Source of the DNA: Candidatus Magasanikiibacteriota bacterium
Lineage (GTDB): Bacteria > Patescibacteriota > Patescibacteriia > Magasanikbacterales > UBA922
Direction of reading: 5' to 3'
Assembly: GCA_018651085.1 (NCBI GenBank)
Contig: JABIEQ010000014.1
Span: 161,807-225,806 of the forward strand
Length of the DNA stretch: 64,000 nt
Shown here: positions 1 through 64,000 of the stretch, piece by piece
Numbering within the stretch: position 1 is the first letter of the stretch
Layout of the letters: each line of letters starts with the position of its first letter
Program-made: the position numbers and the translations under genes
The notes under the pieces: generated by a model
What the model saw: only the letters and a program-made list of their open reading frames with translations
Told to the model about the DNA's origin: nothing
Databases searched by the model: none

Positions 1-2
1 TA

Positions 3-1271
3 ATCACACTGTTTTTTATTATATCCCCTATTATCATCCTCTACACAGCAGGATATACCTATGATACAAAAAACCATCAAATAAAGACGAGAGGAACACT
101 CAGTATAACTGTCGTTCCCAAAAAAGCAAGCATTACCCTAAATGGTATCCCCCTTCCAGAAAAAACGCCACTTCGACTAAAACACAGAAGCCCAGGATCA
201 TACCATATTATAATTAAAAAAGATGGATACAAACCATGGGAAACAAACAGTATTATAGAAAGTAATAAAACAACATATCTTCATAATATTCAATTATTCA
301 AAGATCAACCATTTACTTTAAAAATAGACGTTGAGAAAAACCAAATATATCCATCACACAATGGAAGTCATATTATAATTAAAAAAGATAAAGCGGAAAC
401 ACAAGAAGGACTTCTTTTTACACCCCAATCAATAAATCCTGTTACTCTTTTTAGAGTAACAACTAAAAACACACCAATAATAATGTGGTCTCCATTTAAT
501 ACACATACAGCACTTATACACGAAACAAAAAATGGGACAGATGTTCAAATTATTGATCCTAAAAATATTGATAAAAAAAGAACATGGCACACAACAACAA
601 CACCACAAATTCAATGGGCAAAACAATCAGGAAATCCGACTATCTTTATAAAAGAAAAATCACAAATTACAAAATTTTCTGACAATTCGACAATCATACA
701 TACAGAAATTGCCTCTGACATTTGGTATGTTGACGAAAAAGAGCACGTATGGGAATACGACAACCAAAAGAAAACACTTATTAAAACAGATACTGACTCT
801 AACCAAGATGAACAGTATATCTTAAATGAAATCATCACAAATATAATTGATGTATTTGATACACATGTGATTGTACAAACAGCAAATGCAACAAAAAGTA
901 TTCCAAGAAAAAAAGAAAACACAATCCAAACCATAAGTGCAAAAAATACGACCTATAACCCTATTGATGACACCTGGATTATTTGGTCAGAACATGAAAT
1001 ATGGAAAATAAAAAATACGGGAGAGGTTGTATTACTTAATAGAACTGGTGAAAAAATAAAAGAAGTAACTATTATTGATAAATACGAAGGGCTTGTAGTA
1101 CTTACAGACAAAGGCTTATTTGCGTTTGATCCAAGACACAATGTAAAAATAGCACTAACACAAACACCTTTTACAGATATACAAAAAGTGCGTGTAGACA
1201 ACAAAAAAAGAAGAATAATCTTCTTTGGTAAAACAACTGAAAAACAAGGAATATTTGAATTACAATTTTAA
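3..1271 (+). CDS. PEGA-domain membrane protein. 5' partial: the ORF is open to the window start in the same frame as the Met at 483.
   Basis: The frame is continuous from position 3 to the stop at 1271. There is an N-terminal hydrophobic helix (ITLFFIISPIIILYTAGY), followed by a PEGA-like motif (TLSITVVPKKASITLNGIPL...GSYHIIIKKDGYKPWE). Confidence 0.55.
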   Translation: MTLFFIISPIIILYTAGYTYDTKNHQIKTRGTLSITVVPKKASITLNGIPLPEKTPLRLKHRSPGSYHIIIKKDGYKPWETNSIIESNKTTYLHNIQLFKDQPFTLKIDVEKNQIYPSHNGSHIIIKKDKAETQEGLLFTPQSINPVTLFRVTTKNTPIIMWSPFNTHTALIHETKNGTDVQIIDPKNIDKKRTWHTTTTPQIQWAKQSGNPTIFIKEKSQITKFSDNSTIIHTEIASDIWYVDEKEHVWEYDNQKKTLIKTDTDSNQDEQYILNEIITNIIDVFDTHVIVQTANATKSIPRKKENTIQTISAKNTTYNPIDDTWIIWSEHEIWKIKNTGEVVLLNRTGEKIKEVTIIDKYEGLVVLTDKGLFAFDPRHNVKIALTQTPFTDIQKVRVDNKKRRIIFFGKTTEKQGIFELQF

Positions 1272-2368
1272 ACTTCAATAACGGTCTTGTCTCCAATAAT
1301 CATTTGCCTCGCTTGAGCATGAACAGCAGGACGTTGTACCAATCGAACAGCTTTTCCAATAATACTATTTTCAATAGCAATATCCCAATCAATAAATGCA
1401 TTTTCAAGAATAATAGCATCTTGAATACTTGCTCTTCTAATTTCCGTACCACGACCAACAGTTACATTTGGTCCAATCACACAATTTTCAAGTACACAAT
1501 TTTCACCAATAATCACCGGTCCTTTAATTGTAGCATTAGGTCCAATACGTGATCCAATACCAATGTGAACATTTCCTTCTAGGGTCACAGTATCGTCAAC
1601 AATTGAGCCATGATTTGGAAACTCATGGGTTTCCATATTTTCAAGCAAGAGCTTATTCGCAAGAAGAAGATCTTTTGGTTTCCCTGTATCTTTCCACCAA
1701 CCAGTAATTTCTTTATACCCAACCCGATAACCATTCTTAAGAAGGTATGAATAAATACTTGGAATTTCATATTCTCCTCTAGCACTTTTTTCAATGTTAT
1801 CAAAAGCCTGAAAGAAAAACTTTGGTCCAAACAAATAAATACCTGTAACAGCAAAATTATTTGGTGGATTTTGTGGTTTTTCAACCATATCAACAAGATT
1901 TCCATCATCCCCAAAAATAGGAACACCAAACCGTCGAGAATCTTCAACCTCAGATAATGCAACCATAGCATGATGATCTCCTTCTTCAAAAGAAGTGACA
2001 AATTCTTTCAGACCACCTAAAAGCACATTATCTGACAAATAATATAAAAATGGATCATTACCAATAAATCGTTCAGCTTCTTTCACAACATGAGCAATAC
2101 CTTGTGGTCCACCAGTTTGTTCAAAGTATTCAATATTAATACCCCAGTGTCCCCCATCTCCAATATATGTTTGAAGATCAGTTTCTCCTGGATTTACATT
2201 AATAAATATATCAGTAATACCCGCTTCAACAGCCTTTTCAATAGCATGAAAAATCATCGGCTTGTTTGCAAGCGGAAGAAGGTGTTTATTAATAGTAATG
2301 GTAACTGGGTGTAACCGAGTACCACGTCCCCCACCGGTTAAAATTGCTTTACGTATCTTCATAACCAA
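1268..2368 (-). CDS. Sugar-phosphate nucleotidyltransferase, long form (glucose-1-phosphate thymidylyltransferase-like) with a C-terminal left-handed beta-helix.
   Basis: N-terminal motif AILTGGGRGTRLHP and further NTP-transferase motifs. C-terminal hexapeptide repeats (GPNVTVGRGTEI...). Confidence 0.75.
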   Translation of the reverse strand: MVMKIRKAILTGGGRGTRLHPVTITINKHLLPLANKPMIFHAIEKAVEAGITDIFINVNPGETDLQTYIGDGGHWGINIEYFEQTGGPQGIAHVVKEAERFIGNDPFLYYLSDNVLLGGLKEFVTSFEEGDHHAMVALSEVEDSRRFGVPIFGDDGNLVDMVEKPQNPPNNFAVTGIYLFGPKFFFQAFDNIEKSARGEYEIPSIYSYLLKNGYRVGYKEITGWWKDTGKPKDLLLANKLLLENMETHEFPNHGSIVDDTVTLEGNVHIGIGSRIGPNATIKGPVIIGENCVLENCVIGPNVTVGRGTEIRRASIQDAIILENAFIDWDIAIENSIIGKAVRLVQRPAVHAQARQMIIGDKTVIEV

Positions 2369-2389
2369 TGTCTAATACAAAATCGCATT

Positions 2390-3502
2390 CTACCACCAAA
2401 TTAATCCTCGCACAACCACACGATAATACAAACGCATAACGGGGTTCCCAACATAAATAAGTAATGGATTCTTCATTGAAGGATCCTGAAAAAGAATATC
2501 AGCCTTAGCAGCCTTCATAAGCATCCGATCAGTCACCTTATTTTTCTTACGAATGGCTTGAATAAAAGAGCGCTTTTTAAGCCATAGTTTCCAACTTGAA
2601 GGTTTAAGCCAATACGCATAAATATCAAGGCGTTTTTTAAACCAACCACCTTTTAATGCAAAAATAGCAAGTCCTACTTCAAGTGCTAATTCCATTGGAA
2701 TAAGTAAAAGAAGTGTCCGCCACTTAAAAAACATCAACATCACGCCATAGCGATTCCTTTCCATGTAATAAAATTTGGTAATGCTACGGCTAAATTGATA
2801 TTTGTGATAAAACACAGAATCACGGACAAGCACAGTCCGGTACCCAGCACAACGAAGTCGAAAAGAATATTCAAAATCTTCATGATATAAGAAAAAATCT
2901 TCGTCCCAAAGACCATATTCTTGCAAAAGACTCGTTCGCATCATAAGAGCAGCACCACTGGCATATGAAATATCTTTTACAGGAGGAAAATCAAGATCTT
3001 TCATTTTTGTACGATATTCATCACAATAACCAAATCCCATAAAATGAAACGAGTTCCCTGTACTGTTTACAAGATCAGTCTCAGGGTGAAGAAGCATAAG
3101 TGATTGAGAAACACCAATGGTTTTATCTTCCTCCATGACCTTTGCAAGCGGTTCAAGTGCATTTGCAGCTACAAAACCATCATTATTATGAAAATAGACA
3201 TAATCAAAACCTTGGTCAATTGCCCATTTAATCCCTTCATTATTTCCACCAGAAAAACCAAGATTTTCTTTTTGAGCCAAAAGAGTTACATGAGGAATAA
3301 TCCCTTGCTCACTAAGAGGTAATACATGATCTTCAATATATCGAACAGAGGGACCATGCGTTGGATGAGGGTTATCTACAATAATAAACTCTACCTTATC
3401 TCTTGGATACGTCAATTTTTTAAGAGCAGAAACAACATCATCCATGTATGGTTCACAGTGAAAAGATAGATAGACAATAGCTATACGTGGATAATGCTCC
3501 AT
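2390..3502 (-). CDS. Glycosyltransferase family 2.
   Basis: IAIVYLSFHCEPYMDDVVSAL...VEFIIVDN, plus DxD-type GT2 signatures. Confidence 0.7.
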   Translation of the reverse strand: MEHYPRIAIVYLSFHCEPYMDDVVSALKKLTYPRDKVEFIIVDNPHPTHGPSVRYIEDHVLPLSEQGIIPHVTLLAQKENLGFSGGNNEGIKWAIDQGFDYVYFHNNDGFVAANALEPLAKVMEEDKTIGVSQSLMLLHPETDLVNSTGNSFHFMGFGYCDEYRTKMKDLDFPPVKDISYASGAALMMRTSLLQEYGLWDEDFFLYHEDFEYSFRLRCAGYRTVLVRDSVFYHKYQFSRSITKFYYMERNRYGVMLMFFKWRTLLLLIPMELALEVGLAIFALKGGWFKKRLDIYAYWLKPSSWKLWLKKRSFIQAIRKKNKVTDRMLMKAAKADILFQDPSMKNPLLIYVGNPVMRLYYRVVVRGLIWW

Positions 3503-3507
3503 ACAAT

Positions 3508-4350
3508 TTATATTTTATATCGGACAAATTTGTGCTTCCCTCGCCACTTCCAAATATATTTACACCAACTCGCAAGATGTAGTCTTGCTGTTTTATTCTT
3601 AAGCAACGCACGAAATATACCAGGAACCTTAGAAGAAGCTCGAGCATGGACATGCTCAATAACAATATCATGAACATAGTAAACTGGCCAGCCGGCATCC
3701 CACATCATATGACACCAATCACAATCTTCAAGATACAAAAAATATCGTTCATCAAAAAAACCAAGATCATCAACTACTTCTTGTCGTACAATCATAGCAG
3801 CACCAAGCACCCAATCTACAGGGCGAGTATCCATATGATCGAAATCTTTCATCTCTAATCGATCAGCATATTTCTTCGCAATGGCATACTTTTTTTCAAA
3901 ATTGAGATGCTTCAATGGTTTAACTAACATTGAAGAAAGATCAAACCGATAACACGAATATTGGAGTGTCCCATCAGTATTGAGCAACTTAGGACCAATA
4001 CAACCAATATGTGTATGCTCATCCATAAAACGGATAAGTCTTTCAATGGTTTTACTATCTGATGGAATAATTGTATCACGGTTAAGTGCAAAATAATATC
4101 GTGAAGGTGTATGAGTAAAACCTATGGTATTAGCCTTCCCAAAACCAACATTACCACCACAATCAATATAATGGACACCAGGAAATGCTGTAAGCGCTTC
4201 TTTTATATTATCAACATTTTCTGAATTATCACACACAGTTATTTGTATATTAAACGAACAATCCGAAATATCTTCATAAATAGAAGCAATCGCACGAAGG
4301 ATATCATCCTTCATAAATAAATTTACAAATACGATAGTGATGTCTTTCAT
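3508..4350 (-). CDS. Glycosyltransferase family 2.
   Basis: ITIVFVNLFMKDDILRAIASI...VCDNSEN. The likely start is the internal Met (MKDITIV), which avoids overlap with the upstream GT2. Confidence 0.65.
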   Translation of the reverse strand: MKDITIVFVNLFMKDDILRAIASIYEDISDCSFNIQITVCDNSENVDNIKEALTAFPGVHYIDCGGNVGFGKANTIGFTHTPSRYYFALNRDTIIPSDSKTIERLIRFMDEHTHIGCIGPKLLNTDGTLQYSCYRFDLSSMLVKPLKHLNFEKKYAIAKKYADRLEMKDFDHMDTRPVDWVLGAAMIVRQEVVDDLGFFDERYFLYLEDCDWCHMMWDAGWPVYYVHDIVIEHVHARASSKVPGIFRALLKNKTARLHLASWCKYIWKWRGKHKFVRYKI

Positions 4351-4361
4351 ATGTATTTTTA

Positions 4362-5426
4362 TCATTTCCACCAACGACGAATATCTCGCCAAGAACGTGT
4401 CCGTGTTTTTATAATAGCCTTACGTTTCTCCTTAATATCCTTTCTCCCTGAAAAAAGCTCAAAAAAACCTCGGAGAACAGCTCTATCAAACAAAATAAAC
4501 CATATACACTTTTTTATTTCATACCATATAATAAAAGGAAAATCAAGAAGTATATTCTGCCAATACATGTTTTTCCATAACGTACGAAGGTGATTTTTAT
4601 AACTATGATATTTAACCCACGATGATTGTTCTCGTTTATTTTTTGCAGCTCCTCTATCATCAAGCCCTTTTGGACCAGCACCAGACCGATCGTGATGAGA
4701 CACCACATCAAGAAGTACATATGAATGATACCCAGCAGAAAACAGACGATATGCTAAATCGACATCCTCCTTATATGAATGGTACGTTTCATCAAGAAAT
4801 TGATCAGGAGTAAACTGTACTGACTCAATAGCAGATCTACGAAACATAGGAAGAGCACCAGATACACCAAATACAGGCAACACTCTATCAGAAAAAGAAG
4901 AAGAAAGTTCATTCCAATGATATTTGGTATATTGTTCAATCACACGACGACTACGAAATATTTTAAGCCCCAAAGCATCAACAACATTAGTGAGACTTTT
5001 TTCTATTCCATTTGTTTCTACAACAGGAAAATCCCAACGCATTAGCCGAGGAGATACAGCTGCAGCTTTTTGATTTTTATCAAGAAAAGAGACAAGACGT
5101 TCAAAACACAACGGATCAAGATACATATCTTGATTTAAAAGAAGAAAATATTCAGATGATCCAGCATGAAAAAATAAACGATTATGCCCACCAGCAAAGC
5201 CAATATTATCCTTATGAAACGTAGCATGATGTGGTACGGGAAAATCAGCCAAAAGACCTCGAAGAACAAGCGGTGTTTCATCTTGTGAATCATTGTCCCA
5301 CACAAACAATTCCCAGTCTTTATATGTCTGTGCACGAAGAGAATCAAAAAGATATGGAAGATAACGAACTCCATTCCAAGTAACAAGGTGGACTGATAAT
5401 TTTATAGATGATGTTTCAATTGACAT
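4362..5426 (-). CDS. Glycosyltransferase family 2.
   Basis: LSVHLVTWNGVRYLPYLFDSLRAQTYKDWELFVWDNDSQDET. Confidence 0.7.
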   Translation of the reverse strand: MSIETSSIKLSVHLVTWNGVRYLPYLFDSLRAQTYKDWELFVWDNDSQDETPLVLRGLLADFPVPHHATFHKDNIGFAGGHNRLFFHAGSSEYFLLLNQDMYLDPLCFERLVSFLDKNQKAAAVSPRLMRWDFPVVETNGIEKSLTNVVDALGLKIFRSRRVIEQYTKYHWNELSSSFSDRVLPVFGVSGALPMFRRSAIESVQFTPDQFLDETYHSYKEDVDLAYRLFSAGYHSYVLLDVVSHHDRSGAGPKGLDDRGAAKNKREQSSWVKYHSYKNHLRTLWKNMYWQNILLDFPFIIWYEIKKCIWFILFDRAVLRGFFELFSGRKDIKEKRKAIIKTRTRSWRDIRRWWK

Positions 5427-5429
5427 AGA

Positions 5430-6278
5430 TTATGTAACTTTAGTTCTAAGCCATACAAGAAAAATTCCAATCGGTCGACAAACCGCAATCCACATCCATT
5501 TCCACCACGGTTCCCATTTTTGAAAATACTGGAGCATACTTAAACTAAATGCTTTTTGTTTCCATAAACTCGTATGCTGTTTAAAACTCTGCCCTACATA
5601 ATCGACACAAGTAATAATAGGAGTATACACCACACGATATTTCAAACGCTTCACCTCACGACAAATATCGACATCTTCATACCAAATAAAATACCGAGGA
5701 TCAAATGGCCAACCAAGAGCATCAATAACATCTCGACGGACAAGCATAAAAGCACCTCGTACAGAATCAACATCCTGTTCTTGTGTTGGATCAAAATCTT
5801 TCATGTGATACTTATTGAGTAGAGACGGAAATAAGTGATGCACCTTTAAAAGAAGACACACTTGTTCCCATACACGAGGAAATCGTCTTGGTGTAGCATC
5901 CCAATTAAGCATACCATGCTCGTCAACCAACATAGGGCTTACAATACCAACATCTGTATGAGTATCCATCCAAGAGACTATTTTATCAATACTCAAAGGA
6001 GAAACACGCATATCTGGATTTAAAAAAAGCAAATACTTTCCAGATGAACGCTGATACCCTTGTATATTGGCAGCAGAAAAACCTTGATTTTTTGCATTTG
6101 CAATAAGCAAAATATTTGGAAAATGTTGAGTGACTAATGAGACAGTATCATCAGTTGATCCATTATCAATAATAATTTGTTCATACGTCACATGCTCACA
6201 CCCAGCAAAAACAGAAGCAACCTGTTCTTTAACAAGAGCAGCTGAATTCCATGTAACAGTGATAACAGATACATCCAT
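5430..6278 (-). CDS. Glycosyltransferase family 2.
   Basis: VSVITVTWNSAALVKEQVASV...IIIDNGSTDDTV. Confidence 0.7.
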   Translation of the reverse strand: MDVSVITVTWNSAALVKEQVASVFAGCEHVTYEQIIIDNGSTDDTVSLVTQHFPNILLIANAKNQGFSAANIQGYQRSSGKYLLFLNPDMRVSPLSIDKIVSWMDTHTDVGIVSPMLVDEHGMLNWDATPRRFPRVWEQVCLLLKVHHLFPSLLNKYHMKDFDPTQEQDVDSVRGAFMLVRRDVIDALGWPFDPRYFIWYEDVDICREVKRLKYRVVYTPIITCVDYVGQSFKQHTSLWKQKAFSLSMLQYFQKWEPWWKWMWIAVCRPIGIFLVWLRTKVT

Positions 6279-6280
6279 AA

Positions 6281-6691
6281 TTATATTTGTGTTTTTGAAA
6301 GTTCAGCATCAAGGGTGAGATTATTTCCCTTCCCTGACCGACCATAATCGTCAGAAAGTTTAACAACATCATCAAGATGGTTCGTAGACACTTCAAGGAT
6401 TTCCACATCATCAACTCCTTCAGCTCTATGAATAGTTCCAGGATAAATATCTAATTTTTCTCCAGGACCCAAAATAACTTCCTTTAAATTATTTTCATCT
6501 TCCCCAAGATAAAACTTCACCTGCCCTTTCAATACGTATTGTGTTTCTTTTTTATGTTCATGATATTGCAAAGAGTATCTATGCCCTTTTTTAATATACA
6601 AAATTTTTCCAACATATTCATCTTGAAGAGCAAACCACAATTCTTTTCCCCAAGGTTTCATAATAACACGCATTTCTTTTTGTTCATCCAT
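6281..6691 (-). CDS. Cupin-domain protein (mannose-6-phosphate isomerase type II C-terminal-like).
   Basis: KPWGKELWFALQDEYVGKILYIKKGHRYSLQYHEHKKETQYVLKG is a cupin_2-like signature. Confidence 0.5.
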   Translation of the reverse strand: MDEQKEMRVIMKPWGKELWFALQDEYVGKILYIKKGHRYSLQYHEHKKETQYVLKGQVKFYLGEDENNLKEVILGPGEKLDIYPGTIHRAEGVDDVEILEVSTNHLDDVVKLSDDYGRSGKGNNLTLDAELSKTQI

Positions 6692-6700
6692 AAAAAATAA

Positions 6701-7810
6701 TTATGTAATTGGCGATGAAATAACTCCCCCACCAAGGCACACACCATCTTTATATAATACACCAAATTGACCAGGAACGATTGCTCGTTGAACATCTTTT
6801 GTGTGTACTTGAATCAAATCATCACTATATCGTGTTACCACAACATCTTGAAGTGGTTGCCTATGCCTAAACCGTGCCTTACATGCTACAGGATAATGAA
6901 GATCAACACCACTAATCAAATGAAAGAAAGACAAATATACATCATGTGTGAAAAGCTTTTCACAATCATCATATCCAACGACCAACTCATGCGTATGCGC
7001 TCTCTTTTCTACAACATATAAAGAGCGAGAATCTCCACCTTTATTAATAGAAGAAACATTTCCAAAATGACTTTGACCAATAGTATATAAAGATAAACCA
7101 TCATGCCTACCTATGACTTCATCCGTACCATAAAAAACAATATTACCTGGTGTAAGTGAAATATGTTTTTTTAAAAAATCTTTCATAGAAACATTCCCTA
7201 CAAAACAAATTCCCATACTTTCTTTCTTTTTTGCTGTAGGAAGATTAAAAGAAACAGCAAGTTCGCGCACTCTTTGTTTTGTATACGTTCCTACAGGAAA
7301 AAGTACTCGAGATAATTTTTCTTGATTTAATTGATGTAAAAAATATGTTTGGTCTTTATTATCATCAATACCTTGCAATAGAAAATACTCTTCTCCTTGC
7401 TTTTTCACTTGAGCATAATGCCCAGTTGCAAGCATATCAAATCCAAGCTCCCGAGCTTTATCTAACCAAACACCAAATTTAATATACGTATTACACAACA
7501 CATCTGGGTTTGGCGTATTTCCTGAAGAGTACGAGTCAAAAAGATAAGACAATACATGCTCACGATATTCTTTTGTAAAATCAAATTTCACAATAGGTAT
7601 ACCAAGAGAAGCTGCCACACGAACAGCATCACGATATTCTTCTATCCAACAAGATTCTTGAACAGCAGGATCATCATACATAACCATATACGCAGCAGTT
7701 ACATCATATCCTTCTTTTACAAGAAGAGCCGCAGAGACTGAAGAATCTACTCCACCAGAAAGAGCTATAAGAACCTTCTTTTTTTCTATAGATGTATCAA
7801 AAAACTTCAT
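6701..7810 (-). CDS. mnmA: tRNA-specific 2-thiouridylase MnmA.
   Basis: PP-loop motif ALSGGVDSSVSAALL, plus the conserved central and C-terminal MnmA regions. Confidence 0.85.
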   Translation of the reverse strand: MKFFDTSIEKKKVLIALSGGVDSSVSAALLVKEGYDVTAAYMVMYDDPAVQESCWIEEYRDAVRVAASLGIPIVKFDFTKEYREHVLSYLFDSYSSGNTPNPDVLCNTYIKFGVWLDKARELGFDMLATGHYAQVKKQGEEYFLLQGIDDNKDQTYFLHQLNQEKLSRVLFPVGTYTKQRVRELAVSFNLPTAKKKESMGICFVGNVSMKDFLKKHISLTPGNIVFYGTDEVIGRHDGLSLYTIGQSHFGNVSSINKGGDSRSLYVVEKRAHTHELVVGYDDCEKLFTHDVYLSFFHLISGVDLHYPVACKARFRHRQPLQDVVVTRYSDDLIQVHTKDVQRAIVPGQFGVLYKDGVCLGGGVISSPIT

Positions 7811-7884
7811 AGGATAAATAATAGCGCCCCCAAAAGAACGCTATAGAAACCTTACAATAAAAGGAGTTAAAAGACAAGAAATCA

Positions 7885-8304
7885 CTATTTTGCACGACTA
7901 AACGTCTTATCAAACTCAAAACCAGCCCAAAGACAAAGGAGTATAACCTCAACAAATCCAATATAAAGCTTCCAATCACCAAAAAGAAGTAATGCACCAT
8001 CAGCAAATGTTCCCCCTTGTGTTTGTGGTACTAAAAAGAATGGAACAGTAATCAATACATCAAGTAATACACCAATAACGATACTACTAAGCCCTAAAAC
8101 AAGACCTCGACTAATACGAGGCTCTCCTGCTTTGAAATACCATTTTGTAAGCCCAATAACAATAGGAATAAGAAGAATCCAAAATACAACATGAAGCAAT
8201 ACATCTCGACCTCCCAAAAATGGAAGAGAAAGTAAAATAGAATACAATACAAATATACTAATCCAAAGCATTACTCCAAAAGCTAATGTGCGTGATAGTT
8301 TCAT
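7885..8304 (-). CDS. Hypothetical multi-pass membrane protein.
   Basis: Long ORF with four predicted hydrophobic helices and no recognisable motif. Confidence 0.4.
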   Translation of the reverse strand: MKLSRTLAFGVMLWISIFVLYSILLSLPFLGGRDVLLHVVFWILLIPIVIGLTKWYFKAGEPRISRGLVLGLSSIVIGVLLDVLITVPFFLVPQTQGGTFADGALLLFGDWKLYIGFVEVILLCLWAGFEFDKTFSRAK

Positions 8305-8329
8305 AGAAAAATAGATAAAAATAAGTATA

Positions 8330-10093
8330 TTATGAAGACGAAGGAGAAGGAGGAGACGATCCAGAGGCCCCCTTTCTCTTTCTCTTTCTCTTTCTTTTTC
8401 GTTTTCTTTTAGGTTTTGCTATCGATCCTTCTTCCCCTATAACAGGTGATTCAACCACAGAAGGCTGTTCTAAAGAAGATGATTCTTCTTTTTTTTGTAT
8501 CACAGATAAAGGGGTAGAAACGGACTGGACATTTTGTATACTGTCTGGTAATTCATTAGAGGCTTCAAGCTCTTGAAGTGATACGGACAATTCTTCAAGA
8601 GCAGCAAGACTTTCCTTACGAATAACATCTTGAACAACAACCTTTTGTTTAGGCACTTCCTTAGAATCAGATTCTTTTGAAACATTTCCTGACACCTCTT
8701 TTTTCTTTTGTTGAGGTTGAGACGGTTTATTTTGATCTTTAGATAATTTAGTTTCCCCTTCTTGATCTTCTTCTCCGACATCCATACCACTCCAACGCAT
8801 AACTTTCTTTTCAATAAGTTCACGTTCTTTTGCGTATCGTTCACGAGATACACGAACAACTTTTTCTGCACTTCCTGTTGGAGAACCAATGGGAGGCATG
8901 CTTGTTGCACTAAAAGGTAAGGATGCTACCCCATCAATCATTAATTTCAAAAAAATATGAAATTTCGACAAATTTACAATATCTTCTTCAATAAAAGTCG
9001 GCGTAAATTCTTTTACCAACAACTCAGCATCTATCCCACCAACTCGAAAAGTAACCATGGTTCCGACATTTCCAAATACTGCATCAGCCACAACCTCATC
9101 AAGTTGTTTTACGTATTGGTGTGCCAAAATAAGACTTAATCGATATTTTCTCGCTTCTGACAAAATATTAGCAAAACTTGGTGTAGCAAAGTTTTGGAAC
9201 TCATCAACGTATAAAAAAAAGTCCTTTCGTTCTTCTTCTGGCGTATCAACCCGACTCATTGCGGCAAGTTGAATTTTTGTAATAAGCATTCCTCCAAGCA
9301 ATCGACTATTATCTTCACCAATACGTCCTTTTGAAAGATTCATTAATATAATCTTCTGATCATCCATCAATTGACGAATATCAATGGTTGATTTAACTTG
9401 CGCAACCATATTACGAATCACACTCGCAGATAAAAATTGACCAATTTTATTTTGAATCGGCGCAACAGCTTCAGTAGCATATCGTTCAGAATACCCAGCA
9501 AATTCAACCTGCCAAAACGATCGTACAACGGGATCTTTTGTCTGTTTTAAAACTTTTTTTCGATATTTCTTATCAGAAAGCATTCTGTTAATTCCAAGAA
9601 GCGTAGACCCAGGATAATCAAGTAATGCTAAAAGTGTATTATTTAAAATATATTCCATCCGAGAACTCCAGACATCAGGCCAAATCTTTTGAAACACAGC
9701 CATAAGCCCTGATGCAATAAGATGTTTTTCTTCTTCTGACTTTACTTCCAAAATATTAAATCCAATCGGAAATTCAACATCAGATGGATTTATATATACT
9801 ACATCATTAATCCTATGAGATGGGATATAATTAATGACTTTTTCCGCAAAATCTCCATGTGGATCAACCAGACCAAGACCATGTCCATGATAAATGTCAT
9901 GAAGAACCATGTTTTCCATCATGGTTGTTTTTCCCATTCCAGTTTTCCCAATGATGTACATGTGACGACGACGGTCGTCAGTTTTTATACCAAAACGCTG
10001 TGGTTTATTACGAAAATTTGTTTGCGCAAATAAACATATCTCGCCATGAGTATGTTTAGGAGCATTAATTGGTTGAAGATGATGAGTTGGCAT
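8330..10093 (-). CDS. P-loop ATPase of the TraD/VirD4/TraG type IV coupling-protein-like family (T4SS DNA-binding domain-like), with a low-complexity Lys/Arg-rich C-terminal tail.
   Basis: Walker A IIGKTGMGKTT. Walker B-like FLYVDEFQNF. The LILAHQYVKQLDE motif is typical of TraD/VirD4-like ATPases. There is no N-terminal TM segment. The C-terminal tail is ...KPKRKRKRKRKRKRKGASGSSPPSPSSS. Confidence 0.5.
   Translation of the reverse strand: MPTHHLQPINAPKHTHGEICLFAQTNFRNKPQRFGIKTDDRRRHMYIIGKTGMGKTTMMENMVLHDIYHGHGLGLVDPHGDFAEKVINYIPSHRINDVVYINPSDVEFPIGFNILEVKSEEEKHLIASGLMAVFQKIWPDVWSSRMEYILNNTLLALLDYPGSTLLGINRMLSDKKYRKKVLKQTKDPVVRSFWQVEFAGYSERYATEAVAPIQNKIGQFLSASVIRNMVAQVKSTIDIRQLMDDQKIILMNLSKGRIGEDNSRLLGGMLITKIQLAAMSRVDTPEEERKDFFLYVDEFQNFATPSFANILSEARKYRLSLILAHQYVKQLDEVVADAVFGNVGTMVTFRVGGIDAELLVKEFTPTFIEEDIVNLSKFHIFLKLMIDGVASLPFSATSMPPIGSPTGSAEKVVRVSRERYAKERELIEKKVMRWSGMDVGEEDQEGETKLSKDQNKPSQPQQKKKEVSGNVSKESDSKEVPKQKVVVQDVIRKESLAALEELSVSLQELEASNELPDSIQNVQSVSTPLSVIQKKEESSSLEQPSVVESPVIGEEGSIAKPKRKRKRKRKRKRKGASGSSPPSPSSS
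8375..8412. repeat. Simple-sequence repeat (CTTT/CTCTTT)n inside the coding sequence; it encodes the poly-Lys/Arg tail.
   Basis: The string ctttctctttctctttctctttctttttcgttttctttt was read directly. Confidence 0.6.
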
Positions 10094-10143
10094 ACAAAAA
10101 GTATCTACAGTATACCATTAAAGAGTATAAAAAGACATCTCTA

Positions 10144-10689
10144 TTATGAAATTTCACACACCAAAGGCTTTTGAATTTTTTTACCTAAAAGATAAATAGA
10201 AATACCAAGGAGTAACACACCTAACATACTAAATTCTTCACCACCAAAGGGTAAAAAGCGAATCACATAACCACTTGCAGAAACACCTAAAAGACTCGTA
10301 AGAATAACAGATCCACATGATGCACATCCAATACCTAATATCCCACTAAACATACCAATAAGACCAACAGCTCCTCCAGTATAGGCCTTAGATCGTGCAC
10401 GCATATAATAGACTAGCATGGAAATATTCACTCCAATCAAAAAAGAAGTAATCACAACAAATATTGCAGACAACAAGGTAAAATTAGAATACAACGAAGA
10501 AAGAGATAACAACAATAACTTTCCTTTTATAAAAAAAGAATAGGTATCACTAAAAATAATAAAAATAATAAGTTCTCGTATAGGAAGCCAAATAGTAATC
10601 AAGAAAAATATAAACGTAACCAAAACGGCCAGGAAGATATATCCTGGCCGCATAAATACTTGTTTACATGAACGTATTAAGGACTTCAT
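10144..10689 (-). CDS. Small polytopic membrane protein with a single intramembrane CxxC motif (GCASCG). Candidate redox partner of the adjacent DsbA-like protein.
   Basis: About five hydrophobic helices. CASC lies within a predicted TM segment. The gene sits directly upstream, on the same strand, of the DsbA-like gene. Confidence 0.4.
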   Translation of the reverse strand: MKSLIRSCKQVFMRPGYIFLAVLVTFIFFLITIWLPIRELIIFIIFSDTYSFFIKGKLLLLSLSSLYSNFTLLSAIFVVITSFLIGVNISMLVYYMRARSKAYTGGAVGLIGMFSGILGIGCASCGSVILTSLLGVSASGYVIRFLPFGGEEFSMLGVLLLGISIYLLGKKIQKPLVCEIS

Positions 10690-10698
10690 AACAACACC

Positions 10699-11445
10699 TT
10701 ATAAAAGAGGAGCAATAAGCTGAAGTACTGACGCTGTAGGAACAACACCATCAAGTGGAATTGGTGCGTCACCATCTTTTAGAATAAAACTACATGGTGT
10801 TCCACGACAACCAGCAGCAAGTGCCTGATCAGCATGTTTTTGAACCTTTGAATCAAATTCACCTTGTGCTATACAAGAATTAAATGTAGATACATTTAAA
10901 CCAAGTTGTGCAGCAATAGTGTCAGTATTTGCTCCACCAGCAGCATTTGCTACAAATACAGCATCAATAAATTCCCAATATTTCCCTTGATCACCAGCAC
11001 ATTCAGCACCATTTGCTTTTCGTCTTGCATCTGGATGGATACTTTCAAGCGGCCAGTTACGATAGACCCATTTCACATTATTATTTTGAGCAATAACTTC
11101 TTTTGGCGTTTCATGAAAACGACCACAGTATGGACAATCAAGATCACTATATTCAACAATAGTAATTGGAGCATCTTCATTCCCTCGAATATAATCATCA
11201 GCAGCAACAGGAGGCACCACACGTGCAGAAGGTGCTGGTGTAGGTGTTGGAGCAGTATCACGAACAGCAACGACATCATTACCATTAGAACCACTTGAAG
11301 ACACATCTACTCCTCCCTTAAGAACGATTCCAAGAAGAATAAAAAAACCAATTGTACACAAAATCAATACACCTATACCAATCCCCGCAAGAAATGTCTG
11401 TACAGGAGAAAGGGTAAAACCAAAATGTTGAGAGTTTTTTTCCAT
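10699..11445 (-). CDS. DsbA-family thiol:disulfide oxidoreductase with an N-terminal membrane anchor and a Pro/Thr-rich linker.
   Basis: CPYC active site within a thioredoxin-fold context (ITIVEYSDLDCPYCGRFH). N-terminal TM helix and a PTPTPAPS linker. Confidence 0.7.
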   Translation of the reverse strand: MEKNSQHFGFTLSPVQTFLAGIGIGVLILCTIGFFILLGIVLKGGVDVSSSGSNGNDVVAVRDTAPTPTPAPSARVVPPVAADDYIRGNEDAPITIVEYSDLDCPYCGRFHETPKEVIAQNNNVKWVYRNWPLESIHPDARRKANGAECAGDQGKYWEFIDAVFVANAAGGANTDTIAAQLGLNVSTFNSCIAQGEFDSKVQKHADQALAAGCRGTPCSFILKDGDAPIPLDGVVPTASVLQLIAPLL

Positions 11446-11533
11446 AGTGTTCTTTAATTACAATAGAAATAATAAATAATTACGTTGGTAGAGTATATCA
11501 CTTAGTAATTTTCCAAACAATAGTTAAAGAAAA

Positions 11534-14500
11534 TTACGCTTGTTCTCGACGTTTTCTTTTAAGAAAAAGCCCAACAAGAATACCGAGAAGAACAAGAATA
11601 CCAAGTCCTATCCAACCCCAAGGGGCTCCATCACTCACATCTCCAAAACCAAGAAGCTTTTGTTCTAAGTTAAATCGTTTACGGAGTAAATCTGTTTCAT
11701 CTTCATTAAGATCATCAATACGTTTTTGAATACTCTGTGCTTTGTCTTGTAATATTTTCGCCTGTTGTAAAAGATCTTCTCTTGGAATATCACTAATACC
11801 CTCTCCAGAATTAATAATATCTTCTAATTCTTCAAGGATTTGTCGTTGTTCATCTTCAAGATTCTCCCGTTCTTCTTCTAATTCTTCAAGTTCTTCTTCA
11901 ACATCATCAATATCATCTTGAAGTGGGTCATCTCTTTGCCCACCGCGACGAAAAGGATCCTCATTGTTATCATCTTCGTCAACATTATCCTGTCTATTTT
12001 GTTCATCACGCTCTTCTTGACTTATAATACGCACAAGAAGTCTTGTTTGTGTCACTTCGTCTCCTACTTTGGGATATCCACTTGCAATATACTGTGTTTC
12101 CCCTACTTCTTCAGGGACTCCAATAAGCACACCATTAATAGTATCAAAACTAAATCCAGGTAATAAATCTGGTGTAATACCATATTCAAAAATGCCTACA
12201 TTTCCACTTCCATCATTTATAATTTGATTTGGAGTAATCTGTTCTCCAACAACATACGTTACATCGTCACCAGTAGAAAATTTAATAAGCGGAAGCCCTC
12301 CACGATTATTTGGATCACGACCATCTTCACTCACAACCACACGAATAGACGCTTGTCCACGAGGATGATCATCATTCCAAGTTGCAAAAATTTCTGCAAC
12401 ACCTACAGCAAATCCTTTAATTAATCCAGCATCTACTTTAGCAACTTGAGGGGCATCACTCGTCCACACGTCACCAAATTCATTAATATTACCTAATTGG
12501 TCATTTTCAAAATGTAAAATACCTTGTACCTGACGTGTTTCTCCAGGTTGAAGAAATATAGTGTCAGGTGGTTCAATAGACACAAACTGAAATGGGTCAT
12601 TATTTTGGTTCTCAGATTGAAGAATAGTAATCTTCAATCGATACGTAAGCTCCACAAGAAGCCCAGAATCCTGCCGTACCAGCGTATAATACCGAGCAGG
12701 GGTAGCTACAGTAGGAATACCGGAAATTACTCCTGTATCAACATTAAGTGATAATCCAGAAGGTAATGCATCTTGATTAATATATCGGTAAAACGCTTGA
12801 GGGTTACCTACTGGTCTATTAGGAGTAATAGATTCACCAACCCTATACACCGATGGTTGAGTCGTATATACAAATGGAACAAATGCATCTTCATCACCTT
12901 CATCTTCTGAAGCAATAACAGTAATGCTAACGTCTGTCGACACTGTTTCATCTTCTGTTGATGCAAAAATAGCATGTACTTCAACTCCATCAGTTACAGC
13001 AGTTGGTGTACCAAAAATGGTACCAGTTTCTTCATCAAGATCAAGTCCGTCAGGAAGAGGGGCAAGTAGCAAGAAAAAATTATTAAATTCATCATCAGTT
13101 ACAATACGATTCAGTTCAATTTCTTCTCCAACAGTATATGTCACAAGAGGACGAGTATATGTAAAAGAAGGTCGATTGATATCGTTAGGATTAACAACTT
13201 CTACAGCAACAGAAACATGACCTTCTTGATAATATGCACGAATAATTGTTTCCCCAATGCCAATCCCTTCAACTAATCCAGGATCAAGAAAACTATTTAC
13301 ATCAGCAATATTACGATTATCTGAAACCCAGGTAACATCATTTGTAACATCAACAGCAACGTCTTCGTCAACGTAATGCGCCATAACTTGAAACTGCTGC
13401 AATCCACCAACAGCTAAGCGCCAAGGTCCAAGTGGTGTCATTTCTAAACGTTCAAGATCTCGTAATACAGGGCCGTCGTCAACCACTACAACACGGACAC
13501 TATCTTCTTGTTCAAAAAGTGATGCTTGAATCGATGTTTGACCCCGAAAACCAGCAAAGACACTTCCATTTTCGTCTACCTGAGCAATAAATGCATTACC
13601 ACTAGACCAAGTAACTTGATCAGTTACATCAACTAAACGATTCTCAGTTAAAGTTGCTAACACACGAAATTGTTGAGTATCTCCAGAAGAAATAACAACA
13701 GGATCAGGTTGATCAATCTCTATAGAAAGAAGTTCTTCAACAGCCACAACAAATGCCTGATCATCATCAATACCAAACACTTCGACAGGCACAAAAACTT
13801 GTGCACTTACGTGATCATCAACTTCTTCAGTGAAAATAACTTCAACAACAGTTTGTCCAACTCCAATCGTTTCGAGCATACCATCATTTGAGATACGAGC
13901 AATATCATTGTTTTGGGATACAAAAGACAATTCTTCTCGAACCTCTCGAACTTCTCCGTTTGTATAATGTACTGTCCCAAAAAAAGGAATACTATCTCCA
14001 ATAAGAGTACGCACCTGATCAGGATGGACATCAAGCCTATCAAACACTCGTACATCATTTCTAGGATTAAGTAATGGTCGTAATGGCACAAAATTTTCGT
14101 CAAGAACAATATTACGTTCAAGATCAAAAATAAAAATATTGTTTTGTTCATTTGATTCTAACGTAGCATCCTCATAATCGATAGGTATCTGTAAAAAAGC
14201 ATTTTCTTGATTTGCACGGATAGTTCTAAGAAGAAACCGAAAACCTTGCTGTTCCCCACCATTTAAATCAACCGTAGGAAAAATATTCCTCGCATTAAGA
14301 GGATTTCGATTACGATCAAGACGTTCAAATTTAGTTGTTATGTCAAACACCTCCACTTCACCATTGTTTTGTTTAATAACATGAAGCGAATCATCATTCT
14401 CATCGTACCGAATCTCTAACGTCAAATCAGGAAGAGGAATATCATATATTAAAACATTATTATCTTCATTTGTTTCCGAAAAATGATTTTCTGGATCGAT

Positions 14501-15937
14501 TTCTATTCGAGCAGTCGTAATTCGCCGATTTCTAAAAAAGGTTAAACCATATAACCGTGACCTTTCACTGTTTGCATCAATGTCCCCACGAGAGGTAAAC
14601 AACTCAGTTCTTACTAATTCTTGTTGATCATTATATAATTCAAGAGATACATCAGGATGACGAAATGGAAAGTCGGCATCATTATGCACAAAAAGACGAA
14701 GACCATCAGTGATATTAGGGTTATCGTCTGTATGTATATACGATACAGATGGCCAAAAATCTGGAAAAACCTCATCATCAACAAGATCGTCGTCATTAGG
14801 GTCATTAGGACCATCTTCAGCTATCACAACAACAGATGCTTCAGCCTCTCTCCAACCACTTGTATCTTGACCACGTACAGGATCTCCTACCCCATGGTTT
14901 TGGGCAACAATAGTAGCATTTCCAGGAGAAATAGCCCTAACAGTACCTTTCCCTCCAAAAAACAGAAATCTTGATCGATTTGATACCGTGGCTACATCAG
15001 GAGATCTTGAAAACCAAGTTAAATCTTGAGTCATTACTTCTCGTGTTCCATCAAGATAAATACCTGTTGCAAAAAAATCCACTGCTTCTCCGACAGACAG
15101 TTGAGACCTTTCCTGGTCAATAACAATACGATCTAAAATAGGTTCCACCCCAGGCAGAAAAACAATTTTAACATTATCATTTTCGTTTGATTCTCGTACA
15201 ATATTTGAAGAATCTATTGTCGCTTTTATAGCAACCGCATTTTCAGGAATACTATCAATAGAAAAACGTTTTTGGCTTGTTTCATTAGATCGAGATAAAT
15301 CCGCTTCCAATAGCAATTCTCGACGATTAGTCCCATCAATAACAGTTCCTCTTTCATCAATAAAAGCAATATCAACAAATACATCTCGCCTAGTTACCAT
15401 TCTAAAACCAGGTTCAGATGAATAAGTTGTACTTAACACAACATGTGTATTCTCTGCATTTCTATCCCCAGGAAAAGGGAATAAATTAATATCTACTGGA
15501 GTTATATTTACAAAAGAGAAAGTTTTTACATTATTTAACTCATTAGTTTCTTCAACTACGTTATTCGGATCAATAGTTACACCAACAACAGAAATCCCCT
15601 GGGGAACACTATATCCACGTGTCACCAAAGTATTCACGGGCACGTCAAAAATATATTGCTGTCTTCTATAAATATCAAAAGATTGTGCTGGATAGAAATG
15701 TAACTTCACAGTTACAAGATCATTGTAATGTAATCCATTATTTCTTACTAAAATATCAAAATTTCCAGTTCCCCCATTATAATCAAAAGATTCCAAAACC
15801 AAATCTACGGGTAAATCAATCTCTGGATTAAAAGGCCCATCTCCAAAAATAGCTCCTGTTATTGAAGGAATAAATAAAAAAACAAAGACGGCACAAAAAA
15901 ATACGACGAGTAAACGAGTAATTTTCATATATAACAT
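11534..15937 (-). CDS. Giant cell-surface protein (1467 aa) with CARDB-like, Big_2-like and putative Ig (He_PIG-like) domains, an acidic coiled-coil segment and a C-terminal TM anchor.
   Basis: Signal peptide MKITRLLVVFFCAVFVFLFIPSITGA. Repeated Big_2-like segments (VTWSSGNAFIAQVDENG...). Motifs such as LPSGLSLNVDTGVISGIPT. C-terminal GWIGLGILVLLGILVGLFLKRKRR. Confidence 0.75.
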   Translation of the reverse strand: MLYMKITRLLVVFFCAVFVFLFIPSITGAIFGDGPFNPEIDLPVDLVLESFDYNGGTGNFDILVRNNGLHYNDLVTVKLHFYPAQSFDIYRRQQYIFDVPVNTLVTRGYSVPQGISVVGVTIDPNNVVEETNELNNVKTFSFVNITPVDINLFPFPGDRNAENTHVVLSTTYSSEPGFRMVTRRDVFVDIAFIDERGTVIDGTNRRELLLEADLSRSNETSQKRFSIDSIPENAVAIKATIDSSNIVRESNENDNVKIVFLPGVEPILDRIVIDQERSQLSVGEAVDFFATGIYLDGTREVMTQDLTWFSRSPDVATVSNRSRFLFFGGKGTVRAISPGNATIVAQNHGVGDPVRGQDTSGWREAEASVVVIAEDGPNDPNDDDLVDDEVFPDFWPSVSYIHTDDNPNITDGLRLFVHNDADFPFRHPDVSLELYNDQQELVRTELFTSRGDIDANSERSRLYGLTFFRNRRITTARIEIDPENHFSETNEDNNVLIYDIPLPDLTLEIRYDENDDSLHVIKQNNGEVEVFDITTKFERLDRNRNPLNARNIFPTVDLNGGEQQGFRFLLRTIRANQENAFLQIPIDYEDATLESNEQNNIFIFDLERNIVLDENFVPLRPLLNPRNDVRVFDRLDVHPDQVRTLIGDSIPFFGTVHYTNGEVREVREELSFVSQNNDIARISNDGMLETIGVGQTVVEVIFTEEVDDHVSAQVFVPVEVFGIDDDQAFVVAVEELLSIEIDQPDPVVISSGDTQQFRVLATLTENRLVDVTDQVTWSSGNAFIAQVDENGSVFAGFRGQTSIQASLFEQEDSVRVVVVDDGPVLRDLERLEMTPLGPWRLAVGGLQQFQVMAHYVDEDVAVDVTNDVTWVSDNRNIADVNSFLDPGLVEGIGIGETIIRAYYQEGHVSVAVEVVNPNDINRPSFTYTRPLVTYTVGEEIELNRIVTDDEFNNFFLLLAPLPDGLDLDEETGTIFGTPTAVTDGVEVHAIFASTEDETVSTDVSITVIASEDEGDEDAFVPFVYTTQPSVYRVGESITPNRPVGNPQAFYRYINQDALPSGLSLNVDTGVISGIPTVATPARYYTLVRQDSGLLVELTYRLKITILQSENQNNDPFQFVSIEPPDTIFLQPGETRQVQGILHFENDQLGNINEFGDVWTSDAPQVAKVDAGLIKGFAVGVAEIFATWNDDHPRGQASIRVVVSEDGRDPNNRGGLPLIKFSTGDDVTYVVGEQITPNQIINDGSGNVGIFEYGITPDLLPGFSFDTINGVLIGVPEEVGETQYIASGYPKVGDEVTQTRLLVRIISQEERDEQNRQDNVDEDDNNEDPFRRGGQRDDPLQDDIDDVEEELEELEEERENLEDEQRQILEELEDIINSGEGISDIPREDLLQQAKILQDKAQSIQKRIDDLNEDETDLLRKRFNLEQKLLGFGDVSDGAPWGWIGLGILVLLGILVGLFLKRKRREQA

Positions 15938-15949
15938 TGATCAATTATA

Positions 15950-15978
15950 TTGACAAAAAAGTAAAAGAGACTGATAAT
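15950..15978 (+). promoter_or_regulatory. Candidate sigma70-type promoter upstream of the peroxiredoxin gene.
   Basis: TTGACA (15950-15955), a 17-nt spacer, then GATAAT (15973-15978). Confidence 0.4.
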
Positions 15979-16013
15979 ACAGTACCATAACACAACAGGT
16001 AAAACAACAATAT

Positions 16014-16580
16014 ATGAATACACTTATAAATACCCAAATACAAGAACTTTCTTGTGAAATATTTCACAAAAATGCTACAAAAAAAATACACCTTTCAGAC
16101 TACAAAGGAAAATGGCTTATTTTATTTTTCTACCCAGCTGACTTCACCTTTGTCTGTCCAACAGAACTTCTAGACATGGCTACACATTATAAAGCATTCA
16201 CTGAATGTAATGCAGAAGTTCTAAGCGTAAGCACTGACACCGTGTTTGTCCATAAAGCATGGCACGACAACTCCCCTACTATTTCAAAAATAGAATTCCC
16301 AATGGCAGCTGATCCAACAGGAGAAATATGTAAAGCATTTGGCACATATATAAAAGAGGAAGGATTATCTTATCGCGCATCATTTGTTATTGATCCAGAT
16401 GGAATAATAAAAGCATACGAAATGCACGACAACAGTATCGGGCGCTCAGCAAAAGAACTTTTACGAAAACTAAAAGCAGCAATCTACGTTAAAGAAAACG
16501 GTGGCGAAGTATGTCCTGCAAACTGGTCACCAGGAGGAGATACTCTCACACCAGGGCTTGATCTTGTCGGAAAAATTTAA
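16014..16580 (+). CDS. Peroxiredoxin (AhpC/TSA family).
   Basis: FYPADFTFVCPTEL peroxidatic-Cys motif. Confidence 0.85.
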   Translation: MNTLINTQIQELSCEIFHKNATKKIHLSDYKGKWLILFFYPADFTFVCPTELLDMATHYKAFTECNAEVLSVSTDTVFVHKAWHDNSPTISKIEFPMAADPTGEICKAFGTYIKEEGLSYRASFVIDPDGIIKAYEMHDNSIGRSAKELLRKLKAAIYVKENGGEVCPANWSPGGDTLTPGLDLVGKI

Positions 16581-16600
16581 TTTATTATTCTTATCCCTCT

Positions 16601-17179
16601 ATGTACACTCTTCCAGAGCTAGAATACGCCTACGATGCACTTGAACCACATATTGATGCACGCACCATGGAAATCCACCACAGCAAACACCACCAAGGAT
16701 ACACAAACAAACTAAATGCTGTTCTTGAAAAAAACCCAAATCTGCTAGATCAACCAGTAGAAACATTGTTACAACATATAGATACACTTGATATTCCAGA
16801 AGAAGACAAAAAAGCATTACAAAATAATGGTGGCGGATATCTCAACCACAAACTCTTTTGGGAAATAATGAACCCACAAAACACTACCGATACTGACCTT
16901 GTAGAAGAAATAACAAATACATTTGGATCAATTGAATCATTTAAAGAGCAATTTGAAAAAAATGCCCTTACCCAATTTGGAAGTGGTTGGTCATGGCTTG
17001 TACGAAATACTGAAGGAATATTAATGCTCTATAAAACAGCAAACCAGGATTCACCACATCTTCAAGGACATACCCCAATATTAGGTCTAGATGTATGGGA
17101 ACATGCCTATTACCTCAATTATCAAAATAAACGAGGAGAGTACGTAAAAAACTGGTGGAATATAGTGAAAATCATCTAA
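16601..17179 (+). CDS. Fe/Mn superoxide dismutase.
   Basis: LPELEYAYDALEPHIDARTMEIHHSKHHQGY, plus the C-terminal DVWEHAYY metal-ligand motif. Confidence 0.85.
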   Translation: MYTLPELEYAYDALEPHIDARTMEIHHSKHHQGYTNKLNAVLEKNPNLLDQPVETLLQHIDTLDIPEEDKKALQNNGGGYLNHKLFWEIMNPQNTTDTDLVEEITNTFGSIESFKEQFEKNALTQFGSGWSWLVRNTEGILMLYKTANQDSPHLQGHTPILGLDVWEHAYYLNYQNKRGEYVKNWWNIVKII

Positions 17180-17193
17180 ATCACTCATCCTAG

Positions 17194-17223
17194 AAACCCT
17201 ATTGAAAATATAGGGTTTTTTTG
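17194..17223 (+). terminator. Rho-independent terminator after the SOD gene.
   Basis: aaccctat-tgaaaa-tatagggtt followed by a T-run. Confidence 0.6.
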
Positions 17224-17239
17224 TTACGATAGCCATATT

Positions 17240-18370
17240 ATGACTACATTAATCTCTGTTGATTCTCTAGAGACCATTGTTGCCTTTAGCCTCATTTCTT
17301 GTGTGGCTGCTTTTTTATGGGCACCAGCACTCATCAAATTCCTCTACAAATACAACATTACAAGAAGAAATCCCCATGATGTCACCCTCACCATGGAATG
17401 TAGAAAACATAAGAAAGGAGTCCCTATTATGGGCGGGCTTCTTATTATCGTAACCGTAGCAGTCATTACTCTTCTATTTAACTGGGAAAGACGATTTACC
17501 TGGGTTCCTATTGGCGTCATGCTTATTGCCGCAACCCTTGGAGGCGTAGATGATCTTCTAAATATCTTTAACGAAAAAAAACGGCGAAACAGAAAACTTA
17601 AACATCTTCTTCGCTTAATCCGCGTTCATAAATCAATAAAACATCGTTTGTGGTTAATTATGACCTTCCCGTGGGCAGTGTTTAAAAGAACATCTCTTTG
17701 GCTTGGATCTCATCCAGGAAAAGGCCTTCATGTTCATGAAAGACTTATATTACAATTCATCGCAGGCGCACTCGCTGCCTGGTGGATCTATTTTAAACTT
17801 GGAGACTACTGGCACAATATTTATATTCCCTTTGATGGATTTATAGATATTGGCTGGCTTATCATCCCTCTTATTATTCTTTTTGTGATGGGAACAGCAA
17901 ACGCCGTAAACTTTTCTGATGGCATGGATGGGCTTGCTGGAGGATCTCTTGCTATTACTTTTTGTGCACTTGCTTTTTTAAGTTGGATTGAAGGATTTCA
18001 AGAACTTGCCATACTAAATAGTACTGTTGTTGGGGCTCTTATTACCTATACCTACTTTAATATTAAACCAGCCCGTTTCCAGATGGGAGACATTGGCTCC
18101 CTTGGATTAGGGGCACTTCTGGCTATTAATGCCATTGCCATAAACAGAATGCTACTCCTTCCTTTTCTTGGATTTATTTTCTATGTAGAAATAGCAAGTG
18201 TTATTATTCAAATTCTTGGTCGCTATACATTAGGCCGTCGCATATTTAAAATGGCACCAGCCCATCATCATTTTGAACTTCGAGGATGGAGTGAAGAAAA
18301 AACAGTAATGCGTTTTTGGGTTATCCATGCCGCGGTTGTTATTCTTGGCGTATGGATTGGATTAGCATAA
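17240..18370 (+). CDS. mraY: Phospho-N-acetylmuramoyl-pentapeptide transferase MraY (GT4 family).
   Basis: NAVNFSDGMDGLAGG and MGDIGSLGLGALLAI motifs in a polytopic membrane protein. Confidence 0.8.
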   Translation: MTTLISVDSLETIVAFSLISCVAAFLWAPALIKFLYKYNITRRNPHDVTLTMECRKHKKGVPIMGGLLIIVTVAVITLLFNWERRFTWVPIGVMLIAATLGGVDDLLNIFNEKKRRNRKLKHLLRLIRVHKSIKHRLWLIMTFPWAVFKRTSLWLGSHPGKGLHVHERLILQFIAGALAAWWIYFKLGDYWHNIYIPFDGFIDIGWLIIPLIILFVMGTANAVNFSDGMDGLAGGSLAITFCALAFLSWIEGFQELAILNSTVVGALITYTYFNIKPARFQMGDIGSLGLGALLAINAIAINRMLLLPFLGFIFYVEIASVIIQILGRYTLGRRIFKMAPAHHHFELRGWSEEKTVMRFWVIHAAVVILGVWIGLA

Positions 18371-18374
18371 ACAA

Positions 18375-19028
18375 ATGAGTTATTTGCGTTTTGACAATAA
18401 AATAGTGACTGATCTAACAGACACATCTATTACATCCTTGTACAATCAAGGATATGTTTTTATACGAACAACAAAAGGCGCAATGGATCAAACAAGAAGT
18501 GTGCGTATTGATCTTTCCGTATTTGAACCCTCAAGTGAAAACCGTCGTATCATACGAAAAATGACAGAACAACACATTACTCTTCAAGAAATCCCACTCC
18601 CTTACGTTGCATATCATTGGGAAATTGGAAAAATGGGAAAAACCTTTTATGACGAAAAATTTGGTCCAAAAACCTTTAGCGCCAATAAAATAAAAGAAGT
18701 CTTAACTAATAAAGCAAAAAGTAATTTCACAACACTGTTTGTCTACAAACAACATGATATTCCTGTTGGATATTGTATTGTGTATCAAAATGAAGACATG
18801 ATCCACTATTCATACCCTTTTTATAATGAAGAGATACAAAATCTTGGCATAGGTATGATGGGATTAGCAATTGCAAAAGCAAAAGAAGAACAAAAAAAAC
18901 ACATCTACCTCGGATCAGCACAGCGCCCAAAAGACATATATAAACTTCAGTTTAAAGGACTAGAATGGTTTGATGAAAAAAAATGGGATAACGATTTAGA
19001 GACACTTAAACATACTCTGCAAATATAA
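18375..19028 (+). CDS. Short Ate1/Bpt-family (aminoacyl-tRNA--protein transferase-like, GNAT/Fem fold) protein.
   Basis: N-terminal region GYVFIRTT...RSVRIDLSVFEPSSENRRIIRK resembles the Bpt/ATE_N consensus but lacks the Cys residues. C-terminal HIYLGSAQRPKDIYKLQFKGLEWF resembles ATE_C (YLG...KxxYKxxF). Confidence 0.4.
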   Translation: MSYLRFDNKIVTDLTDTSITSLYNQGYVFIRTTKGAMDQTRSVRIDLSVFEPSSENRRIIRKMTEQHITLQEIPLPYVAYHWEIGKMGKTFYDEKFGPKTFSANKIKEVLTNKAKSNFTTLFVYKQHDIPVGYCIVYQNEDMIHYSYPFYNEEIQNLGIGMMGLAIAKAKEEQKKHIYLGSAQRPKDIYKLQFKGLEWFDEKKWDNDLETLKHTLQI

Positions 19029-19029
19029 T

Positions 19030-19722
19030 ATGGCACAAACAGCAGTATGGGAAAAAGAGTATAACGATAAAAAACTTCTTGCGTTTCATCATGAACCACA
19101 AAAAGACACATTACGATTTATAAAATACCTTAAAAAAACACACAAGGTGCAGCTTGATGGAAAAACCATACTTGATCTTGGTTCAGGGACAGGGAGAAAT
19201 GGAAACTACATGGCAAAAAAAGGAGGCACCGTACATGGGATTGAAATATCACAAACAGCAATAAAAATAGCGAATGAACAAGCACATAAATTATGTGTAG
19301 AAAAACAAGCGTCCTACTACTTTCGTAGTTTCGGAGAACCATTGTCTTTTGAAGATAATACTTTTGATATAGTGATTGACGTTACATCATCAAATTCTCT
19401 AAATGAAAAAGAAAGAGAAACCTATATAAAAGAAGTGCAAAGAGTACTTAAGCCTCAAGGGTTTTTCTTCTTAAAAACACTGTGTAAAGACGGGGATAAA
19501 AATGCAAAAAACCTTCTTAAAATGCATCCAGGAAAAGAAGTCAATACCTATATCATGCCTGACATAAATTTAGTAGAACGAGTATTTTCTGAATCAGACA
19601 TTATATCTCTGTATGGAAATCATTTTGAAATATTAAAAAAAGAAAAGAAAACCACTTACTCAAAAATAAACAACCAACCATACAAAAGAAATTTTTGGAT
19701 TGTATACATGCAAAAGAGCTAA
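19030..19722 (+). CDS. Class I SAM-dependent methyltransferase.
   Basis: Motif I ILDLGSGTGRNGNYMAKKG. Confidence 0.6.
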   Translation: MAQTAVWEKEYNDKKLLAFHHEPQKDTLRFIKYLKKTHKVQLDGKTILDLGSGTGRNGNYMAKKGGTVHGIEISQTAIKIANEQAHKLCVEKQASYYFRSFGEPLSFEDNTFDIVIDVTSSNSLNEKERETYIKEVQRVLKPQGFFFLKTLCKDGDKNAKNLLKMHPGKEVNTYIMPDINLVERVFSESDIISLYGNHFEILKKEKKTTYSKINNQPYKRNFWIVYMQKS

Positions 19723-19726
19723 TCTT

Positions 19727-21127
19727 ATGAAAAACAAACATATACATTTTATCGGTATTTGTGGTGTCGCAATGAGCGCTATCGCTATTGCATTTCAAAA
19801 AAAAGGATGGACCGTTACAGGGTCAGATAAAGGATTCTATCCACCGGTATCAACACATCTTAAAAAAACAGACATCACTTTTTACCCAGGATGGCACGTA
19901 GAAAAAATGACCAAACATGGTGATCCTGATATTGTAATTGTTGGGAATGTTGCAAGTTCAAAAAACGAAGAATGGTTGTATGTGCAAGAAAAAAATATTC
20001 CATATAAATCATACCCAGAAATAATCGCATCACATTTCATACAATCAACATCTATTGTCTGTGCTGGAACCTATGGTAAAACAACAAGTTCAGCATTACT
20101 TGCTTGGATATTTGAACAACACGGTAAACAGCCAAGCTATATGTTTGGTGGGCTTACACAAAATGATTTTCCTGCAGCACAAATTGGAGAAGGAAACATA
20201 AGTATTCTCGAAGGAGACGAATATAAAACAGCTCGATGGGATAATAGACCTAAATTTAAATCATACTCCCCTACCCATCTCATGTTAACCGCAGTGTCTT
20301 GGGATCATGCGGATATATACCCTACCGAAGCATCTTACATGAAAGAATTTGAAGATCTCATAGAGATGATTCCAAAAGAAGGAAACATTACCGTGTGTAT
20401 TGATCATAAAAAAGCTCTTGCGTTAGCAAAAAACACAAAAAGTACTGTTACAACATATGGAAAAGATCAAACCGCAGCATATCGATATAGCAATTTAAAT
20501 GAATCTCAGATAGGGATGGATTTTACTATTACACATAAAGACGAAACACATACAATAGAATCCCCCATGATTGGATCATACATTGCAGAAAACATGACGG
20601 GAGTATTTGCTATGGCACATCAATTAGGCATTCCTACAAATGATATCATTACACATATAAAAACATTTCATGGAATGAAACGCCGATTAGAAAAACGCTA
20701 TGAAAAAGATGTTATCGTATTTGATGATATTGCTCATTCGCCAGAAAAAGCAAAAGCAACATTACAGACAATACGGAAAGTATATAATGGAAATATTATC
20801 GCCGTGTTTGAACCAAACACAGGAAACAGAAAAAAAGAATCATTTCCACAATACAAAAATGCATTTACAGATGCAAACGAAGTAATCATTGGAAGACTCA
20901 CAAAAGTAAAAAAAGAAAACAACCCCGAACATCAAGAAGCATGCAACGAACATGGACTAGCCGACATTATTAAAAAAAGCCACACACAAGTCACTGTTAT
21001 TGATGACGATGCAATGCTTGTAGAGCACATCATTAAACAAACAAAGAAAGACGATGTTATCGTCTTTCTTGGAAGCCACGGATTTAGAGGAATGATTGAA
21101 GAAACAATAAAAAAACTAGAACACTAA
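19727..21127 (+). CDS. Mur ligase family protein (Mpl/MurC-like; UDP-N-acetylmuramate ligase family).
   Basis: N-terminal HIHFIGICGVAMSAIAIAF...GSDKGFYPPVS resembles Mpl/MurC. Central GTYGKTTSSALLA P-loop. The start is set at MKNKHIHF. Confidence 0.7.
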   Translation: MKNKHIHFIGICGVAMSAIAIAFQKKGWTVTGSDKGFYPPVSTHLKKTDITFYPGWHVEKMTKHGDPDIVIVGNVASSKNEEWLYVQEKNIPYKSYPEIIASHFIQSTSIVCAGTYGKTTSSALLAWIFEQHGKQPSYMFGGLTQNDFPAAQIGEGNISILEGDEYKTARWDNRPKFKSYSPTHLMLTAVSWDHADIYPTEASYMKEFEDLIEMIPKEGNITVCIDHKKALALAKNTKSTVTTYGKDQTAAYRYSNLNESQIGMDFTITHKDETHTIESPMIGSYIAENMTGVFAMAHQLGIPTNDIITHIKTFHGMKRRLEKRYEKDVIVFDDIAHSPEKAKATLQTIRKVYNGNIIAVFEPNTGNRKKESFPQYKNAFTDANEVIIGRLTKVKKENNPEHQEACNEHGLADIIKKSHTQVTVIDDDAMLVEHIIKQTKKDDVIVFLGSHGFRGMIEETIKKLEH

Positions 21128-21128
21128 T

Positions 21129-21296
21129 TTATTTTCCTTCTTCAACAATTTCAACAACAATTGAACCATCATCTTTCTTCTCCATAACCATAAGAGTGAT
21201 ACCACAAGTCTGACATTCAATAACTTGCTCTTTTGCAAGATCTCCATAGATAGAAAGATCCACTTCATTTTTACATTCTGGACAAACCAACTGCAT
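21129..21296 (-). CDS. 55-aa LysW-like zinc-ribbon protein, absent from the ORF track because it is under 60 aa.
   Basis: My own translation of the minus strand gives MQLVCPECKNEVDLSIYGDLAKEQVIECQTCGITLMVMEKKDDGSIVVEIVEEGK. It has two CxxC pairs and the CxxCGxxL(E/M)V pattern seen in LysW-type carrier proteins. It lacks the C-terminal EDWGE. Confidence 0.4.
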   Translation of the reverse strand: MQLVCPECKNEVDLSIYGDLAKEQVIECQTCGITLMVMEKKDDGSIVVEIVEEGK

Positions 21297-21368
21297 ATGC
21301 TACTATAAAATTATGAATGAATTGAATAAAAGTATAGCAAAAACCCTTACTGAGTTCAAATAATAGCT

Positions 21369-22253
21369 ATGAAAACACCTCAACAAACATACAATACACT
21401 CAATAAAGCAATCGGTATAAAGGACATATACCTTAAAAGAGAAGATCTTCATAAATATGGATCCCATAAAGGGCGATCCATTCCTATGATGATTAAATGG
21501 TATGTGAAAAAAGAAAACAAGAGACACTTCGTTATCTCTTCTTCAGGCAACGCTGCCCTTGCAGCAATTCATGCTGTAGAACAACACAATAAAAACAACC
21601 CTGAAAAACAAATCAATCTTCACATCTATATCGGCCAAAAAATTAATGACAAGAAAAAAAGAAAACTTGAAAAAGCCATTACACAATCAACGACCACACT
21701 TGAACAAGTTGAGCGTCCCAAACAAATGGCTTTTCAAAAAGAAAAAGAAGGTGAAGCAATATACCTAAGACAATCGACAGATGATCTTGCTCTTGAAGGA
21801 TATATGGAGCTAGCCCGTGAATTAAAAAAAATACCCAACCTCCAAGCAGTATTTGTAGCCACTTCATCAGGGACAACAGCTCAAGCACTTGGAGATATCT
21901 ACAAAGAAGACAAGCATCCTATTCAAATTCACATAATACAAACAACAAGTTGCCATCCAATAGCAAGCCTATTTGACACAGAGATTGAATCAAAAGACAC
22001 ATCAACAGCTGGAGCTATTGTCGATCACATTGCTCATAGAAAAGAACATGTAGTAGCTGCCATAAAAAATACCCATGGATTTGGATGGGTTGTAACAAAT
22101 GAAGACATTAAAAATGCTAGAAACATTGTACGCGAACATACAAAAATAGATTTTTCTTCTAATGGGGTACTTAGTATCGCAGGATTACAAAAAGCTATAA
22201 AAAAGGGTTGGTCATGGAAAGGCCCAGTTGCATGCATTATTAGTGGAGAATAA
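21369..22253 (+). CDS. PLP-dependent enzyme, fold type II (threonine synthase/cysteine synthase-like).
   Basis: LKREDLHKYGSHKGRS is analogous to the xSFKDRG lysine motif. A Gly-rich loop SSGTTAQALG is also present. Confidence 0.55.
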   Translation: MKTPQQTYNTLNKAIGIKDIYLKREDLHKYGSHKGRSIPMMIKWYVKKENKRHFVISSSGNAALAAIHAVEQHNKNNPEKQINLHIYIGQKINDKKKRKLEKAITQSTTTLEQVERPKQMAFQKEKEGEAIYLRQSTDDLALEGYMELARELKKIPNLQAVFVATSSGTTAQALGDIYKEDKHPIQIHIIQTTSCHPIASLFDTEIESKDTSTAGAIVDHIAHRKEHVVAAIKNTHGFGWVVTNEDIKNARNIVREHTKIDFSSNGVLSIAGLQKAIKKGWSWKGPVACIISGE

Positions 22254-22285
22254 AAAATACCAATCACGCATTGGTATTTTTTTAT

Positions 22286-22314
22286 TTGACAATACAAAAA
22301 AAAACAGAAATAAT
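22286..22314 (+). promoter_or_regulatory. Candidate promoter reading into inverted-repeat element A.
   Basis: TTGACA (22286-22291), a 17-nt spacer, then AATAAT (22309-22314). The predicted transcription start is at about 22321, the first base of element A. Confidence 0.3.
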
Positions 22315-22320
22315 ACAATA

Positions 22321-22416
22321 GTCATGGCGAGGGTGGTGTGTTGAGATACGTTCATAGATGGAGGTGGTTGTATGATCCATTCTAGAACTGGTGGTTTCCC
22401 ACCCCCTCGCCATGAC
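22321..22416 (+). repeat. Element A: a 96-nt unit closed by an 18-bp near-perfect terminal inverted repeat (GTCATGGCGAGGGTGGTG ... CCACCCCCTCGCCATGAC). Candidate small structured RNA or MITE-like element.
   Basis: The arms were read directly. There is an inner hairpin atgga...tccat. The element is GC-rich against an AT-rich background, and a T-run follows. Confidence 0.5.
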
Positions 22417-22425
22417 ACACCGAGA

Positions 22426-23151
22426 TCATTTTTTCCAAATACTAATAATATTTTCACCAGTATCGATCTCTACTCTTTTCCCTTTTTTTGCATAATATTG
22501 ATCTTCAACAATAAAGCCAACAGATGAAGCAAGATCATTCAACTCTTCAAGACTATAGCCATAATAGTATCGTTTCGCTAAAATTTCCCCTGGTCCATTT
22601 CGCCAAGGCACAATAAAATTTTTCTGATCTTCTGTTGTATACTTCCCCTTTGTCACTTTATCCTGCACCCATCCATTAAATGCATTCCAGTTCGTCATAA
22701 TAAAACATCCCCCCGGACGAAGGACACGAAACATCTCTTTAATAACTTGTTTTTGTAATTGTGGCGGAATATGACAAATAACGGCCACAGCATACAACGC
22801 ATCAAAAGAATTATCTAAAAAGGAAAGTGTACAAATATCTTCTACAACAAATGTCTTATCCTCATATCTAGAACGAGCAAGAGTAATGAGATTTTCACTT
22901 TGGTCCACTCCTGTATACGAAATATCTTTATCGGAAAAAAGCATAGACAATCGTCCATTCCCACATCCTACGTCTAAAATAGTATCTCCATTTTTAATAA
23001 AACGACCCAATTTTTTCAAATCATCCCACAAATAGTCTCGTGTACTTGAAAAAAGATGAGATACAGCATCATAAGCCTCTTTATTTTGCAGAACATAGCG
23101 ATAATCTTGATTTTTTTTCATATATATGCAATACTTATGTCCGTCTGTCAT
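22426..23151 (-). CDS. Class I SAM-dependent methyltransferase (type 11-like). Start alternatives are 23151 (MTDGHK) and 23121 (MKKNQ).
   Basis: ILDVGCGNGRLSMLF motif I. Flanked on both sides by related inverted-repeat elements. Confidence 0.65.
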   Translation of the reverse strand: MTDGHKYCIYMKKNQDYRYVLQNKEAYDAVSHLFSSTRDYLWDDLKKLGRFIKNGDTILDVGCGNGRLSMLFSDKDISYTGVDQSENLITLARSRYEDKTFVVEDICTLSFLDNSFDALYAVAVICHIPPQLQKQVIKEMFRVLRPGGCFIMTNWNAFNGWVQDKVTKGKYTTEDQKNFIVPWRNGPGEILAKRYYYGYSLEELNDLASSVGFIVEDQYYAKKGKRVEIDTGENIISIWKK

Positions 23152-23237
23152 TGCGACACCCTAAACAAGGCTCTTTCGGTTTTGGGTGATATGAGGTGCT
23201 TTACAACTACTCATTTTCCTAGGGTGTCGCAATGACA
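23146..23237. repeat. Element B: a 92-nt unit closed by a perfect 18-bp terminal inverted repeat (TGTCATTGCGACACCCTA ... TAGGGTGTCGCAATGACA). Its outer ends share GTCATnGCGA with element A.
   Basis: Read directly. The arms overlap the annotated ATGs of both divergent genes. There is an inner hairpin atgag...ctcat. Confidence 0.5.
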
Positions 23238-24953
23238 ACACAGATTCTTATGACTGAAGAAATATTAGAACAAATCATGGCATTTATTGTTGAGAAGCAA
23301 CCTGAAAGTAAGGTTGCTTTTGATGATTTACGAAGAAAAAAATGTAGCGCACTCAAAATATCTCAACCAGCCAACAGAAAATTACTCAAAGCCTATCATA
23401 GACTCATCAAAAAAGGAAGTATCACAGCAGACACACAAATAGAACATTTCCTTAGAAAAGCCAATATTAGAAGCATGTCTGGTATTGCAGTAGTAACTTC
23501 CCTTACAAAACCGTACATGTGCCCAGGAAAATGCGTCTATTGCCCAACAGAGGTACGTATGCCAAAAAGTTACCTTGCATCAGAACCAGCAGCCGCTCGT
23601 TCTATGCGTCTTGATTTTGACCCATATGAACTCATGCAAAAACGTATTGAGATGATGGAAGATAATGGGCATCCTTGTGACAAAATAGAATATATTGTAA
23701 AAGGAGGCACATGGAATGCATACCCTTTAAAATATCAATACTGGTACATCCTTGAATCATTCAGAGCATGTAACAATTTAAAAAGTGACACCCCCTCAAA
23801 AAGAACATGTGAAGACGATTGGAAAGAAAAGACAGTAAAGGATCTTCAAAAAGAAATGCTTATTGAACAAGAAAAAAATGAATCTACAAAATATAGAATT
23901 ATTGGTCTTACTTTAGAAACACGTCCTGATGCCATTTCCCCAAAAACCATTTGGCACATGAGAAATATGGGATGTACTCGAATAGAACTTGGTCTTCAAG
24001 CACCCGACGATAAGATCCTTGACCTTATTCAAAGAGGACATAGTGTCGATCAATTTAGACGAGCAATGCACCTTCTAAGAAAAGCCGGATTTAAAGTAGA
24101 CCTTCATTTCATGCCAGATCTTCCAGGGTCAACACCCGATCACGATGTCGAGATGTATAAAAGTCTTTTTACTGATGAATCACTTAAACCAGACATGGTG
24201 AAAATTTATCCGAATACGGTAATCCCTTCAGCTGAGCTATACGAATGGTATAAAGATGGTAGATACACTCCATATAAAGAAGAAGAACTATTTGAAGCAC
24301 TTCTTCAAATGAAAGAAGTGACTCCTCGATACTGCCGAATATCTCGACTTATTAGGGATATTCCAGAAAATGAAATCATGGCCGGAAATAGAATTACAAA
24401 CCTCAGACAACATCTTGAAACTATTCTTCATAAACGTGGAAAAATATGCCAATGTCTTCGATGCCGAGAAATAGGCAGACAAATGAAACATGTTCCAAAA
24501 GATACCACACCAATACTATTTATTGATGAATATCAAACTGTTGGAGGAAAAGAATTTTTTATTACGTTTGAAGACCCTAAAAGAATTGCCGTATTTGGAT
24601 TTTTACGACTACGTCTTCCTGAAGAAGTACATAAGGACATCAATTGGATATCACAAAAAGAAGATACAAATAATGGAAAAGAACTCTTTTCACTTCTTCC
24701 AGAAATAAAAGATTGTGCCTTCATAAGAGAACTCCATACCTACGGCCAGCTTATTGGTATTGGACAAAAAGGAAACAGCGATGCTTCTCAACACAAAGGC
24801 CTCGGGAAAAGACTTATCAAAGCAGCTGAAGATATTGTACAAAAACATGGGTACACAAAATGTGCAGTCATTTCAGGTGTGGGTGTAAAAGGTTATTACG
24901 AAAAGTTAGACTATAAAAAAGAAGGTACCTACGTTGTAAAACATTTCAATTAA
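23232..24953 (+). CDS. Elp3-family radical SAM / GNAT acetyltransferase (tRNA wobble-uridine modification enzyme homolog).
   Basis: Radical-SAM cluster motif MCPGKCVYCP. The C-terminal GNAT region FIRELHTYGQLIGIG...GLGKRLI matches Elp3 architecture. Length 573 aa. Confidence 0.8.
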   Translation: MTTQILMTEEILEQIMAFIVEKQPESKVAFDDLRRKKCSALKISQPANRKLLKAYHRLIKKGSITADTQIEHFLRKANIRSMSGIAVVTSLTKPYMCPGKCVYCPTEVRMPKSYLASEPAAARSMRLDFDPYELMQKRIEMMEDNGHPCDKIEYIVKGGTWNAYPLKYQYWYILESFRACNNLKSDTPSKRTCEDDWKEKTVKDLQKEMLIEQEKNESTKYRIIGLTLETRPDAISPKTIWHMRNMGCTRIELGLQAPDDKILDLIQRGHSVDQFRRAMHLLRKAGFKVDLHFMPDLPGSTPDHDVEMYKSLFTDESLKPDMVKIYPNTVIPSAELYEWYKDGRYTPYKEEELFEALLQMKEVTPRYCRISRLIRDIPENEIMAGNRITNLRQHLETILHKRGKICQCLRCREIGRQMKHVPKDTTPILFIDEYQTVGGKEFFITFEDPKRIAVFGFLRLRLPEEVHKDINWISQKEDTNNGKELFSLLPEIKDCAFIRELHTYGQLIGIGQKGNSDASQHKGLGKRLIKAAEDIVQKHGYTKCAVISGVGVKGYYEKLDYKKEGTYVVKHFN

Positions 24954-24956
24954 AAA

Positions 24957-25105
24957 AACACCCTGTATAGGTGTAGAAGTTGTCTGTAGCCCGAAGCTGA
25001 GAAGTAGCAGAAGCTACAGACAACTCCGGGGGTCCTTGTCCCCCACTCTCGCAACAGTTGATCTAGGACCATCCCCCTCATTAAGACACAAGGGGGTACA
25101 GACAA
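24957..25105 (+). ncRNA. Candidate structured RNA or regulatory element of unknown class in a GC-rich intergenic stretch.
   Basis: Perfect 13-bp stem AGTTGTCTGTAGC/GCTACAGACAACT with a 22-nt loop at 24978-25025. Further GGGGG/CCCCC stems follow. About 220 nt non-coding between Elp3 and the NUDIX gene. Confidence 0.3.
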
Positions 25106-25175
25106 AAAAAATATCACATATAGACTTATTTGTCAATGATTAAAGGGATTGGTACAATAGCAATACAAGAAATCT

Positions 25176-25592
25176 ATGGATCTACCAGCTAATACAATTA
25201 TCGCTTCAGGCCCTGTTATTATAGAAAATAATAAGGTACTTTTGAATAAAGAACAAAAAAAAGACATGGTAACCCCATGGCTCTTTCCTGGTGGCGAAGT
25301 AGAAGATATTGATATTTCATTAGAAGAAGCCTGTAAAAGAGAAGTGTTTGAAGAAATGGGGCTAGAAATAGACATTATTCGTGCAATTAAGCCTATGATG
25401 GTCTATAGACCAGAATCTCCAAAAAAACTAGTTATTTTGATCCACTGGCTATCTTCAAGAAAAGGAGAGATTACTCCCGGAGAAAATGTGGTACAATGGG
25501 GATGGCATGATATCCATAATCTTCCAGATGATTGTGCACCAAATATCTATGCTGTTATAGATAGCTATATTCAAGAACAAAGCAGGCTATGA
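25176..25592 (+). CDS. NUDIX hydrolase.
   Basis: Nudix box GGEVEDIDISLEEACKREVFEEMGLE. Confidence 0.7.
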   Translation: MDLPANTIIASGPVIIENNKVLLNKEQKKDMVTPWLFPGGEVEDIDISLEEACKREVFEEMGLEIDIIRAIKPMMVYRPESPKKLVILIHWLSSRKGEITPGENVVQWGWHDIHNLPDDCAPNIYAVIDSYIQEQSRL

Positions 25593-25620
25593 TCCATAAA
25601 ACATTAGAATTCAACTAAAA

Positions 25621-25660
25621 AACACGAATCATCGTATATATACATTCTTCGTGTTTTTTA
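25621..25660 (+). terminator. Possible rho-independent terminator.
   Basis: acacgaa ... ttcgtgt stem followed by a T-run. The loop is long (about 19 nt), which lowers confidence. Confidence 0.35.
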
Positions 25661-25673
25661 ATACTTACTATTT

Positions 25674-26924
25674 ATGAATAAACAATCCCTTAAAGACTTT
25701 GATCCCGTTATTGCAAATGCCATTAAAAATGAAATCAACCGACAAGAGTCTGGTTTAGAAATGATTCCATCAGAAAATTTTGTATCAATTGCAGCCCTTG
25801 AAGCACTTGGGTCAGTTGTAACAAACAAATATTCAGAAGGATATCCAGGAAAAAGATATTATGGTGGATGCGAGCACATTGATACTATTGAACAAACTGC
25901 CATTGATAGAGCAAAAGAACTCTTTGGGGCAGAACATGTAAACATTCAACCACTGTCAGGAGCTCCAATGAATGTTGCTGTCTATTTTGGTCTTTTAGAA
26001 CCAGGTGACACAATTTTAGGAATGGATTTATCTCACGGAGGCCATTTAACTCATGGACATCCAGTCACTCACATGGCGAAAATATTTAATTTTATTAGAT
26101 ATAAGACAAACCAAGAAGGAAACATTGATCTAGACAATCTTCAAGAAATGGCAAATACCCACAAACCAAAAATGATCCTTGTTGGGTATAGTGCCTATTC
26201 AAGAGATATTGATTACGAAAACATCAAACGCATTGCCGATTCAGTTGGTGCAATCACCATGGCAGATGTATCTCATATTGGAGGGCTCATTGCCGGAGGA
26301 GAAATGAATAATCCTGTTCCTCTTTTTGATGTTGTTACAACGACGACGCACAAAACACTTCGTGGTGCTCGCGGAGGAATGATTATGTGTAAAGAAAAAT
26401 ACGCAAAAAAAATAGATAAAGCAGTATTCCCGGGTCTTCAAGGTGGTCCTCATGAAAACAATATCGCAGCTTCAGCAGTTGCCTTTAAAGAAGCACAAGA
26501 ACCAGCCTTTAAAGAATATTGCAAACAAATCAAAAAAAATGCAAAAGCTCTTGAAATCGTATTCAAAGAAAAAGAATATAAAATCATGTTCGGAGGAACA
26601 AGTAATCACTTACTCCTTATTGATGTAACACCAAAAGGAATTACCGGGAAAGAAGCACAACAAGCATTAGATAAAGCCGGCATTACAATAAACAAAAACA
26701 TGATTCCAGATGATCCTCGTCGACCAATGGATCCATCAGGAATTCGACTTGGAACACCAGCACTTACAACAAGAGGTATGAAAGAAAAAGAAATGGAACA
26801 AATTGCTCATATGATTGATGAAGTGATCATGAACCATCAAAATGATGAAATATTAGAAAAAATTAAACAACAAACTGAGGCACTTGCAAAACAATTCCCT
26901 CTTTATCCAGAACTTCAAGTATAA
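25674..26924 (+). CDS. glyA: Serine hydroxymethyltransferase.
   Basis: Full-length SHMT with PLP-Lys region (VVTTTTHKTLRGARGG) and conserved N-terminal motifs. Confidence 0.9.
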   Translation: MNKQSLKDFDPVIANAIKNEINRQESGLEMIPSENFVSIAALEALGSVVTNKYSEGYPGKRYYGGCEHIDTIEQTAIDRAKELFGAEHVNIQPLSGAPMNVAVYFGLLEPGDTILGMDLSHGGHLTHGHPVTHMAKIFNFIRYKTNQEGNIDLDNLQEMANTHKPKMILVGYSAYSRDIDYENIKRIADSVGAITMADVSHIGGLIAGGEMNNPVPLFDVVTTTTHKTLRGARGGMIMCKEKYAKKIDKAVFPGLQGGPHENNIAASAVAFKEAQEPAFKEYCKQIKKNAKALEIVFKEKEYKIMFGGTSNHLLLIDVTPKGITGKEAQQALDKAGITINKNMIPDDPRRPMDPSGIRLGTPALTTRGMKEKEMEQIAHMIDEVIMNHQNDEILEKIKQQTEALAKQFPLYPELQV

Positions 26925-26925
26925 A

Positions 26926-26950
26926 AAAAGCCGGCCTTGTGCCGGTTTTA
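26926..26950. terminator. Rho-independent terminator, probably bidirectional (between convergent genes).
   Basis: aaaaaGCCGGCcttgtGCCGGttttat. Confidence 0.7.
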
Positions 26951-26962
26951 TACTTAAAAACA

Positions 26963-27385
26963 TTACATCTTCCATCCTAACCAGGACTTTGCTTCTTCTT
27001 CTGAAAAAAAGAATTCTATTTTATCTCTATGTTTTCGAAGAAGTAATTTAAGGGCAAGAATCTTTGTATATCCAAAAGCATTTCCCACACAAGCAATCTT
27101 ATCAAAATATTGTAATGCATTATGTTCAAGATACCATTGATAAAGTTTCTTGAACTTTAATGTTAAAGGAACTTTACTAATATCAGAATGTACATCCAAA
27201 AACATGGTAAACGATAATGGTGAAACTTTTTCACACTTTGGAAGCATAATACCTTGTGACCACTCCATTTCTTCTTGTGCTTCTTCAAAAGAGGTTGCTG
27301 GTTGATGAATATAATGAATTTTGCCTAAATCAAAAAAAATCATTTTGCTCTTTGTTGGTTCAAATGTATATTGTTCAGTAGACAT
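26963..27385 (-). CDS. Hypothetical protein, possibly a STAS-like (DUF4325-like) domain.
   Basis: ORF with a C-terminal ...KIEFFFSEEEAKSWL segment reminiscent of STAS-like domains. The assignment is weak. Confidence 0.3.
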   Translation of the reverse strand: MSTEQYTFEPTKSKMIFFDLGKIHYIHQPATSFEEAQEEMEWSQGIMLPKCEKVSPLSFTMFLDVHSDISKVPLTLKFKKLYQWYLEHNALQYFDKIACVGNAFGYTKILALKLLLRKHRDKIEFFFSEEEAKSWLGWKM

Positions 27386-27429
27386 AAAAAGTTGCAAAAA
27401 AAGAAAAAATACCGTACCCTCCATACTGT

Positions 27430-27870
27430 ATGATGAACTATACCACAACTACAGAAAAAGAAACAAAGTCCCTTGGGGAAAAACTAGGAAAAGACCTTAA
27501 CCTAGGAGAAATTGTTATATTACAAGGAGACCTTGGGAGTGGAAAGACCACCTTTACAAAAGGAATGGCTAAAGGCCTTGGTATTACAGAAATAATTACA
27601 AGTCCGACTTTTTCTCTTATGAATATCTATGAATATGGAGAAAACTCACTTATTCATATAGATACATACCGACTAGAAAATGAAAGAGACCTTCTTGATA
27701 TTGGTATTGAAGATTATCTTGGAAAACCAAATACAATTACTATCATTGAATGGCCAGAAAAAATAAAAAATCTTCTCAACAAAAAAATGGTGACTGAAAT
27801 CACCATTACTCACAAAAATAAAAACGAAAGAGAAATAACTGCATCACGAAAAGTATACACGCTGACCTAG
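27430..27870 (+). CDS. tsaE: tRNA threonylcarbamoyladenosine biosynthesis ATPase TsaE.
   Basis: LQGDLGSGKTTFTKG P-loop. Size about 145 aa. Confidence 0.75.
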   Translation: MMNYTTTTEKETKSLGEKLGKDLNLGEIVILQGDLGSGKTTFTKGMAKGLGITEIITSPTFSLMNIYEYGENSLIHIDTYRLENERDLLDIGIEDYLGKPNTITIIEWPEKIKNLLNKKMVTEITITHKNKNEREITASRKVYTLT

Positions 27871-29067
27871 CTCATCTGGAAAATACGTTTGCGTGACAGA
27901 CCCTTTAAAATCTGGATTATATTTATACCCTTTTCCATATCCAAGATTTTTCATAAGACCTGTTGGGGCATTTCGTAAATGAAGTGGCACACCAATGTGA
28001 GAAGTATCTCGGGCATCGGCAGCAGCCTTCTTATATCCAATGTACAGTGCATTGGATTTTTTTGATTTTGCACAATACACGACAGCTTGTGCCAAAATAA
28101 CATTACATTCAGGCATCCCAATCTTATGACAAGCATCATACGCCGCATTTGCTTGGATTAATGCTTCACCATTTGCCATACCAATGTCTTCACTTGAAAA
28201 ACGCACAAGCCGTCGAGCAATATATAAAGGATCAGCCCCCCCTTCAAGCATACGAGCAAGCCAATACAACGAAGCATCTGCATCTGAGCCACGCATAGAT
28301 TTATGTAATGCAGAAATAGCATTATAAAATTCTTCTCCTCTTTTATCGAACACGACATGTGTTCGTTGCATTGCTTGAAGAATATCATCAGATTGTATAT
28401 GAATACGTTTTTTATTCTTTTTAGAACATGTCTGAAATGCAAGCTCCAGACCATTAAGTGCTTGACGTGCATCTCCACCAGAAAGAGAAGCTAACTGGAT
28501 CAATACGTCGTCTTCAATAACAACAGGCCATTTTCCCAATCCATCATCCTTATCAATCAAAGCTCGACGAAGAACTAACACAATATCATCAGTGGTTAAT
28601 GCCTGAAGTACACAAACTCGGGAACGAGACAAAAGCGCACGAATGATCTCAAAAGAAGGATTTTCTGTCGTTGCCCCTATGAGCGTCACAACACCTTTTT
28701 CTACATATGGTAAAAGGGCGTCTTGTTGTGCTTTTGACCACCGATGAATCTCATCAACAAAAAGAAGGGTCCGTTGATTTTTTTCAGATAAAAGAACTCG
28801 AGCTTCTTCAACAGCTTTACGTAAAGCGGCCTTACCAGTGTTTACCGCTGATAACACCACAAATGCACAATCCATTTTTTGAGAAATAATATGTGCTAGC
28901 GTAGTCTTCCCTGTTCCCGGAGGTCCCCAAAAAAGTAATGAAGACAGTTCATTATTATCAATCAAAGTTCGAATAAGTTTTCCTTTTCCAACTAAATGAG
29001 ACTGCCCCACAAAAGATTCAAGATTTTTTGGACGTATCCGATCGGCGAGAGGAGTTTGGTTTACCAT
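27844..29067 (-). CDS. rarA: Replication-associated recombination protein A (AAA+ ATPase RarA/MgsA).
   Basis: LADRIRPKNLESFVGQSHL, FWGPPGTGKTTLAHIIS and VDEIHRWSKAQQDALL. The start is chosen at MVNQTPL. Confidence 0.8.
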   Translation of the reverse strand: MVNQTPLADRIRPKNLESFVGQSHLVGKGKLIRTLIDNNELSSLLFWGPPGTGKTTLAHIISQKMDCAFVVLSAVNTGKAALRKAVEEARVLLSEKNQRTLLFVDEIHRWSKAQQDALLPYVEKGVVTLIGATTENPSFEIIRALLSRSRVCVLQALTTDDIVLVLRRALIDKDDGLGKWPVVIEDDVLIQLASLSGGDARQALNGLELAFQTCSKKNKKRIHIQSDDILQAMQRTHVVFDKRGEEFYNAISALHKSMRGSDADASLYWLARMLEGGADPLYIARRLVRFSSEDIGMANGEALIQANAAYDACHKIGMPECNVILAQAVVYCAKSKKSNALYIGYKKAAADARDTSHIGVPLHLRNAPTGLMKNLGYGKGYKYNPDFKGSVTQTYFPDELGQRVYFS

Positions 29068-30160
29068 AATATGCTTTATTGTGCCAAATACGATACAAAA
29101 ATACAGATATATATTCTCGCAGACGATGAATCCTTCCTCGACGTGCCCACTGTACATCATCTATGTGTTTTGCACCCTTTATCCAACGAAGTAAAATATT
29201 TTTAAGAGGAGTAACAAAAGCCTTATCTTTTATTTGTACATTTGCTTCATGCAAATCGTAAAAACTTGCTTGTTCTAAATTACTGCTTCCAATCATAGCC
29301 CATTCATCATCCACAATAACACCTTTTCCATGCATCATTTTATCCGTAAGGTGCAAATGAACCCCAAGAGAACGTAATGTTAAAAACCATGCATAGGCAA
29401 CATATGTTGCAATCCGTAAGTCAGTCCGAAAAGGAATAAGTAAATCAATACGGACACCTCTTTTTCTTGCTCGCCATAATGCACGCAAAAATTTACGATC
29501 AGGAAAGTAATATGGTGAAAATAAAATTACCCGTTCACGTGCTTTAAGTAGAGCCTCAACATACTTTTTTCGTACAGGGGAATGACGTTTTCTTGGTCCA
29601 TCATAAACAAAATCAATCAAACTATGATCTGTCCTATATCGATATTTAAGCAAATGATGCACTGCTTTTTTCTTTCCTCCACTTAAAGTATACGATTTAG
29701 CGAAAGAACGTAACAAACTACGAACTACTTTCCCTTGCAAACGAACATGAATATCTAACCAATCTTTCGTTTCTTTAGAGATATTCACTCCCCCAATAAA
29801 TCCAATGGTTTCGTCAATTACCAATACTTTTCTATGTGTTCGAGAACAAAAACGTTTCCACCATCCACGAAATCCTTTAAGTCCTGCTTGAAAAAAATGA
29901 AAATCAACGCCCGCAGCTTTTAATGACTTAATACGTTTTGAAGATAACCAAAAACTGCCAAATGAATCAACAATAAGTTTTACATCTAACCCAGCCTTTG
30001 CTTTTTGTTCTAATACATCAAAAAAAGATTGACCAACCTCGTCGTCAATAAAAATATACAATTCCCAATAAATTGATTTTGTTGCCTTCTGCAAGGCTAA
30101 AAACATTCCATCCCAAGCCTCTTGGGAAGACGAATAAATTGTATATTCAGAAGATTTCAT
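29018..30160 (-). CDS. cls: Cardiolipin synthase / phospholipase D family protein.
   Basis: Two HKD motifs (HRKVLVIDE... and HGKGVIVDDEWAMIGSSNLE). The start is chosen at MKSSEY. Confidence 0.75.
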   Translation of the reverse strand: MKSSEYTIYSSSQEAWDGMFLALQKATKSIYWELYIFIDDEVGQSFFDVLEQKAKAGLDVKLIVDSFGSFWLSSKRIKSLKAAGVDFHFFQAGLKGFRGWWKRFCSRTHRKVLVIDETIGFIGGVNISKETKDWLDIHVRLQGKVVRSLLRSFAKSYTLSGGKKKAVHHLLKYRYRTDHSLIDFVYDGPRKRHSPVRKKYVEALLKARERVILFSPYYFPDRKFLRALWRARKRGVRIDLLIPFRTDLRIATYVAYAWFLTLRSLGVHLHLTDKMMHGKGVIVDDEWAMIGSSNLEQASFYDLHEANVQIKDKAFVTPLKNILLRWIKGAKHIDDVQWARRGRIHRLREYISVFLYRIWHNKAYYGKPNSSRRSDTSKKS

Positions 30161-30264
30161 ATATATGTCAGTGTAGCGAAAAAAGCCACATACGTAAAGG
30201 AGGAGGGTCTTCTCAAAATAGGATCTATAGGCTATACTTAGCCCAAACAATAATATATATTTTT

Positions 30265-30612
30265 ATGAGAACACTCTTTCGTTGGCTTATAAATACCCTT
30301 GTTCTTCTCGCTATTGCCTACTACCTTCCTGGTATTGGGGTTGAAGGATTCTATGCCGCTCTTGTCACAGCATTTTTCCTTGGTCTTATAAATGCCATTA
30401 TTCGTCCCCTTATCATTGTTCTTACCCTTCCAATTACTATTGTGACGCTAGGGTTATTTACTTTTATAATCAATGCTCTTTTATTCTGGTTTGTAAGTAG
30501 CTTTGTAAAAGGATTTGAAGTAGCAGGATTTTGGCCAGCATTTTTCGGCGCATTGATTATGAGTATTACAAGTTGGATCACAAGTACGCTACTTATACAA
30601 AAGACTCGATAA
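30265..30612 (+). CDS. DUF360-like small membrane protein (holin-like 4-TM family).
   Basis: MRTLFRWLINTLVLLAIAYYLPGI... with four hydrophobic helices. Confidence 0.5.
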   Translation: MRTLFRWLINTLVLLAIAYYLPGIGVEGFYAALVTAFFLGLINAIIRPLIIVLTLPITIVTLGLFTFIINALLFWFVSSFVKGFEVAGFWPAFFGALIMSITSWITSTLLIQKTR

Positions 30613-30614
30613 AT

Positions 30615-31313
30615 ATGAAACAACAACGAAAAATTATGTCTGTGGGAGGATCAATCATTATCCCAAAAACAGGCTTTGATATTCCCTTTCTTAAAAAATT
30701 TAGAACTCTCATTCTTCAACAAGTAAAACAAGGAAAAACATTTATCCTTGTTATTGGTGGTGGTGGCACATGTAGAAAGTATCAAGACGCTGCAAAAGGA
30801 GTGACAAAAATGACCGATAATGATCTCCATTGGATTGGTATTCACACCACAATCTTTAATGCACAGTTTGTTCGCATGCTTTTTAAAGAACATGCATATA
30901 AAGACGTTATCACAGATCCTACAAAAAAAATAAAAACAAATAAACCCATCATTATTGCAGCAGGATGGAAACCAGGATGTTCAACTGATACTGATGCAGT
31001 ACTTCTTGCAAAGACCTATAACGTAAAACACATATTAAATCTTTCAAATATCAAATACGCCTACGATAAAGATCCAAACAAATTTAAAAATGCAAAAAAA
31101 ATAGAGCGCATGGATTGGCTCACCTTTAGAAAACAAGTTGTTGGAATGAAAGCAGAATTTGGTCCTGGAGGAAATGCTCCATTTGACCCAGTGGCAAGTA
31201 AAATGGCACACAAGCAAGATATTCAAGTAGACATCCTACAAGGAACAAACTTAAAAGAAGTAAGAAACGCCATTAACTGTAAAAAATTCATAGGGACAAC
31301 CATTCACCCATAA
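30615..31313 (+). CDS. Amino-acid-kinase-fold protein, UMP kinase-like (archaeal-type PyrH-like).
   Basis: MSVGGSIIIP, VIGGGGTCRKY and GWKPGCSTDTDAVLLA motifs. Confidence 0.5.
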   Translation: MKQQRKIMSVGGSIIIPKTGFDIPFLKKFRTLILQQVKQGKTFILVIGGGGTCRKYQDAAKGVTKMTDNDLHWIGIHTTIFNAQFVRMLFKEHAYKDVITDPTKKIKTNKPIIIAAGWKPGCSTDTDAVLLAKTYNVKHILNLSNIKYAYDKDPNKFKNAKKIERMDWLTFRKQVVGMKAEFGPGGNAPFDPVASKMAHKQDIQVDILQGTNLKEVRNAINCKKFIGTTIHP

Positions 31314-31325
31314 ACAAAAAAGGAT

Positions 31326-32042
31326 CTAATAAGATCCTTTTTTTCTTTGTTTTCGAAGTTTCAATATAATAAGAAAAAACTCCACAATATCTTTTTTAGA
31401 CAACTTTGATTTCCCTTCTTTTCTGTCAACAAACGTTACAGGAACTTCTTTTACAAAAAATCCTTTTTGCTCAATGCGAAATAGGACTTCTTCTTGAAAC
31501 GCATAGCCATTACTTTTAATCGACGGAAGATCAATTGCTTCCAACACATGACGCTTAAAACAACGGAAACCAGCAGTAACATCCTTTGTTTTAAAACGAA
31601 GACATAATCGAGAAAAAAACATTGCCCCAGCACTCATACCTTTACGAATACTCCCCCACCCAACAATCTTTCCTCCCATAATTTTTCGTGAACCAATAGC
31701 CACATCAAATCTATCCATGTGAGATACCAGTCGAGAAATGTCATCAGGATCATGAGAAAAATCCGCATCCATCTGAATCACACAATCAGCTCCTAACGAT
31801 AACGCCTTTTGAAACCCTTCAATATACGCTGTTCCTAATCCAAGCTTCCCAGCGCGAGAAATAAGATGCACTGATGCATGTTCCTTCATAACATCTCGGA
31901 CAATAGAAGATGTCCCGTCTGGTGAATTATCATCAACAACAACAATAGACACATTATCTATTGGAAGGCGCACAAGATGGCTCAATAATCGAGCAATATT
32001 GTCTTTTTCATTATAAGTTGGGGTAACAATCACGTTTTTCAT
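31326..32042 (-). CDS. Polyprenol-phosphate mannosyltransferase-like GT2 (DPM1-like).
   Basis: VIVTPTYNEKDNIARLL...IVVVDDNSPDGT...VIQMDADFSHDP. Confidence 0.75.
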   Translation of the reverse strand: MKNVIVTPTYNEKDNIARLLSHLVRLPIDNVSIVVVDDNSPDGTSSIVRDVMKEHASVHLISRAGKLGLGTAYIEGFQKALSLGADCVIQMDADFSHDPDDISRLVSHMDRFDVAIGSRKIMGGKIVGWGSIRKGMSAGAMFFSRLCLRFKTKDVTAGFRCFKRHVLEAIDLPSIKSNGYAFQEEVLFRIEQKGFFVKEVPVTFVDRKEGKSKLSKKDIVEFFLIILKLRKQRKKGSY

Positions 32043-32215
32043 ACGCGCCCATTGTAACATACCTCATAAAAAAACAAAATCCCTAGCATATTACTAGAGA
32101 TGTTTGTCATCGATCACTACCTTCTTACTATAAAAAAGTACTGATCGATGAGCTCCACGGGGGTATTGCTCAATCGACCGCGCGTTTGCGCAGCTCGAGA
32201 GCACCTCCCGGGGAG

Positions 32216-32968
32216 CTAATTCCCCTTTGTTTTGTTCACCAAGAATTCCTTCTTCGAGACCCTGGCCAAGAGGGTCCAACGGTTTCCGCCCTCTTTCCCC
32301 CAAGAGAACTTTCGGTCCCAGAGAGAAAGGTCACCATAAGCGTCTTGCCTCACCTGAAAGTAACGGTAATATCCGCTACCCAACGGAACCAACGCCCCTT
32401 GGCTCGAGAAGATGGCCTTGCTAAGACCATCGCAGACACTCCCCGTTGCACCTTCATAGCGCAACATAGTTGGCGTCTCCATAATCCATGCGTAGCAGCT
32501 CCGAGTGTCAAACACCCAGACCGACTTGTCGCAAGAGTCGTCGAGACCGTCCTTATCGAGGTCCTGATTAAGATTCCTCTCCATAGGGCAGCTGTCTCGG
32601 TTGTTGGCAAGGCCATCACCGTCGATGTCGTCGTCGCAGGCATCTCCAAGACCATCCACGTCGAGATCTTCTTGATCGGGGTTGGCCACCTTGCGGCAGT
32701 TGTCCCAATCATCGGAGATACCGTCCTCGTCGAGGTCCTCGCAGACGTCTCCCAAAGGGAGCCCCCCGGAGTCACGTTGCATCTGATTGCGGATGTTGGG
32801 ACAGTTATCCCACTTGTCAGGGATGGTGTCGCCGTCGGTGTCCTTCTCCACTTGGACAATGAGGCTCTTCGATGCCGACGGCAGGGTCAAAGTGGCCGGC
32901 GTCGTCGGGAGAGTGCACCCGGACAAGACGATAGCACACGAAAAGATCAGAACAGTTGCGGTACGCAT
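32216..32968 (-). CDS. GC-rich lipoprotein with thrombospondin type 3 (Ca-binding) repeats.
   Basis: Lipobox LSGC. DTDGDTIPDKWDNCP and DEDGISDDWDNC repeats. A GGAGG RBS lies 8 nt upstream of the ATG. GC content is far above the surrounding sequence. Confidence 0.6.
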   Translation of the reverse strand: MRTATVLIFSCAIVLSGCTLPTTPATLTLPSASKSLIVQVEKDTDGDTIPDKWDNCPNIRNQMQRDSGGLPLGDVCEDLDEDGISDDWDNCRKVANPDQEDLDVDGLGDACDDDIDGDGLANNRDSCPMERNLNQDLDKDGLDDSCDKSVWVFDTRSCYAWIMETPTMLRYEGATGSVCDGLSKAIFSSQGALVPLGSGYYRYFQVRQDAYGDLSLWDRKFSWGKEGGNRWTLLARVSKKEFLVNKTKGN

Positions 32969-33330
32969 GGCATAAACCTCCAAGGCTTGCCGGTGTGTGA
33001 ACAAATAAGGGCTAATTACTACACAAAGAAAAAATATGTACTATTTATTCTGTACGTAGTAACCAACTGATAGAATGAACATTTCTCACTATCCCCTTTT
33101 ATAAAAAAGAAATACTGGGCAATGGGGCTGCACACATAAAGCGCGCAGCCCAGTTTCCATAAATACGACATGTATCTGGAACCCCTACTAGGCAAGCCGT
33201 TCGGGGTATTTGTTTTTCTGTCATCTCGCTTTTGCGAGGCATCTTCTTTTTATCGCTAGAATTCCGAGGAAGAAGGTCTCCTCATATAGAAATCACTCTC
33301 ACGGACTATCCGCGAGAACATATCGTAAGC

Positions 33331-34374
33331 TCAATGCTTCGCGATACTCGCCTCCCTGTCGGGGAAGTCGTTCGTCACGCCGAGACCGGTTTCGAGAACA
33401 CTCTGACCATCGAGGGCCAAAACATCCTCACCGTTCTCTTGAAGTTCACCACCAGTGCGGTGAACGGCGTAACGATTCTCGTCGGAGACATCAGAATCAT
33501 TACCGAACTTCACCAAGGATACCATCATGGCCTTCTTACCACCCGTAGACACGTTCCACGTGCCAACGGGACGGTTGTCCTGGCAGCGGCCAGAGACAGC
33601 GAATTCGGCATCGAGGTAGCGGACCACCTCGAGAACCTGGCCATTGGCCTGGGCCTTGTCGCACGACACCATGTCCACGACTCGACGCTCAACACTCAAA
33701 GGAAGCTTGGGCGTCGGGAGACTCGCGAGGAGCTCCGCGTCACCCTCTTCCTCGAAGACGTTGAGGTCGTTGAAGTTGAAGGTTTTCTCCGAAGCCTTCT
33801 TGGCCACAGGAGCAACACCTCGAGTGGACGCGTATGCCTGTGCTTCACGCTCGGCATGAACCTCGGCTTTAGCGCTCACACTCGTAAGGGAAGTGATCGG
33901 CGCCTCGATAACCCGCTTACGCTGCTCGCGCTTCGGGGTATTCTTGACGCTAACTTTCCACCAGTTCGTGACGAGCCGATTTTTCTTATCGGTCGTCATC
34001 TGAGCCGGCCGACCTCGACCACGCTGCGTCTTCTTGACAGCAGCAGGACGAGGATCCGAATCGAAAGTATCTCGATGCCCAAGGGCTTCTGCCAAGAACG
34101 TCTCGATTTCTTCAGCAGAGGGCTCTTGGTTAAGCGCCTCATACACATCGAACTTTTTCGCGGCGGGCGGATCAGCGGCCCGGCGGGCACGCTCACGGCG
34201 GAGTCGCGACTCTTCGAGCCACGCCCCCTCGTTGCGCTTCACGCTTCCACCCTGACTGATCAGATCTCCATCGGTCACACTGAAGGAAGGTCCTCCAGCG
34301 ATCGCTGACGAGATAAAGCTCAGGTTCAGGGCGATGACGATGGCCACGAGGAGAGCGATGTTCGGCTTGTTCAT
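33331..34374 (-). CDS. GC-rich secreted hypothetical protein (347 aa) with a signal peptide.
   Basis: Signal peptide MNKPNIALLVAIVIALNLSFISSAIA. Strong RBS AAGGAGGAATTACC immediately upstream of the ATG. No recognisable domain. Confidence 0.55.
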   Translation of the reverse strand: MNKPNIALLVAIVIALNLSFISSAIAGGPSFSVTDGDLISQGGSVKRNEGAWLEESRLRRERARRAADPPAAKKFDVYEALNQEPSAEEIETFLAEALGHRDTFDSDPRPAAVKKTQRGRGRPAQMTTDKKNRLVTNWWKVSVKNTPKREQRKRVIEAPITSLTSVSAKAEVHAEREAQAYASTRGVAPVAKKASEKTFNFNDLNVFEEEGDAELLASLPTPKLPLSVERRVVDMVSCDKAQANGQVLEVVRYLDAEFAVSGRCQDNRPVGTWNVSTGGKKAMMVSLVKFGNDSDVSDENRYAVHRTGGELQENGEDVLALDGQSVLETGLGVTNDFPDREASIAKH

Positions 34375-34454
34375 GGTAATTCCTCCTTAAGGAATCTGTA
34401 GTAGGATGCGCAGCTCAAATGGCGCTACCCTACAAAGGTTTGTTACTCTCACAA

Positions 34455-34503
34455 CTCTAGACTCATATAGAATGAGTACTACTCAACCTATATGAGTCTA
34501 GAG
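34455..34503. repeat. Perfect 16-bp inverted-repeat hairpin (CTCTAGACTCATATAG / CTATATGAGTCTAGAG) with a 17-nt loop, at the right boundary of GC-rich island 1.
   Basis: Read directly. Confidence 0.6.
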
Positions 34504-34764
34504 AGGAATAACAGAAAAACAAAATGTAAAGAGCAAACGCAACTGATAGATTCATCTATCATGGAGAAACAGGGAATATCCATGCTCTTCCATGCGGACG
34601 AATTCGGGAAATATTACTACTTTGTAACAAAAGACTATACCATAAAAAAGCAACGTTGTCAATACACACAACAAAAATAATGGCTTTGTTAAACCATTAT
34701 TTTTAAACTACGCTCAACGTAGCAAAAAACAAAATTACATTTTGTTAAATAAGTTTATACAATT

Positions 34765-35637
34765 TTATTGTGGTAGTTTTATATATTTTCTTCCTTTAAT
34801 AATAAGCCCATCCTTGGCTAATTTAAGCACAATTTCATTAAACCGTATACTATCTATATCAGAAAAACGACTCTGTAAAGAATGAATCAACACCCTTTTT
34901 TCACCCCGAAGTATATCCACTATTTGCCCCCTATAATATCGATCAGTATCTTTAAATCGAACAGATTGTTTTTTCTTCTTCTTTTTAAATACCTTACTAG
35001 TAAGTATCTTTGGATATGCTTTACAATGTTCCTGAAGTGGACAAATTCCACATTTTGGTACTCTTGTAAGACAAATTGTAGACCCAAAATCCATTAATGC
35101 CTGATTCCAATCATATGCCCGACACTTAGAAAATACTTCTTCAGCTGTAATTAATAAATCCTTATCAGACACATCTTTTATTCCATAATACACTCGCGTA
35201 TAAAACCGTCTATGATTTGTATCCATCATTGGTACTTTTTTTTCAAATGCAAAAGACATAACAGCACGAGCAGTATAATCTCCTACCCCAGGGAGTGTTA
35301 TAAGTTCTTTTAAAGTATCAGGAAACACACCAGAAAATTCATCACACACAACTTTCGCTGCGCGTTGTAAAAATAATGCTCGCCTATTATACCCAAGCCC
35401 TTTCCACATACGAATAACATCAGCAGTCTTTGCATTAGCAAGAACCTTCACCGTTGGAAATGCACGTAAAAACGCGTGATACTTTGGTATCACGCGTTCC
35501 ACCTGGGTTTGCTGAAGCATTATTTCACTTACTAAAATAGTATATGGATCTCTTGTATGCCGCCAAGGAAGATCTCGTTGATACTTTTTATACCAACGCA
35601 AAAGTCGTCGTCGTACAACACGTATCACATCATCCAT
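34765..35637 (-). CDS. mutY: A/G-specific adenine DNA glycosylase (MutY family, HhH-GPD with 4Fe-4S loop).
   Basis: HhH-GPD region LPGVGDYTARAV. Cluster motif CLTRVPKCGICPLQEHC. Confidence 0.8.
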   Translation of the reverse strand: MDDVIRVVRRRLLRWYKKYQRDLPWRHTRDPYTILVSEIMLQQTQVERVIPKYHAFLRAFPTVKVLANAKTADVIRMWKGLGYNRRALFLQRAAKVVCDEFSGVFPDTLKELITLPGVGDYTARAVMSFAFEKKVPMMDTNHRRFYTRVYYGIKDVSDKDLLITAEEVFSKCRAYDWNQALMDFGSTICLTRVPKCGICPLQEHCKAYPKILTSKVFKKKKKKQSVRFKDTDRYYRGQIVDILRGEKRVLIHSLQSRFSDIDSIRFNEIVLKLAKDGLIIKGRKYIKLPQ

Positions 35638-35639
35638 AA

Positions 35640-37050
35640 CTACGCTGTTTCTCGTTTATAATAATACACACTATAAAACAACACAAATAAGACAAACGAG
35701 CCAATCGCCCCAAACTGCACAATCCGCTTTAGCATGTTTGAATCAGCCTGAAGTGGATTTTCATCTTCACCATCAATTCGCCCATCGTCGTCAGTGTCAG
35801 CTCTATTAGGATCAGTACCGCTATCCACTTCTTCCTTATCATTTAATCCATCAGCGTCAGTATCAGCCAATAATGGATCAGTACCAATTTCTTCTTCTTC
35901 AATGTCACTTAGTCCATCTCCATCGTCATCAGTGTCAACATTATTTCCTTCCCCATCTAAATCAAAATCAGCAGATTCCGTTGCATCCATTGGAAATAAA
36001 TCAAGTAAATCGTTTACTCCATCACCATCAGTATCTACTAACAAAGGATCAGTACCCTTATCCTTTTCTTCTTTATCACTCAATCCATCTTCATCTGTAT
36101 CAGCTTTCTTAGGATCCGTCCCATCTTTAATTTCAACATTATCGTCAAGTCCATCGCCATCAGTGTCAGACGTCGTAGGATCTAACCCTTGATCAAACTC
36201 ATCTTTATCAGAAATACCATCACCATCAGAGTCAACTTTTGTTGGATCAGTTCCCCTATCACGCTCTTTTCCGTCAGTAATGCCATCCCCATCTGTATCA
36301 CTGTTTAATGGATCACTCCCAAGACCTTTTTCATCAATATCACTAAGCCCATCGTTATCGTCATCAGGATCAGCATTATCACCAATGTCGTCTCCATCAG
36401 CATCTGCCCACTCTCCTCCATTTGTTGGAAATACATCAACATTGTCTTTATACCCATCTCCATCCGTATCTTCTTTTACGGGGTCCGTTCCACGATCTAC
36501 TTCTTCTTTATCACTAAGTCCATCACCATCTGTATCAGACACTAATGAATTTGTCCCTAAATCTTTTTCTCTTGAATCTAAAAGTCCATCATTATCGTCA
36601 TCAGGATCATGTATATCTCCAACGTCATCTCCATCAGTATCTAGATCAATAGTATATGTCCTTTCAGATTCAAATCCAGCAACTTCTTCACTAGAAATAG
36701 ACACAACACTTCCATCCCCATTTTTTGCAATAAAATTTGTAAGCCGTGCAGTAAAAGATCCTTCGCCAGAAGGTAATGTATATTCTATCCAAACTTGCTT
36801 TGCTCCTTCTAAAGGAAGATCAACAACACGAGTAGTCCCAATTAAAGATCCATTATTTAAAAATTCAACATCAGCAGAAAAAAAAGCAAAGTCATTATTT
36901 ACAACGACTGTATAAATTTTCACTATGTCTCCAGCAAAGGCATCATTATCAGAAAACCATACGCCTTGACTTACAAAACTAAACGTTGCAAATACTGGAG
37001 TAACAAGAAAAAAAAGAAAAAAACAAGAAACAAGGAAAGAAATCTTTTTC
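35640..37050 (-). CDS. Surface protein with about 14 thrombospondin type 3 repeats, a signal peptide and a C-terminal TM anchor.
   Basis: MKKISFLVSCFFLFFLVTPVFA. Iterated D(T/S)DGDG(L/I)SD...GTDP units. C-terminal FGAIGSFVLFVLFYSVYYY. Confidence 0.7.
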
Positions 37051-37171
37051 ATAATATAAAAAACTACACCTATAGTGTAGCAAATTGGCGTAAAAAAGAA
37101 AACAATGTGGTAATCCAAGTCGTCGGGGTGCACAAAGGCACCCTGACGATAATGGAAGTGAACACCCTCGC

Positions 37172-37465
37172 CTACTTCCCCACACAAGCGAGGGATCGGC
37201 CCTTACGCTCCAGAGTGTCGGGGCATTCAGTCTTACCGCCATCCTGATAAAAGAAACTTTCGTATCCTTTCACCGAGATGCCTTCAGCACAGTGGTACCA
37301 CCGGGTGGTATCATTTTTGTTCATCGTCACTTGCGGATAACTGTCATCCGCACACCTGACAACGATGTGCCCTTGAACAAATCCCATGAAGACTTGCGCC
37401 CCAATGAATAGCGCAAATGCCCCGAGAAAAAAAGCCGTTACCCTCTGAAATAGTGTCACTTCCAA
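37172..37465 (-). CDS. Small GC-rich secreted/membrane-anchored Cys-containing hypothetical protein. Possible TTG start.
   Basis: 97-aa ORF in a roughly 50% GC patch. Hydrophobic N-terminus and five Cys. An AAGGGGG RBS-like sequence lies upstream. Confidence 0.3.
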   Translation of the reverse strand: MEVTLFQRVTAFFLGAFALFIGAQVFMGFVQGHIVVRCADDSYPQVTMNKNDTTRWYHCAEGISVKGYESFFYQDGGKTECPDTLERKGRSLACVGK

Positions 37466-37566
37466 GTCCCCCTTCGTTGTTTCTTAAACCGATCACATGC
37501 TACCAAAAAATGATAGAATGATATCAATTTAGGAATACAGTACCTTAACAAAAAAAAATGATATTG

Positions 37567-38382
37567 TCAATATAAAGATAGGATATCCCCTATTTCAGAT
37601 GTTTCAAATACTGCTATACCAAGCTGACTCAAGCGCCATAGCACACGAGAAGATGGATGCCCATAACTATTTTTTTTTCCTACAGAGATAACCCCTATAT
37701 GGGGAGAGACCGCTTTTAAAAAAGAAACAATAGAAGATGTTTGACTACCATGATGGCCAATATGCAAAATATCTGATGCAAGCTCACTACCGTACTGAAA
37801 TGCGAGATACTCTTCTAATTCTTCTTCCGCATCCCCTGTTATAAGAATATTTGTTCCTGACACAAAGAATTTCATAACAATAGATTCATTATTTTTTCCT
37901 TCAAAAAGAGAAGCATCTTGCCTCAAGGAATAATTTGGATACAAAAAAATAATTGACTCTTCTAAAAAAGACCATGTTTGATATTCTTCAATGATATACA
38001 TTTCAACATCTTTTTCTTCTAACGTATGAAGTAACACTTGCCACATAGCAGAATCACTTTGTGTTCCATTATACACAAAGGTTCCTACATCAAATCGATG
38101 AAGCACATCAATACACCCTCCATAATGATCAAGATCAAGATGCGTGACAATCACATAATCAATATATTTATCATAAAAAGGCATATGCCTCCCAAGTCCT
38201 TCAAGAACCGTAGCATCAATACCACAATCAACAAGAGCTTGTGTTCCATCCTCAAATGTAAACAAACTTGCATCCCCTTGCCCCACATCTAAAAAAACAA
38301 ACGGAGGGACAATACCATCAATAAAAAACACATACAACAATAAAACACAGATACATGAGAAAACAACATACCACTTTTTCAT
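37567..38382 (-). CDS. ComEC C-terminal metallo-beta-lactamase-domain protein.
   Basis: FLDVGQGDASLF and VIVTHLDLDHYGG motifs. Its start ATG overlaps the stop of the upstream ComEC gene (ATGA). Confidence 0.7.
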   Translation of the reverse strand: MKKWYVVFSCICVLLLYVFFIDGIVPPFVFLDVGQGDASLFTFEDGTQALVDCGIDATVLEGLGRHMPFYDKYIDYVIVTHLDLDHYGGCIDVLHRFDVGTFVYNGTQSDSAMWQVLLHTLEEKDVEMYIIEEYQTWSFLEESIIFLYPNYSLRQDASLFEGKNNESIVMKFFVSGTNILITGDAEEELEEYLAFQYGSELASDILHIGHHGSQTSSIVSFLKAVSPHIGVISVGKKNSYGHPSSRVLWRLSQLGIAVFETSEIGDILSLY

Positions 38383-39854
38383 ACTTTCATACACTTTTTC
38401 ATATATAAAAATAATGCACCATAACTTATAGGCACTATCCACCAAGGGACAAATATTTCAATTGAAGCAAATGGAACTGAGGCAAACCATTCAACGACAA
38501 AGACAATATACCGTAACCCAAACCAAGCAATGTATGAAATAACTTCAGCTAAAGGAAAAAATAAAAACGAAAGTACGGTTGATAAAAATCCAATCCCCAT
38601 GATAAAAGGGATAATCCATAACACTAATACATTCACAACGACAGACACAATAGATACTCTTCCAAACTGATACATAATAAGTGGCAGCGTAATAATGGTT
38701 GCCCCAATAGTAGATGTAATACTTTCTCGAATAGTGAACTTTTCAGAAAAAGACAAAAAATACGGTTCAATAAGTGGCACAAGATAAATGAGACCAACCG
38801 TTGCAAGAAAAGACAATTGAAACCCAGCATCCCACACTAAAATAAAGGGATTATGTACTGCCATGATAGTGGCAGTTAAGAGCATCACAAGCATTATCGG
38901 CACTTCCCTACGGTATTGTTTCCCAATAAGGGTAAGCACTCCCATAATTCCAGCTCGGACAACAGAAGCACTTGCTCCTGCAAACACCACAAACAGAAAA
39001 ATAGAAACAATAATAATAGAAAATGAGTGCTTTCGTAAAAAAGACACACGAGAACATGCTTGCAAACAAATTGCCGCAATAAGACTAATGTTATACCCAC
39101 TAATAGCGACAATGTGCGTTACTCCCGTAATACTAAACAACTCCTGCAAAGACCCCAATCCTCCTCTATACCCATAAAGTAATCCTGCCATGAAGCTTGC
39201 ATAGGGCTCATGCCACAAACGATTTACTTGATACGCAATATGATCTTTTACAAAAAAAATAGTTCGAAACAGAAAAAAGCCTTCACGACCATCATGACTA
39301 GATATTGTTGGAAACTCACATATACTAAACACACCAAAACGAGCAAGATACATATCATAACGAAACGTTTCAATTGGTTCAGGTGTTTTTAAATGACACG
39401 ATAGAGTAAGTTTTTCACCATACTCATATCTTGGATATAATCGCGTTTTAAAATACACCCGTCCGTATACAGCTTTATCATTAATTGATGTTACACGTAC
39501 AATATATCGGACACCATTAATTCGCACATCAGGTTCACTTACGACGTACCCATTAATTTCTTGTGTTGAATTGTTATATGAAAAAACATGAGAAAAAGAA
39601 GATAAAGGAAAAGCCACGATGTAACGAACACTCCCCAACAGAAAAAACAATACACATAGACACAAAAATCTCACCTGCTGACATCGCCAGAAAAAAACAA
39701 TCCATAGGGTAGTTGCAATGATGCCAACAAAAAGATATATAACAAATGGCTGCAGTTCAACAAGTGACGCAATAAATACCCCAAAAAGAAAGCAAAAACA
39801 AAACGCAAGAAGCGTTTTGTTTTTGGAATTGACCATGGACGTCAATGCATACAT
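38379..39854 (-). CDS. comEC: ComEC/Rec2 competence-domain membrane protein (DUF4131 plus competence domain).
   Basis: Polytopic protein. LLYGYRGGLGSLQELFSITGVTHIVAISGYNISLIAAI is the competence-domain signature. Confidence 0.75.
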   Translation of the reverse strand: MYALTSMVNSKNKTLLAFCFCFLFGVFIASLVELQPFVIYLFVGIIATTLWIVFFWRCQQVRFLCLCVLFFLLGSVRYIVAFPLSSFSHVFSYNNSTQEINGYVVSEPDVRINGVRYIVRVTSINDKAVYGRVYFKTRLYPRYEYGEKLTLSCHLKTPEPIETFRYDMYLARFGVFSICEFPTISSHDGREGFFLFRTIFFVKDHIAYQVNRLWHEPYASFMAGLLYGYRGGLGSLQELFSITGVTHIVAISGYNISLIAAICLQACSRVSFLRKHSFSIIIVSIFLFVVFAGASASVVRAGIMGVLTLIGKQYRREVPIMLVMLLTATIMAVHNPFILVWDAGFQLSFLATVGLIYLVPLIEPYFLSFSEKFTIRESITSTIGATIITLPLIMYQFGRVSIVSVVVNVLVLWIIPFIMGIGFLSTVLSFLFFPLAEVISYIAWFGLRYIVFVVEWFASVPFASIEIFVPWWIVPISYGALFLYMKKCMKV

Positions 39855-39943
39855 AGGAGGAAGATATCCTCACTGTATCAAAGACCTATCCACAGCACGA
39901 GAAAACAAGCAAAAAAGTATTGTTTTTAAATAAACACGTTAAT

Positions 39944-42334
39944 TTAAACAACAATACTCACAAGTTTTCCAGTAATATAAATAACTTTTTTAGGTTCATT
40001 TCCATCTAACCATTCAATAATTTTTTGACTACCAAGCGCTTGTACTTTTACTTCTTCTTCAGATAATGAAGAAGACAGATCAATCGTATCACGTACTTTT
40101 CCATTTACCTGAACAACAATGGTCATAGTATCGGTAACAAGCTTAGCCTCATCATATACAGGCCAATCAGCATGATGAATACTTCCTTCTCCATTAAACA
40201 CAGTATGATACAACTCTTCAGAAAGATACACAGCAAATGGGGCAAGAATTCTATTTAATCGTTCAAGCACAGAGTGTTGAATTTTTGGAGCTTTTGTTAA
40301 CGTATTTACCACAATCATCATTTCAGATACAGCCGTATTAAACCGAAACGCATCAATGTCTTCACCTACTTTTTTAATCGCCTTATGAATCAATACTTCT
40401 TGTTCTTCAATTACATCATTAACAAGCTCTTTTTTATAGAGTCGAGTATATCGTTGTAAAAATTTATATACTCCCTCAACACCTTGCGTATTCCACGCTG
40501 CTGACTGAGTAAATGGTCCAATAAACATTTCATACATGCGAAAACTATCAGCACCATATTTGACAATAACATCATCAGGATTAACGACATTGTTCCATCG
40601 TTTACTCATCTTTCGCCCATCTTCTGCCATGATGAGCCCTACATTAATAAGCTTATGAAATGGTTCTTTTGTTGAAACAACACCTTGATCAAATAAAAAC
40701 TTATGCCAAAAACGTGCATAGATTAAGTGCCGTGTTGCATGTTCTGTTCCACCTACATACAAATCCACGCCCTTATCCCCCATCCAATATTGTTCTTTTT
40801 TCTTATCAACAAGCGCTTCCTTATTTTTAGGATCAATGTACCGTAAATAATACCAACTACTCCCTGCCCATTGTGGCATAGTATTTGTTTCTCGTTTTCC
40901 ACCAGGAACAGTAACCCAATCAGTAATGCCCGCTAATGGTGACTCTCCTGTTCCAGTAGGTTCATATTGTTCGACGTCAGGAAGCATTACAGGAAGTTGA
41001 TCAATATCAACAACCTTTACGTTCCCATCATCAGTATGAACAAATGGAAACGGTTCGCCCCAATACCGTTGTCTTGCAAAAACCCAATCACGAAGTTTAT
41101 ATTGTACTTTTCTTACTCCTTTATCATTAGTTTCTAACCATTCAATGGCTTTTGAAATAGCGTCTTCTTTTGTAAGCCCATCAAGGAAATCAGAATGAAC
41201 CACAATCCCAGATCCAACGAATGGTCCTTCGTCTATATTACCACCAGAAACCACTTCTTTTATTGGTAAGTTAAACTTTTTAGCAAATACAAAATCACGT
41301 TCATCATGCGCTGGCACAGCCATAATAGCTCCTGTTCCATATCCCATCATCACGTAATCAGCAACCCAGACAGGAATTTCTTCTCCATTAATTGGATTAA
41401 TGGCAATAATTCCTTGAAGGGGTACTCCAGTTTTTTCTTTACCAACTTGACGATCAAGATCTGTTTTAGAACTTGATGCCTGCACATAAGCCTTCACGTC
41501 ATCAATATTTTCTATCCTCTCTTCAAGTGCATGAATCATCGGATGTTCTGGTGCCACAACCATGTATGTCGCTCCAAATAAGGTATCTGGTCGCGTAGTA
41601 AACACTGTTAATGGCTCAGGAACATCAATAATCCCAAATTGCACTTCAGCACCTTCACTTCGACCGATCCAATGTCGTTGCATATCCTTAATAGAATCTT
41701 CCCAATCTAACTCTTCAAGTCCTTCAAGAAGTCTATCAGCATATTTCGTAATTTTAATAACCCATTGTCGAAGGGGTTTCTTTTCAACAGTACTTCCACA
41801 TCGTTCACACACACCATCATCAAGATCTTCTAAAGCAAGCCCTGTCTTACATGTTGGGCACCAAATAATTGGTTCATGAACTTCTTCCATTAACCCAGCT
41901 TCAAACATTTTAGAAACACACCACTGTGTCCATTTATAATATTCTGGATCAGTGGTATTAATTTCTCGAGACCAATCAAAATTTAATCCAATATGTTGTA
42001 ACTGTGTTTTAAACACCTCTACATTTTTTTCTACAGCAACACGTGGGTGCACCTTATGTTTAATCGCATAATTTTCTGCAGGTAACCCAAAAGCATCCCA
42101 CCCCATTGGGTGAAGGACATTAAACCCTTTCATGCGTTTAAATCGAGAATAGATATCAGTCGCAATATACCCTTTTGGATGCCCTACATGAAGCCCAGCA
42201 CCACTTGGATACGGAAACATATCAAGGACGTATGACTTTGGTTTATCACTTGTGTCAGATACTGCATATACCCCATGTTCTTCCCAATATGCTTGCCAAC
42301 GAGATTCAATAGTTTTCGGATCGTACATGTCCAT
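39944..42334 (-). CDS. leuS: Leucyl-tRNA synthetase.
   Basis: HVGHPKGY (HIGH-like) and KMSKR motifs. Length 796 aa. Confidence 0.9.
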   Translation of the reverse strand: MDMYDPKTIESRWQAYWEEHGVYAVSDTSDKPKSYVLDMFPYPSGAGLHVGHPKGYIATDIYSRFKRMKGFNVLHPMGWDAFGLPAENYAIKHKVHPRVAVEKNVEVFKTQLQHIGLNFDWSREINTTDPEYYKWTQWCVSKMFEAGLMEEVHEPIIWCPTCKTGLALEDLDDGVCERCGSTVEKKPLRQWVIKITKYADRLLEGLEELDWEDSIKDMQRHWIGRSEGAEVQFGIIDVPEPLTVFTTRPDTLFGATYMVVAPEHPMIHALEERIENIDDVKAYVQASSSKTDLDRQVGKEKTGVPLQGIIAINPINGEEIPVWVADYVMMGYGTGAIMAVPAHDERDFVFAKKFNLPIKEVVSGGNIDEGPFVGSGIVVHSDFLDGLTKEDAISKAIEWLETNDKGVRKVQYKLRDWVFARQRYWGEPFPFVHTDDGNVKVVDIDQLPVMLPDVEQYEPTGTGESPLAGITDWVTVPGGKRETNTMPQWAGSSWYYLRYIDPKNKEALVDKKKEQYWMGDKGVDLYVGGTEHATRHLIYARFWHKFLFDQGVVSTKEPFHKLINVGLIMAEDGRKMSKRWNNVVNPDDVIVKYGADSFRMYEMFIGPFTQSAAWNTQGVEGVYKFLQRYTRLYKKELVNDVIEEQEVLIHKAIKKVGEDIDAFRFNTAVSEMMIVVNTLTKAPKIQHSVLERLNRILAPFAVYLSEELYHTVFNGEGSIHHADWPVYDEAKLVTDTMTIVVQVNGKVRDTIDLSSSLSEEEVKVQALGSQKIIEWLDGNEPKKVIYITGKLVSIVV

Positions 42335-42426
42335 AAAAGAATAATATAAATATAGGTTATCTTAGCCAATATTTGTAAATATTGCAAGAAAAAACAGCCC
42401 CATAAAAGGCTGTTTTTTTATATATC

Positions 42427-43671
42427 CTATACAACACTATGCCGATGCTCCATTGCGCTAGAAACTCGCTCTACAGCTAAAATAAATGCTGCAGTGCGCA
42501 TATCTACCTCATATGTCTCTTTTCTCTCCCATACAGCAGAGAACGCATTAACCATGATAGGACGAAGCTTCTCAAGTACTGCTTTTTCGCTCCAATAATA
42601 ATTCATAGCATTTTGTACCTGTTCAAAATAACTTACGGTAACTCCACCAGCATTAGATAAAATATCTGGACAAACAACAACGCCATTAGCATATAATATC
42701 TCATCTGCTTCAGGGGTTGTTGGACCATTAGCAAGCTCTACAATAATTTTTGCTTTCACCTCTTGAGCATTTTCTTTTGTTAACACATTTTCTAATGCCG
42801 CAGGAACCAAGACATCAACATCAAGAGTCAATATTTCTTCGTTTGTAATGCCTGTTGAATCAGGAAAATCAGATACACTTTTAGTATTTGCTTTATGTGC
42901 TTCAACAGCGGCAACATCCAACCCTTCCATATTTAAAATACCACCACGAGAATCACTAACAGCAATAACTTTATATCCTTGAGAAGATAATAGTTTTGCC
43001 ATAAAACTTCCTGCATTTCCAAATCCTTGAATAGCAACCGTCGTGTCATGTGGATGAAGTCCAAGTTTATTTGCAGCTTCGTTTAAGACATACACACCAC
43101 CTTGTGCTGTTGCAAAACCACGACCAGCAGAACCACCAATAGCTAATGGCTTCCCCGTAATAACACCAGGGACATGTTCCCCAACTAATGTTTCATATTC
43201 ATCCATCATCCATGCCATAATTTTTGGATTGGTATACACATCTGGTGCAGGCACATCTTGTGTTGGACCAATATATTTATACAGCCCTCTAATATACCCT
43301 CGACTTAATTGTTCTAATTCTCCTTCAGACAATTCTTTCGGGTTCACAATGACTCCTCCTTTTCCTCCTCCAAGAGGAATACCCACAGTTGCACATTTCA
43401 TAGTCATCCAAAAAGACAATGCCTTTACTTCATCAAGCGAGACATCAAAATGATATCGAATGCCCCCTTTGAAGGGACCTCGGGCATTATTATGTTGTGC
43501 ACGAAAACCCGTAAACACCTTTGTCGATCCATCATCCATTCTTACAGGGATAGAAATAGTCAAAATACGTTTGGGATGTTTTAGCACTTCATGAATAGAA
43601 GGATGAAGTTTCATAACAGACGCTGCCTTATCTAATTGAGAAAGCGCGTTAACAAATGGATTAGAAGACAT
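42427..43671 (-). CDS. gdhA: Glutamate dehydrogenase (Glu/Leu/Phe/Val dehydrogenase family).
   Basis: KGGIRYH...GIPLGGGKGG active-site region, plus Rossmann GFGNAG. Confidence 0.85.
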   Translation of the reverse strand: MSSNPFVNALSQLDKAASVMKLHPSIHEVLKHPKRILTISIPVRMDDGSTKVFTGFRAQHNNARGPFKGGIRYHFDVSLDEVKALSFWMTMKCATVGIPLGGGKGGVIVNPKELSEGELEQLSRGYIRGLYKYIGPTQDVPAPDVYTNPKIMAWMMDEYETLVGEHVPGVITGKPLAIGGSAGRGFATAQGGVYVLNEAANKLGLHPHDTTVAIQGFGNAGSFMAKLLSSQGYKVIAVSDSRGGILNMEGLDVAAVEAHKANTKSVSDFPDSTGITNEEILTLDVDVLVPAALENVLTKENAQEVKAKIIVELANGPTTPEADEILYANGVVVCPDILSNAGGVTVSYFEQVQNAMNYYWSEKAVLEKLRPIMVNAFSAVWERKETYEVDMRTAAFILAVERVSSAMEHRHSVV

Positions 43672-43759
43672 AATATATATAATTAAAGATAAATGTACCT
43701 TTTAGTGTACACACCTTTACAGATCCGTCAATATCCCCATAAAAAAAAGTATATATTAA

Positions 43760-43790
43760 AACAACCCCTGCTAGCATAGGGGTTGTTTTC
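43760..43790. terminator. Rho-independent terminator (symmetric; serves the trxA 3' end).
   Basis: aacaACCCCTgctagcatAGGGGTtgtttt. Confidence 0.6.
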
Positions 43791-43804
43791 ACGCGTGTGT
43801 GTAT

Positions 43805-43870
43805 TTATTTTTCAATTTTTTTTGACAATATTTATTTTTTGTTGTCTTTTTTCAATTTTTTTTGACAATA
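43805..43870. repeat. Tandem direct repeat: two copies of a roughly 24-nt unit, TTTTTCAATTTTTTTTGACAATAT.
   Basis: Read directly. Each copy contains TTGACAATAT. Confidence 0.5.
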
Positions 43871-43873
43871 TAA

Positions 43874-44200
43874 TTACGCAGTGTGTTTTTCAATAAACTC
43901 TTTCATCTTTTCTTTAGAAACCCCACCGACAAGTTGATCCACTTTCTTTCCGCCCTTAAACATTAAAAATGCAGGAATACTCAATACTTCATACTTCCCT
44001 GCTGCCATTTTATTTTCGTCAACATTAAGTTTTCCAATTTTTATTGTTCCTGCATCAAATTCAGTTGCAAGCTCATCAATCACTGGCCCCATCATCTGAC
44101 AAGGTCCACACCAAGGTGCCCAGAAATCAACAAGAACAGGTGCATCTGATTGCAATACTTCTCCTTCAAAATTTTGATCAGTTAATGTTACGTGTGCCAT
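43874..44200 (-). CDS. trxA: Thioredoxin.
   Basis: WAPWCGPCQ active site. The start is chosen at MAHVTLTDQNF. Confidence 0.85.
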   Translation of the reverse strand: MAHVTLTDQNFEGEVLQSDAPVLVDFWAPWCGPCQMMGPVIDELATEFDAGTIKIGKLNVDENKMAAGKYEVLSIPAFLMFKGGKKVDQLVGGVSKEKMKEFIEKHTA

Positions 44201-44210
44201 AATATAATAA

Positions 44211-46238
44211 TTATTCAAATACAATTTCTCGTACTTTTGATTCTTCAGTATAAATTTCAAGGACATCACCTTCTTCTACTTTTACAGCTCCTTCAAAACG
44301 CATACCACATTCTGTTCCACCTGGAACCTCTTTTACTTCTGATTTTCCACGCTGACAAGATATAATCTTACCAACACCAAGGATTTCACCATCACGCTTT
44401 ACTCGAGCAAAGGCACCTTTTTTCACCTTTCCTTCTTCAACGCGACCACCAATAATCATCACTTTTTTATCGGTTCTAAATATACCAAGAATTTTCACAT
44501 TTCCAACTTCTGTAACGATCTTTTCATCTTCTAGAAGTTTTCCTAATTCTTCTTTTGACCAGTTAATAATATCATAAATCACAGAGTGCCGCAAAAATGG
44601 AACATTTTTGTCTCGCATAGACTCTTCTGCAACTGACGTAGCATTCACATTAAACCCAATAACAGTGGCACCGGACGATTCGGCTTTTGCCACATCATTT
44701 TCATTAATATTTCCAAGTCCTTTTCCAACAATCTTTATTCCCACTTCATCATGTTTAATTCGTTGAAGTGATCCAATAACAGCTTCTAAAGACCCAAGCA
44801 CATCAGCCTTGATCACAATATTTAAAGTTTTCTTTCCTTCTTCATTTTCTCCCTCAGTTGATGTTTGTAAGACTGTTTGTTTTACCGCTCCAGTTTGTTG
44901 TGTTCGTTTTTGTTTCACGTCAATCTTAACAGCGCTACTAGCCTTTGATACATCTAAAATATCTCCAATATCTGGCGCAACTTTAAATCCAATAATTTGC
45001 ACCGGTGTTGATGGACCAACATTTTTCAATTCTTCTCCACGATCATTTCTCATTGCTCGAACATTTCCATATATTTCTCCATTTACAACAAGAGGATCCT
45101 TCTTACGAAGTGTTCCAGCTTGCACAAGAATAGTTGCAACAGGCCCCATATTTTTATCTACATGAGATTCAATGACTGTTCCAACAGCAGAAATAGTTTC
45201 ATCCGCTTGAATATGTTCTTCATTAATGTCAGCGACAAGAAGCAACGTATCAAGAAGTGTATCAATATGTAATTTTTCTTTTGCAGAAATCTCTACCATC
45301 GGAGCATCTCCACCCCATTCTTCTGGTTGCACTCCATGATTAGATAATTCTGTCTTTGTTTTCATGACATCAGCTGTTTCCTTATCAATCTTATTAATAG
45401 CAACAACAAACGGAAGCTTTGCCGCTTTCATAATTTGAATGGCTTCAATCGTTTGTGGTTTTACTCCGTCGTCAGCAGCAACAATCAAAATAGCAATATC
45501 AGCAACCTTTGCACCACGACTTCTCATCACAGTAAACGCTTCATGCCCCGGCGTATCAATAAATGTAATTGGTCGTTCTACTTTTGTTTTAGGATCTTTC
45601 CAAATCGTTTGGTACGCACCAATATGCTGCGTAATTCCTCCAGCTTCAGTATCAATAATATTTGCTTCACGAACAGTATCAAGCAACTTTGTTTTTCCGT
45701 GATCAACATGCCCCATAATAACAACGACAGGAGGGCGTGGTTTCATATGATCTCCTTGAGACAATGCTTCTTCAAGAGCACCAGAAAGCGCATTTTCACG
45801 TAAATCATCCACCGGACTTCCTTCGTCTTTTGATACAGTAAATCCAAGCTCTTCAGCCAAAATTGCAGCCGTCTCATAATCAACATTTTGATTTTGATTT
45901 GCAAGAACACCATTTTTCATGAATTCTGTAATCACTTGAACAACCGGAAGTTCTAACTTCTCTGCTAAATCACGAACCGTAAGAAGTGAAGGAAGCATTA
46001 CAGCATGTCCTTCTTCTCGACGAAGTTCTCGTTCTTTTAATTTACGCTCTTCAGCTTCTTTTCGACGTTTGACATCAAGGTCTCTTTTAATCCTTTTCCA
46101 TGCTTTCATGACCTGGGTAGCTGTCCGATCATCGATCTTAATAGCTTTTTTTCCAATATCAAAACCGTACTCAGGGAGTACGTCAAGGAGTTCTTTCGTA
46201 TTTATACGAAGCCTACGGGCTAATTCTGTGACGTTCAT
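44211..46238 (-). CDS. infB: Translation initiation factor IF-2.
   Basis: GTP-binding domain [14 protein letters not shown] and DTPGHEAF, plus conserved C-terminal domains. Confidence 0.9.
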
Positions 46239-46305
46239 GGTAAATAATCGTATTTATAACTCGCTTATTATACTAAAATAAGCGAAAAATGTCAATTAAG
46301 AGCTA

Positions 46306-46950
46306 TCATTGTGATAAAAAGGACAAAAGGGCTGATACAGTCCTTCCTTCACCAATCTTTCCTGACTCACACATTCCTTTAATCTCATTAAATGGAACAA
46401 ATCGATATTCTTCTATTTCTTCCCCTTCGTCGTGGTCATGTACACCATGATGATCTATAACATTATTTGCCACAATATAATACAAATCCCACTTAACCGT
46501 TGCCCCACAGCCTTTTTTCATAAAAATACGCATGTCAGAAGATTCAAGCTGTGCTTCTTCTTGTAATTCCTTTGCTGCAGCAGCAAGAATAATATCTTTA
46601 TAAACTTCTGTAACAATATATGGCTTATACTCTTCAAATCGATCAAAAACCTTTCCTCCAGGAAGACGCCAATCAAATCCCTCAGTTTCAATTCGAAGTT
46701 CCTTTTGCAAATAAATAGCATTATCTTTTATTGCAATAATTCTTGTTCCTGGTGGACGAACAAATTTCTCAAATGTCATTGACACATACCCACTTCCTTT
46801 ATCTACCAAAACAGGATAATGCACAATGGCCCCAATCTTTCCTTCAGAGAATATATGATGATCCCCATTAGAAATGATTTTAGGTTCTCCCTCTTTTCTT
46901 TGTCGAATAATATCTAGCATACAATAAAAATACGCCCGTGATCCGGGCAT
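46306..46950 (-). CDS. NUDIX hydrolase (ADP-ribose pyrophosphatase-like).
   Basis: LPGGKV...AAAKELQEEAQL Nudix box. Confidence 0.6.
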   Translation of the reverse strand: MPGSRAYFYCMLDIIRQRKEGEPKIISNGDHHIFSEGKIGAIVHYPVLVDKGSGYVSMTFEKFVRPPGTRIIAIKDNAIYLQKELRIETEGFDWRLPGGKVFDRFEEYKPYIVTEVYKDIILAAAAKELQEEAQLESSDMRIFMKKGCGATVKWDLYYIVANNVIDHHGVHDHDEGEEIEEYRFVPFNEIKGMCESGKIGEGRTVSALLSFLSQ

Positions 46951-46955
46951 ATTTA

Positions 46956-47486
46956 CTATGAACTAAATTTTTTGTTATACAAATCTATTGATCGATTCAC
47001 CGCAAAAATAGCAGCATCACGCCCTTCAAACCCACTAATTGAAACCTCTACATTTTGTAACTGCTTATACGTTTCAAAGTAATGACGAAGGGTTTTTAAT
47101 TGATGCTGATTAAGATCAGAGATATCTTTAATATGAGTACACCGTGGATCATTAGCAGGAACACCAATGACTTTATCATCAGACTCTCCATCATCAATCA
47201 TATGCATAATAGCAACAGGTCTCACAGGAACAACAATACCAGGGTGAAGTGGCTCAGTTGTAATCACCATAACATCTAGTGCATCTCCATCATCCCAGAG
47301 TGTCTTTGGAGCAAATCCATAGTCAACAGGATAGGTCTGTGCGCTATACATGACACGATCAAGCATAATCAGCCCGGTATCTTTATCAATCTCATATTTA
47401 TTAAGTGACCCTCGTGGAATTTCTATAATACAGTTAAACTCATCTGGAACATTATCTCCAAGTGGTACATCATGCCAAAGGTTCAT
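46956..47486 (-). CDS. ppa: Inorganic pyrophosphatase.
   Basis: NCIIEIPRGSLNKYEID and DGDALDVMV motifs. Confidence 0.85.
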   Translation of the reverse strand: MNLWHDVPLGDNVPDEFNCIIEIPRGSLNKYEIDKDTGLIMLDRVMYSAQTYPVDYGFAPKTLWDDGDALDVMVITTEPLHPGIVVPVRPVAIMHMIDDGESDDKVIGVPANDPRCTHIKDISDLNQHQLKTLRHYFETYKQLQNVEVSISGFEGRDAAIFAVNRSIDLYNKKFSS

Positions 47487-47639
47487 ATAGTAATAATAAA
47501 ATAAATGACTGATTCCACCGTACTATGTTTTTAGGTAAAAATCAAGACCTCCATTAGATTGCCATAAAGAAATATTTTTGTTACCATCGGCAAGTAACTT
47601 TTTAGTTAAAGGAGGACATACAGCTGAATTTCCATATAT

Positions 47640-47692
47640 TCTGAGAGACAATGTATTTTATCATTACATGGTGCATTACATTGTCTCTCAGA
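47640..47692. repeat. Perfect 16-bp inverted-repeat hairpin (TCTGAGAGACAATGTA / TACATTGTCTCTCAGA) with a 21-nt loop, at the left boundary of GC-rich island 2.
   Basis: Read directly. Confidence 0.6.
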
Positions 47693-47767
47693 AAAATAGA
47701 CGGAACTGATCATTGAAGGGTAATAGCACCCTAAGAAAATCAAATTCCAAAAATTACGGAGGAAGCG

Positions 47768-49006
47768 GTGTCGCACGGAAAAGAACATCACGGTTGGCGG
47801 GGGTTCGTCGTCCAAAGCGACGACAAGGTCCCCTGGATCCTCTGGGGCGTACTCATAGGAATGTTTCTCTTCACAACGGGAGAACTGCTGGGAATGCATT
47901 TCCAGCATTACTTCCACCACGAGATCCCCCATTTCCTCACGAACCACATGGGGATGCTCTACTTCTTCGCCTTTTTGGGTCTTGAGGTCACCATCAAAAA
48001 ACTCAAGGCCGCGGGGAGGTTCGTCATATTTGCCACGATTGGCGGTATGATCATCCCGCCACTCTGCGCCTACGCACTGACCCAGAACTTCTACATCGCT
48101 CTTGGGGCTTGTGCCACAGACGTGGCCTTCAGCCTCGGCGCGTGGAAGATGGCAAAGGGTACGCGAGAAGACGGCCTCAAGTTTGTCTACACGGCCCTTT
48201 TGATCCTCGCTGTTGGCGACGATCTTGGCGGCGTGATGATGCTCGCGGCCTTCTACGCCACGGCAGTGACGGGAGGATGGTTGATCTTCGGACTCATGAA
48301 CATGATCTTCTCCTACGCCTGCGGGGAAAAAGGAGAGTTCACCGTCAAGTGGGTTCCCATGAACCTCTCAGGAGAAGAACTCACTGAGTGGAAGGCAACG
48401 AAGTTCAACGTGCTTATTGAGAAGAAGTGGTTCTGGATCCTGTTTGCAGCCGCGAACTGTGGAATCATGTGGGCTGCTGGCGTCGAATGGATTCTCGGCG
48501 CTTGCCTCATCTTCATCTTGGCCCCTGACAAGGTCAAGGAGGAGTTGATCCACATGATGAAACCCTTCATTCCGATCATCCTGTTCTTCTTTGGTGGCGT
48601 GAACGGCGCTATCAACGTGTTCGACCTCAACAACTGGGGATGGATCACTGCGGGTTCCGCTATCGGTGGCTTTGGCGGAAAAATCATCGGCATCTTTGGA
48701 GGAGGGATGCTTGGAAGATGGCAAACCAAGAAAAAGGACCCCAACAACGACTACGCGAACATCCCGACAAGAAGAATCGCGGCCTTGGCCCTGTTTGGCG
48801 CAGCCAACGGGACCGTTGCCATCTTCTTTGTCAGCATGGGAGCCGCCCGTGGTTTCATCGAGGCTGGAGACGCCAAGCAAGCAATTCTCGGCTACTTCCT
48901 AACCGTGGGGATTGTCTACGGGCTAACCTTCATCGGGAATCTCGTTGATTTTTTCGGTGTGAAAGCCGAAGAGATCGAACTCAACAGTCAACCAGCCACG
49001 ACGTAA
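47768..49006 (+). CDS. nhaA: Na+/H+ antiporter NhaA (GC-rich, probably foreign). GTG start.
   Basis: GACATDVAFSLGAWKMAKG and LLILAVGDDLGGVMMLAAFY match NhaA signature regions. A GGAGG RBS lies 6 nt upstream. High GC. Confidence 0.8.
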   Translation: MSHGKEHHGWRGFVVQSDDKVPWILWGVLIGMFLFTTGELLGMHFQHYFHHEIPHFLTNHMGMLYFFAFLGLEVTIKKLKAAGRFVIFATIGGMIIPPLCAYALTQNFYIALGACATDVAFSLGAWKMAKGTREDGLKFVYTALLILAVGDDLGGVMMLAAFYATAVTGGWLIFGLMNMIFSYACGEKGEFTVKWVPMNLSGEELTEWKATKFNVLIEKKWFWILFAAANCGIMWAAGVEWILGACLIFILAPDKVKEELIHMMKPFIPIILFFFGGVNGAINVFDLNNWGWITAGSAIGGFGGKIIGIFGGGMLGRWQTKKKDPNNDYANIPTRRIAALALFGAANGTVAIFFVSMGAARGFIEAGDAKQAILGYFLTVGIVYGLTFIGNLVDFFGVKAEEIELNSQPATT

Positions 49007-49112
49007 ACGAAGCAAGGGAGGGAGCAAGATGCTCCACTTCTAAAAAAAGTCTGATATGGAAATTCAGCCCCTTGCCTTGATACCAAAAACTCTTTGATAT
49101 CAAGGTAAGTAA

Positions 49113-49138
49113 AAAGACAGCTTTATGCTGTCTTTTTT
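49113..49138. terminator. Rho-independent terminator.
   Basis: aaaaaGACAGCtttatGCTGTCtttttt. Confidence 0.65.
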
Positions 49139-49151
49139 GGTATACATTTTT

Positions 49152-50075
49152 TTATTCCTTCTTCGCTCGAATAATATATCCTTGACTCTCAATCCATCGC
49201 CCAATAGTAAGCATTTCAATTAATCCATAGAGTTCTACCACTGCAGTAGAAAATGGATGTAACTTTTTTTTGATAAACAATAATACTTTACTCACTATAC
49301 GAAGGACAAAAAATCTTTTTTCTTTAGAAAAAGCATCTTGAAATTCATCCGGGTGTGCAAAAAACTTTGCCCAAAAAATACTATACATGTGAGTTATCGT
49401 AAACCCAGCATGAGAAAAAAGTTGTTTCAATTTTTTCTTTGAATACAAAGAAATATGAAATTCTTTATGCGGATCAATGTTACAATCTCGATTAAAAAGA
49501 TATCGACGAATAAACGCATGCTTTCCAAGTTTTGATTCACTAAACATTAAAGATAAACCACCTGGAATAAGTACTCGATGAATTTCAGCTAACCATGAAG
49601 AAACATCCTCTACATGCCCTAATACATCTGAAGCATACACAACATCAAAATATTCTTTTTGGTACGGCATATTCACTCCGTCATACCATTTCACTTGTGG
49701 CCACACCCCGTATTGTTTTATTTTTTTCTTCGCAATATCAAGTTGAAGTCGCACCACATCAAGACCATGTACTTCAACACCACGCCCAAAAAGTTTTTTC
49801 AAATCAACAATCGTTGCCCCTGTACCACATCCAACATCAAGAATACGAAATGGTTCTTGAAGCCGCACTCGTTTACTTACACCTCGATTCTTCTTTTTAA
49901 AGGCACGATAAATAAACCAATACAACACACATTTTTTGGGATAAAAAACCAATTTCAAAAGCTCAGTAAATTTTATGGTTGCATGAGGGAATAAAGGGTT
50001 CGTATCCCAAATTTCAGCCCCACCTTCACTGTGCACTCCCCAACCAAGCGTTGATTGTATCTCTTTTTTCTTCAT
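49152..50075 (-). CDS. Class I SAM-dependent methyltransferase.
   Basis: ILDVGCGTGATIVDLKK motif I. Confidence 0.6.
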   Translation of the reverse strand: MKKKEIQSTLGWGVHSEGGAEIWDTNPLFPHATIKFTELLKLVFYPKKCVLYWFIYRAFKKKNRGVSKRVRLQEPFRILDVGCGTGATIVDLKKLFGRGVEVHGLDVVRLQLDIAKKKIKQYGVWPQVKWYDGVNMPYQKEYFDVVYASDVLGHVEDVSSWLAEIHRVLIPGGLSLMFSESKLGKHAFIRRYLFNRDCNIDPHKEFHISLYSKKKLKQLFSHAGFTITHMYSIFWAKFFAHPDEFQDAFSKEKRFFVLRIVSKVLLFIKKKLHPFSTAVVELYGLIEMLTIGRWIESQGYIIRAKKE

Positions 50076-50146
50076 AGTAAACCTATTGTATCATACCTAT
50101 ACATCATATATTATTAAAAAAAGAAGGCAAGTAAATATATATCTAT

Positions 50147-50854
50147 ATGGAACTTAATACGAAGACAACCATACCAGCAGGATTTCTACTTATTGATAAA
50201 CCAAAAGAATGGACAAGCCACGATGTTGTGGGTTATCTGCGAGGGGCATTACGTATCAAAAAAATAGGCCACGCAGGGACCCTTGATCCTTTTGCAACAG
50301 GATTACTTATCGTAGGAGTGGGTCGAGAAGCCACAAAAAGAATAGACACCTTCAGAGATCTTCAAAAAACGTATGAAGCAATCATAATGCTAGGCGCATC
50401 TTCTGACACACAAGATAAAACTGGATCTATTACAAAAAAAGAACAAGCACCTACCCCAACAAAAAAAGAGATAGAAACGGTGCTACACACATATATAGGA
50501 GAACAAACACAAATTCCTCCAATGTACTCAGCAAAAAAAATCAAAGGCAAAAAGCTCTATGAATTAGCAAGAGAAGGAAAAGAAATAGAAAGAGCACCAC
50601 ATGACATCACTATTCATAGCATTACTCTTATTTCTTATAATCACCCACATCTAGAAATACGGGTCACTTGTTCTAAAGGGACATACATACGAACCCTTGC
50701 CCATGATATTGGGAAAACCCTTAAAACAGATGCTTATTGCGAAGAACTAAGAAGAACCGCCATTGGGACACACAATATAAAAGAGGCCTCTTCGCCAAAG
50801 GAAATTACCCTAGAAAACTACCTAAAAATGAAAAAAGATATAAATTTCGCTTAA
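50147..50854 (+). CDS. truB: tRNA pseudouridine(55) synthase.
   Basis: GHAGTLDPFATGLLIVGVG catalytic-Asp motif. Confidence 0.85.
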   Translation: MELNTKTTIPAGFLLIDKPKEWTSHDVVGYLRGALRIKKIGHAGTLDPFATGLLIVGVGREATKRIDTFRDLQKTYEAIIMLGASSDTQDKTGSITKKEQAPTPTKKEIETVLHTYIGEQTQIPPMYSAKKIKGKKLYELAREGKEIERAPHDITIHSITLISYNHPHLEIRVTCSKGTYIRTLAHDIGKTLKTDAYCEELRRTAIGTHNIKEASSPKEITLENYLKMKKDINFA

Positions 50855-50866
50855 ATAAGCCAAAGA

Positions 50867-50896
50867 TTGACAAAACAGGCTGAAATGTGCTAAGGT
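50867..50896 (+). promoter_or_regulatory. Candidate promoter TTGACA-N18-(TGc)TAAGGT, feeding a roughly 235-nt leader ahead of rny.
   Basis: TTGACA at 50867-50872. TAAGGT at 50891-50896, preceded by TGc (extended -10 like). Confidence 0.35.
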
Positions 50897-51132
50897 AAGC
50901 CCAGTCATTTACATAAACAGACGCGAGAATAGAGCTGGATTTTAGAGAAAGAGATGACCCAAAGACTGATATTGTGCCTTTCATGAATACTTTTATTGTC
51001 AGTGTTGACAATACCCTACTGAAAACACACATACACACCTCATAGCTCCTATGAGAGTCATCCTCATTTCTTTGTTACACAAAGGATATCTTGGTGTAAC
51101 CAAACTCTTCTCGTGGTAACAGCACATATTAT

Positions 51133-52653
51133 ATGCTTACCATCCTTATTGTTGCACTCATTGCAGCAGGAATTGGTGCCCTTATTGGATATATTGCAAG
51201 AAAAACAATTGCCCAATCAAAGGCCAACTCTGCAGAATCTTTAGCAGAGAAACGATTAATTGAAGCCAAAAACAAAGAACAAGAAATCATCCTTAAAGCA
51301 AAAGAACAAGCTATTAAATCGCTTGAAGATGCTAAAAAGGAAGAAGAAGAACGACGAAAAGAAATTCGTCGACTTCAAGATAGAATAGAACAACGAGAAT
51401 CAGTCTTTGAAGAAAAGATGGTTCAGTTTGAAGGACGAAAAGTAAAACTTCAAGAAAAAGCAGATGAGATTAAACTCATCAAAACAAGAATTGAAGAAAA
51501 ACATGAAGAAGCTACTAAAGAAGTAGAAAAATCAGCAGGGCTTTCTCGTGAAGATGCAAAAGAAGTACTCTTTGAAAAAATCAAAGAAACAGCACATGAA
51601 GATCTTCTTGCTTTAAGCTTAAAGTTTGATAATGACAACCATGAACAAATCGAAGAAAAGGCACAAGAAATCATGGTAAACACTATTCAACGAACAGCCG
51701 CTAACCACGCAGCTGAAACAACATCAACTGCCGTTCCACTTCCAAGCGACGAAATGAAAGGACGAATCATTGGAAAAGATGGAAGAAACATTAAAACAAT
51801 TGAAAAACTCACTGGATGTGAGCTTATTATTGACGAAACACCAGGACTTATCCTTATCTCTGGTTTTTCTCCAATCCGTAGACGAGTATGTTCACTTGCC
51901 CTTAAAAAACTTATTAAGGATGGGCGTATTCAACCAGCAAAAATTGAAGAATACATCCTTGAAGCAAAAAGAGAACTTGCAGTAGACATTAAAAAAGCTG
52001 GTGATAATGCTCTTCAAGGGCTTGGTATCATCGGTATTGATCCAAAACTTATTTCTATTGTTGGAAGACTCCAATATAGAACAAGTTACGGACAAAATAT
52101 TTTAAACCATTCTATTGAGGTAGCACATTTATGTGCCCTTATGGCAGAAGAACTTGGACTCGATGTAGCAAAAGCAAAACGAGCAGGATTCTTCCATGAC
52201 ATTGGAAAATCTGTTGATCACGATACACAAGGAACACATACAGAAATTGGATATACTATTTTGAAAAAATTTAAAATTGATGAAGATGTTGCACAAGCAG
52301 CACTTACTCATCATGATACAAACCCCCCACTTCTTCTTACAAAGATTGTAATGGCAGCTGATGCAATTTCAGCGTCACGTGTAGGAGCAAGACGAGATAC
52401 ATACGAACAATTCGTTACTCGTTTAGAAGAACTAGAAGATACAGCAAAAAGCTTCCCTGGCGTAAGTAAAGTATACGCTATCCAAGCAGGACGAGAAATT
52501 CGTGTCTTTGTTGATGCAAAACAAACTGACGACTATGCATCATACAATCTGGCAAAAGACATTGCTAGAAAAATTGAGACAGAACTTACCTATCCTGGAG
52601 AAATTAAAATTAACGTAATCCGCGAAACACGAGTCATTGAATACGCGCGGTAA
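51133..52653 (+). CDS. rny: Ribonuclease Y.
   Basis: N-terminal TM helix plus coiled coil. KH domain (GKDGRNIKTIEKLTG). HD domain (GFFHDIGK). Confidence 0.85.
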   Translation: MLTILIVALIAAGIGALIGYIARKTIAQSKANSAESLAEKRLIEAKNKEQEIILKAKEQAIKSLEDAKKEEEERRKEIRRLQDRIEQRESVFEEKMVQFEGRKVKLQEKADEIKLIKTRIEEKHEEATKEVEKSAGLSREDAKEVLFEKIKETAHEDLLALSLKFDNDNHEQIEEKAQEIMVNTIQRTAANHAAETTSTAVPLPSDEMKGRIIGKDGRNIKTIEKLTGCELIIDETPGLILISGFSPIRRRVCSLALKKLIKDGRIQPAKIEEYILEAKRELAVDIKKAGDNALQGLGIIGIDPKLISIVGRLQYRTSYGQNILNHSIEVAHLCALMAEELGLDVAKAKRAGFFHDIGKSVDHDTQGTHTEIGYTILKKFKIDEDVAQAALTHHDTNPPLLLTKIVMAADAISASRVGARRDTYEQFVTRLEELEDTAKSFPGVSKVYAIQAGREIRVFVDAKQTDDYASYNLAKDIARKIETELTYPGEIKINVIRETRVIEYAR

Positions 52654-52672
52654 AACATTTTTTTGATCAGTA

Positions 52673-52706
52673 AAAACCACCAATATATCTTTGGTGGTTT
52701 TTTATA
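52673..52706 (+). terminator. Rho-independent terminator after rny.
   Basis: aaaaACCACCAatatatctTTGGTGGTttttt. Confidence 0.6.
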
Positions 52707-52727
52707 TACAAAACAAATTGCGCTCTA

Positions 52728-52756
52728 TTGACAGGAATTTATAAATATCGTACACT
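52728..52756 (+). promoter_or_regulatory. Candidate promoter for the HU gene.
   Basis: TTGACA (52728-52733), a 17-nt spacer, then TACACT. Confidence 0.3.
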
Positions 52757-52798
52757 ATATCTAATTAAATATAATCTTCAATATCCTAATTAGTGCCT

Positions 52799-53134
52799 AT
52801 GGAAAAAGTTAACAAAGCAAAGCTTGCCCTTTTGATCGCTGACAAAGTTGGTGTATCAAAAAAAGAGGCAGAAGACATGCTTGCGGCTTTTGTAAACATT
52901 GTCATGAACACGATTAAAGACGGAGCAACGGTTACTATTGCAGGCTTTGGAGCCTTTAGTGCCAAAACACGTAAAGGGAGACTCGGAGTGAATCCACAAA
53001 ACCCAAGTCAAAAAATCCAAATTCCAGCAGTAACTGTACCAAAGTTCAAAGCAGGAAAAGCATTGAAAGATGCATTAAAGAAAAAAGACCGACCCATGCC
53101 AGAAGCTCCATCACCAGAAGGAATGGGCATGTAA
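52799..53134 (+). CDS. hup: HU-family DNA-binding protein with a short basic/proline-rich C-terminal extension.
   Basis: MEKVNKAKLALLIADKVG...GFGAFSAKTRKGRLGVNPQNP is the HU/IHF fold signature. Confidence 0.8.
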   Translation: MEKVNKAKLALLIADKVGVSKKEAEDMLAAFVNIVMNTIKDGATVTIAGFGAFSAKTRKGRLGVNPQNPSQKIQIPAVTVPKFKAGKALKDALKKKDRPMPEAPSPEGMGM

Positions 53135-53147
53135 AAAAGAAGTACAT

Positions 53148-53174
53148 TCACCCTCCATTTGGAGGGTGTTTTTA
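53148..53174 (+). terminator. Rho-independent terminator after the HU gene.
   Basis: CACCCTCCAtttGGAGGGTGttttt. Confidence 0.6.
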
Positions 53175-53203
53175 TTGACAAAAATACCAAAAAAAATTAT
53201 ACT
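53175..53203 (+). promoter_or_regulatory. Candidate promoter for the tRNA pair.
   Basis: TTGACA (53175-53180), a 17-nt spacer, then TATACT (53198-53203). An additional TATAAT lies at 53213-53218. Confidence 0.45.
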
Positions 53204-53220
53204 AATCGCTGTATAATAAT

Positions 53221-53292
53221 GTCGCCATCGTCTAGTGGCTAGGACACCGGGTTCTCATCCCGGCAACAGGAGTTCGATTCTCCTTGGCGATA
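53221..53292 (+). tRNA. tRNA-Glu (anticodon CUC).
   Basis: Manual fold. 7-bp acceptor stem (1-72 is a G-U wobble). D-arm GUCU/GGAC. Anticodon stem CCGGG/CCCGG with loop UUCUCAU. 4-nt variable loop. T-arm AGGAG-UUCGAUU-CUCCU. Discriminator A. CCA is not encoded. Confidence 0.8.
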
Positions 53293-53311
53293 CATAGACA
53301 AATTTACAAAT

Positions 53312-53385
53312 GTCAGAGTAGCTCAGTTGGTAAGAGCGTAGGATTCATAACCCTAAGGTCGGCGGTTCAATTCCGCCCTCTGACA
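53312..53385 (+). tRNA. tRNA with anticodon CAU: elongator Met or lysidine-type Ile2. It is not an initiator, since it lacks the 3xGC anticodon stem.
   Basis: Manual fold. Perfect 7-bp acceptor GUCAGAG/CUCUGAC. D-arm GCUC/GAGC. Anticodon loop UUCAUAA. T-arm GGCGG-UUCAAUU-CCGCC. Discriminator A. Confidence 0.8.
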
Positions 53386-53390
53386 CAAAA

Positions 53391-53418
53391 ACAACCTTTT
53401 TAAAAGGTTGTTTTTTTA
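53391..53418. terminator. Rho-independent terminator, bidirectional (tRNA operon end and PBP gene end).
   Basis: AACCTTTTtaaaAAGGTTGttttttt. Confidence 0.65.
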
Positions 53419-55206
53419 TCGTTCAGGTTCAATATGATAATACTCGAGTAAAAATTGAGCAATCTTTCCAAATGTAGGAGCGGCAGTTACAGAAGAAAAT
53501 CGACCACTCTTAGGTTTTTCTAATTTAATAAGCATAACAAATGCTGGGTTATCAACCGGACCAAAACCAATAAACGAATGATTAGTGTCTTCTGTATACC
53601 CACCAGGCCCAGGAATTTGCGCTGTACCAGTCTTTCCAGCAATATAATACCCAGGAGCTCTAGCAAGCTTTGCTTGCCCACTATCAATGACATTCACAAG
53701 CATCCCTTTTAAAAATGTTGACGTTCGTGGAGTTAAGACTCGTCTAATTGCTGTCCGTTTTGTCTTATCTACCTTTCCATCACTATGACGCACCTCGTCA
53801 ACGATATACGGCTTAATAAGCTCTCCTCCGGTTGCAATGGCACTATACGCTGAAACCATCTGAAGTGGTGTAGCTGTAATTCCCTGACCAAATGAAGCCG
53901 TAGCAGCATAACAATCTATGTTGTCCCCTCTGTTTTCGGATAACGAATCAATTGTTCCAGACGCTTCTGTATCAATTTGAATCCCCTCTTTAATACCAAA
54001 TCCAAATTGCTCAACATATTCACGAAAAACTTTTTTACCAATTTGTTCAACAACATACACCATGCCAGTATTGATCGAATTTTCAAGTACCCCAGTCATG
54101 GTAGTATCTCCATAAATTTTCCCATCAGCATTCGTAATAGGATGCTGACAGATGTCTTGCTTAGATCCTGAATCATGAAACACCGTCTTTGGGGTAACAG
54201 CTCCTTCATTTAAAGCAGCACCCATAGCAATTGGTTTAAAGATAGATCCAATTTCATAAGGAGCAAATACCGCCTTATTATTATATACATTTCCTGAAAC
54301 TACCTGAGAATAATCATTTACATCAAAGTCAGGCAAACTACACATTGCTCGAATCGCCCCGTTTCGTGGATCCATAATAATAAGTGACGCTCCTTCTGCT
54401 TCATATAATTCCATCGCTTCTCGAAGCATCTCGCATGATTGAAACTGTAATGTCCTATCAATCGTTAAAAGAAGATCTACCCCATCTTCTGCAGGACGAA
54501 ACAATCTTCCGGCAATAGAAATCCACCGTCCACCAGCTGTTTTGGCACCTTCAAATACCCCTGCATTCCCTGCAAGTTCTTGTTGCCAATACCCTTCAAT
54601 CCCATACCGACCAAGGTCTCCACCATCTTCTGTTTTACCAACAAACCCTACAACATGTGACGCAATATGCTTTTCTGGATACAGTCGCCGTGGAACACGC
54701 ACGTAAGAAATACCAGGAAGATCAAGCTCACGTAATACTTCAACTACAGATTCTTCAATATTCTTTTCAAGTGGTTCATACGGATCAGTACGTTTATTTA
54801 CTTGCAAGTACACACTAAATTTCTTCTCGTCATCATACGAAAACACCTCAGCAAGGCCTTCAGCAACATCTTCAGCCATCTCGTCGTCAAGAATAGCGCG
54901 TGTATCAGCAAACACAATAAACTGATCTTTATTAATCGCAAGCGGAAATTCATCTCCTGTTCTCGTATCTTGAATAAAGATTTCTCCTCGTTCAGGAATA
55001 AGTCGTTGTGTTATGCCATGGGATCCTGTTGCAATATCCGTATACACATCATGTTCAACAATCATCAAGACAAAAAGCCGTACTCCTACTAGTACGGCAA
55101 ATAATCCACATATAATTCCAACAAGACGCAACCGAGAATCGACGTTAGATGAACGTCTCACTCTTTGCGCACTTCGAACACGGCGACGTGACACAAAAAA
55201 TATCAT
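53416..55206 (-). CDS. Penicillin-binding protein 2 / peptidoglycan D,D-transpeptidase (class B PBP).
   Basis: N-terminal TM helix. The SIFK (SxxK) active-site region, SxN and KTGTA motifs are present. Confidence 0.8.
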   Translation of the reverse strand: MIFFVSRRRVRSAQRVRRSSNVDSRLRLVGIICGLFAVLVGVRLFVLMIVEHDVYTDIATGSHGITQRLIPERGEIFIQDTRTGDEFPLAINKDQFIVFADTRAILDDEMAEDVAEGLAEVFSYDDEKKFSVYLQVNKRTDPYEPLEKNIEESVVEVLRELDLPGISYVRVPRRLYPEKHIASHVVGFVGKTEDGGDLGRYGIEGYWQQELAGNAGVFEGAKTAGGRWISIAGRLFRPAEDGVDLLLTIDRTLQFQSCEMLREAMELYEAEGASLIIMDPRNGAIRAMCSLPDFDVNDYSQVVSGNVYNNKAVFAPYEIGSIFKPIAMGAALNEGAVTPKTVFHDSGSKQDICQHPITNADGKIYGDTTMTGVLENSINTGMVYVVEQIGKKVFREYVEQFGFGIKEGIQIDTEASGTIDSLSENRGDNIDCYAATASFGQGITATPLQMVSAYSAIATGGELIKPYIVDEVRHSDGKVDKTKRTAIRRVLTPRTSTFLKGMLVNVIDSGQAKLARAPGYYIAGKTGTAQIPGPGGYTEDTNHSFIGFGPVDNPAFVMLIKLEKPKSGRFSSVTAAPTFGKIAQFLLEYYHIEPER

Positions 55207-55212
55207 TAAAAA

Positions 55213-55536
55213 CTAAACACGATCTTTAAGATCTTTAATCATACTTCCCCACTGTGTATTTAATACCTTTGTCACCATTTTCACCATTGGAGTCGGTAAA
55301 TTATGCTTTTTTGCATAAGAAGCCACAGTTGATTTCACAACTTTTGTATAATCTCCTTTTTTCATTTTCTGCCATTGCTTTGTTTTTTGAATTTTAGAAA
55401 AAAGATCTGCATAAATAGTTGATGCATGATCAAGCATTTCTTCACGAACAGCTTTTCCTTTTTTTGTTGTGTTAAGCCACATAAGCCCAGCACCGAGAAG
55501 TCCTCCAAAAAAGACTCCCTTATTAAATTTTCCCAT
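55213..55536 (-). CDS. YtxH-like small membrane-associated protein.
   Basis: N-terminal KGVFFGGLLGAGLMWL...KKGKAVREE is typical of the YtxH domain. Confidence 0.45.
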   Translation of the reverse strand: MGKFNKGVFFGGLLGAGLMWLNTTKKGKAVREEMLDHASTIYADLFSKIQKTKQWQKMKKGDYTKVVKSTVASYAKKHNLPTPMVKMVTKVLNTQWGSMIKDLKDRV

Positions 55537-55591
55537 ACAAAAGATGGATTAAAAGTAAATACTATACTACTATAAAGTATACCATAAACGC

Positions 55592-56740
55592 CTACACCCC
55601 TGAAACAAGTCGCGTATATAACGCATCAAGAGCATTTCCTACACGATCCCAACTATATACATCTTCAGCAACACGACGAACTTCTTTTGCCAACGTTTCT
55701 TTATCTGAAGGGTGAAGTGCTAAAAATGAAGCACATGCACGAACAAGAGAAGAAACATCATTAGGACGGACAACCACACCTCCTTTGTTTGCCACTGTTC
55801 GTACTCCAGGAAGATCACTTGCAAGAACAGATACCCCACTAGCCATTGATTCAAGAAGAACCATACCAAACGCTTCCCCCTGATTAATAGAGGGTAATAC
55901 TAATAAATCCGCCATATTATAATAATACGGTAACATCTCGTCAGATATCCTTCCAACAAAACGTACATGTGATGCTAATCCATACCCTTTTGCTTGAATA
56001 ATAAAGTCTTCTTTAAGATTTCCATCCCCAACAAAAACAACTTGAGGAGATAACCCTTGTCTTTTTAATATCTTTAATGCCTTCAAAAACACTCCTACTC
56101 CTTTAAAATAATGAGCCGAATCCATGCCTCCAACAAATAAAAAGGTAGGGGCATTAATATCGAGATCATGCTCTAAAAAAAGAGATGATGGTTTCTCTCG
56201 TGGACTAAATCGTTCAAGATCAACGCCAAAGGGCATCTCAGACCATTTGTCTTTATGCGTTATAGCTAAAGAGGAAGCCTGACTTGAAGATAAAAAATCA
56301 AATGAATTTACTAAAAGAACATCAGCCGATCCTAAAATCTTCCCCATCCAAAACTTATTGTAATATGCAAAATATAACCCTTTCCATCCTGTTCCTCTTG
56401 TATCCATATGATACGTCACAACAAGTGGTTTGTTTGGGTGGTTCTTTTTCCACTTTCTTACTAAATTTGCCGTACCAAAAAATGGATAATGCAAATGCAC
56501 TATATCAAATCGATCAAGTTCTTTCGTGATTTGGGGAAGGTTTGCTGCATTTCCATACTGAAAACGAGGGCGAAGACGATTTGCATAAGACACTGTTTCC
56601 TCTTCTGGTTCACCTTTTTGGGGAGTAATCACCTCAACAGTATGTCCACGTTTTGTAAGTTCACTTGCCATGTGAAAAGCCAACTGCCCCATTCCTCCAA
56701 AATACGGTAGATAGGAACAAACAACATGAGCAATCTTCAT
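55592..56740 (-). CDS. Glycosyltransferase family 4 (GT-B).
   Basis: MKIAHVVCSYLPYFGGMGQLAFHMASELTKRGHTV. C-terminal E-x7-E-like region (EAFGMVLLESMASG). Confidence 0.75.
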   Translation of the reverse strand: MKIAHVVCSYLPYFGGMGQLAFHMASELTKRGHTVEVITPQKGEPEEETVSYANRLRPRFQYGNAANLPQITKELDRFDIVHLHYPFFGTANLVRKWKKNHPNKPLVVTYHMDTRGTGWKGLYFAYYNKFWMGKILGSADVLLVNSFDFLSSSQASSLAITHKDKWSEMPFGVDLERFSPREKPSSLFLEHDLDINAPTFLFVGGMDSAHYFKGVGVFLKALKILKRQGLSPQVVFVGDGNLKEDFIIQAKGYGLASHVRFVGRISDEMLPYYYNMADLLVLPSINQGEAFGMVLLESMASGVSVLASDLPGVRTVANKGGVVVRPNDVSSLVRACASFLALHPSDKETLAKEVRRVAEDVYSWDRVGNALDALYTRLVSGV

Positions 56741-56750
56741 AAAAAAATTA

Positions 56751-57095
56751 TTATTCTTTTAATGACTTTTTCGCATCGTCAATAGCCATTTTACGTATCA
56801 ATGTCGTTACATCTCTTCCCACTTGTTCAATTTTAATATGAAGTCGAAACAATAAATAAAAAAGTGTGGCAATGGAAATATAGAGCACTAAATCAACACC
56901 ACGACCAATAGAAAATATATGAGCAATCTTTGCGGTACTTTCTGGCCAGACCACCGCAACACCTACTCCTATCCAAAATAATACCCAAAATAAAGCACCC
57001 TTAGGACCAAGATCTCCTGAACGCCGTTTTTGGACAACACCAAAAATAGCAAAGAGAATAAAACAAACAAACAATATTTGAAAAATAGATAACAT
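56751..57095 (-). CDS. DUF2304-family small membrane protein (GT2-associated).
   Basis: 114 aa with three helices. It sits immediately upstream of a GT2 in the arrangement typical of the polyprenyl-phosphate GT2 plus DUF2304 pair. Confidence 0.5.
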   Translation of the reverse strand: MLSIFQILFVCFILFAIFGVVQKRRSGDLGPKGALFWVLFWIGVGVAVVWPESTAKIAHIFSIGRGVDLVLYISIATLFYLLFRLHIKIEQVGRDVTTLIRKMAIDDAKKSLKE

Positions 57096-57097
57096 AT

Positions 57098-57754
57098 TTA
57101 TCGTATAAATCGATCCATAAATAAATCTCGTACAATGGTAACACCTCCTCGTAACCCTTGACCAAACTCATGGTACGTTACTAACACAGGATGTTCAATA
57201 TATTGAAGCTTATAACGTTGTACCAATGCTGGTATTTGTGTAGCGTGAGCCATACCATCTTGTGTAATAACAACGTGCAATAATGCTTTTCGATTTAATA
57301 TGCGAAATCCATTATGCACATCACGAAGACGTACTCGAGCAAACAAACGATTGATAAGGCGACCAATAGGAAAAAATAAATATCGCTTTAAAAAAGGAAT
57401 ATTTGAATCTTTACCTAAAAAACGTGAACCAAATAATACATCCACACCTGATTCTTTCAATTTTGTGTATGCAGGCAAGATATCAGATACATCAAATTGT
57501 CCATCTCCATCAAAGTGAAGTACATGAGTTGCACCGAGATCAAGTGCACACACATGACCAGTCTGAAGTGATGCCCCTTGTCCACGATTCACACCATGAG
57601 AAATAACAAAAGCGCCAGCTTCTTTTGCAAGAAACGCTGTATTATCAGTTGAACAATCATCAACAACAATCACCCTATCAACATGAGGATGCAATCTTGT
57701 TACGACATTAAAAATGTGTTTTGCCTCATTAAAGGCAGGGACAATAGCAATAAA
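57098..57754 (-). CDS. Glycosyltransferase family 2 (polyprenyl-phosphate sugar transferase-like).
   Basis: IAIVPAFNEAKHIFNVVTRL...VIVVDDCSTDNT. The start is chosen at MFIAIV. Confidence 0.7.
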   Translation of the reverse strand, partial: FIAIVPAFNEAKHIFNVVTRLHPHVDRVIVVDDCSTDNTAFLAKEAGAFVISHGVNRGQGASLQTGHVCALDLGATHVLHFDGDGQFDVSDILPAYTKLKESGVDVLFGSRFLGKDSNIPFLKRYLFFPIGRLINRLFARVRLRDVHNGFRILNRKALLHVVITQDGMAHATQIPALVQRYKLQYIEHPVLVTYHEFGQGLRGGVTIVRDLFMDRFIR

Positions 57755-57802
57755 CATAGTGCATTCTTTGAGAAACCATAACACACCAAAGAAAAAAAGC
57801 AA

Positions 57803-58834
57803 CTATGGCAAGTAATTATGCAGTTCCACCACTTCTTTATTAGCAATCGTATAATCAATAGTCTTTTTAAGACCAGTTTTCACATCAACTATTGGAATCC
57901 AATCAAGATGTTCTTTTGCAACACGAAGATCAGGAATACCTTTATTAGTGAGGAAAAGAAGCGGATCTTCAAATACGACTTTAGAGCTAGAATTAGTCAT
58001 TTGAATAATCATATTTGCAATGTCACCCATTCTAAACACTCTATCAGAACCAAGATTGACAATAGACACATCTCGAGGGGCATGCATAAGGCGCACTAAT
58101 CCATCAATCATATCAGACACATAACAAAGTGATTGATTCAATTCTTCCGTCCCATATACCACAAGTGGTTTTCCTTCTAAGGCCTGAATAATAAAATCAG
58201 GAATAAGCAACCCATCATGCAGACGCATTCTTGGCCCATAAGTCGTAAACACTCGTGCCATTTTAGCATCAAGTCCATAAACATCTCGATACGTTTGTAC
58301 ACATGTTTCAGCAAACCGCTTTCCTTCATCATAACATCCTCTTGGAGATAAATGTTGCACAATACCTTCATCTGTTTCAGTAAAGACATAGTGATCTTCA
58401 CTTGGGGCTCCATACACGACAGAACTCGAAGCAAACACATAGCGCGCATGATATTTTGTGGCAAGTTCAAGGGTCGCAATCATGGCATTTGAATTTGCTT
58501 GAAGAGAATGAATCTTTTTTTCTTCAAAATTCTTTGGACTCGTAGGACAAGCAAGATGATAAATTTCTTGAATACCTTGAAATCGTACTTTAAACTTATC
58601 AAGTTCTTCAAAATCTTCAAGATGAATTGGATTTGTCACATCAAACTTAATAAACTCAAAATCCGGATACTGTAACAAATGATCAATATTTTGTATTGAT
58701 GAATTTGATAAGTCATCAATACAAATAACTTTTGCTTCTCGAAGTAGCCGTTCACATAAGTGAGATCCTAAAAAACCTGCACCACCGGTGACAAGGACAT
58801 TCTTTTTTTCAAAAATGGGAGTATCTTGTTGCAT
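57803..58834 (-). CDS. NAD-dependent epimerase/dehydratase (UDP-glucuronate decarboxylase/UXS-like SDR).
   Basis: VLVTGGAGFLGSHLCERLL Rossmann motif. YxxxK region (YDEGKR). Confidence 0.75.
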   Translation of the reverse strand: MQQDTPIFEKKNVLVTGGAGFLGSHLCERLLREAKVICIDDLSNSSIQNIDHLLQYPDFEFIKFDVTNPIHLEDFEELDKFKVRFQGIQEIYHLACPTSPKNFEEKKIHSLQANSNAMIATLELATKYHARYVFASSSVVYGAPSEDHYVFTETDEGIVQHLSPRGCYDEGKRFAETCVQTYRDVYGLDAKMARVFTTYGPRMRLHDGLLIPDFIIQALEGKPLVVYGTEELNQSLCYVSDMIDGLVRLMHAPRDVSIVNLGSDRVFRMGDIANMIIQMTNSSSKVVFEDPLLFLTNKGIPDLRVAKEHLDWIPIVDVKTGLKKTIDYTIANKEVVELHNYLP

Positions 58835-58843
58835 AAAACATTA

Positions 58844-60811
58844 TTATTCGATAAACGGAACAACCCGAATAGGAAGAAGTGGACTTCGTCCAAATGGATA
58901 CCATGAACGAACACGTTTCCCTTCAGGGCTCCAAACACGCATACGACGATTTTTTGTTCGCTGAGATACTTGTATTTCAGAAATACCATCTCGATCGTGA
59001 TCAGTCACAAACACACTTAATCCTCCTTTATAGTTATTGCTCGCAACATAAAAACGATGAATTTCATTTCTATTTTTTTCAAATAACATCACATAGGCAG
59101 ATTCTCCAACACCACCAGCGCCAAGATATTCAATTTCACCATCACCATCAAAATCTCCTGCTCCAACAACAGCTCGTTTATTAAAAGGTAGTGGTATTCT
59201 ACGACGAATTTTTAAACGTCGATTAAAATGATATAACTGCACACCATCATCCGTTAAAAATGAAGCTAAGAGCTCATGTCTATCAAGTGATCCATACCGA
59301 ACAGAAGAAACAGACACACCCTTATGGGGAGTATCTATGCGGTATGTTTCAACAGACTCTCCAGATAATGAAAATACCCGAAATGCTGTCTTTGTTGCAT
59401 ACGTTGGAGAAAGAATAATTTCAAAGCCCTTATCTCCTGTAACATCAGCAACATAAATATCTTCTTTCCCAGATGAAGGAACAACCCAGGCATGTTCTTC
59501 TCGCCAAGTATTGTCATATACACGAACAGTAACAGCATCATTCTTGTAATCAACACTCACAGCATACCGCTTACTTCGTTTTACAAACATAGTCAAAGCA
59601 TCCACATCAATAAGTTCTTCACGAACCTCTCGAGTTATTTTTCTTGTATGTGTATCTCGTGTACTTACCGTTCCGGTATCAGGTTCAAAACCGAATAACA
59701 CATCATACTGTGAGGTAAACATATTTTGTTCGGCAAATCGTACAGCATTATCAATTTGAAGTAATCCTGCTCCAAATAAATCTTCATAAACGTCAGGATC
59801 TTCTGGTGGAGTTTTATGCACTGTTGAAAATAAAATATCAGCAACTTGATCTGGCGTAAGTTCAGGATGAATACTTAAAATAAGTGCAGCAGTAGCACTC
59901 ACAAATGGAGTTGCAAATGAAGTGCCATTAAACCCATCCCCAAATAAAGAAGAAGAATCTGCTAAATCACTAGAAATATCTACACCAGGAGCAGTTATGT
60001 CAACACAAGATGCTCCAACATTAGAAAAACTCGCATTATGTCTTGTTTGATTCACAGCACTAACTCCAATAACCCATTCACCATCAATATCGGCGTCAGC
60101 ACAAATAGGAAACCGTGGGCTCTTTTCAAGATGTAAACTACTATTCCCAGCGGCAGCTACAACCACTACCCCTTGCAAATGAGCATATTCAAGAGCATCA
60201 ATCAGTGATTCAGATCGCTCTGGAGTTACTAAACTCATATTAATCACATGAGCACCGTTATCAACAGCATATCGAATGGCATCCGCTACAGGTTGAGATG
60301 AGCCGGTGCCACTTTTACCAATCACAACAAGATTCATAAGTGACGATTGGCTAATTCCAGCTCCAGCAATACTATTATCAATAACCCCACCAATAATTCC
60401 AGCAACAGCAGTCGCATGATGAAAAACATCACGAGGTTTACCAACACGGATATTTTTGTCAGAGACAACTTCTAAGTCATGAGTATTTGTCAGAAAATTC
60501 CACCCATGCACATCATCAATGAATCCATTATTGTCATCATCCTTACCATTATCAGCAATTTCACCCGGGTTTACCCAAACATTTGGTTTTAAATCAGGAT
60601 GATCAATATCAAACCCATTATCAATAACCGCAACAACAATAGAGGAATCTCCTTTTGTGTAATCCCAAGCTTCATATACATTGGTCGTATCATATGACCA
60701 TTGTTGAACCTCTGGATCATTTGGAACAAACGCATGTGCTGGCACAGAAAAAAAGGCCACAGAAGTAATAAGACAAATAATCAATAAAAGAGAACGAAAA
60801 AAAGCATGCAT
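58844..60811 (-). CDS. S8-family subtilisin-like serine peptidase with a C-terminal FG-GAP/beta-propeller-like region.
   Basis: Signal peptide. Catalytic Asp/His/Ser context (VAVIDNGFD, HGTAVAGIIGG, GTSFATPFVSATAALI). C-terminal GDFDGDG repeats. Confidence 0.8.
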   Translation of the reverse strand: MHAFFRSLLLIICLITSVAFFSVPAHAFVPNDPEVQQWSYDTTNVYEAWDYTKGDSSIVVAVIDNGFDIDHPDLKPNVWVNPGEIADNGKDDDNNGFIDDVHGWNFLTNTHDLEVVSDKNIRVGKPRDVFHHATAVAGIIGGVIDNSIAGAGISQSSLMNLVVIGKSGTGSSQPVADAIRYAVDNGAHVINMSLVTPERSESLIDALEYAHLQGVVVVAAAGNSSLHLEKSPRFPICADADIDGEWVIGVSAVNQTRHNASFSNVGASCVDITAPGVDISSDLADSSSLFGDGFNGTSFATPFVSATAALILSIHPELTPDQVADILFSTVHKTPPEDPDVYEDLFGAGLLQIDNAVRFAEQNMFTSQYDVLFGFEPDTGTVSTRDTHTRKITREVREELIDVDALTMFVKRSKRYAVSVDYKNDAVTVRVYDNTWREEHAWVVPSSGKEDIYVADVTGDKGFEIILSPTYATKTAFRVFSLSGESVETYRIDTPHKGVSVSSVRYGSLDRHELLASFLTDDGVQLYHFNRRLKIRRRIPLPFNKRAVVGAGDFDGDGEIEYLGAGGVGESAYVMLFEKNRNEIHRFYVASNNYKGGLSVFVTDHDRDGISEIQVSQRTKNRRMRVWSPEGKRVRSWYPFGRSPLLPIRVVPFIE

Positions 60812-60815
60812 ACAG

Positions 60816-62330
60816 TTACAATGGGGTTACAACACCATTAAGTAAAATAGTTGGATATAAAACGTCTTCTGCAACCCGACGAATTCGAGAACGTACAGAT
60901 GATACCGGTACTGGTATCGAGGGTGTACTTATAAACCGTGAAAAAATATTGTTAGTAATAAACCCCTTATCAGAAAGACTATCACCTAAAGAATACCTAC
61001 GCCCATTAAAACGATGATATGAAAATATTTCTTCTCCAGGATATCGAACAACACTTCCTTGTGGGTACCTATATGTAAACGATGGAAGTTCAGTAAATGT
61101 TCCAGACCCAACAGGACTTGTAAACGCAAGCACTTCTTCTCCATCAGAAACACCATCTTCATCAGTATCAGAAATAATAGGGTCACTAAACCAATAAACA
61201 ATTTCTTCGTAATCACTAAGACCATCGTTATCACTATCACTATCAGTGTCAGAAGATCCCCACGTTTCTTCATCTTCCTTTTCAATACCATCTCCATCAG
61301 TATCAACAACGCCATCGTCATCTTCTCCTTTCACATGTCGAATAGTATAAAACTGTCTTTCAGGATCAGACAATACTAAAATACGACGAGCCCAATCTTC
61401 TCCAAAAAGAAGCATAGCTTCAACTTCAGATAAGATAGGACGAATATAATTTCCTGGTTCTACTGAATAAATATGAGGGCTTGAAGAAAATTTAATAAGC
61501 CATGTCCCAGGACGAATCCCAACAGGCTGTCCAATCTGATATTCTTGTAACTTTGCATTACTTACCACATGAACATTAGAAAAATCTGTATACCAAGAAT
61601 GATACACTGACGAACGTAAAAATGGATGCAATCTTCCATCAAATCCAAAGTAATACAACTGCCCTCGCTGCCCTTTAATAAGACTTCCTTCAGGAATAAA
61701 TCGATCAGGTTGAATATAGGTTATTCTCTCAGAAATAACTTTCTTTTTATCATTCCCATCAATAAACTCAACATACACCTTCTTTTTGCCACTTTCGGCC
61801 GTTAAAATCCATCGCACATCATGCTGTAACGTAGTAAGTGGTTCAACATCATCAAAATCCCTTGTATTATTAATACGGATTTCTTCAACGCCATCAGCAA
61901 AAATAAGATCAAGAGATACATATCGTGAATCCGTCACTTCATCTTCATCATTTATTGTCATATCAACCTCAAGAACTTTAGGGACTTTCAGTTCAACATC
62001 ATCTTTTACGGCACTAATAAGAACCCTTCGTTTATCACGAAACTGTACGTAAACTTCTTTTGTCCCACTCCCTGCAGTAAGCTTCCAACGCTTACTTTTT
62101 CGCACACTTTTCCACAAAATACCATCAAATCCATCAACATGCGATATACGCATCTGACGAGCATTGGTTGGTGGTGTTATACGAAGAGTCACCGTACGAT
62201 TTTTGGTAATACCATCTCCTACAATAAGCACACGGGGGGTAAGGGCAAAGACACTGACAGATACCACAAAAATCCCAACGAGGCAGAGAACAGTATAAAA
62301 CCAATACGGAAAATATTGATTTTTTATCAT
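60816..62330 (-). CDS. Membrane-anchored hypothetical protein with thrombospondin type 3-like Asp-rich repeats.
   Basis: N-terminal TM helix (YTVLCLVGIFVVSVSVFA). DTDGDGIEKEDEE...DTDEDGVSDGEEV segments. Confidence 0.5.
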   Translation of the reverse strand: MIKNQYFPYWFYTVLCLVGIFVVSVSVFALTPRVLIVGDGITKNRTVTLRITPPTNARQMRISHVDGFDGILWKSVRKSKRWKLTAGSGTKEVYVQFRDKRRVLISAVKDDVELKVPKVLEVDMTINDEDEVTDSRYVSLDLIFADGVEEIRINNTRDFDDVEPLTTLQHDVRWILTAESGKKKVYVEFIDGNDKKKVISERITYIQPDRFIPEGSLIKGQRGQLYYFGFDGRLHPFLRSSVYHSWYTDFSNVHVVSNAKLQEYQIGQPVGIRPGTWLIKFSSSPHIYSVEPGNYIRPILSEVEAMLLFGEDWARRILVLSDPERQFYTIRHVKGEDDDGVVDTDGDGIEKEDEETWGSSDTDSDSDNDGLSDYEEIVYWFSDPIISDTDEDGVSDGEEVLAFTSPVGSGTFTELPSFTYRYPQGSVVRYPGEEIFSYHRFNGRRYSLGDSLSDKGFITNNIFSRFISTPSIPVPVSSVRSRIRRVAEDVLYPTILLNGVVTPL

Positions 62331-62388
62331 AATTATGCTATAAATAGAGCAATTACAGTATATCAAATAATACGCACAAAGGACAATT

Positions 62389-63783
62389 ATGCTGTCATTT
62401 AATTACCGAACCAAACAATGCATTCTTCTTGTAGGAGATATTGTGACATTTTTCACAGGATTATGGGTTGCTGTCCTTATAAGACAGTTCCAAATTCCAG
62501 ATATTACCTATATAAAGAGCCTTCTTCCACTCTTTGGTGTGGTATTTTTTTGTTGGATAGTTATTAACTACATTAGTAGCCTCTACGATATAGAACAAGT
62601 CACCTATACCAAACAATACTACAAACGATTCACTGAAACAGCTGTTATTTCATTTGTTGTTGGAATCATTTTTTTCTATTTATCTCCAAATAAAGACATT
62701 GCACCAAAAACAATTCTCCTATTAACCGCAGCAATCGGATACAGTGGAAGTGCCATATGGAGACGAAGCTACAAAAATATTTTTCGTGCAAAAAGACTTA
62801 CAACAAACGTCATGTTTGTTGGCTATAACAATGAAATAAAAGAACTTATAACCCTCCTTCAACACCAACCAGAAAAAGGGTTTAAAATAAACACCATTAT
62901 TGATCCAGAAAAATCGATAGATAAAGAAGAAATGAAAGATATTGAAATCTATCATGGATTACATACCATTAGACCAGCAATTACTAGTCATCACATTAAT
63001 CTCGTAGTCATTGCACCACATCTACGTAAAAATGTAGAAGCACTTCGAGAACTCTATGAACTCCTTTTTTGGTCTGTAGAAATTACTGACCTTACTTCAT
63101 TTTATGAACAAATCACTGGACGTATTCCACCGTCAACATTTTCTGAAGGATGGTTTTTAGATCACATCAAAAATACGACACACCCCGTATATAACCGTAT
63201 TCGTACTATCCTTGATTATGGAGCTGGATTTCTTCTTGGTCTCATATTTATAATTCTTCTACCGTTTATTGCCATAGCTATCAAGGCAAGTTCAAAAGGG
63301 GCAATATTTTTTACACAAACACGAGTAGGCAAAAATGGAAGACAGTTCAAACTCTATAAATTCCGATCAATGTATACACTTGCTCCTGACGGAAGTGCTG
63401 AAATAGATGGAGTCCAGTTTGCAAAAAAAGAAGATGTTCGTATAACATGGATTGGAAAAATATTACGAAAAGTACGACTTGATGAACTACCGCAAGCCCT
63501 AAATCTTTTAAAACGAGACGTCACCCTTATTGGCCCAAGACCAGAAAGACCAGAAATAGTCCAACAACTCGAAGAACGCATGCCTTATTATCCACTTCGT
63601 CACGTCATGAGACCAGGAATTACAGGATGGGCAGTTATAAATCAAAACTATACAGACACATTAGAATCATCACTTGAAAAACTACAATACGATCTTTATT
63701 ACATCAAAAACAAATCCCTTCTCATGGACATGTCAATTCTCTTACGAACAGTAAATGTCATTGCACGATTCATGGGACAATAA
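62389..63783 (+). CDS. Polyprenyl-phosphate hexose-1-phosphate transferase (bacterial sugar transferase, WbaP/CpsE-like).
   Basis: C-terminal catalytic domain KLYKFRSM...DELPQALNLLKRDVTLIGPRPE...RPGITGWAVI. N-terminal TM helices. Confidence 0.8.
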   Translation: MLSFNYRTKQCILLVGDIVTFFTGLWVAVLIRQFQIPDITYIKSLLPLFGVVFFCWIVINYISSLYDIEQVTYTKQYYKRFTETAVISFVVGIIFFYLSPNKDIAPKTILLLTAAIGYSGSAIWRRSYKNIFRAKRLTTNVMFVGYNNEIKELITLLQHQPEKGFKINTIIDPEKSIDKEEMKDIEIYHGLHTIRPAITSHHINLVVIAPHLRKNVEALRELYELLFWSVEITDLTSFYEQITGRIPPSTFSEGWFLDHIKNTTHPVYNRIRTILDYGAGFLLGLIFIILLPFIAIAIKASSKGAIFFTQTRVGKNGRQFKLYKFRSMYTLAPDGSAEIDGVQFAKKEDVRITWIGKILRKVRLDELPQALNLLKRDVTLIGPRPERPEIVQQLEERMPYYPLRHVMRPGITGWAVINQNYTDTLESSLEKLQYDLYYIKNKSLLMDMSILLRTVNVIARFMGQ

Positions 63784-63811
63784 AAACACCACAGTATATG
63801 TGGTGTTTTTT
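63784..63811. terminator. Rho-independent terminator, bidirectional.
   Basis: aaACACCACagtatatGTGGTGTtttttt. Confidence 0.6.
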
Positions 63812-63826
63812 AAATGAAAAAATATA

Positions 63827-64000
63827 TTACTCCCCTAACCATTCTTGTTTTAATGAAGCTAACCCTTCAAGAAAAGGCATAGTGGGTTCCCAAGACAAAA
63901 GATCTTTTGCTCGAGTAGAATCGGATTCAATGAAACGCATTTCCCCTTGTCGCTCAGGAATATGTACAGATTCTCCTGAAATAAATTGAGATATAGCATT
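63827..64000 (-). CDS. C-terminal end of an NAD-dependent sugar epimerase/dehydratase (SDR). 5' partial: the gene continues beyond the window.
   Basis: Minus-strand translation ...ISGESVHIPERQGEMRFIESDSTRAKDLLSWEPTMPFLEGLASLKQEWLGE* resembles SDR epimerase C-termini. Confidence 0.45.
   Translation of the reverse strand, partial: NAISQFISGESVHIPERQGEMRFIESDSTRAKDLLSWEPTMPFLEGLASLKQEWLGE

Follow-up and report, generated by a model that had tools for sequence, protein, structure and literature searches.

Does a gene whose third codon positions are far richer in G and C than those of its neighbors mark a recent import, or can such a composition belong to the gene family itself? This question is raised by a 412-aa ORF with a GTG start and a TAA stop, at 47768-49006 on the plus strand of the 64,000-nt stretch of DNA analyzed here (the window). 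The host is a marine Candidatus Magasanikbacteria from Saanich Inlet. An earlier note had described the ORF as an NhaA-type Na+/H+ antiporter gene acquired laterally by a reduced genome; the ORF and its start codon are as described there, and the host genome is indeed a reduced CPR genome. The function of the gene now appears to be ordinary, and its codon usage and Shine-Dalgarno (SD) signature are the unusual part. We consider it moderately probable that the ORF encodes a divergent NhaA-fold antiporter that was gained laterally but not recently, with its high third-position GC (GC3) and SD motif being a trait of the family and not a leftover of the donor.

Base Composition and Start Signal of the nhaA-Like Gene

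The GC content of the nhaA-like ORF was 0.54 and its GC3 was 0.709, compared with a mean GC3 of 0.237 (sd 0.035, range 0.13-0.32) in the 51 host ORFs of the window. This corresponds to z = 13.4, and the strongly GC-biased third position reported before was therefore confirmed by comparison with the neighboring genes. The frequency of C at third positions was 0.445 in the ORF and 0.092 in the host. The NNY boxes were mostly C-ending (TTC 0.70, TAC 1.00, AAC 0.94, GAC 0.83, and ATC 0.78), and G-ending and GC-rich four-fold codons (CTC, GCC, ACG, and AAG) were likewise raised. The relative synonymous codon usage (RSCU) of the gene correlated negatively with that of its own host (r = -0.46) and positively with those of the GC-rich Peribacteria locus L007 (r = +0.57) and the other GC-rich island of the window (r = +0.55). 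As judged from 100-nt and 30-nt GC profiles, the island extends over 47755-49045 and comprises the SD motif, the coding sequence, and about 35 nt past the stop codon. Its edges are sharp, with GC rising from 0.33 to 0.59 at about 47750 and returning to 0.34 by about 49050, while the non-coding flanks are AT-rich and host-like up to the SD motif and again from about 35 nt after the stop. Along the gene GC3 was even and showed no relation to residue conservation. Moreover, an Akashi-type test for accuracy selection on this gene gave no signal, and preferred codons were not enriched at conserved residues.

The GGAGG motif lies at 47758-47762 on the plus strand, and 5 nt separate it from the GTG, where the earlier note gave 6 nt. 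An SD-like motif is absent before 50 of the 55 window ORFs, and a well-placed GGAGG precedes only two, the nhaA-like gene and one gene in the other GC-rich island. To call these features atypical for the surrounding genes was correct and even understated. Parcubacteria often do not have an anti-SD motif, and both Parcubacteria and Peregrinibacteria frequently lack bS21 (PMC9297842).

Several other candidates were rejected. An rRNA or other RNA gene behind the GC islands was ruled out, because Rfam at the gathering score returned two tRNAs only. The long minus-strand ORFs opposite the gene are the codon-aligned antisense frame, which stays open wherever a gene avoids TTA, CTA, and TCA, and three such codons in the nhaA-like gene interrupt it; a conserved antisense gene was rejected by this reasoning. 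A donor was also sought for the other island (island 1), whose 347-aa protein proved to be an ORFan.

Fold, Motifs, and Family Placement of the Protein

The protein scored 51.7 bits against PF06965 (TC 2.A.33), above the curated Pfam gathering score of 23.5 for the NhaA family, with residues 45-376 covering profile positions 45-362 of 374. Against TIGR00773 and the NCBIfam PRK models the best score was 42.4 bits, with only the N-terminal half aligned; since the equivalog cut-off of 254 is not reached, the protein belongs to a distant NhaA subfamily and is not an equivalog. A search with the family profile recovered the NhaA structures of E. coli and Salmonella at about 1e-15, and their catalytic motifs lined up. 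In the alignment, GACATDVAFSLGAW and AVGDDLGGV of the window protein fall on the E. coli NhaA regions that contain T132-D133 and D163-D164, in agreement with the signature regions named earlier. The motifs ATDVA, GDD, and GGxxGK were invariant across 26 homologues. They include T117-D118, aligned to T132-D133 in the unwound part of TM4, D151-D152, aligned to the ion-binding pair D163-D164 of TM5, and K305, aligned to K300, the salt-bridge partner in TM10 that is linked to electrogenic 2H+:1Na+ exchange.

The AF2 model (pLDDT 87.9, pTM 0.84) is consistent with this assignment, as helix breaks predicted at residues 116-118 and 344-347 correspond to the discontinuous TM4 and TM11. In a Foldseek search of the PDB, 11 of the top 13 matches (TM 0.58-0.71) were NhaA, the best NhaA matches reaching TM 0.63-0.71 with probability 1.0. 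The window protein thus resembles E. coli and Salmonella NhaA (1ZCD, 4AU5, 7S24, and 7A0W; PF06965, TIGR00773) in the fold, the broken TM4 and TM11, the T-D and D-D pairs, and the TM10 lysine. However, it is only 18-21% identical to them, scores 42 bits against the TIGR00773 cut-off of 254, and falls in a separate, very small clade. Furthermore, the model does not show the periplasmic beta-hairpin between TM1 and TM2 that makes up the dimer interface of the E. coli protein; two strands, at 190-195 and 209-214, form a hairpin at 190-214, between the fifth and sixth membrane helices. Sequence and model together support that the ORF encodes an NhaA-type antiporter, which would be expected to transport ions in the NhaA manner and direction.

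The homologue search returned 26 strong matches followed by a gap. Among 1.84 billion proteins there were approximately 20 clusters (about 19 at E ≤ 1e-30), beyond which scores fell to those of canonical NhaA (≤88 bits). Motif-pattern scans of genome and metagenome collections were flooded by canonical NhaA and gave four and one relevant loci, respectively. The named homologues come from Peribacteria or Altimarinota, while the window host is a Magasanikbacterium. The NhaA-like proteins of marine Candidatus Peribacter and Altimarinota MAGs (e.g., MBT4119473.1 and MGE3278972.1) are 40-51% identical over the full length and share the same invariant motifs, and their genes have the same raised GC3 and SD-like motif in SD-poor hosts. 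They differ from the window gene in their hosts, which belong to Peregrinibacteriota or Altimarinota and not to the Magasanikbacteria of the Parcubacteria group, and in their gene neighborhood. One family member was found in a Peribacter MAG (L008, SI048_bin16) from the same basin as the window host. The window protein itself stands alone on a deep branch, with 51% identity to its closest homologue (identity to relatives at most 49-51%). A literature search on antiporters in Magasanikbacteria or Peregrinibacteria returned nothing. Judged by its sequences, this clade is a rare, divergent, and very small offshoot of NhaA.

Genomic Neighborhood in the Host and Its Relatives

Upstream of the nhaA-like gene lie, on the minus strand, the gene of a soluble family-I inorganic pyrophosphatase (ppa; 46956-47486; PF00719, 185 bits), with a host-like GC3 of 0.25, and a NUDIX hydrolase gene (46306-46950). 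Downstream, a class I SAM-dependent methyltransferase gene (49152-50075, minus strand) is the anchor of a conserved PBP-HU-rny-truB-MT synteny and supplied, through NCBI records, the label Candidatus Magasanikbacteria for the host. Two relatives, L021 and L022, keep the order PBP-HU-rny-truB-MT…infB with no NhaA-like gene in the slot; this comparison consists of two genomes, whose methyltransferases are only 58-60% identical to that of the window. The earlier note had proposed to look for relatives without nhaA in which ppa is followed directly by the methyltransferase. In L021 and L022 the flanking order is preserved, but a membrane H+-PPase stands where the window has its soluble ppa. The NUDIX gene of the window is a 58% identical ortholog of the one downstream of the H+-PPase in L022.

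The slot between the methyltransferase and infB is variable, and in the relatives it holds the H+-PPase together with other, GC3-rich membrane genes. One of the two relatives carries a transposase fragment there, and one carries another antiporter. When the GC3-rich membrane genes were compared between L021 and L022, only a weak local match resulted, and homology between them was rejected. No remnants of the relatives' slot genes (h192/h199, H+-PPase, DUF4096, and Na_H_antiport_3) were found in the window. Neither target-site duplications nor direct repeats flank the island, no tRNA adjoins it (the nearest are 4 kb away), and the ORFs that separate ppa from the methyltransferase include no mobility gene. 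For DNA uptake, the host genome has a comEC gene. Other membrane or abundant proteins encoded in the same genomes (MraY, H+-PPase, ComEC, HU, and thioredoxin) have a host-like composition, so there is no obvious functional rule for which genes are affected. Lateral acquisition of the nhaA-like gene at some time is likely, because the slot is empty of an NhaA-like gene in two relatives and the named homologues belong to other CPR phyla.

Hairpins Around the Gene

The intergenic region between the divergent ppa and nhaA-like genes is 281 nt long and contains a near-perfect palindrome at 47639-47693. Its outer arms (47639-47655 and 47677-47693) match perfectly over 17 bp within a 26-nt, 85% palindrome; the perfect inverted repeat noted before is therefore real, with arms one pair longer than the 16 bp at 47640-47692 reported then. 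As RNA it would fold with -29.5 kcal/mol (z = -9.0 vs. shuffles). It is not a canonical terminator, because no U-run follows the hairpin on either strand, and it was rejected as a repeated element (MITE or REP) since it is unique in the window. A weak promoter-like site (AGGACA-16 nt-TATATT, 47613-47640, plus strand) was found in a consensus scan with 9 of 12 matches and would place the transcription start inside the left palindrome arm; the scan gave five sites in the region, compared with 2.7 expected by chance.

Li+ and Na+ riboswitches (nhaA-I and DUF1646 motif RNAs) occur upstream of cation-transporter genes. The window resembles them in having a long structured leader region with a very stable hairpin before an antiporter gene. 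However, its leader is a simple palindrome unique in the window, and the only Rfam matches at E ≤ 10 were hairpins of miRNA and snoRNA models, unrelated and at chance level. At the gathering score no leader RNA was found in ten related loci either. A cation riboswitch or other known leader RNA was rejected on these results.

Between the convergent nhaA-like and methyltransferase genes there are two hairpins, which together fold with -33 kcal/mol (z = -9). The first, at 49071-49109, had been described as an 8-bp hairpin and has in fact a stem of 12-13 bp. The second, at 49111-49137, has an A5-GACAGC/GCTGTC-T6 stem with a 5-nt loop, followed by T6 on the plus strand and T5 on the minus strand. 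It is a putative intrinsic terminator, with a GC-containing stem and then a U-run, working in both directions and common to the two genes. The terminator reported at 49113-49138 thus corresponds to this structure, although it was not picked up by a simple scan for terminators. For the upstream palindrome, a role as 5'-leader stem-loop or as operator is most likely, and for the downstream pair a role as shared terminator. The hairpins around the gene look like leader and terminator structures rather than insertion scars.

GC3 and SD Motif Across the Family

The comparison was extended to 10-12 family loci with DNA, with host GC3 taken from 5-50 neighboring ORFs per locus. GC3 of the gene was much above that of the host in 10 of 12 loci. 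The gene/host values were 0.71/0.25 in the window, 0.73/0.31 in L013, 0.61/0.38 in L003, 0.65/0.44 in L012, and 0.68/0.45 in L002, and 0.59/0.47 in L023, 0.67/0.51 in L014, 0.80/0.53 in L009, 0.68/0.58 in L006, and 0.74/0.72 in L007. The hosts of members showing the signature have median GC3 from 0.25 to 0.58. An SD-like motif preceded 10 of 11 family genes and 12 of 133 host genes (Fisher p = 8.5e-9).

Across the family, GC3 of the gene did not follow that of the host significantly (rho = +0.26). In contrast, I/(I+V) tracked host GC3 closely (rho = -0.98, p = 2e-7), as did FYMINK/GARP (rho = -0.77) and GC1 (rho = +0.76), while K/(K+R) did not reach significance (rho = -0.50); these coefficients ignore shared ancestry, and the sister pairs go in the expected direction. 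Within the family, amino-acid usage is most AT-shifted in the window protein (I/(I+V) 0.59, K/(K+R) 0.77, GC1 0.52). Synonymous sites were saturated between all family pairs, and site-specific codon conservation, a possible sign of conserved RNA structure or recent shared ancestry, was at the expected level.

The GC3 excess has survived deep divergence in two syntenic pairs. The NhaA-like proteins of L002 and L003 are 49% identical, with flanking orthologues at 31-83%, and those of L006 and L012 are 58% identical, with Fic at 72%. In L002 and L003 the syntenic region is a variable stretch flanked by rluA and dcd, where the gene may have been inserted independently or replaced in place. In L013, GC-rich DNA runs about 150-250 nt beyond the coding sequence, as an imported fragment would, and in L006 a canonical NhaB gene with a GC3 of 0.83 adjoins the NhaA-like gene. 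On the sequence evidence, high GC3 is a maintained third-position trait of this gene family and not a mark of recent transfer, since GC3 ignores that of the host, amino acids and GC1 track it, and synonymous sites are saturated.

Competing Explanations of the High GC3

The strongest competitor is a recent transfer from a GC-rich, SD-using donor, with GC3 and GGAGG as traits of the donor that the AT-rich host has not yet eroded. The amelioration framework, due to Lawrence and Ochman, reportedly takes compositionally atypical islands as recent horizontal transfers, and the window gene resembles such islands in its sharp GC3 and codon outlier (z = 13), its absence from the syntenic site of relatives, and its homologues in another lineage. 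The near absence of SD motifs elsewhere in the genome, the opposite RSCU correlations with the host and with GC-rich loci, and the transposase fragment in the slot of one relative speak in the same direction. So do ComEC in the host, the Peribacter MAG of the same basin, the GC-rich flanks in L013, and the NhaB gene in L006, which shows that antiporters do move into CPR genomes. However, amelioration is inverted here. Replacement sites are expected to ameliorate more slowly than synonymous ones, yet the window protein is the most AT-adapted of the family, and I/(I+V), FYMINK/GARP, and GC1 follow the present host while GC3 does not. The closest homologue is only 51% identical, with synonymous sites saturated against all relatives, and the non-coding flanks are already host-like right up to the SD motif. 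The gene has no direct repeats, adjacent tRNA, or mobility genes, and the same offset recurs in most family members, always in the direction of excess (10 of 12 hosts). We therefore regard a recent transfer as unlikely. Lateral gain as proposed in the earlier note holds only as an acquisition at some time; a recent, unameliorated import was not borne out, and GC3 with the SD motif fails as its mark, since both recur in the family independently of the host.

A non-selective local GC bias, whether due to a recombination hot spot with biased gene conversion or to a locally different mutation spectrum, appears very unlikely. The evenly high GC3 along the gene, unrelated to residue conservation, is what a neutral process would give, and family genes lie in variable neighborhoods. 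Such a process should nevertheless also raise first positions and near-neutral swaps (I to V, K to R), which follow the AT bias of the host, and the window's flanking DNA is AT-rich to the SD motif and from about 35 nt after the stop. In addition, gene conversion is reported to shift GC by a few percent in bacteria, and the offsets of +0.2 to +0.47 far exceed this.

Ordinary translational selection, in which a very highly expressed gene uses the optimal codons of the organism, is highly improbable. C-ending codons do dominate the NNY boxes, the usual direction of such selection, but abundant proteins in the window are host-like (GC3 of 0.33 in HU, 0.30 in thioredoxin, and 0.22 in IF2), G-ending and GC-rich four-fold codons are raised as well, and conserved residues show no enrichment of preferred codons.

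Finally, an assembly chimera, with a fragment of a GC-rich organism joined into the contig as the sharp composition steps at both island ends might suggest, has a negligible probability, because six contigs that were assembled independently, from different samples and by different pipelines (JGI, Logan, ENA, and NCBI; L001 and L016-L020), carry identical junctions (99.99-100% identity across both), and the methyltransferase gene, present on 23 contigs, adjoins the NhaA-like gene as far as the contig reaches in all six places listed. Misassembly, named earlier as grounds for abandoning the foreign-gene reading, is thereby excluded. The host's own population is clonal.

Discussion

The favored reading, an old lateral gain with a signature that belongs to the family, may be put into mechanistic terms as follows. 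The antiporter would most likely trade 2 H+ against 1 Na+ at the carboxylates of D151 and D152, with K305 as the predicted salt-bridge partner and the site lying where the broken TM4 and TM11 helices cross, and it would expel Na+ from this marine Magasanikbacterium. The lineage probably gained the gene laterally, and not recently, into the variable slot between the methyltransferase and infB. High GC3 at third codon positions and the SD motif at the initiation site would since have persisted, while GC1 and the amino acids drifted toward the AT-rich host. Our preferred guess is that selection maintains them, acting either on the mRNA or on translation initiation. Against this stands the consideration that weak selection on about 400 synonymous sites would be hard to sustain if CPR populations are small.

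A broader and more speculative proposal, to which we give little credence, is that SD-poor, AT-rich CPR bacteria keep a few envelope genes in a "translation dialect" of SD motifs and G/C-ending codons, which selection would preserve through deep time even as the proteins they encode follow the AT bias of the host. Na+/H+ antiporters from at least three families would belong to such a set, and perhaps some secreted proteins too. If true, it would amount to a specialized translational regulon, for example of mRNAs whose reading requires a free anti-SD or of mRNAs built against AU-directed RNases. A far less likely version has these genes adapted to the translation machinery of the cell that hosts the symbiont.

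Outliers in GC3 and codon usage are routinely read as recent transfers, and here a case with z = 13 fails once amino acids and relatives are checked. Composition-based transfer calls in CPR genomes may thus mislead systematically for some classes of genes. If the GC3 and SD signature is selected, it would represent an unusual case of gene-specific selection on synonymous sites, in bacteria that are expected to leave little scope for it. For the organism, an NhaA-fold antiporter together with a soluble pyrophosphatase, where relatives have an ion-pumping H+-PPase and one of them has another antiporter, bears on the Na+/H+ handling of ultra-small symbionts entering sea water.

Composition and Integrity of the Island

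The NhaA-like ORF (window 47768–49006, + strand; 412 aa, GTG start, TAA stop) had a GC content of 0.54 and a third-position GC (GC3) of 0.709, compared to a mean GC3 of 0.237 (sd 0.035, max 0.32) in the 51 other ORFs of the window (z = 13.4). The third-position C was 0.445, compared to 0.092 in the host. The codon-usage comparison was thus in agreement with the earlier note, which had described third positions strongly biased to GC and atypical for the neighbours. The GTG start and the GGAGG SD motif (47758–47762) were also present, with a spacing of 5 nt rather than the 6 nt given before. The GC profile in 100-nt windows rose from 0.33 to 0.59 at ~47750 and was 0.34 again by ~49050, and the island therefore comprises the SD motif, the coding sequence and ~35 nt more.

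Contigs of six other assemblies matched across the locus. One contig of 1,641 nt, from a different JGI sample, was 100% identical over window 47442–49082, and the other five (NCBI, Logan, ENA, and JGI samples) were 99.99–100% identical and ran from the methyltransferase gene through the antiporter gene to ppa (soluble pyrophosphatase), as far as each reached. Misassembly, raised earlier as grounds for doubt, was ruled out by these contigs, which had the gene in place. Because the population is essentially clonal, no strain without the NhaA-like gene was seen.

Hairpins Flanking the Gene

The perfect inverted repeat reported upstream was found at 47639–47693 (−29.5 kcal/mol, z = −9), with arms of 17 bp instead of 16, and was unique within the window. 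A function as terminator was ruled out, since neither strand has a U-run after it, and an Rfam search of the palindrome and leader returned no family match. A weak promoter-like match at 47613–47640 would place the transcript start inside the left arm, and the palindrome would then form the 5′-terminal stem-loop of a leader of ~120 nt. Alternatively, it could be an operator between the divergently oriented ppa and nhaA genes. Two hairpins lie where the antiporter and methyltransferase genes converge. The first (49071–49109) has a stem of 12–13 bp, not 8 bp as described before. The second (49111–49137) has an A5-stem-T6 structure, in which the stem is followed by a U-run whichever strand is read. 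It is most likely the terminator of both genes, and the downstream terminator claimed earlier was retained as a putative one.

Predicted Fold and Function

The protein scored 51.7 bits with Pfam PF06965 (Na_H_antiport_1; cut-off 23.5), and only 42 bits with the NhaA equivalog model TIGR00773 (cut-off 254). The motifs ATDVA, GDD, and GGxxGK were invariant across an alignment of 26 homologues, and a profile built from this alignment matched the E. coli and Salmonella NhaA structures (~1e-15). In the residue alignment, T117-D118, D151-D152, and K305 corresponded to T132-D133, D163-D164, and K300 of E. coli NhaA. The AlphaFold2 model (pLDDT 87.9, pTM 0.84) had helix breaks at 116–118 and 344–347, equivalent to the interrupted helices TM4 and TM11 of the NhaA fold, and its best PDB matches were NhaA chains (TM 0.63–0.71). 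However, its sole beta-hairpin is at residues 190–214, while that of E. coli NhaA is between TM1 and TM2. The NhaA assignment with its signature regions was therefore supported by PF06965, the invariant motifs and the modeled fold. The gene is a true, though divergent, member of the NhaA-fold antiporters, and its clade is rare and mostly known from CPR genomes. By analogy with the established NhaA mechanism, we infer that the protein would exchange Na+(Li+) for H+ electrogenically at its two aspartates.

A word-indexed search returned 26 strong matches (184–402 bits, 37–51% identity) followed by a gap to 41 bits. When 1.84 billion cluster representatives were searched exhaustively with an HMM, only 19 reached E ≤ 1e-30, below which the scores fell to canonical NhaA (≤88 bits). 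The named members belong to Candidatus Peribacter, Candidatus Peribacteria, and Candidatus Altimarinota, with one MAG labeled Gammaproteobacteria, and the window protein forms a lone deep branch within the family. The neighboring methyltransferase and one protein of island 1, the other GC-rich island of the window, were 100% identical to proteins labeled Candidatus Magasanikbacteria (Parcubacteria group) at NCBI. The methyltransferase had hundreds of homologues at 50–60%, and the named ones were nearly all labeled in this way too. These matches point to a host different from those of the named family members.

Third-Position GC Across the Family

DNA was obtained for 12 family loci. The GC3 of the gene and the median GC3 of its host were, respectively, 0.71 and 0.25 in the window, 0.73 and 0.31 in L013, 0.61 and 0.38 in L003 (same as L008), 0.65 and 0.44 in L012, 0.68 and 0.45 in L002, 0.59 and 0.47 in L023, 0.67 and 0.51 in L014, 0.80 and 0.53 in L009, 0.68 and 0.58 in L006, 0.74 and 0.72 in the GC-rich Peribacteria locus L007, and 0.38 and 0.40 in the outgroup L015 (37% identical). 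The excess was kept in both members of two pairs with shared neighborhoods, L002/L003 (NhaA-like proteins 49% identical, flanking orthologues 31–83%) and L006/L012 (58%, Fic 72%). In every pairwise comparison within the family, the fraction of identical codons at identical residues equaled random expectation. With synonymous sites thus saturated, the GC3 of each gene reflects an equilibrium of its own rather than descent from a recent common ancestor.

The GC3 of the gene did not correlate significantly with host GC3 (rho = +0.26), while I/(I+V) (rho = −0.98, p = 2e-7), FYMINK/GARP (rho = −0.77, p = 0.009), and GC1 (rho = +0.76, p = 0.011) did. The window protein, from the most AT-rich host, was the most AT-shifted (I/(I+V) 0.59, K/(K+R) 0.77, GC1 0.52). 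Third positions therefore ignore the host, while amino-acid usage and first positions follow it.

This decoupling bears on the origin of the signature. The earlier note had linked the foreign look to a lateral gain. The further reading, that the DNA is not yet ameliorated after a recent transfer from a GC-rich donor, is unlikely: it predicts the opposite pattern, because synonymous sites should ameliorate first, and high GC3 recurs across the family at saturated sites. Gene conversion or local mutation bias is less probable still, since either would shift first positions too, and GC1 follows the host. Ordinary expression-linked codon bias is very improbable, as GC3 was even over the length of the gene and was not raised at conserved residues, and HU, thioredoxin, IF2, MraY, ComEC, and H+-PPase were all host-like in composition.

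SD Motifs and Other GC3-Rich Genes

An SD-like motif of any kind was found at 5 of the 55 window ORFs, with none within 22 nt of the start codon in the other 50, and GGAGG preceded only the NhaA-like gene and one island-1 gene. These counts suggest that the host starts translation with almost no use of SD motifs. According to the literature, Parcubacteria often lack the anti-SD motif, and both Parcubacteria and Peregrinibacteria often lack bS21 (PMC9297842). Across the CPR loci, SD-like motifs occurred at 10/11 NhaA-like loci and 12/133 host genes (Fisher p = 8.5e-9), and the SD signature went together with the codon signature. The foreign look thus marks the family as a whole, is limited to third positions and the initiation site, and does not indicate recency.

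Other GC3-rich genes were also found. On the Candidatus Altimarinota contig L006, a canonical NhaB (5002–6453, +; Pfam 687 bits, GC3 0.83, host ~0.58) immediately precedes the NhaA-like gene. In the AT-rich L013, an M23 peptidase/Golvesin_C gene (5979–7037, +; GC3 0.71) lies 1.6 kb from the NhaA-like gene; GC-rich DNA runs 150–250 nt past the NhaA-like CDS (3101–4327), and two tRNA genes are upstream. Island 1 encodes a 262-aa protein with thrombospondin type-3 repeats (window 32216–33004, −; GC3 0.68) and a 347-aa protein without a Pfam match (33331–34374, −; GC3 0.65, GGAGG SD), which matched only itself among 5.8 billion proteins. Both looked secreted, and their codon usage resembled that of the NhaA-like gene (RSCU r = 0.55). 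A patch of GC 0.50 (37172–37465), containing a 97-aa ORF without a Pfam match, lies just upstream of a 515-aa gene rich in thrombospondin-like repeats. The genes for tRNA-Glu(CTC) and tRNA-Met(CAT) are side by side at 53221–53386 (+), so this very AT-rich genome has retained a tRNA specifically for GAG, a codon ending in G.

A Variable Slot Holding Ion-Handling Genes

Synteny in relatives without the NhaA-like gene, proposed earlier as a check, was found in the Magasanikbacteria L021 and L022, whose methyltransferases were 58–60% identical to that of the window. Both kept the order PBP-HU-RNase Y-TruB-methyltransferase … IF2, and in these two relatives the NhaA-like gene was absent between the methyltransferase gene and infB. 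The expected direct junction with ppa was not seen: a membrane H+-PPase was there instead (86% identical between the two), followed in L022 by a NUDIX gene orthologous to that of the window (58%), which was not seen in L021. This region spans 8456–10441 in L021 and 3377–6104 in L022, compared to ppa-NUDIX at 46306–47486 (−) in the window, where a soluble family-I pyrophosphatase occupies the place of the H+-PPase upstream of NUDIX. It would appear that a soluble enzyme has taken over the site of an ion pump. No remnants of the relatives' slot genes were found in the window.

In L022, a DUF4096 (IS-type transposase N-terminal) fragment (2593–3150, −; GC3 0.62) lies between the methyltransferase and H+-PPase genes, the same position as the NhaA-like gene in the window. 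Beside infB, L022 has a Na_H_antiport_3/DUF1646-type antiporter gene (6910–8346, −; GC3 0.82, host ~0.40) and L021 a gene for a 446-aa membrane protein without a Pfam match (10645–11985, −; GC3 0.64, GGAGG SD); the two were not clearly homologous. From its contents in these three genomes, the slot is variable, with ion-handling genes recurring in it.

The host also encodes ComEC. ComEC/Rec2 is present as two overlapping ORFs (window 37567–39854, −), with Competence and DUF4131 at 38379–39854 and the metallo-beta-lactamase domain at 37567–38445. It may be split or frameshifted, and in either case the genome encodes the DNA-uptake channel.

Because its distribution is patchy, a lateral gain of the NhaA-like gene is plausible; the gene probably entered this variable, ion-handling slot of a marine Magasanikbacterium by such a route at some point. 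The lateral gain proposed earlier is retained to this extent. The foreign look does not make it a recent one, since the GC3 and SD features are family-wide. The antiporter adds a new member to a known kind, and what is unusual is its decoupled third-position and SD signature.
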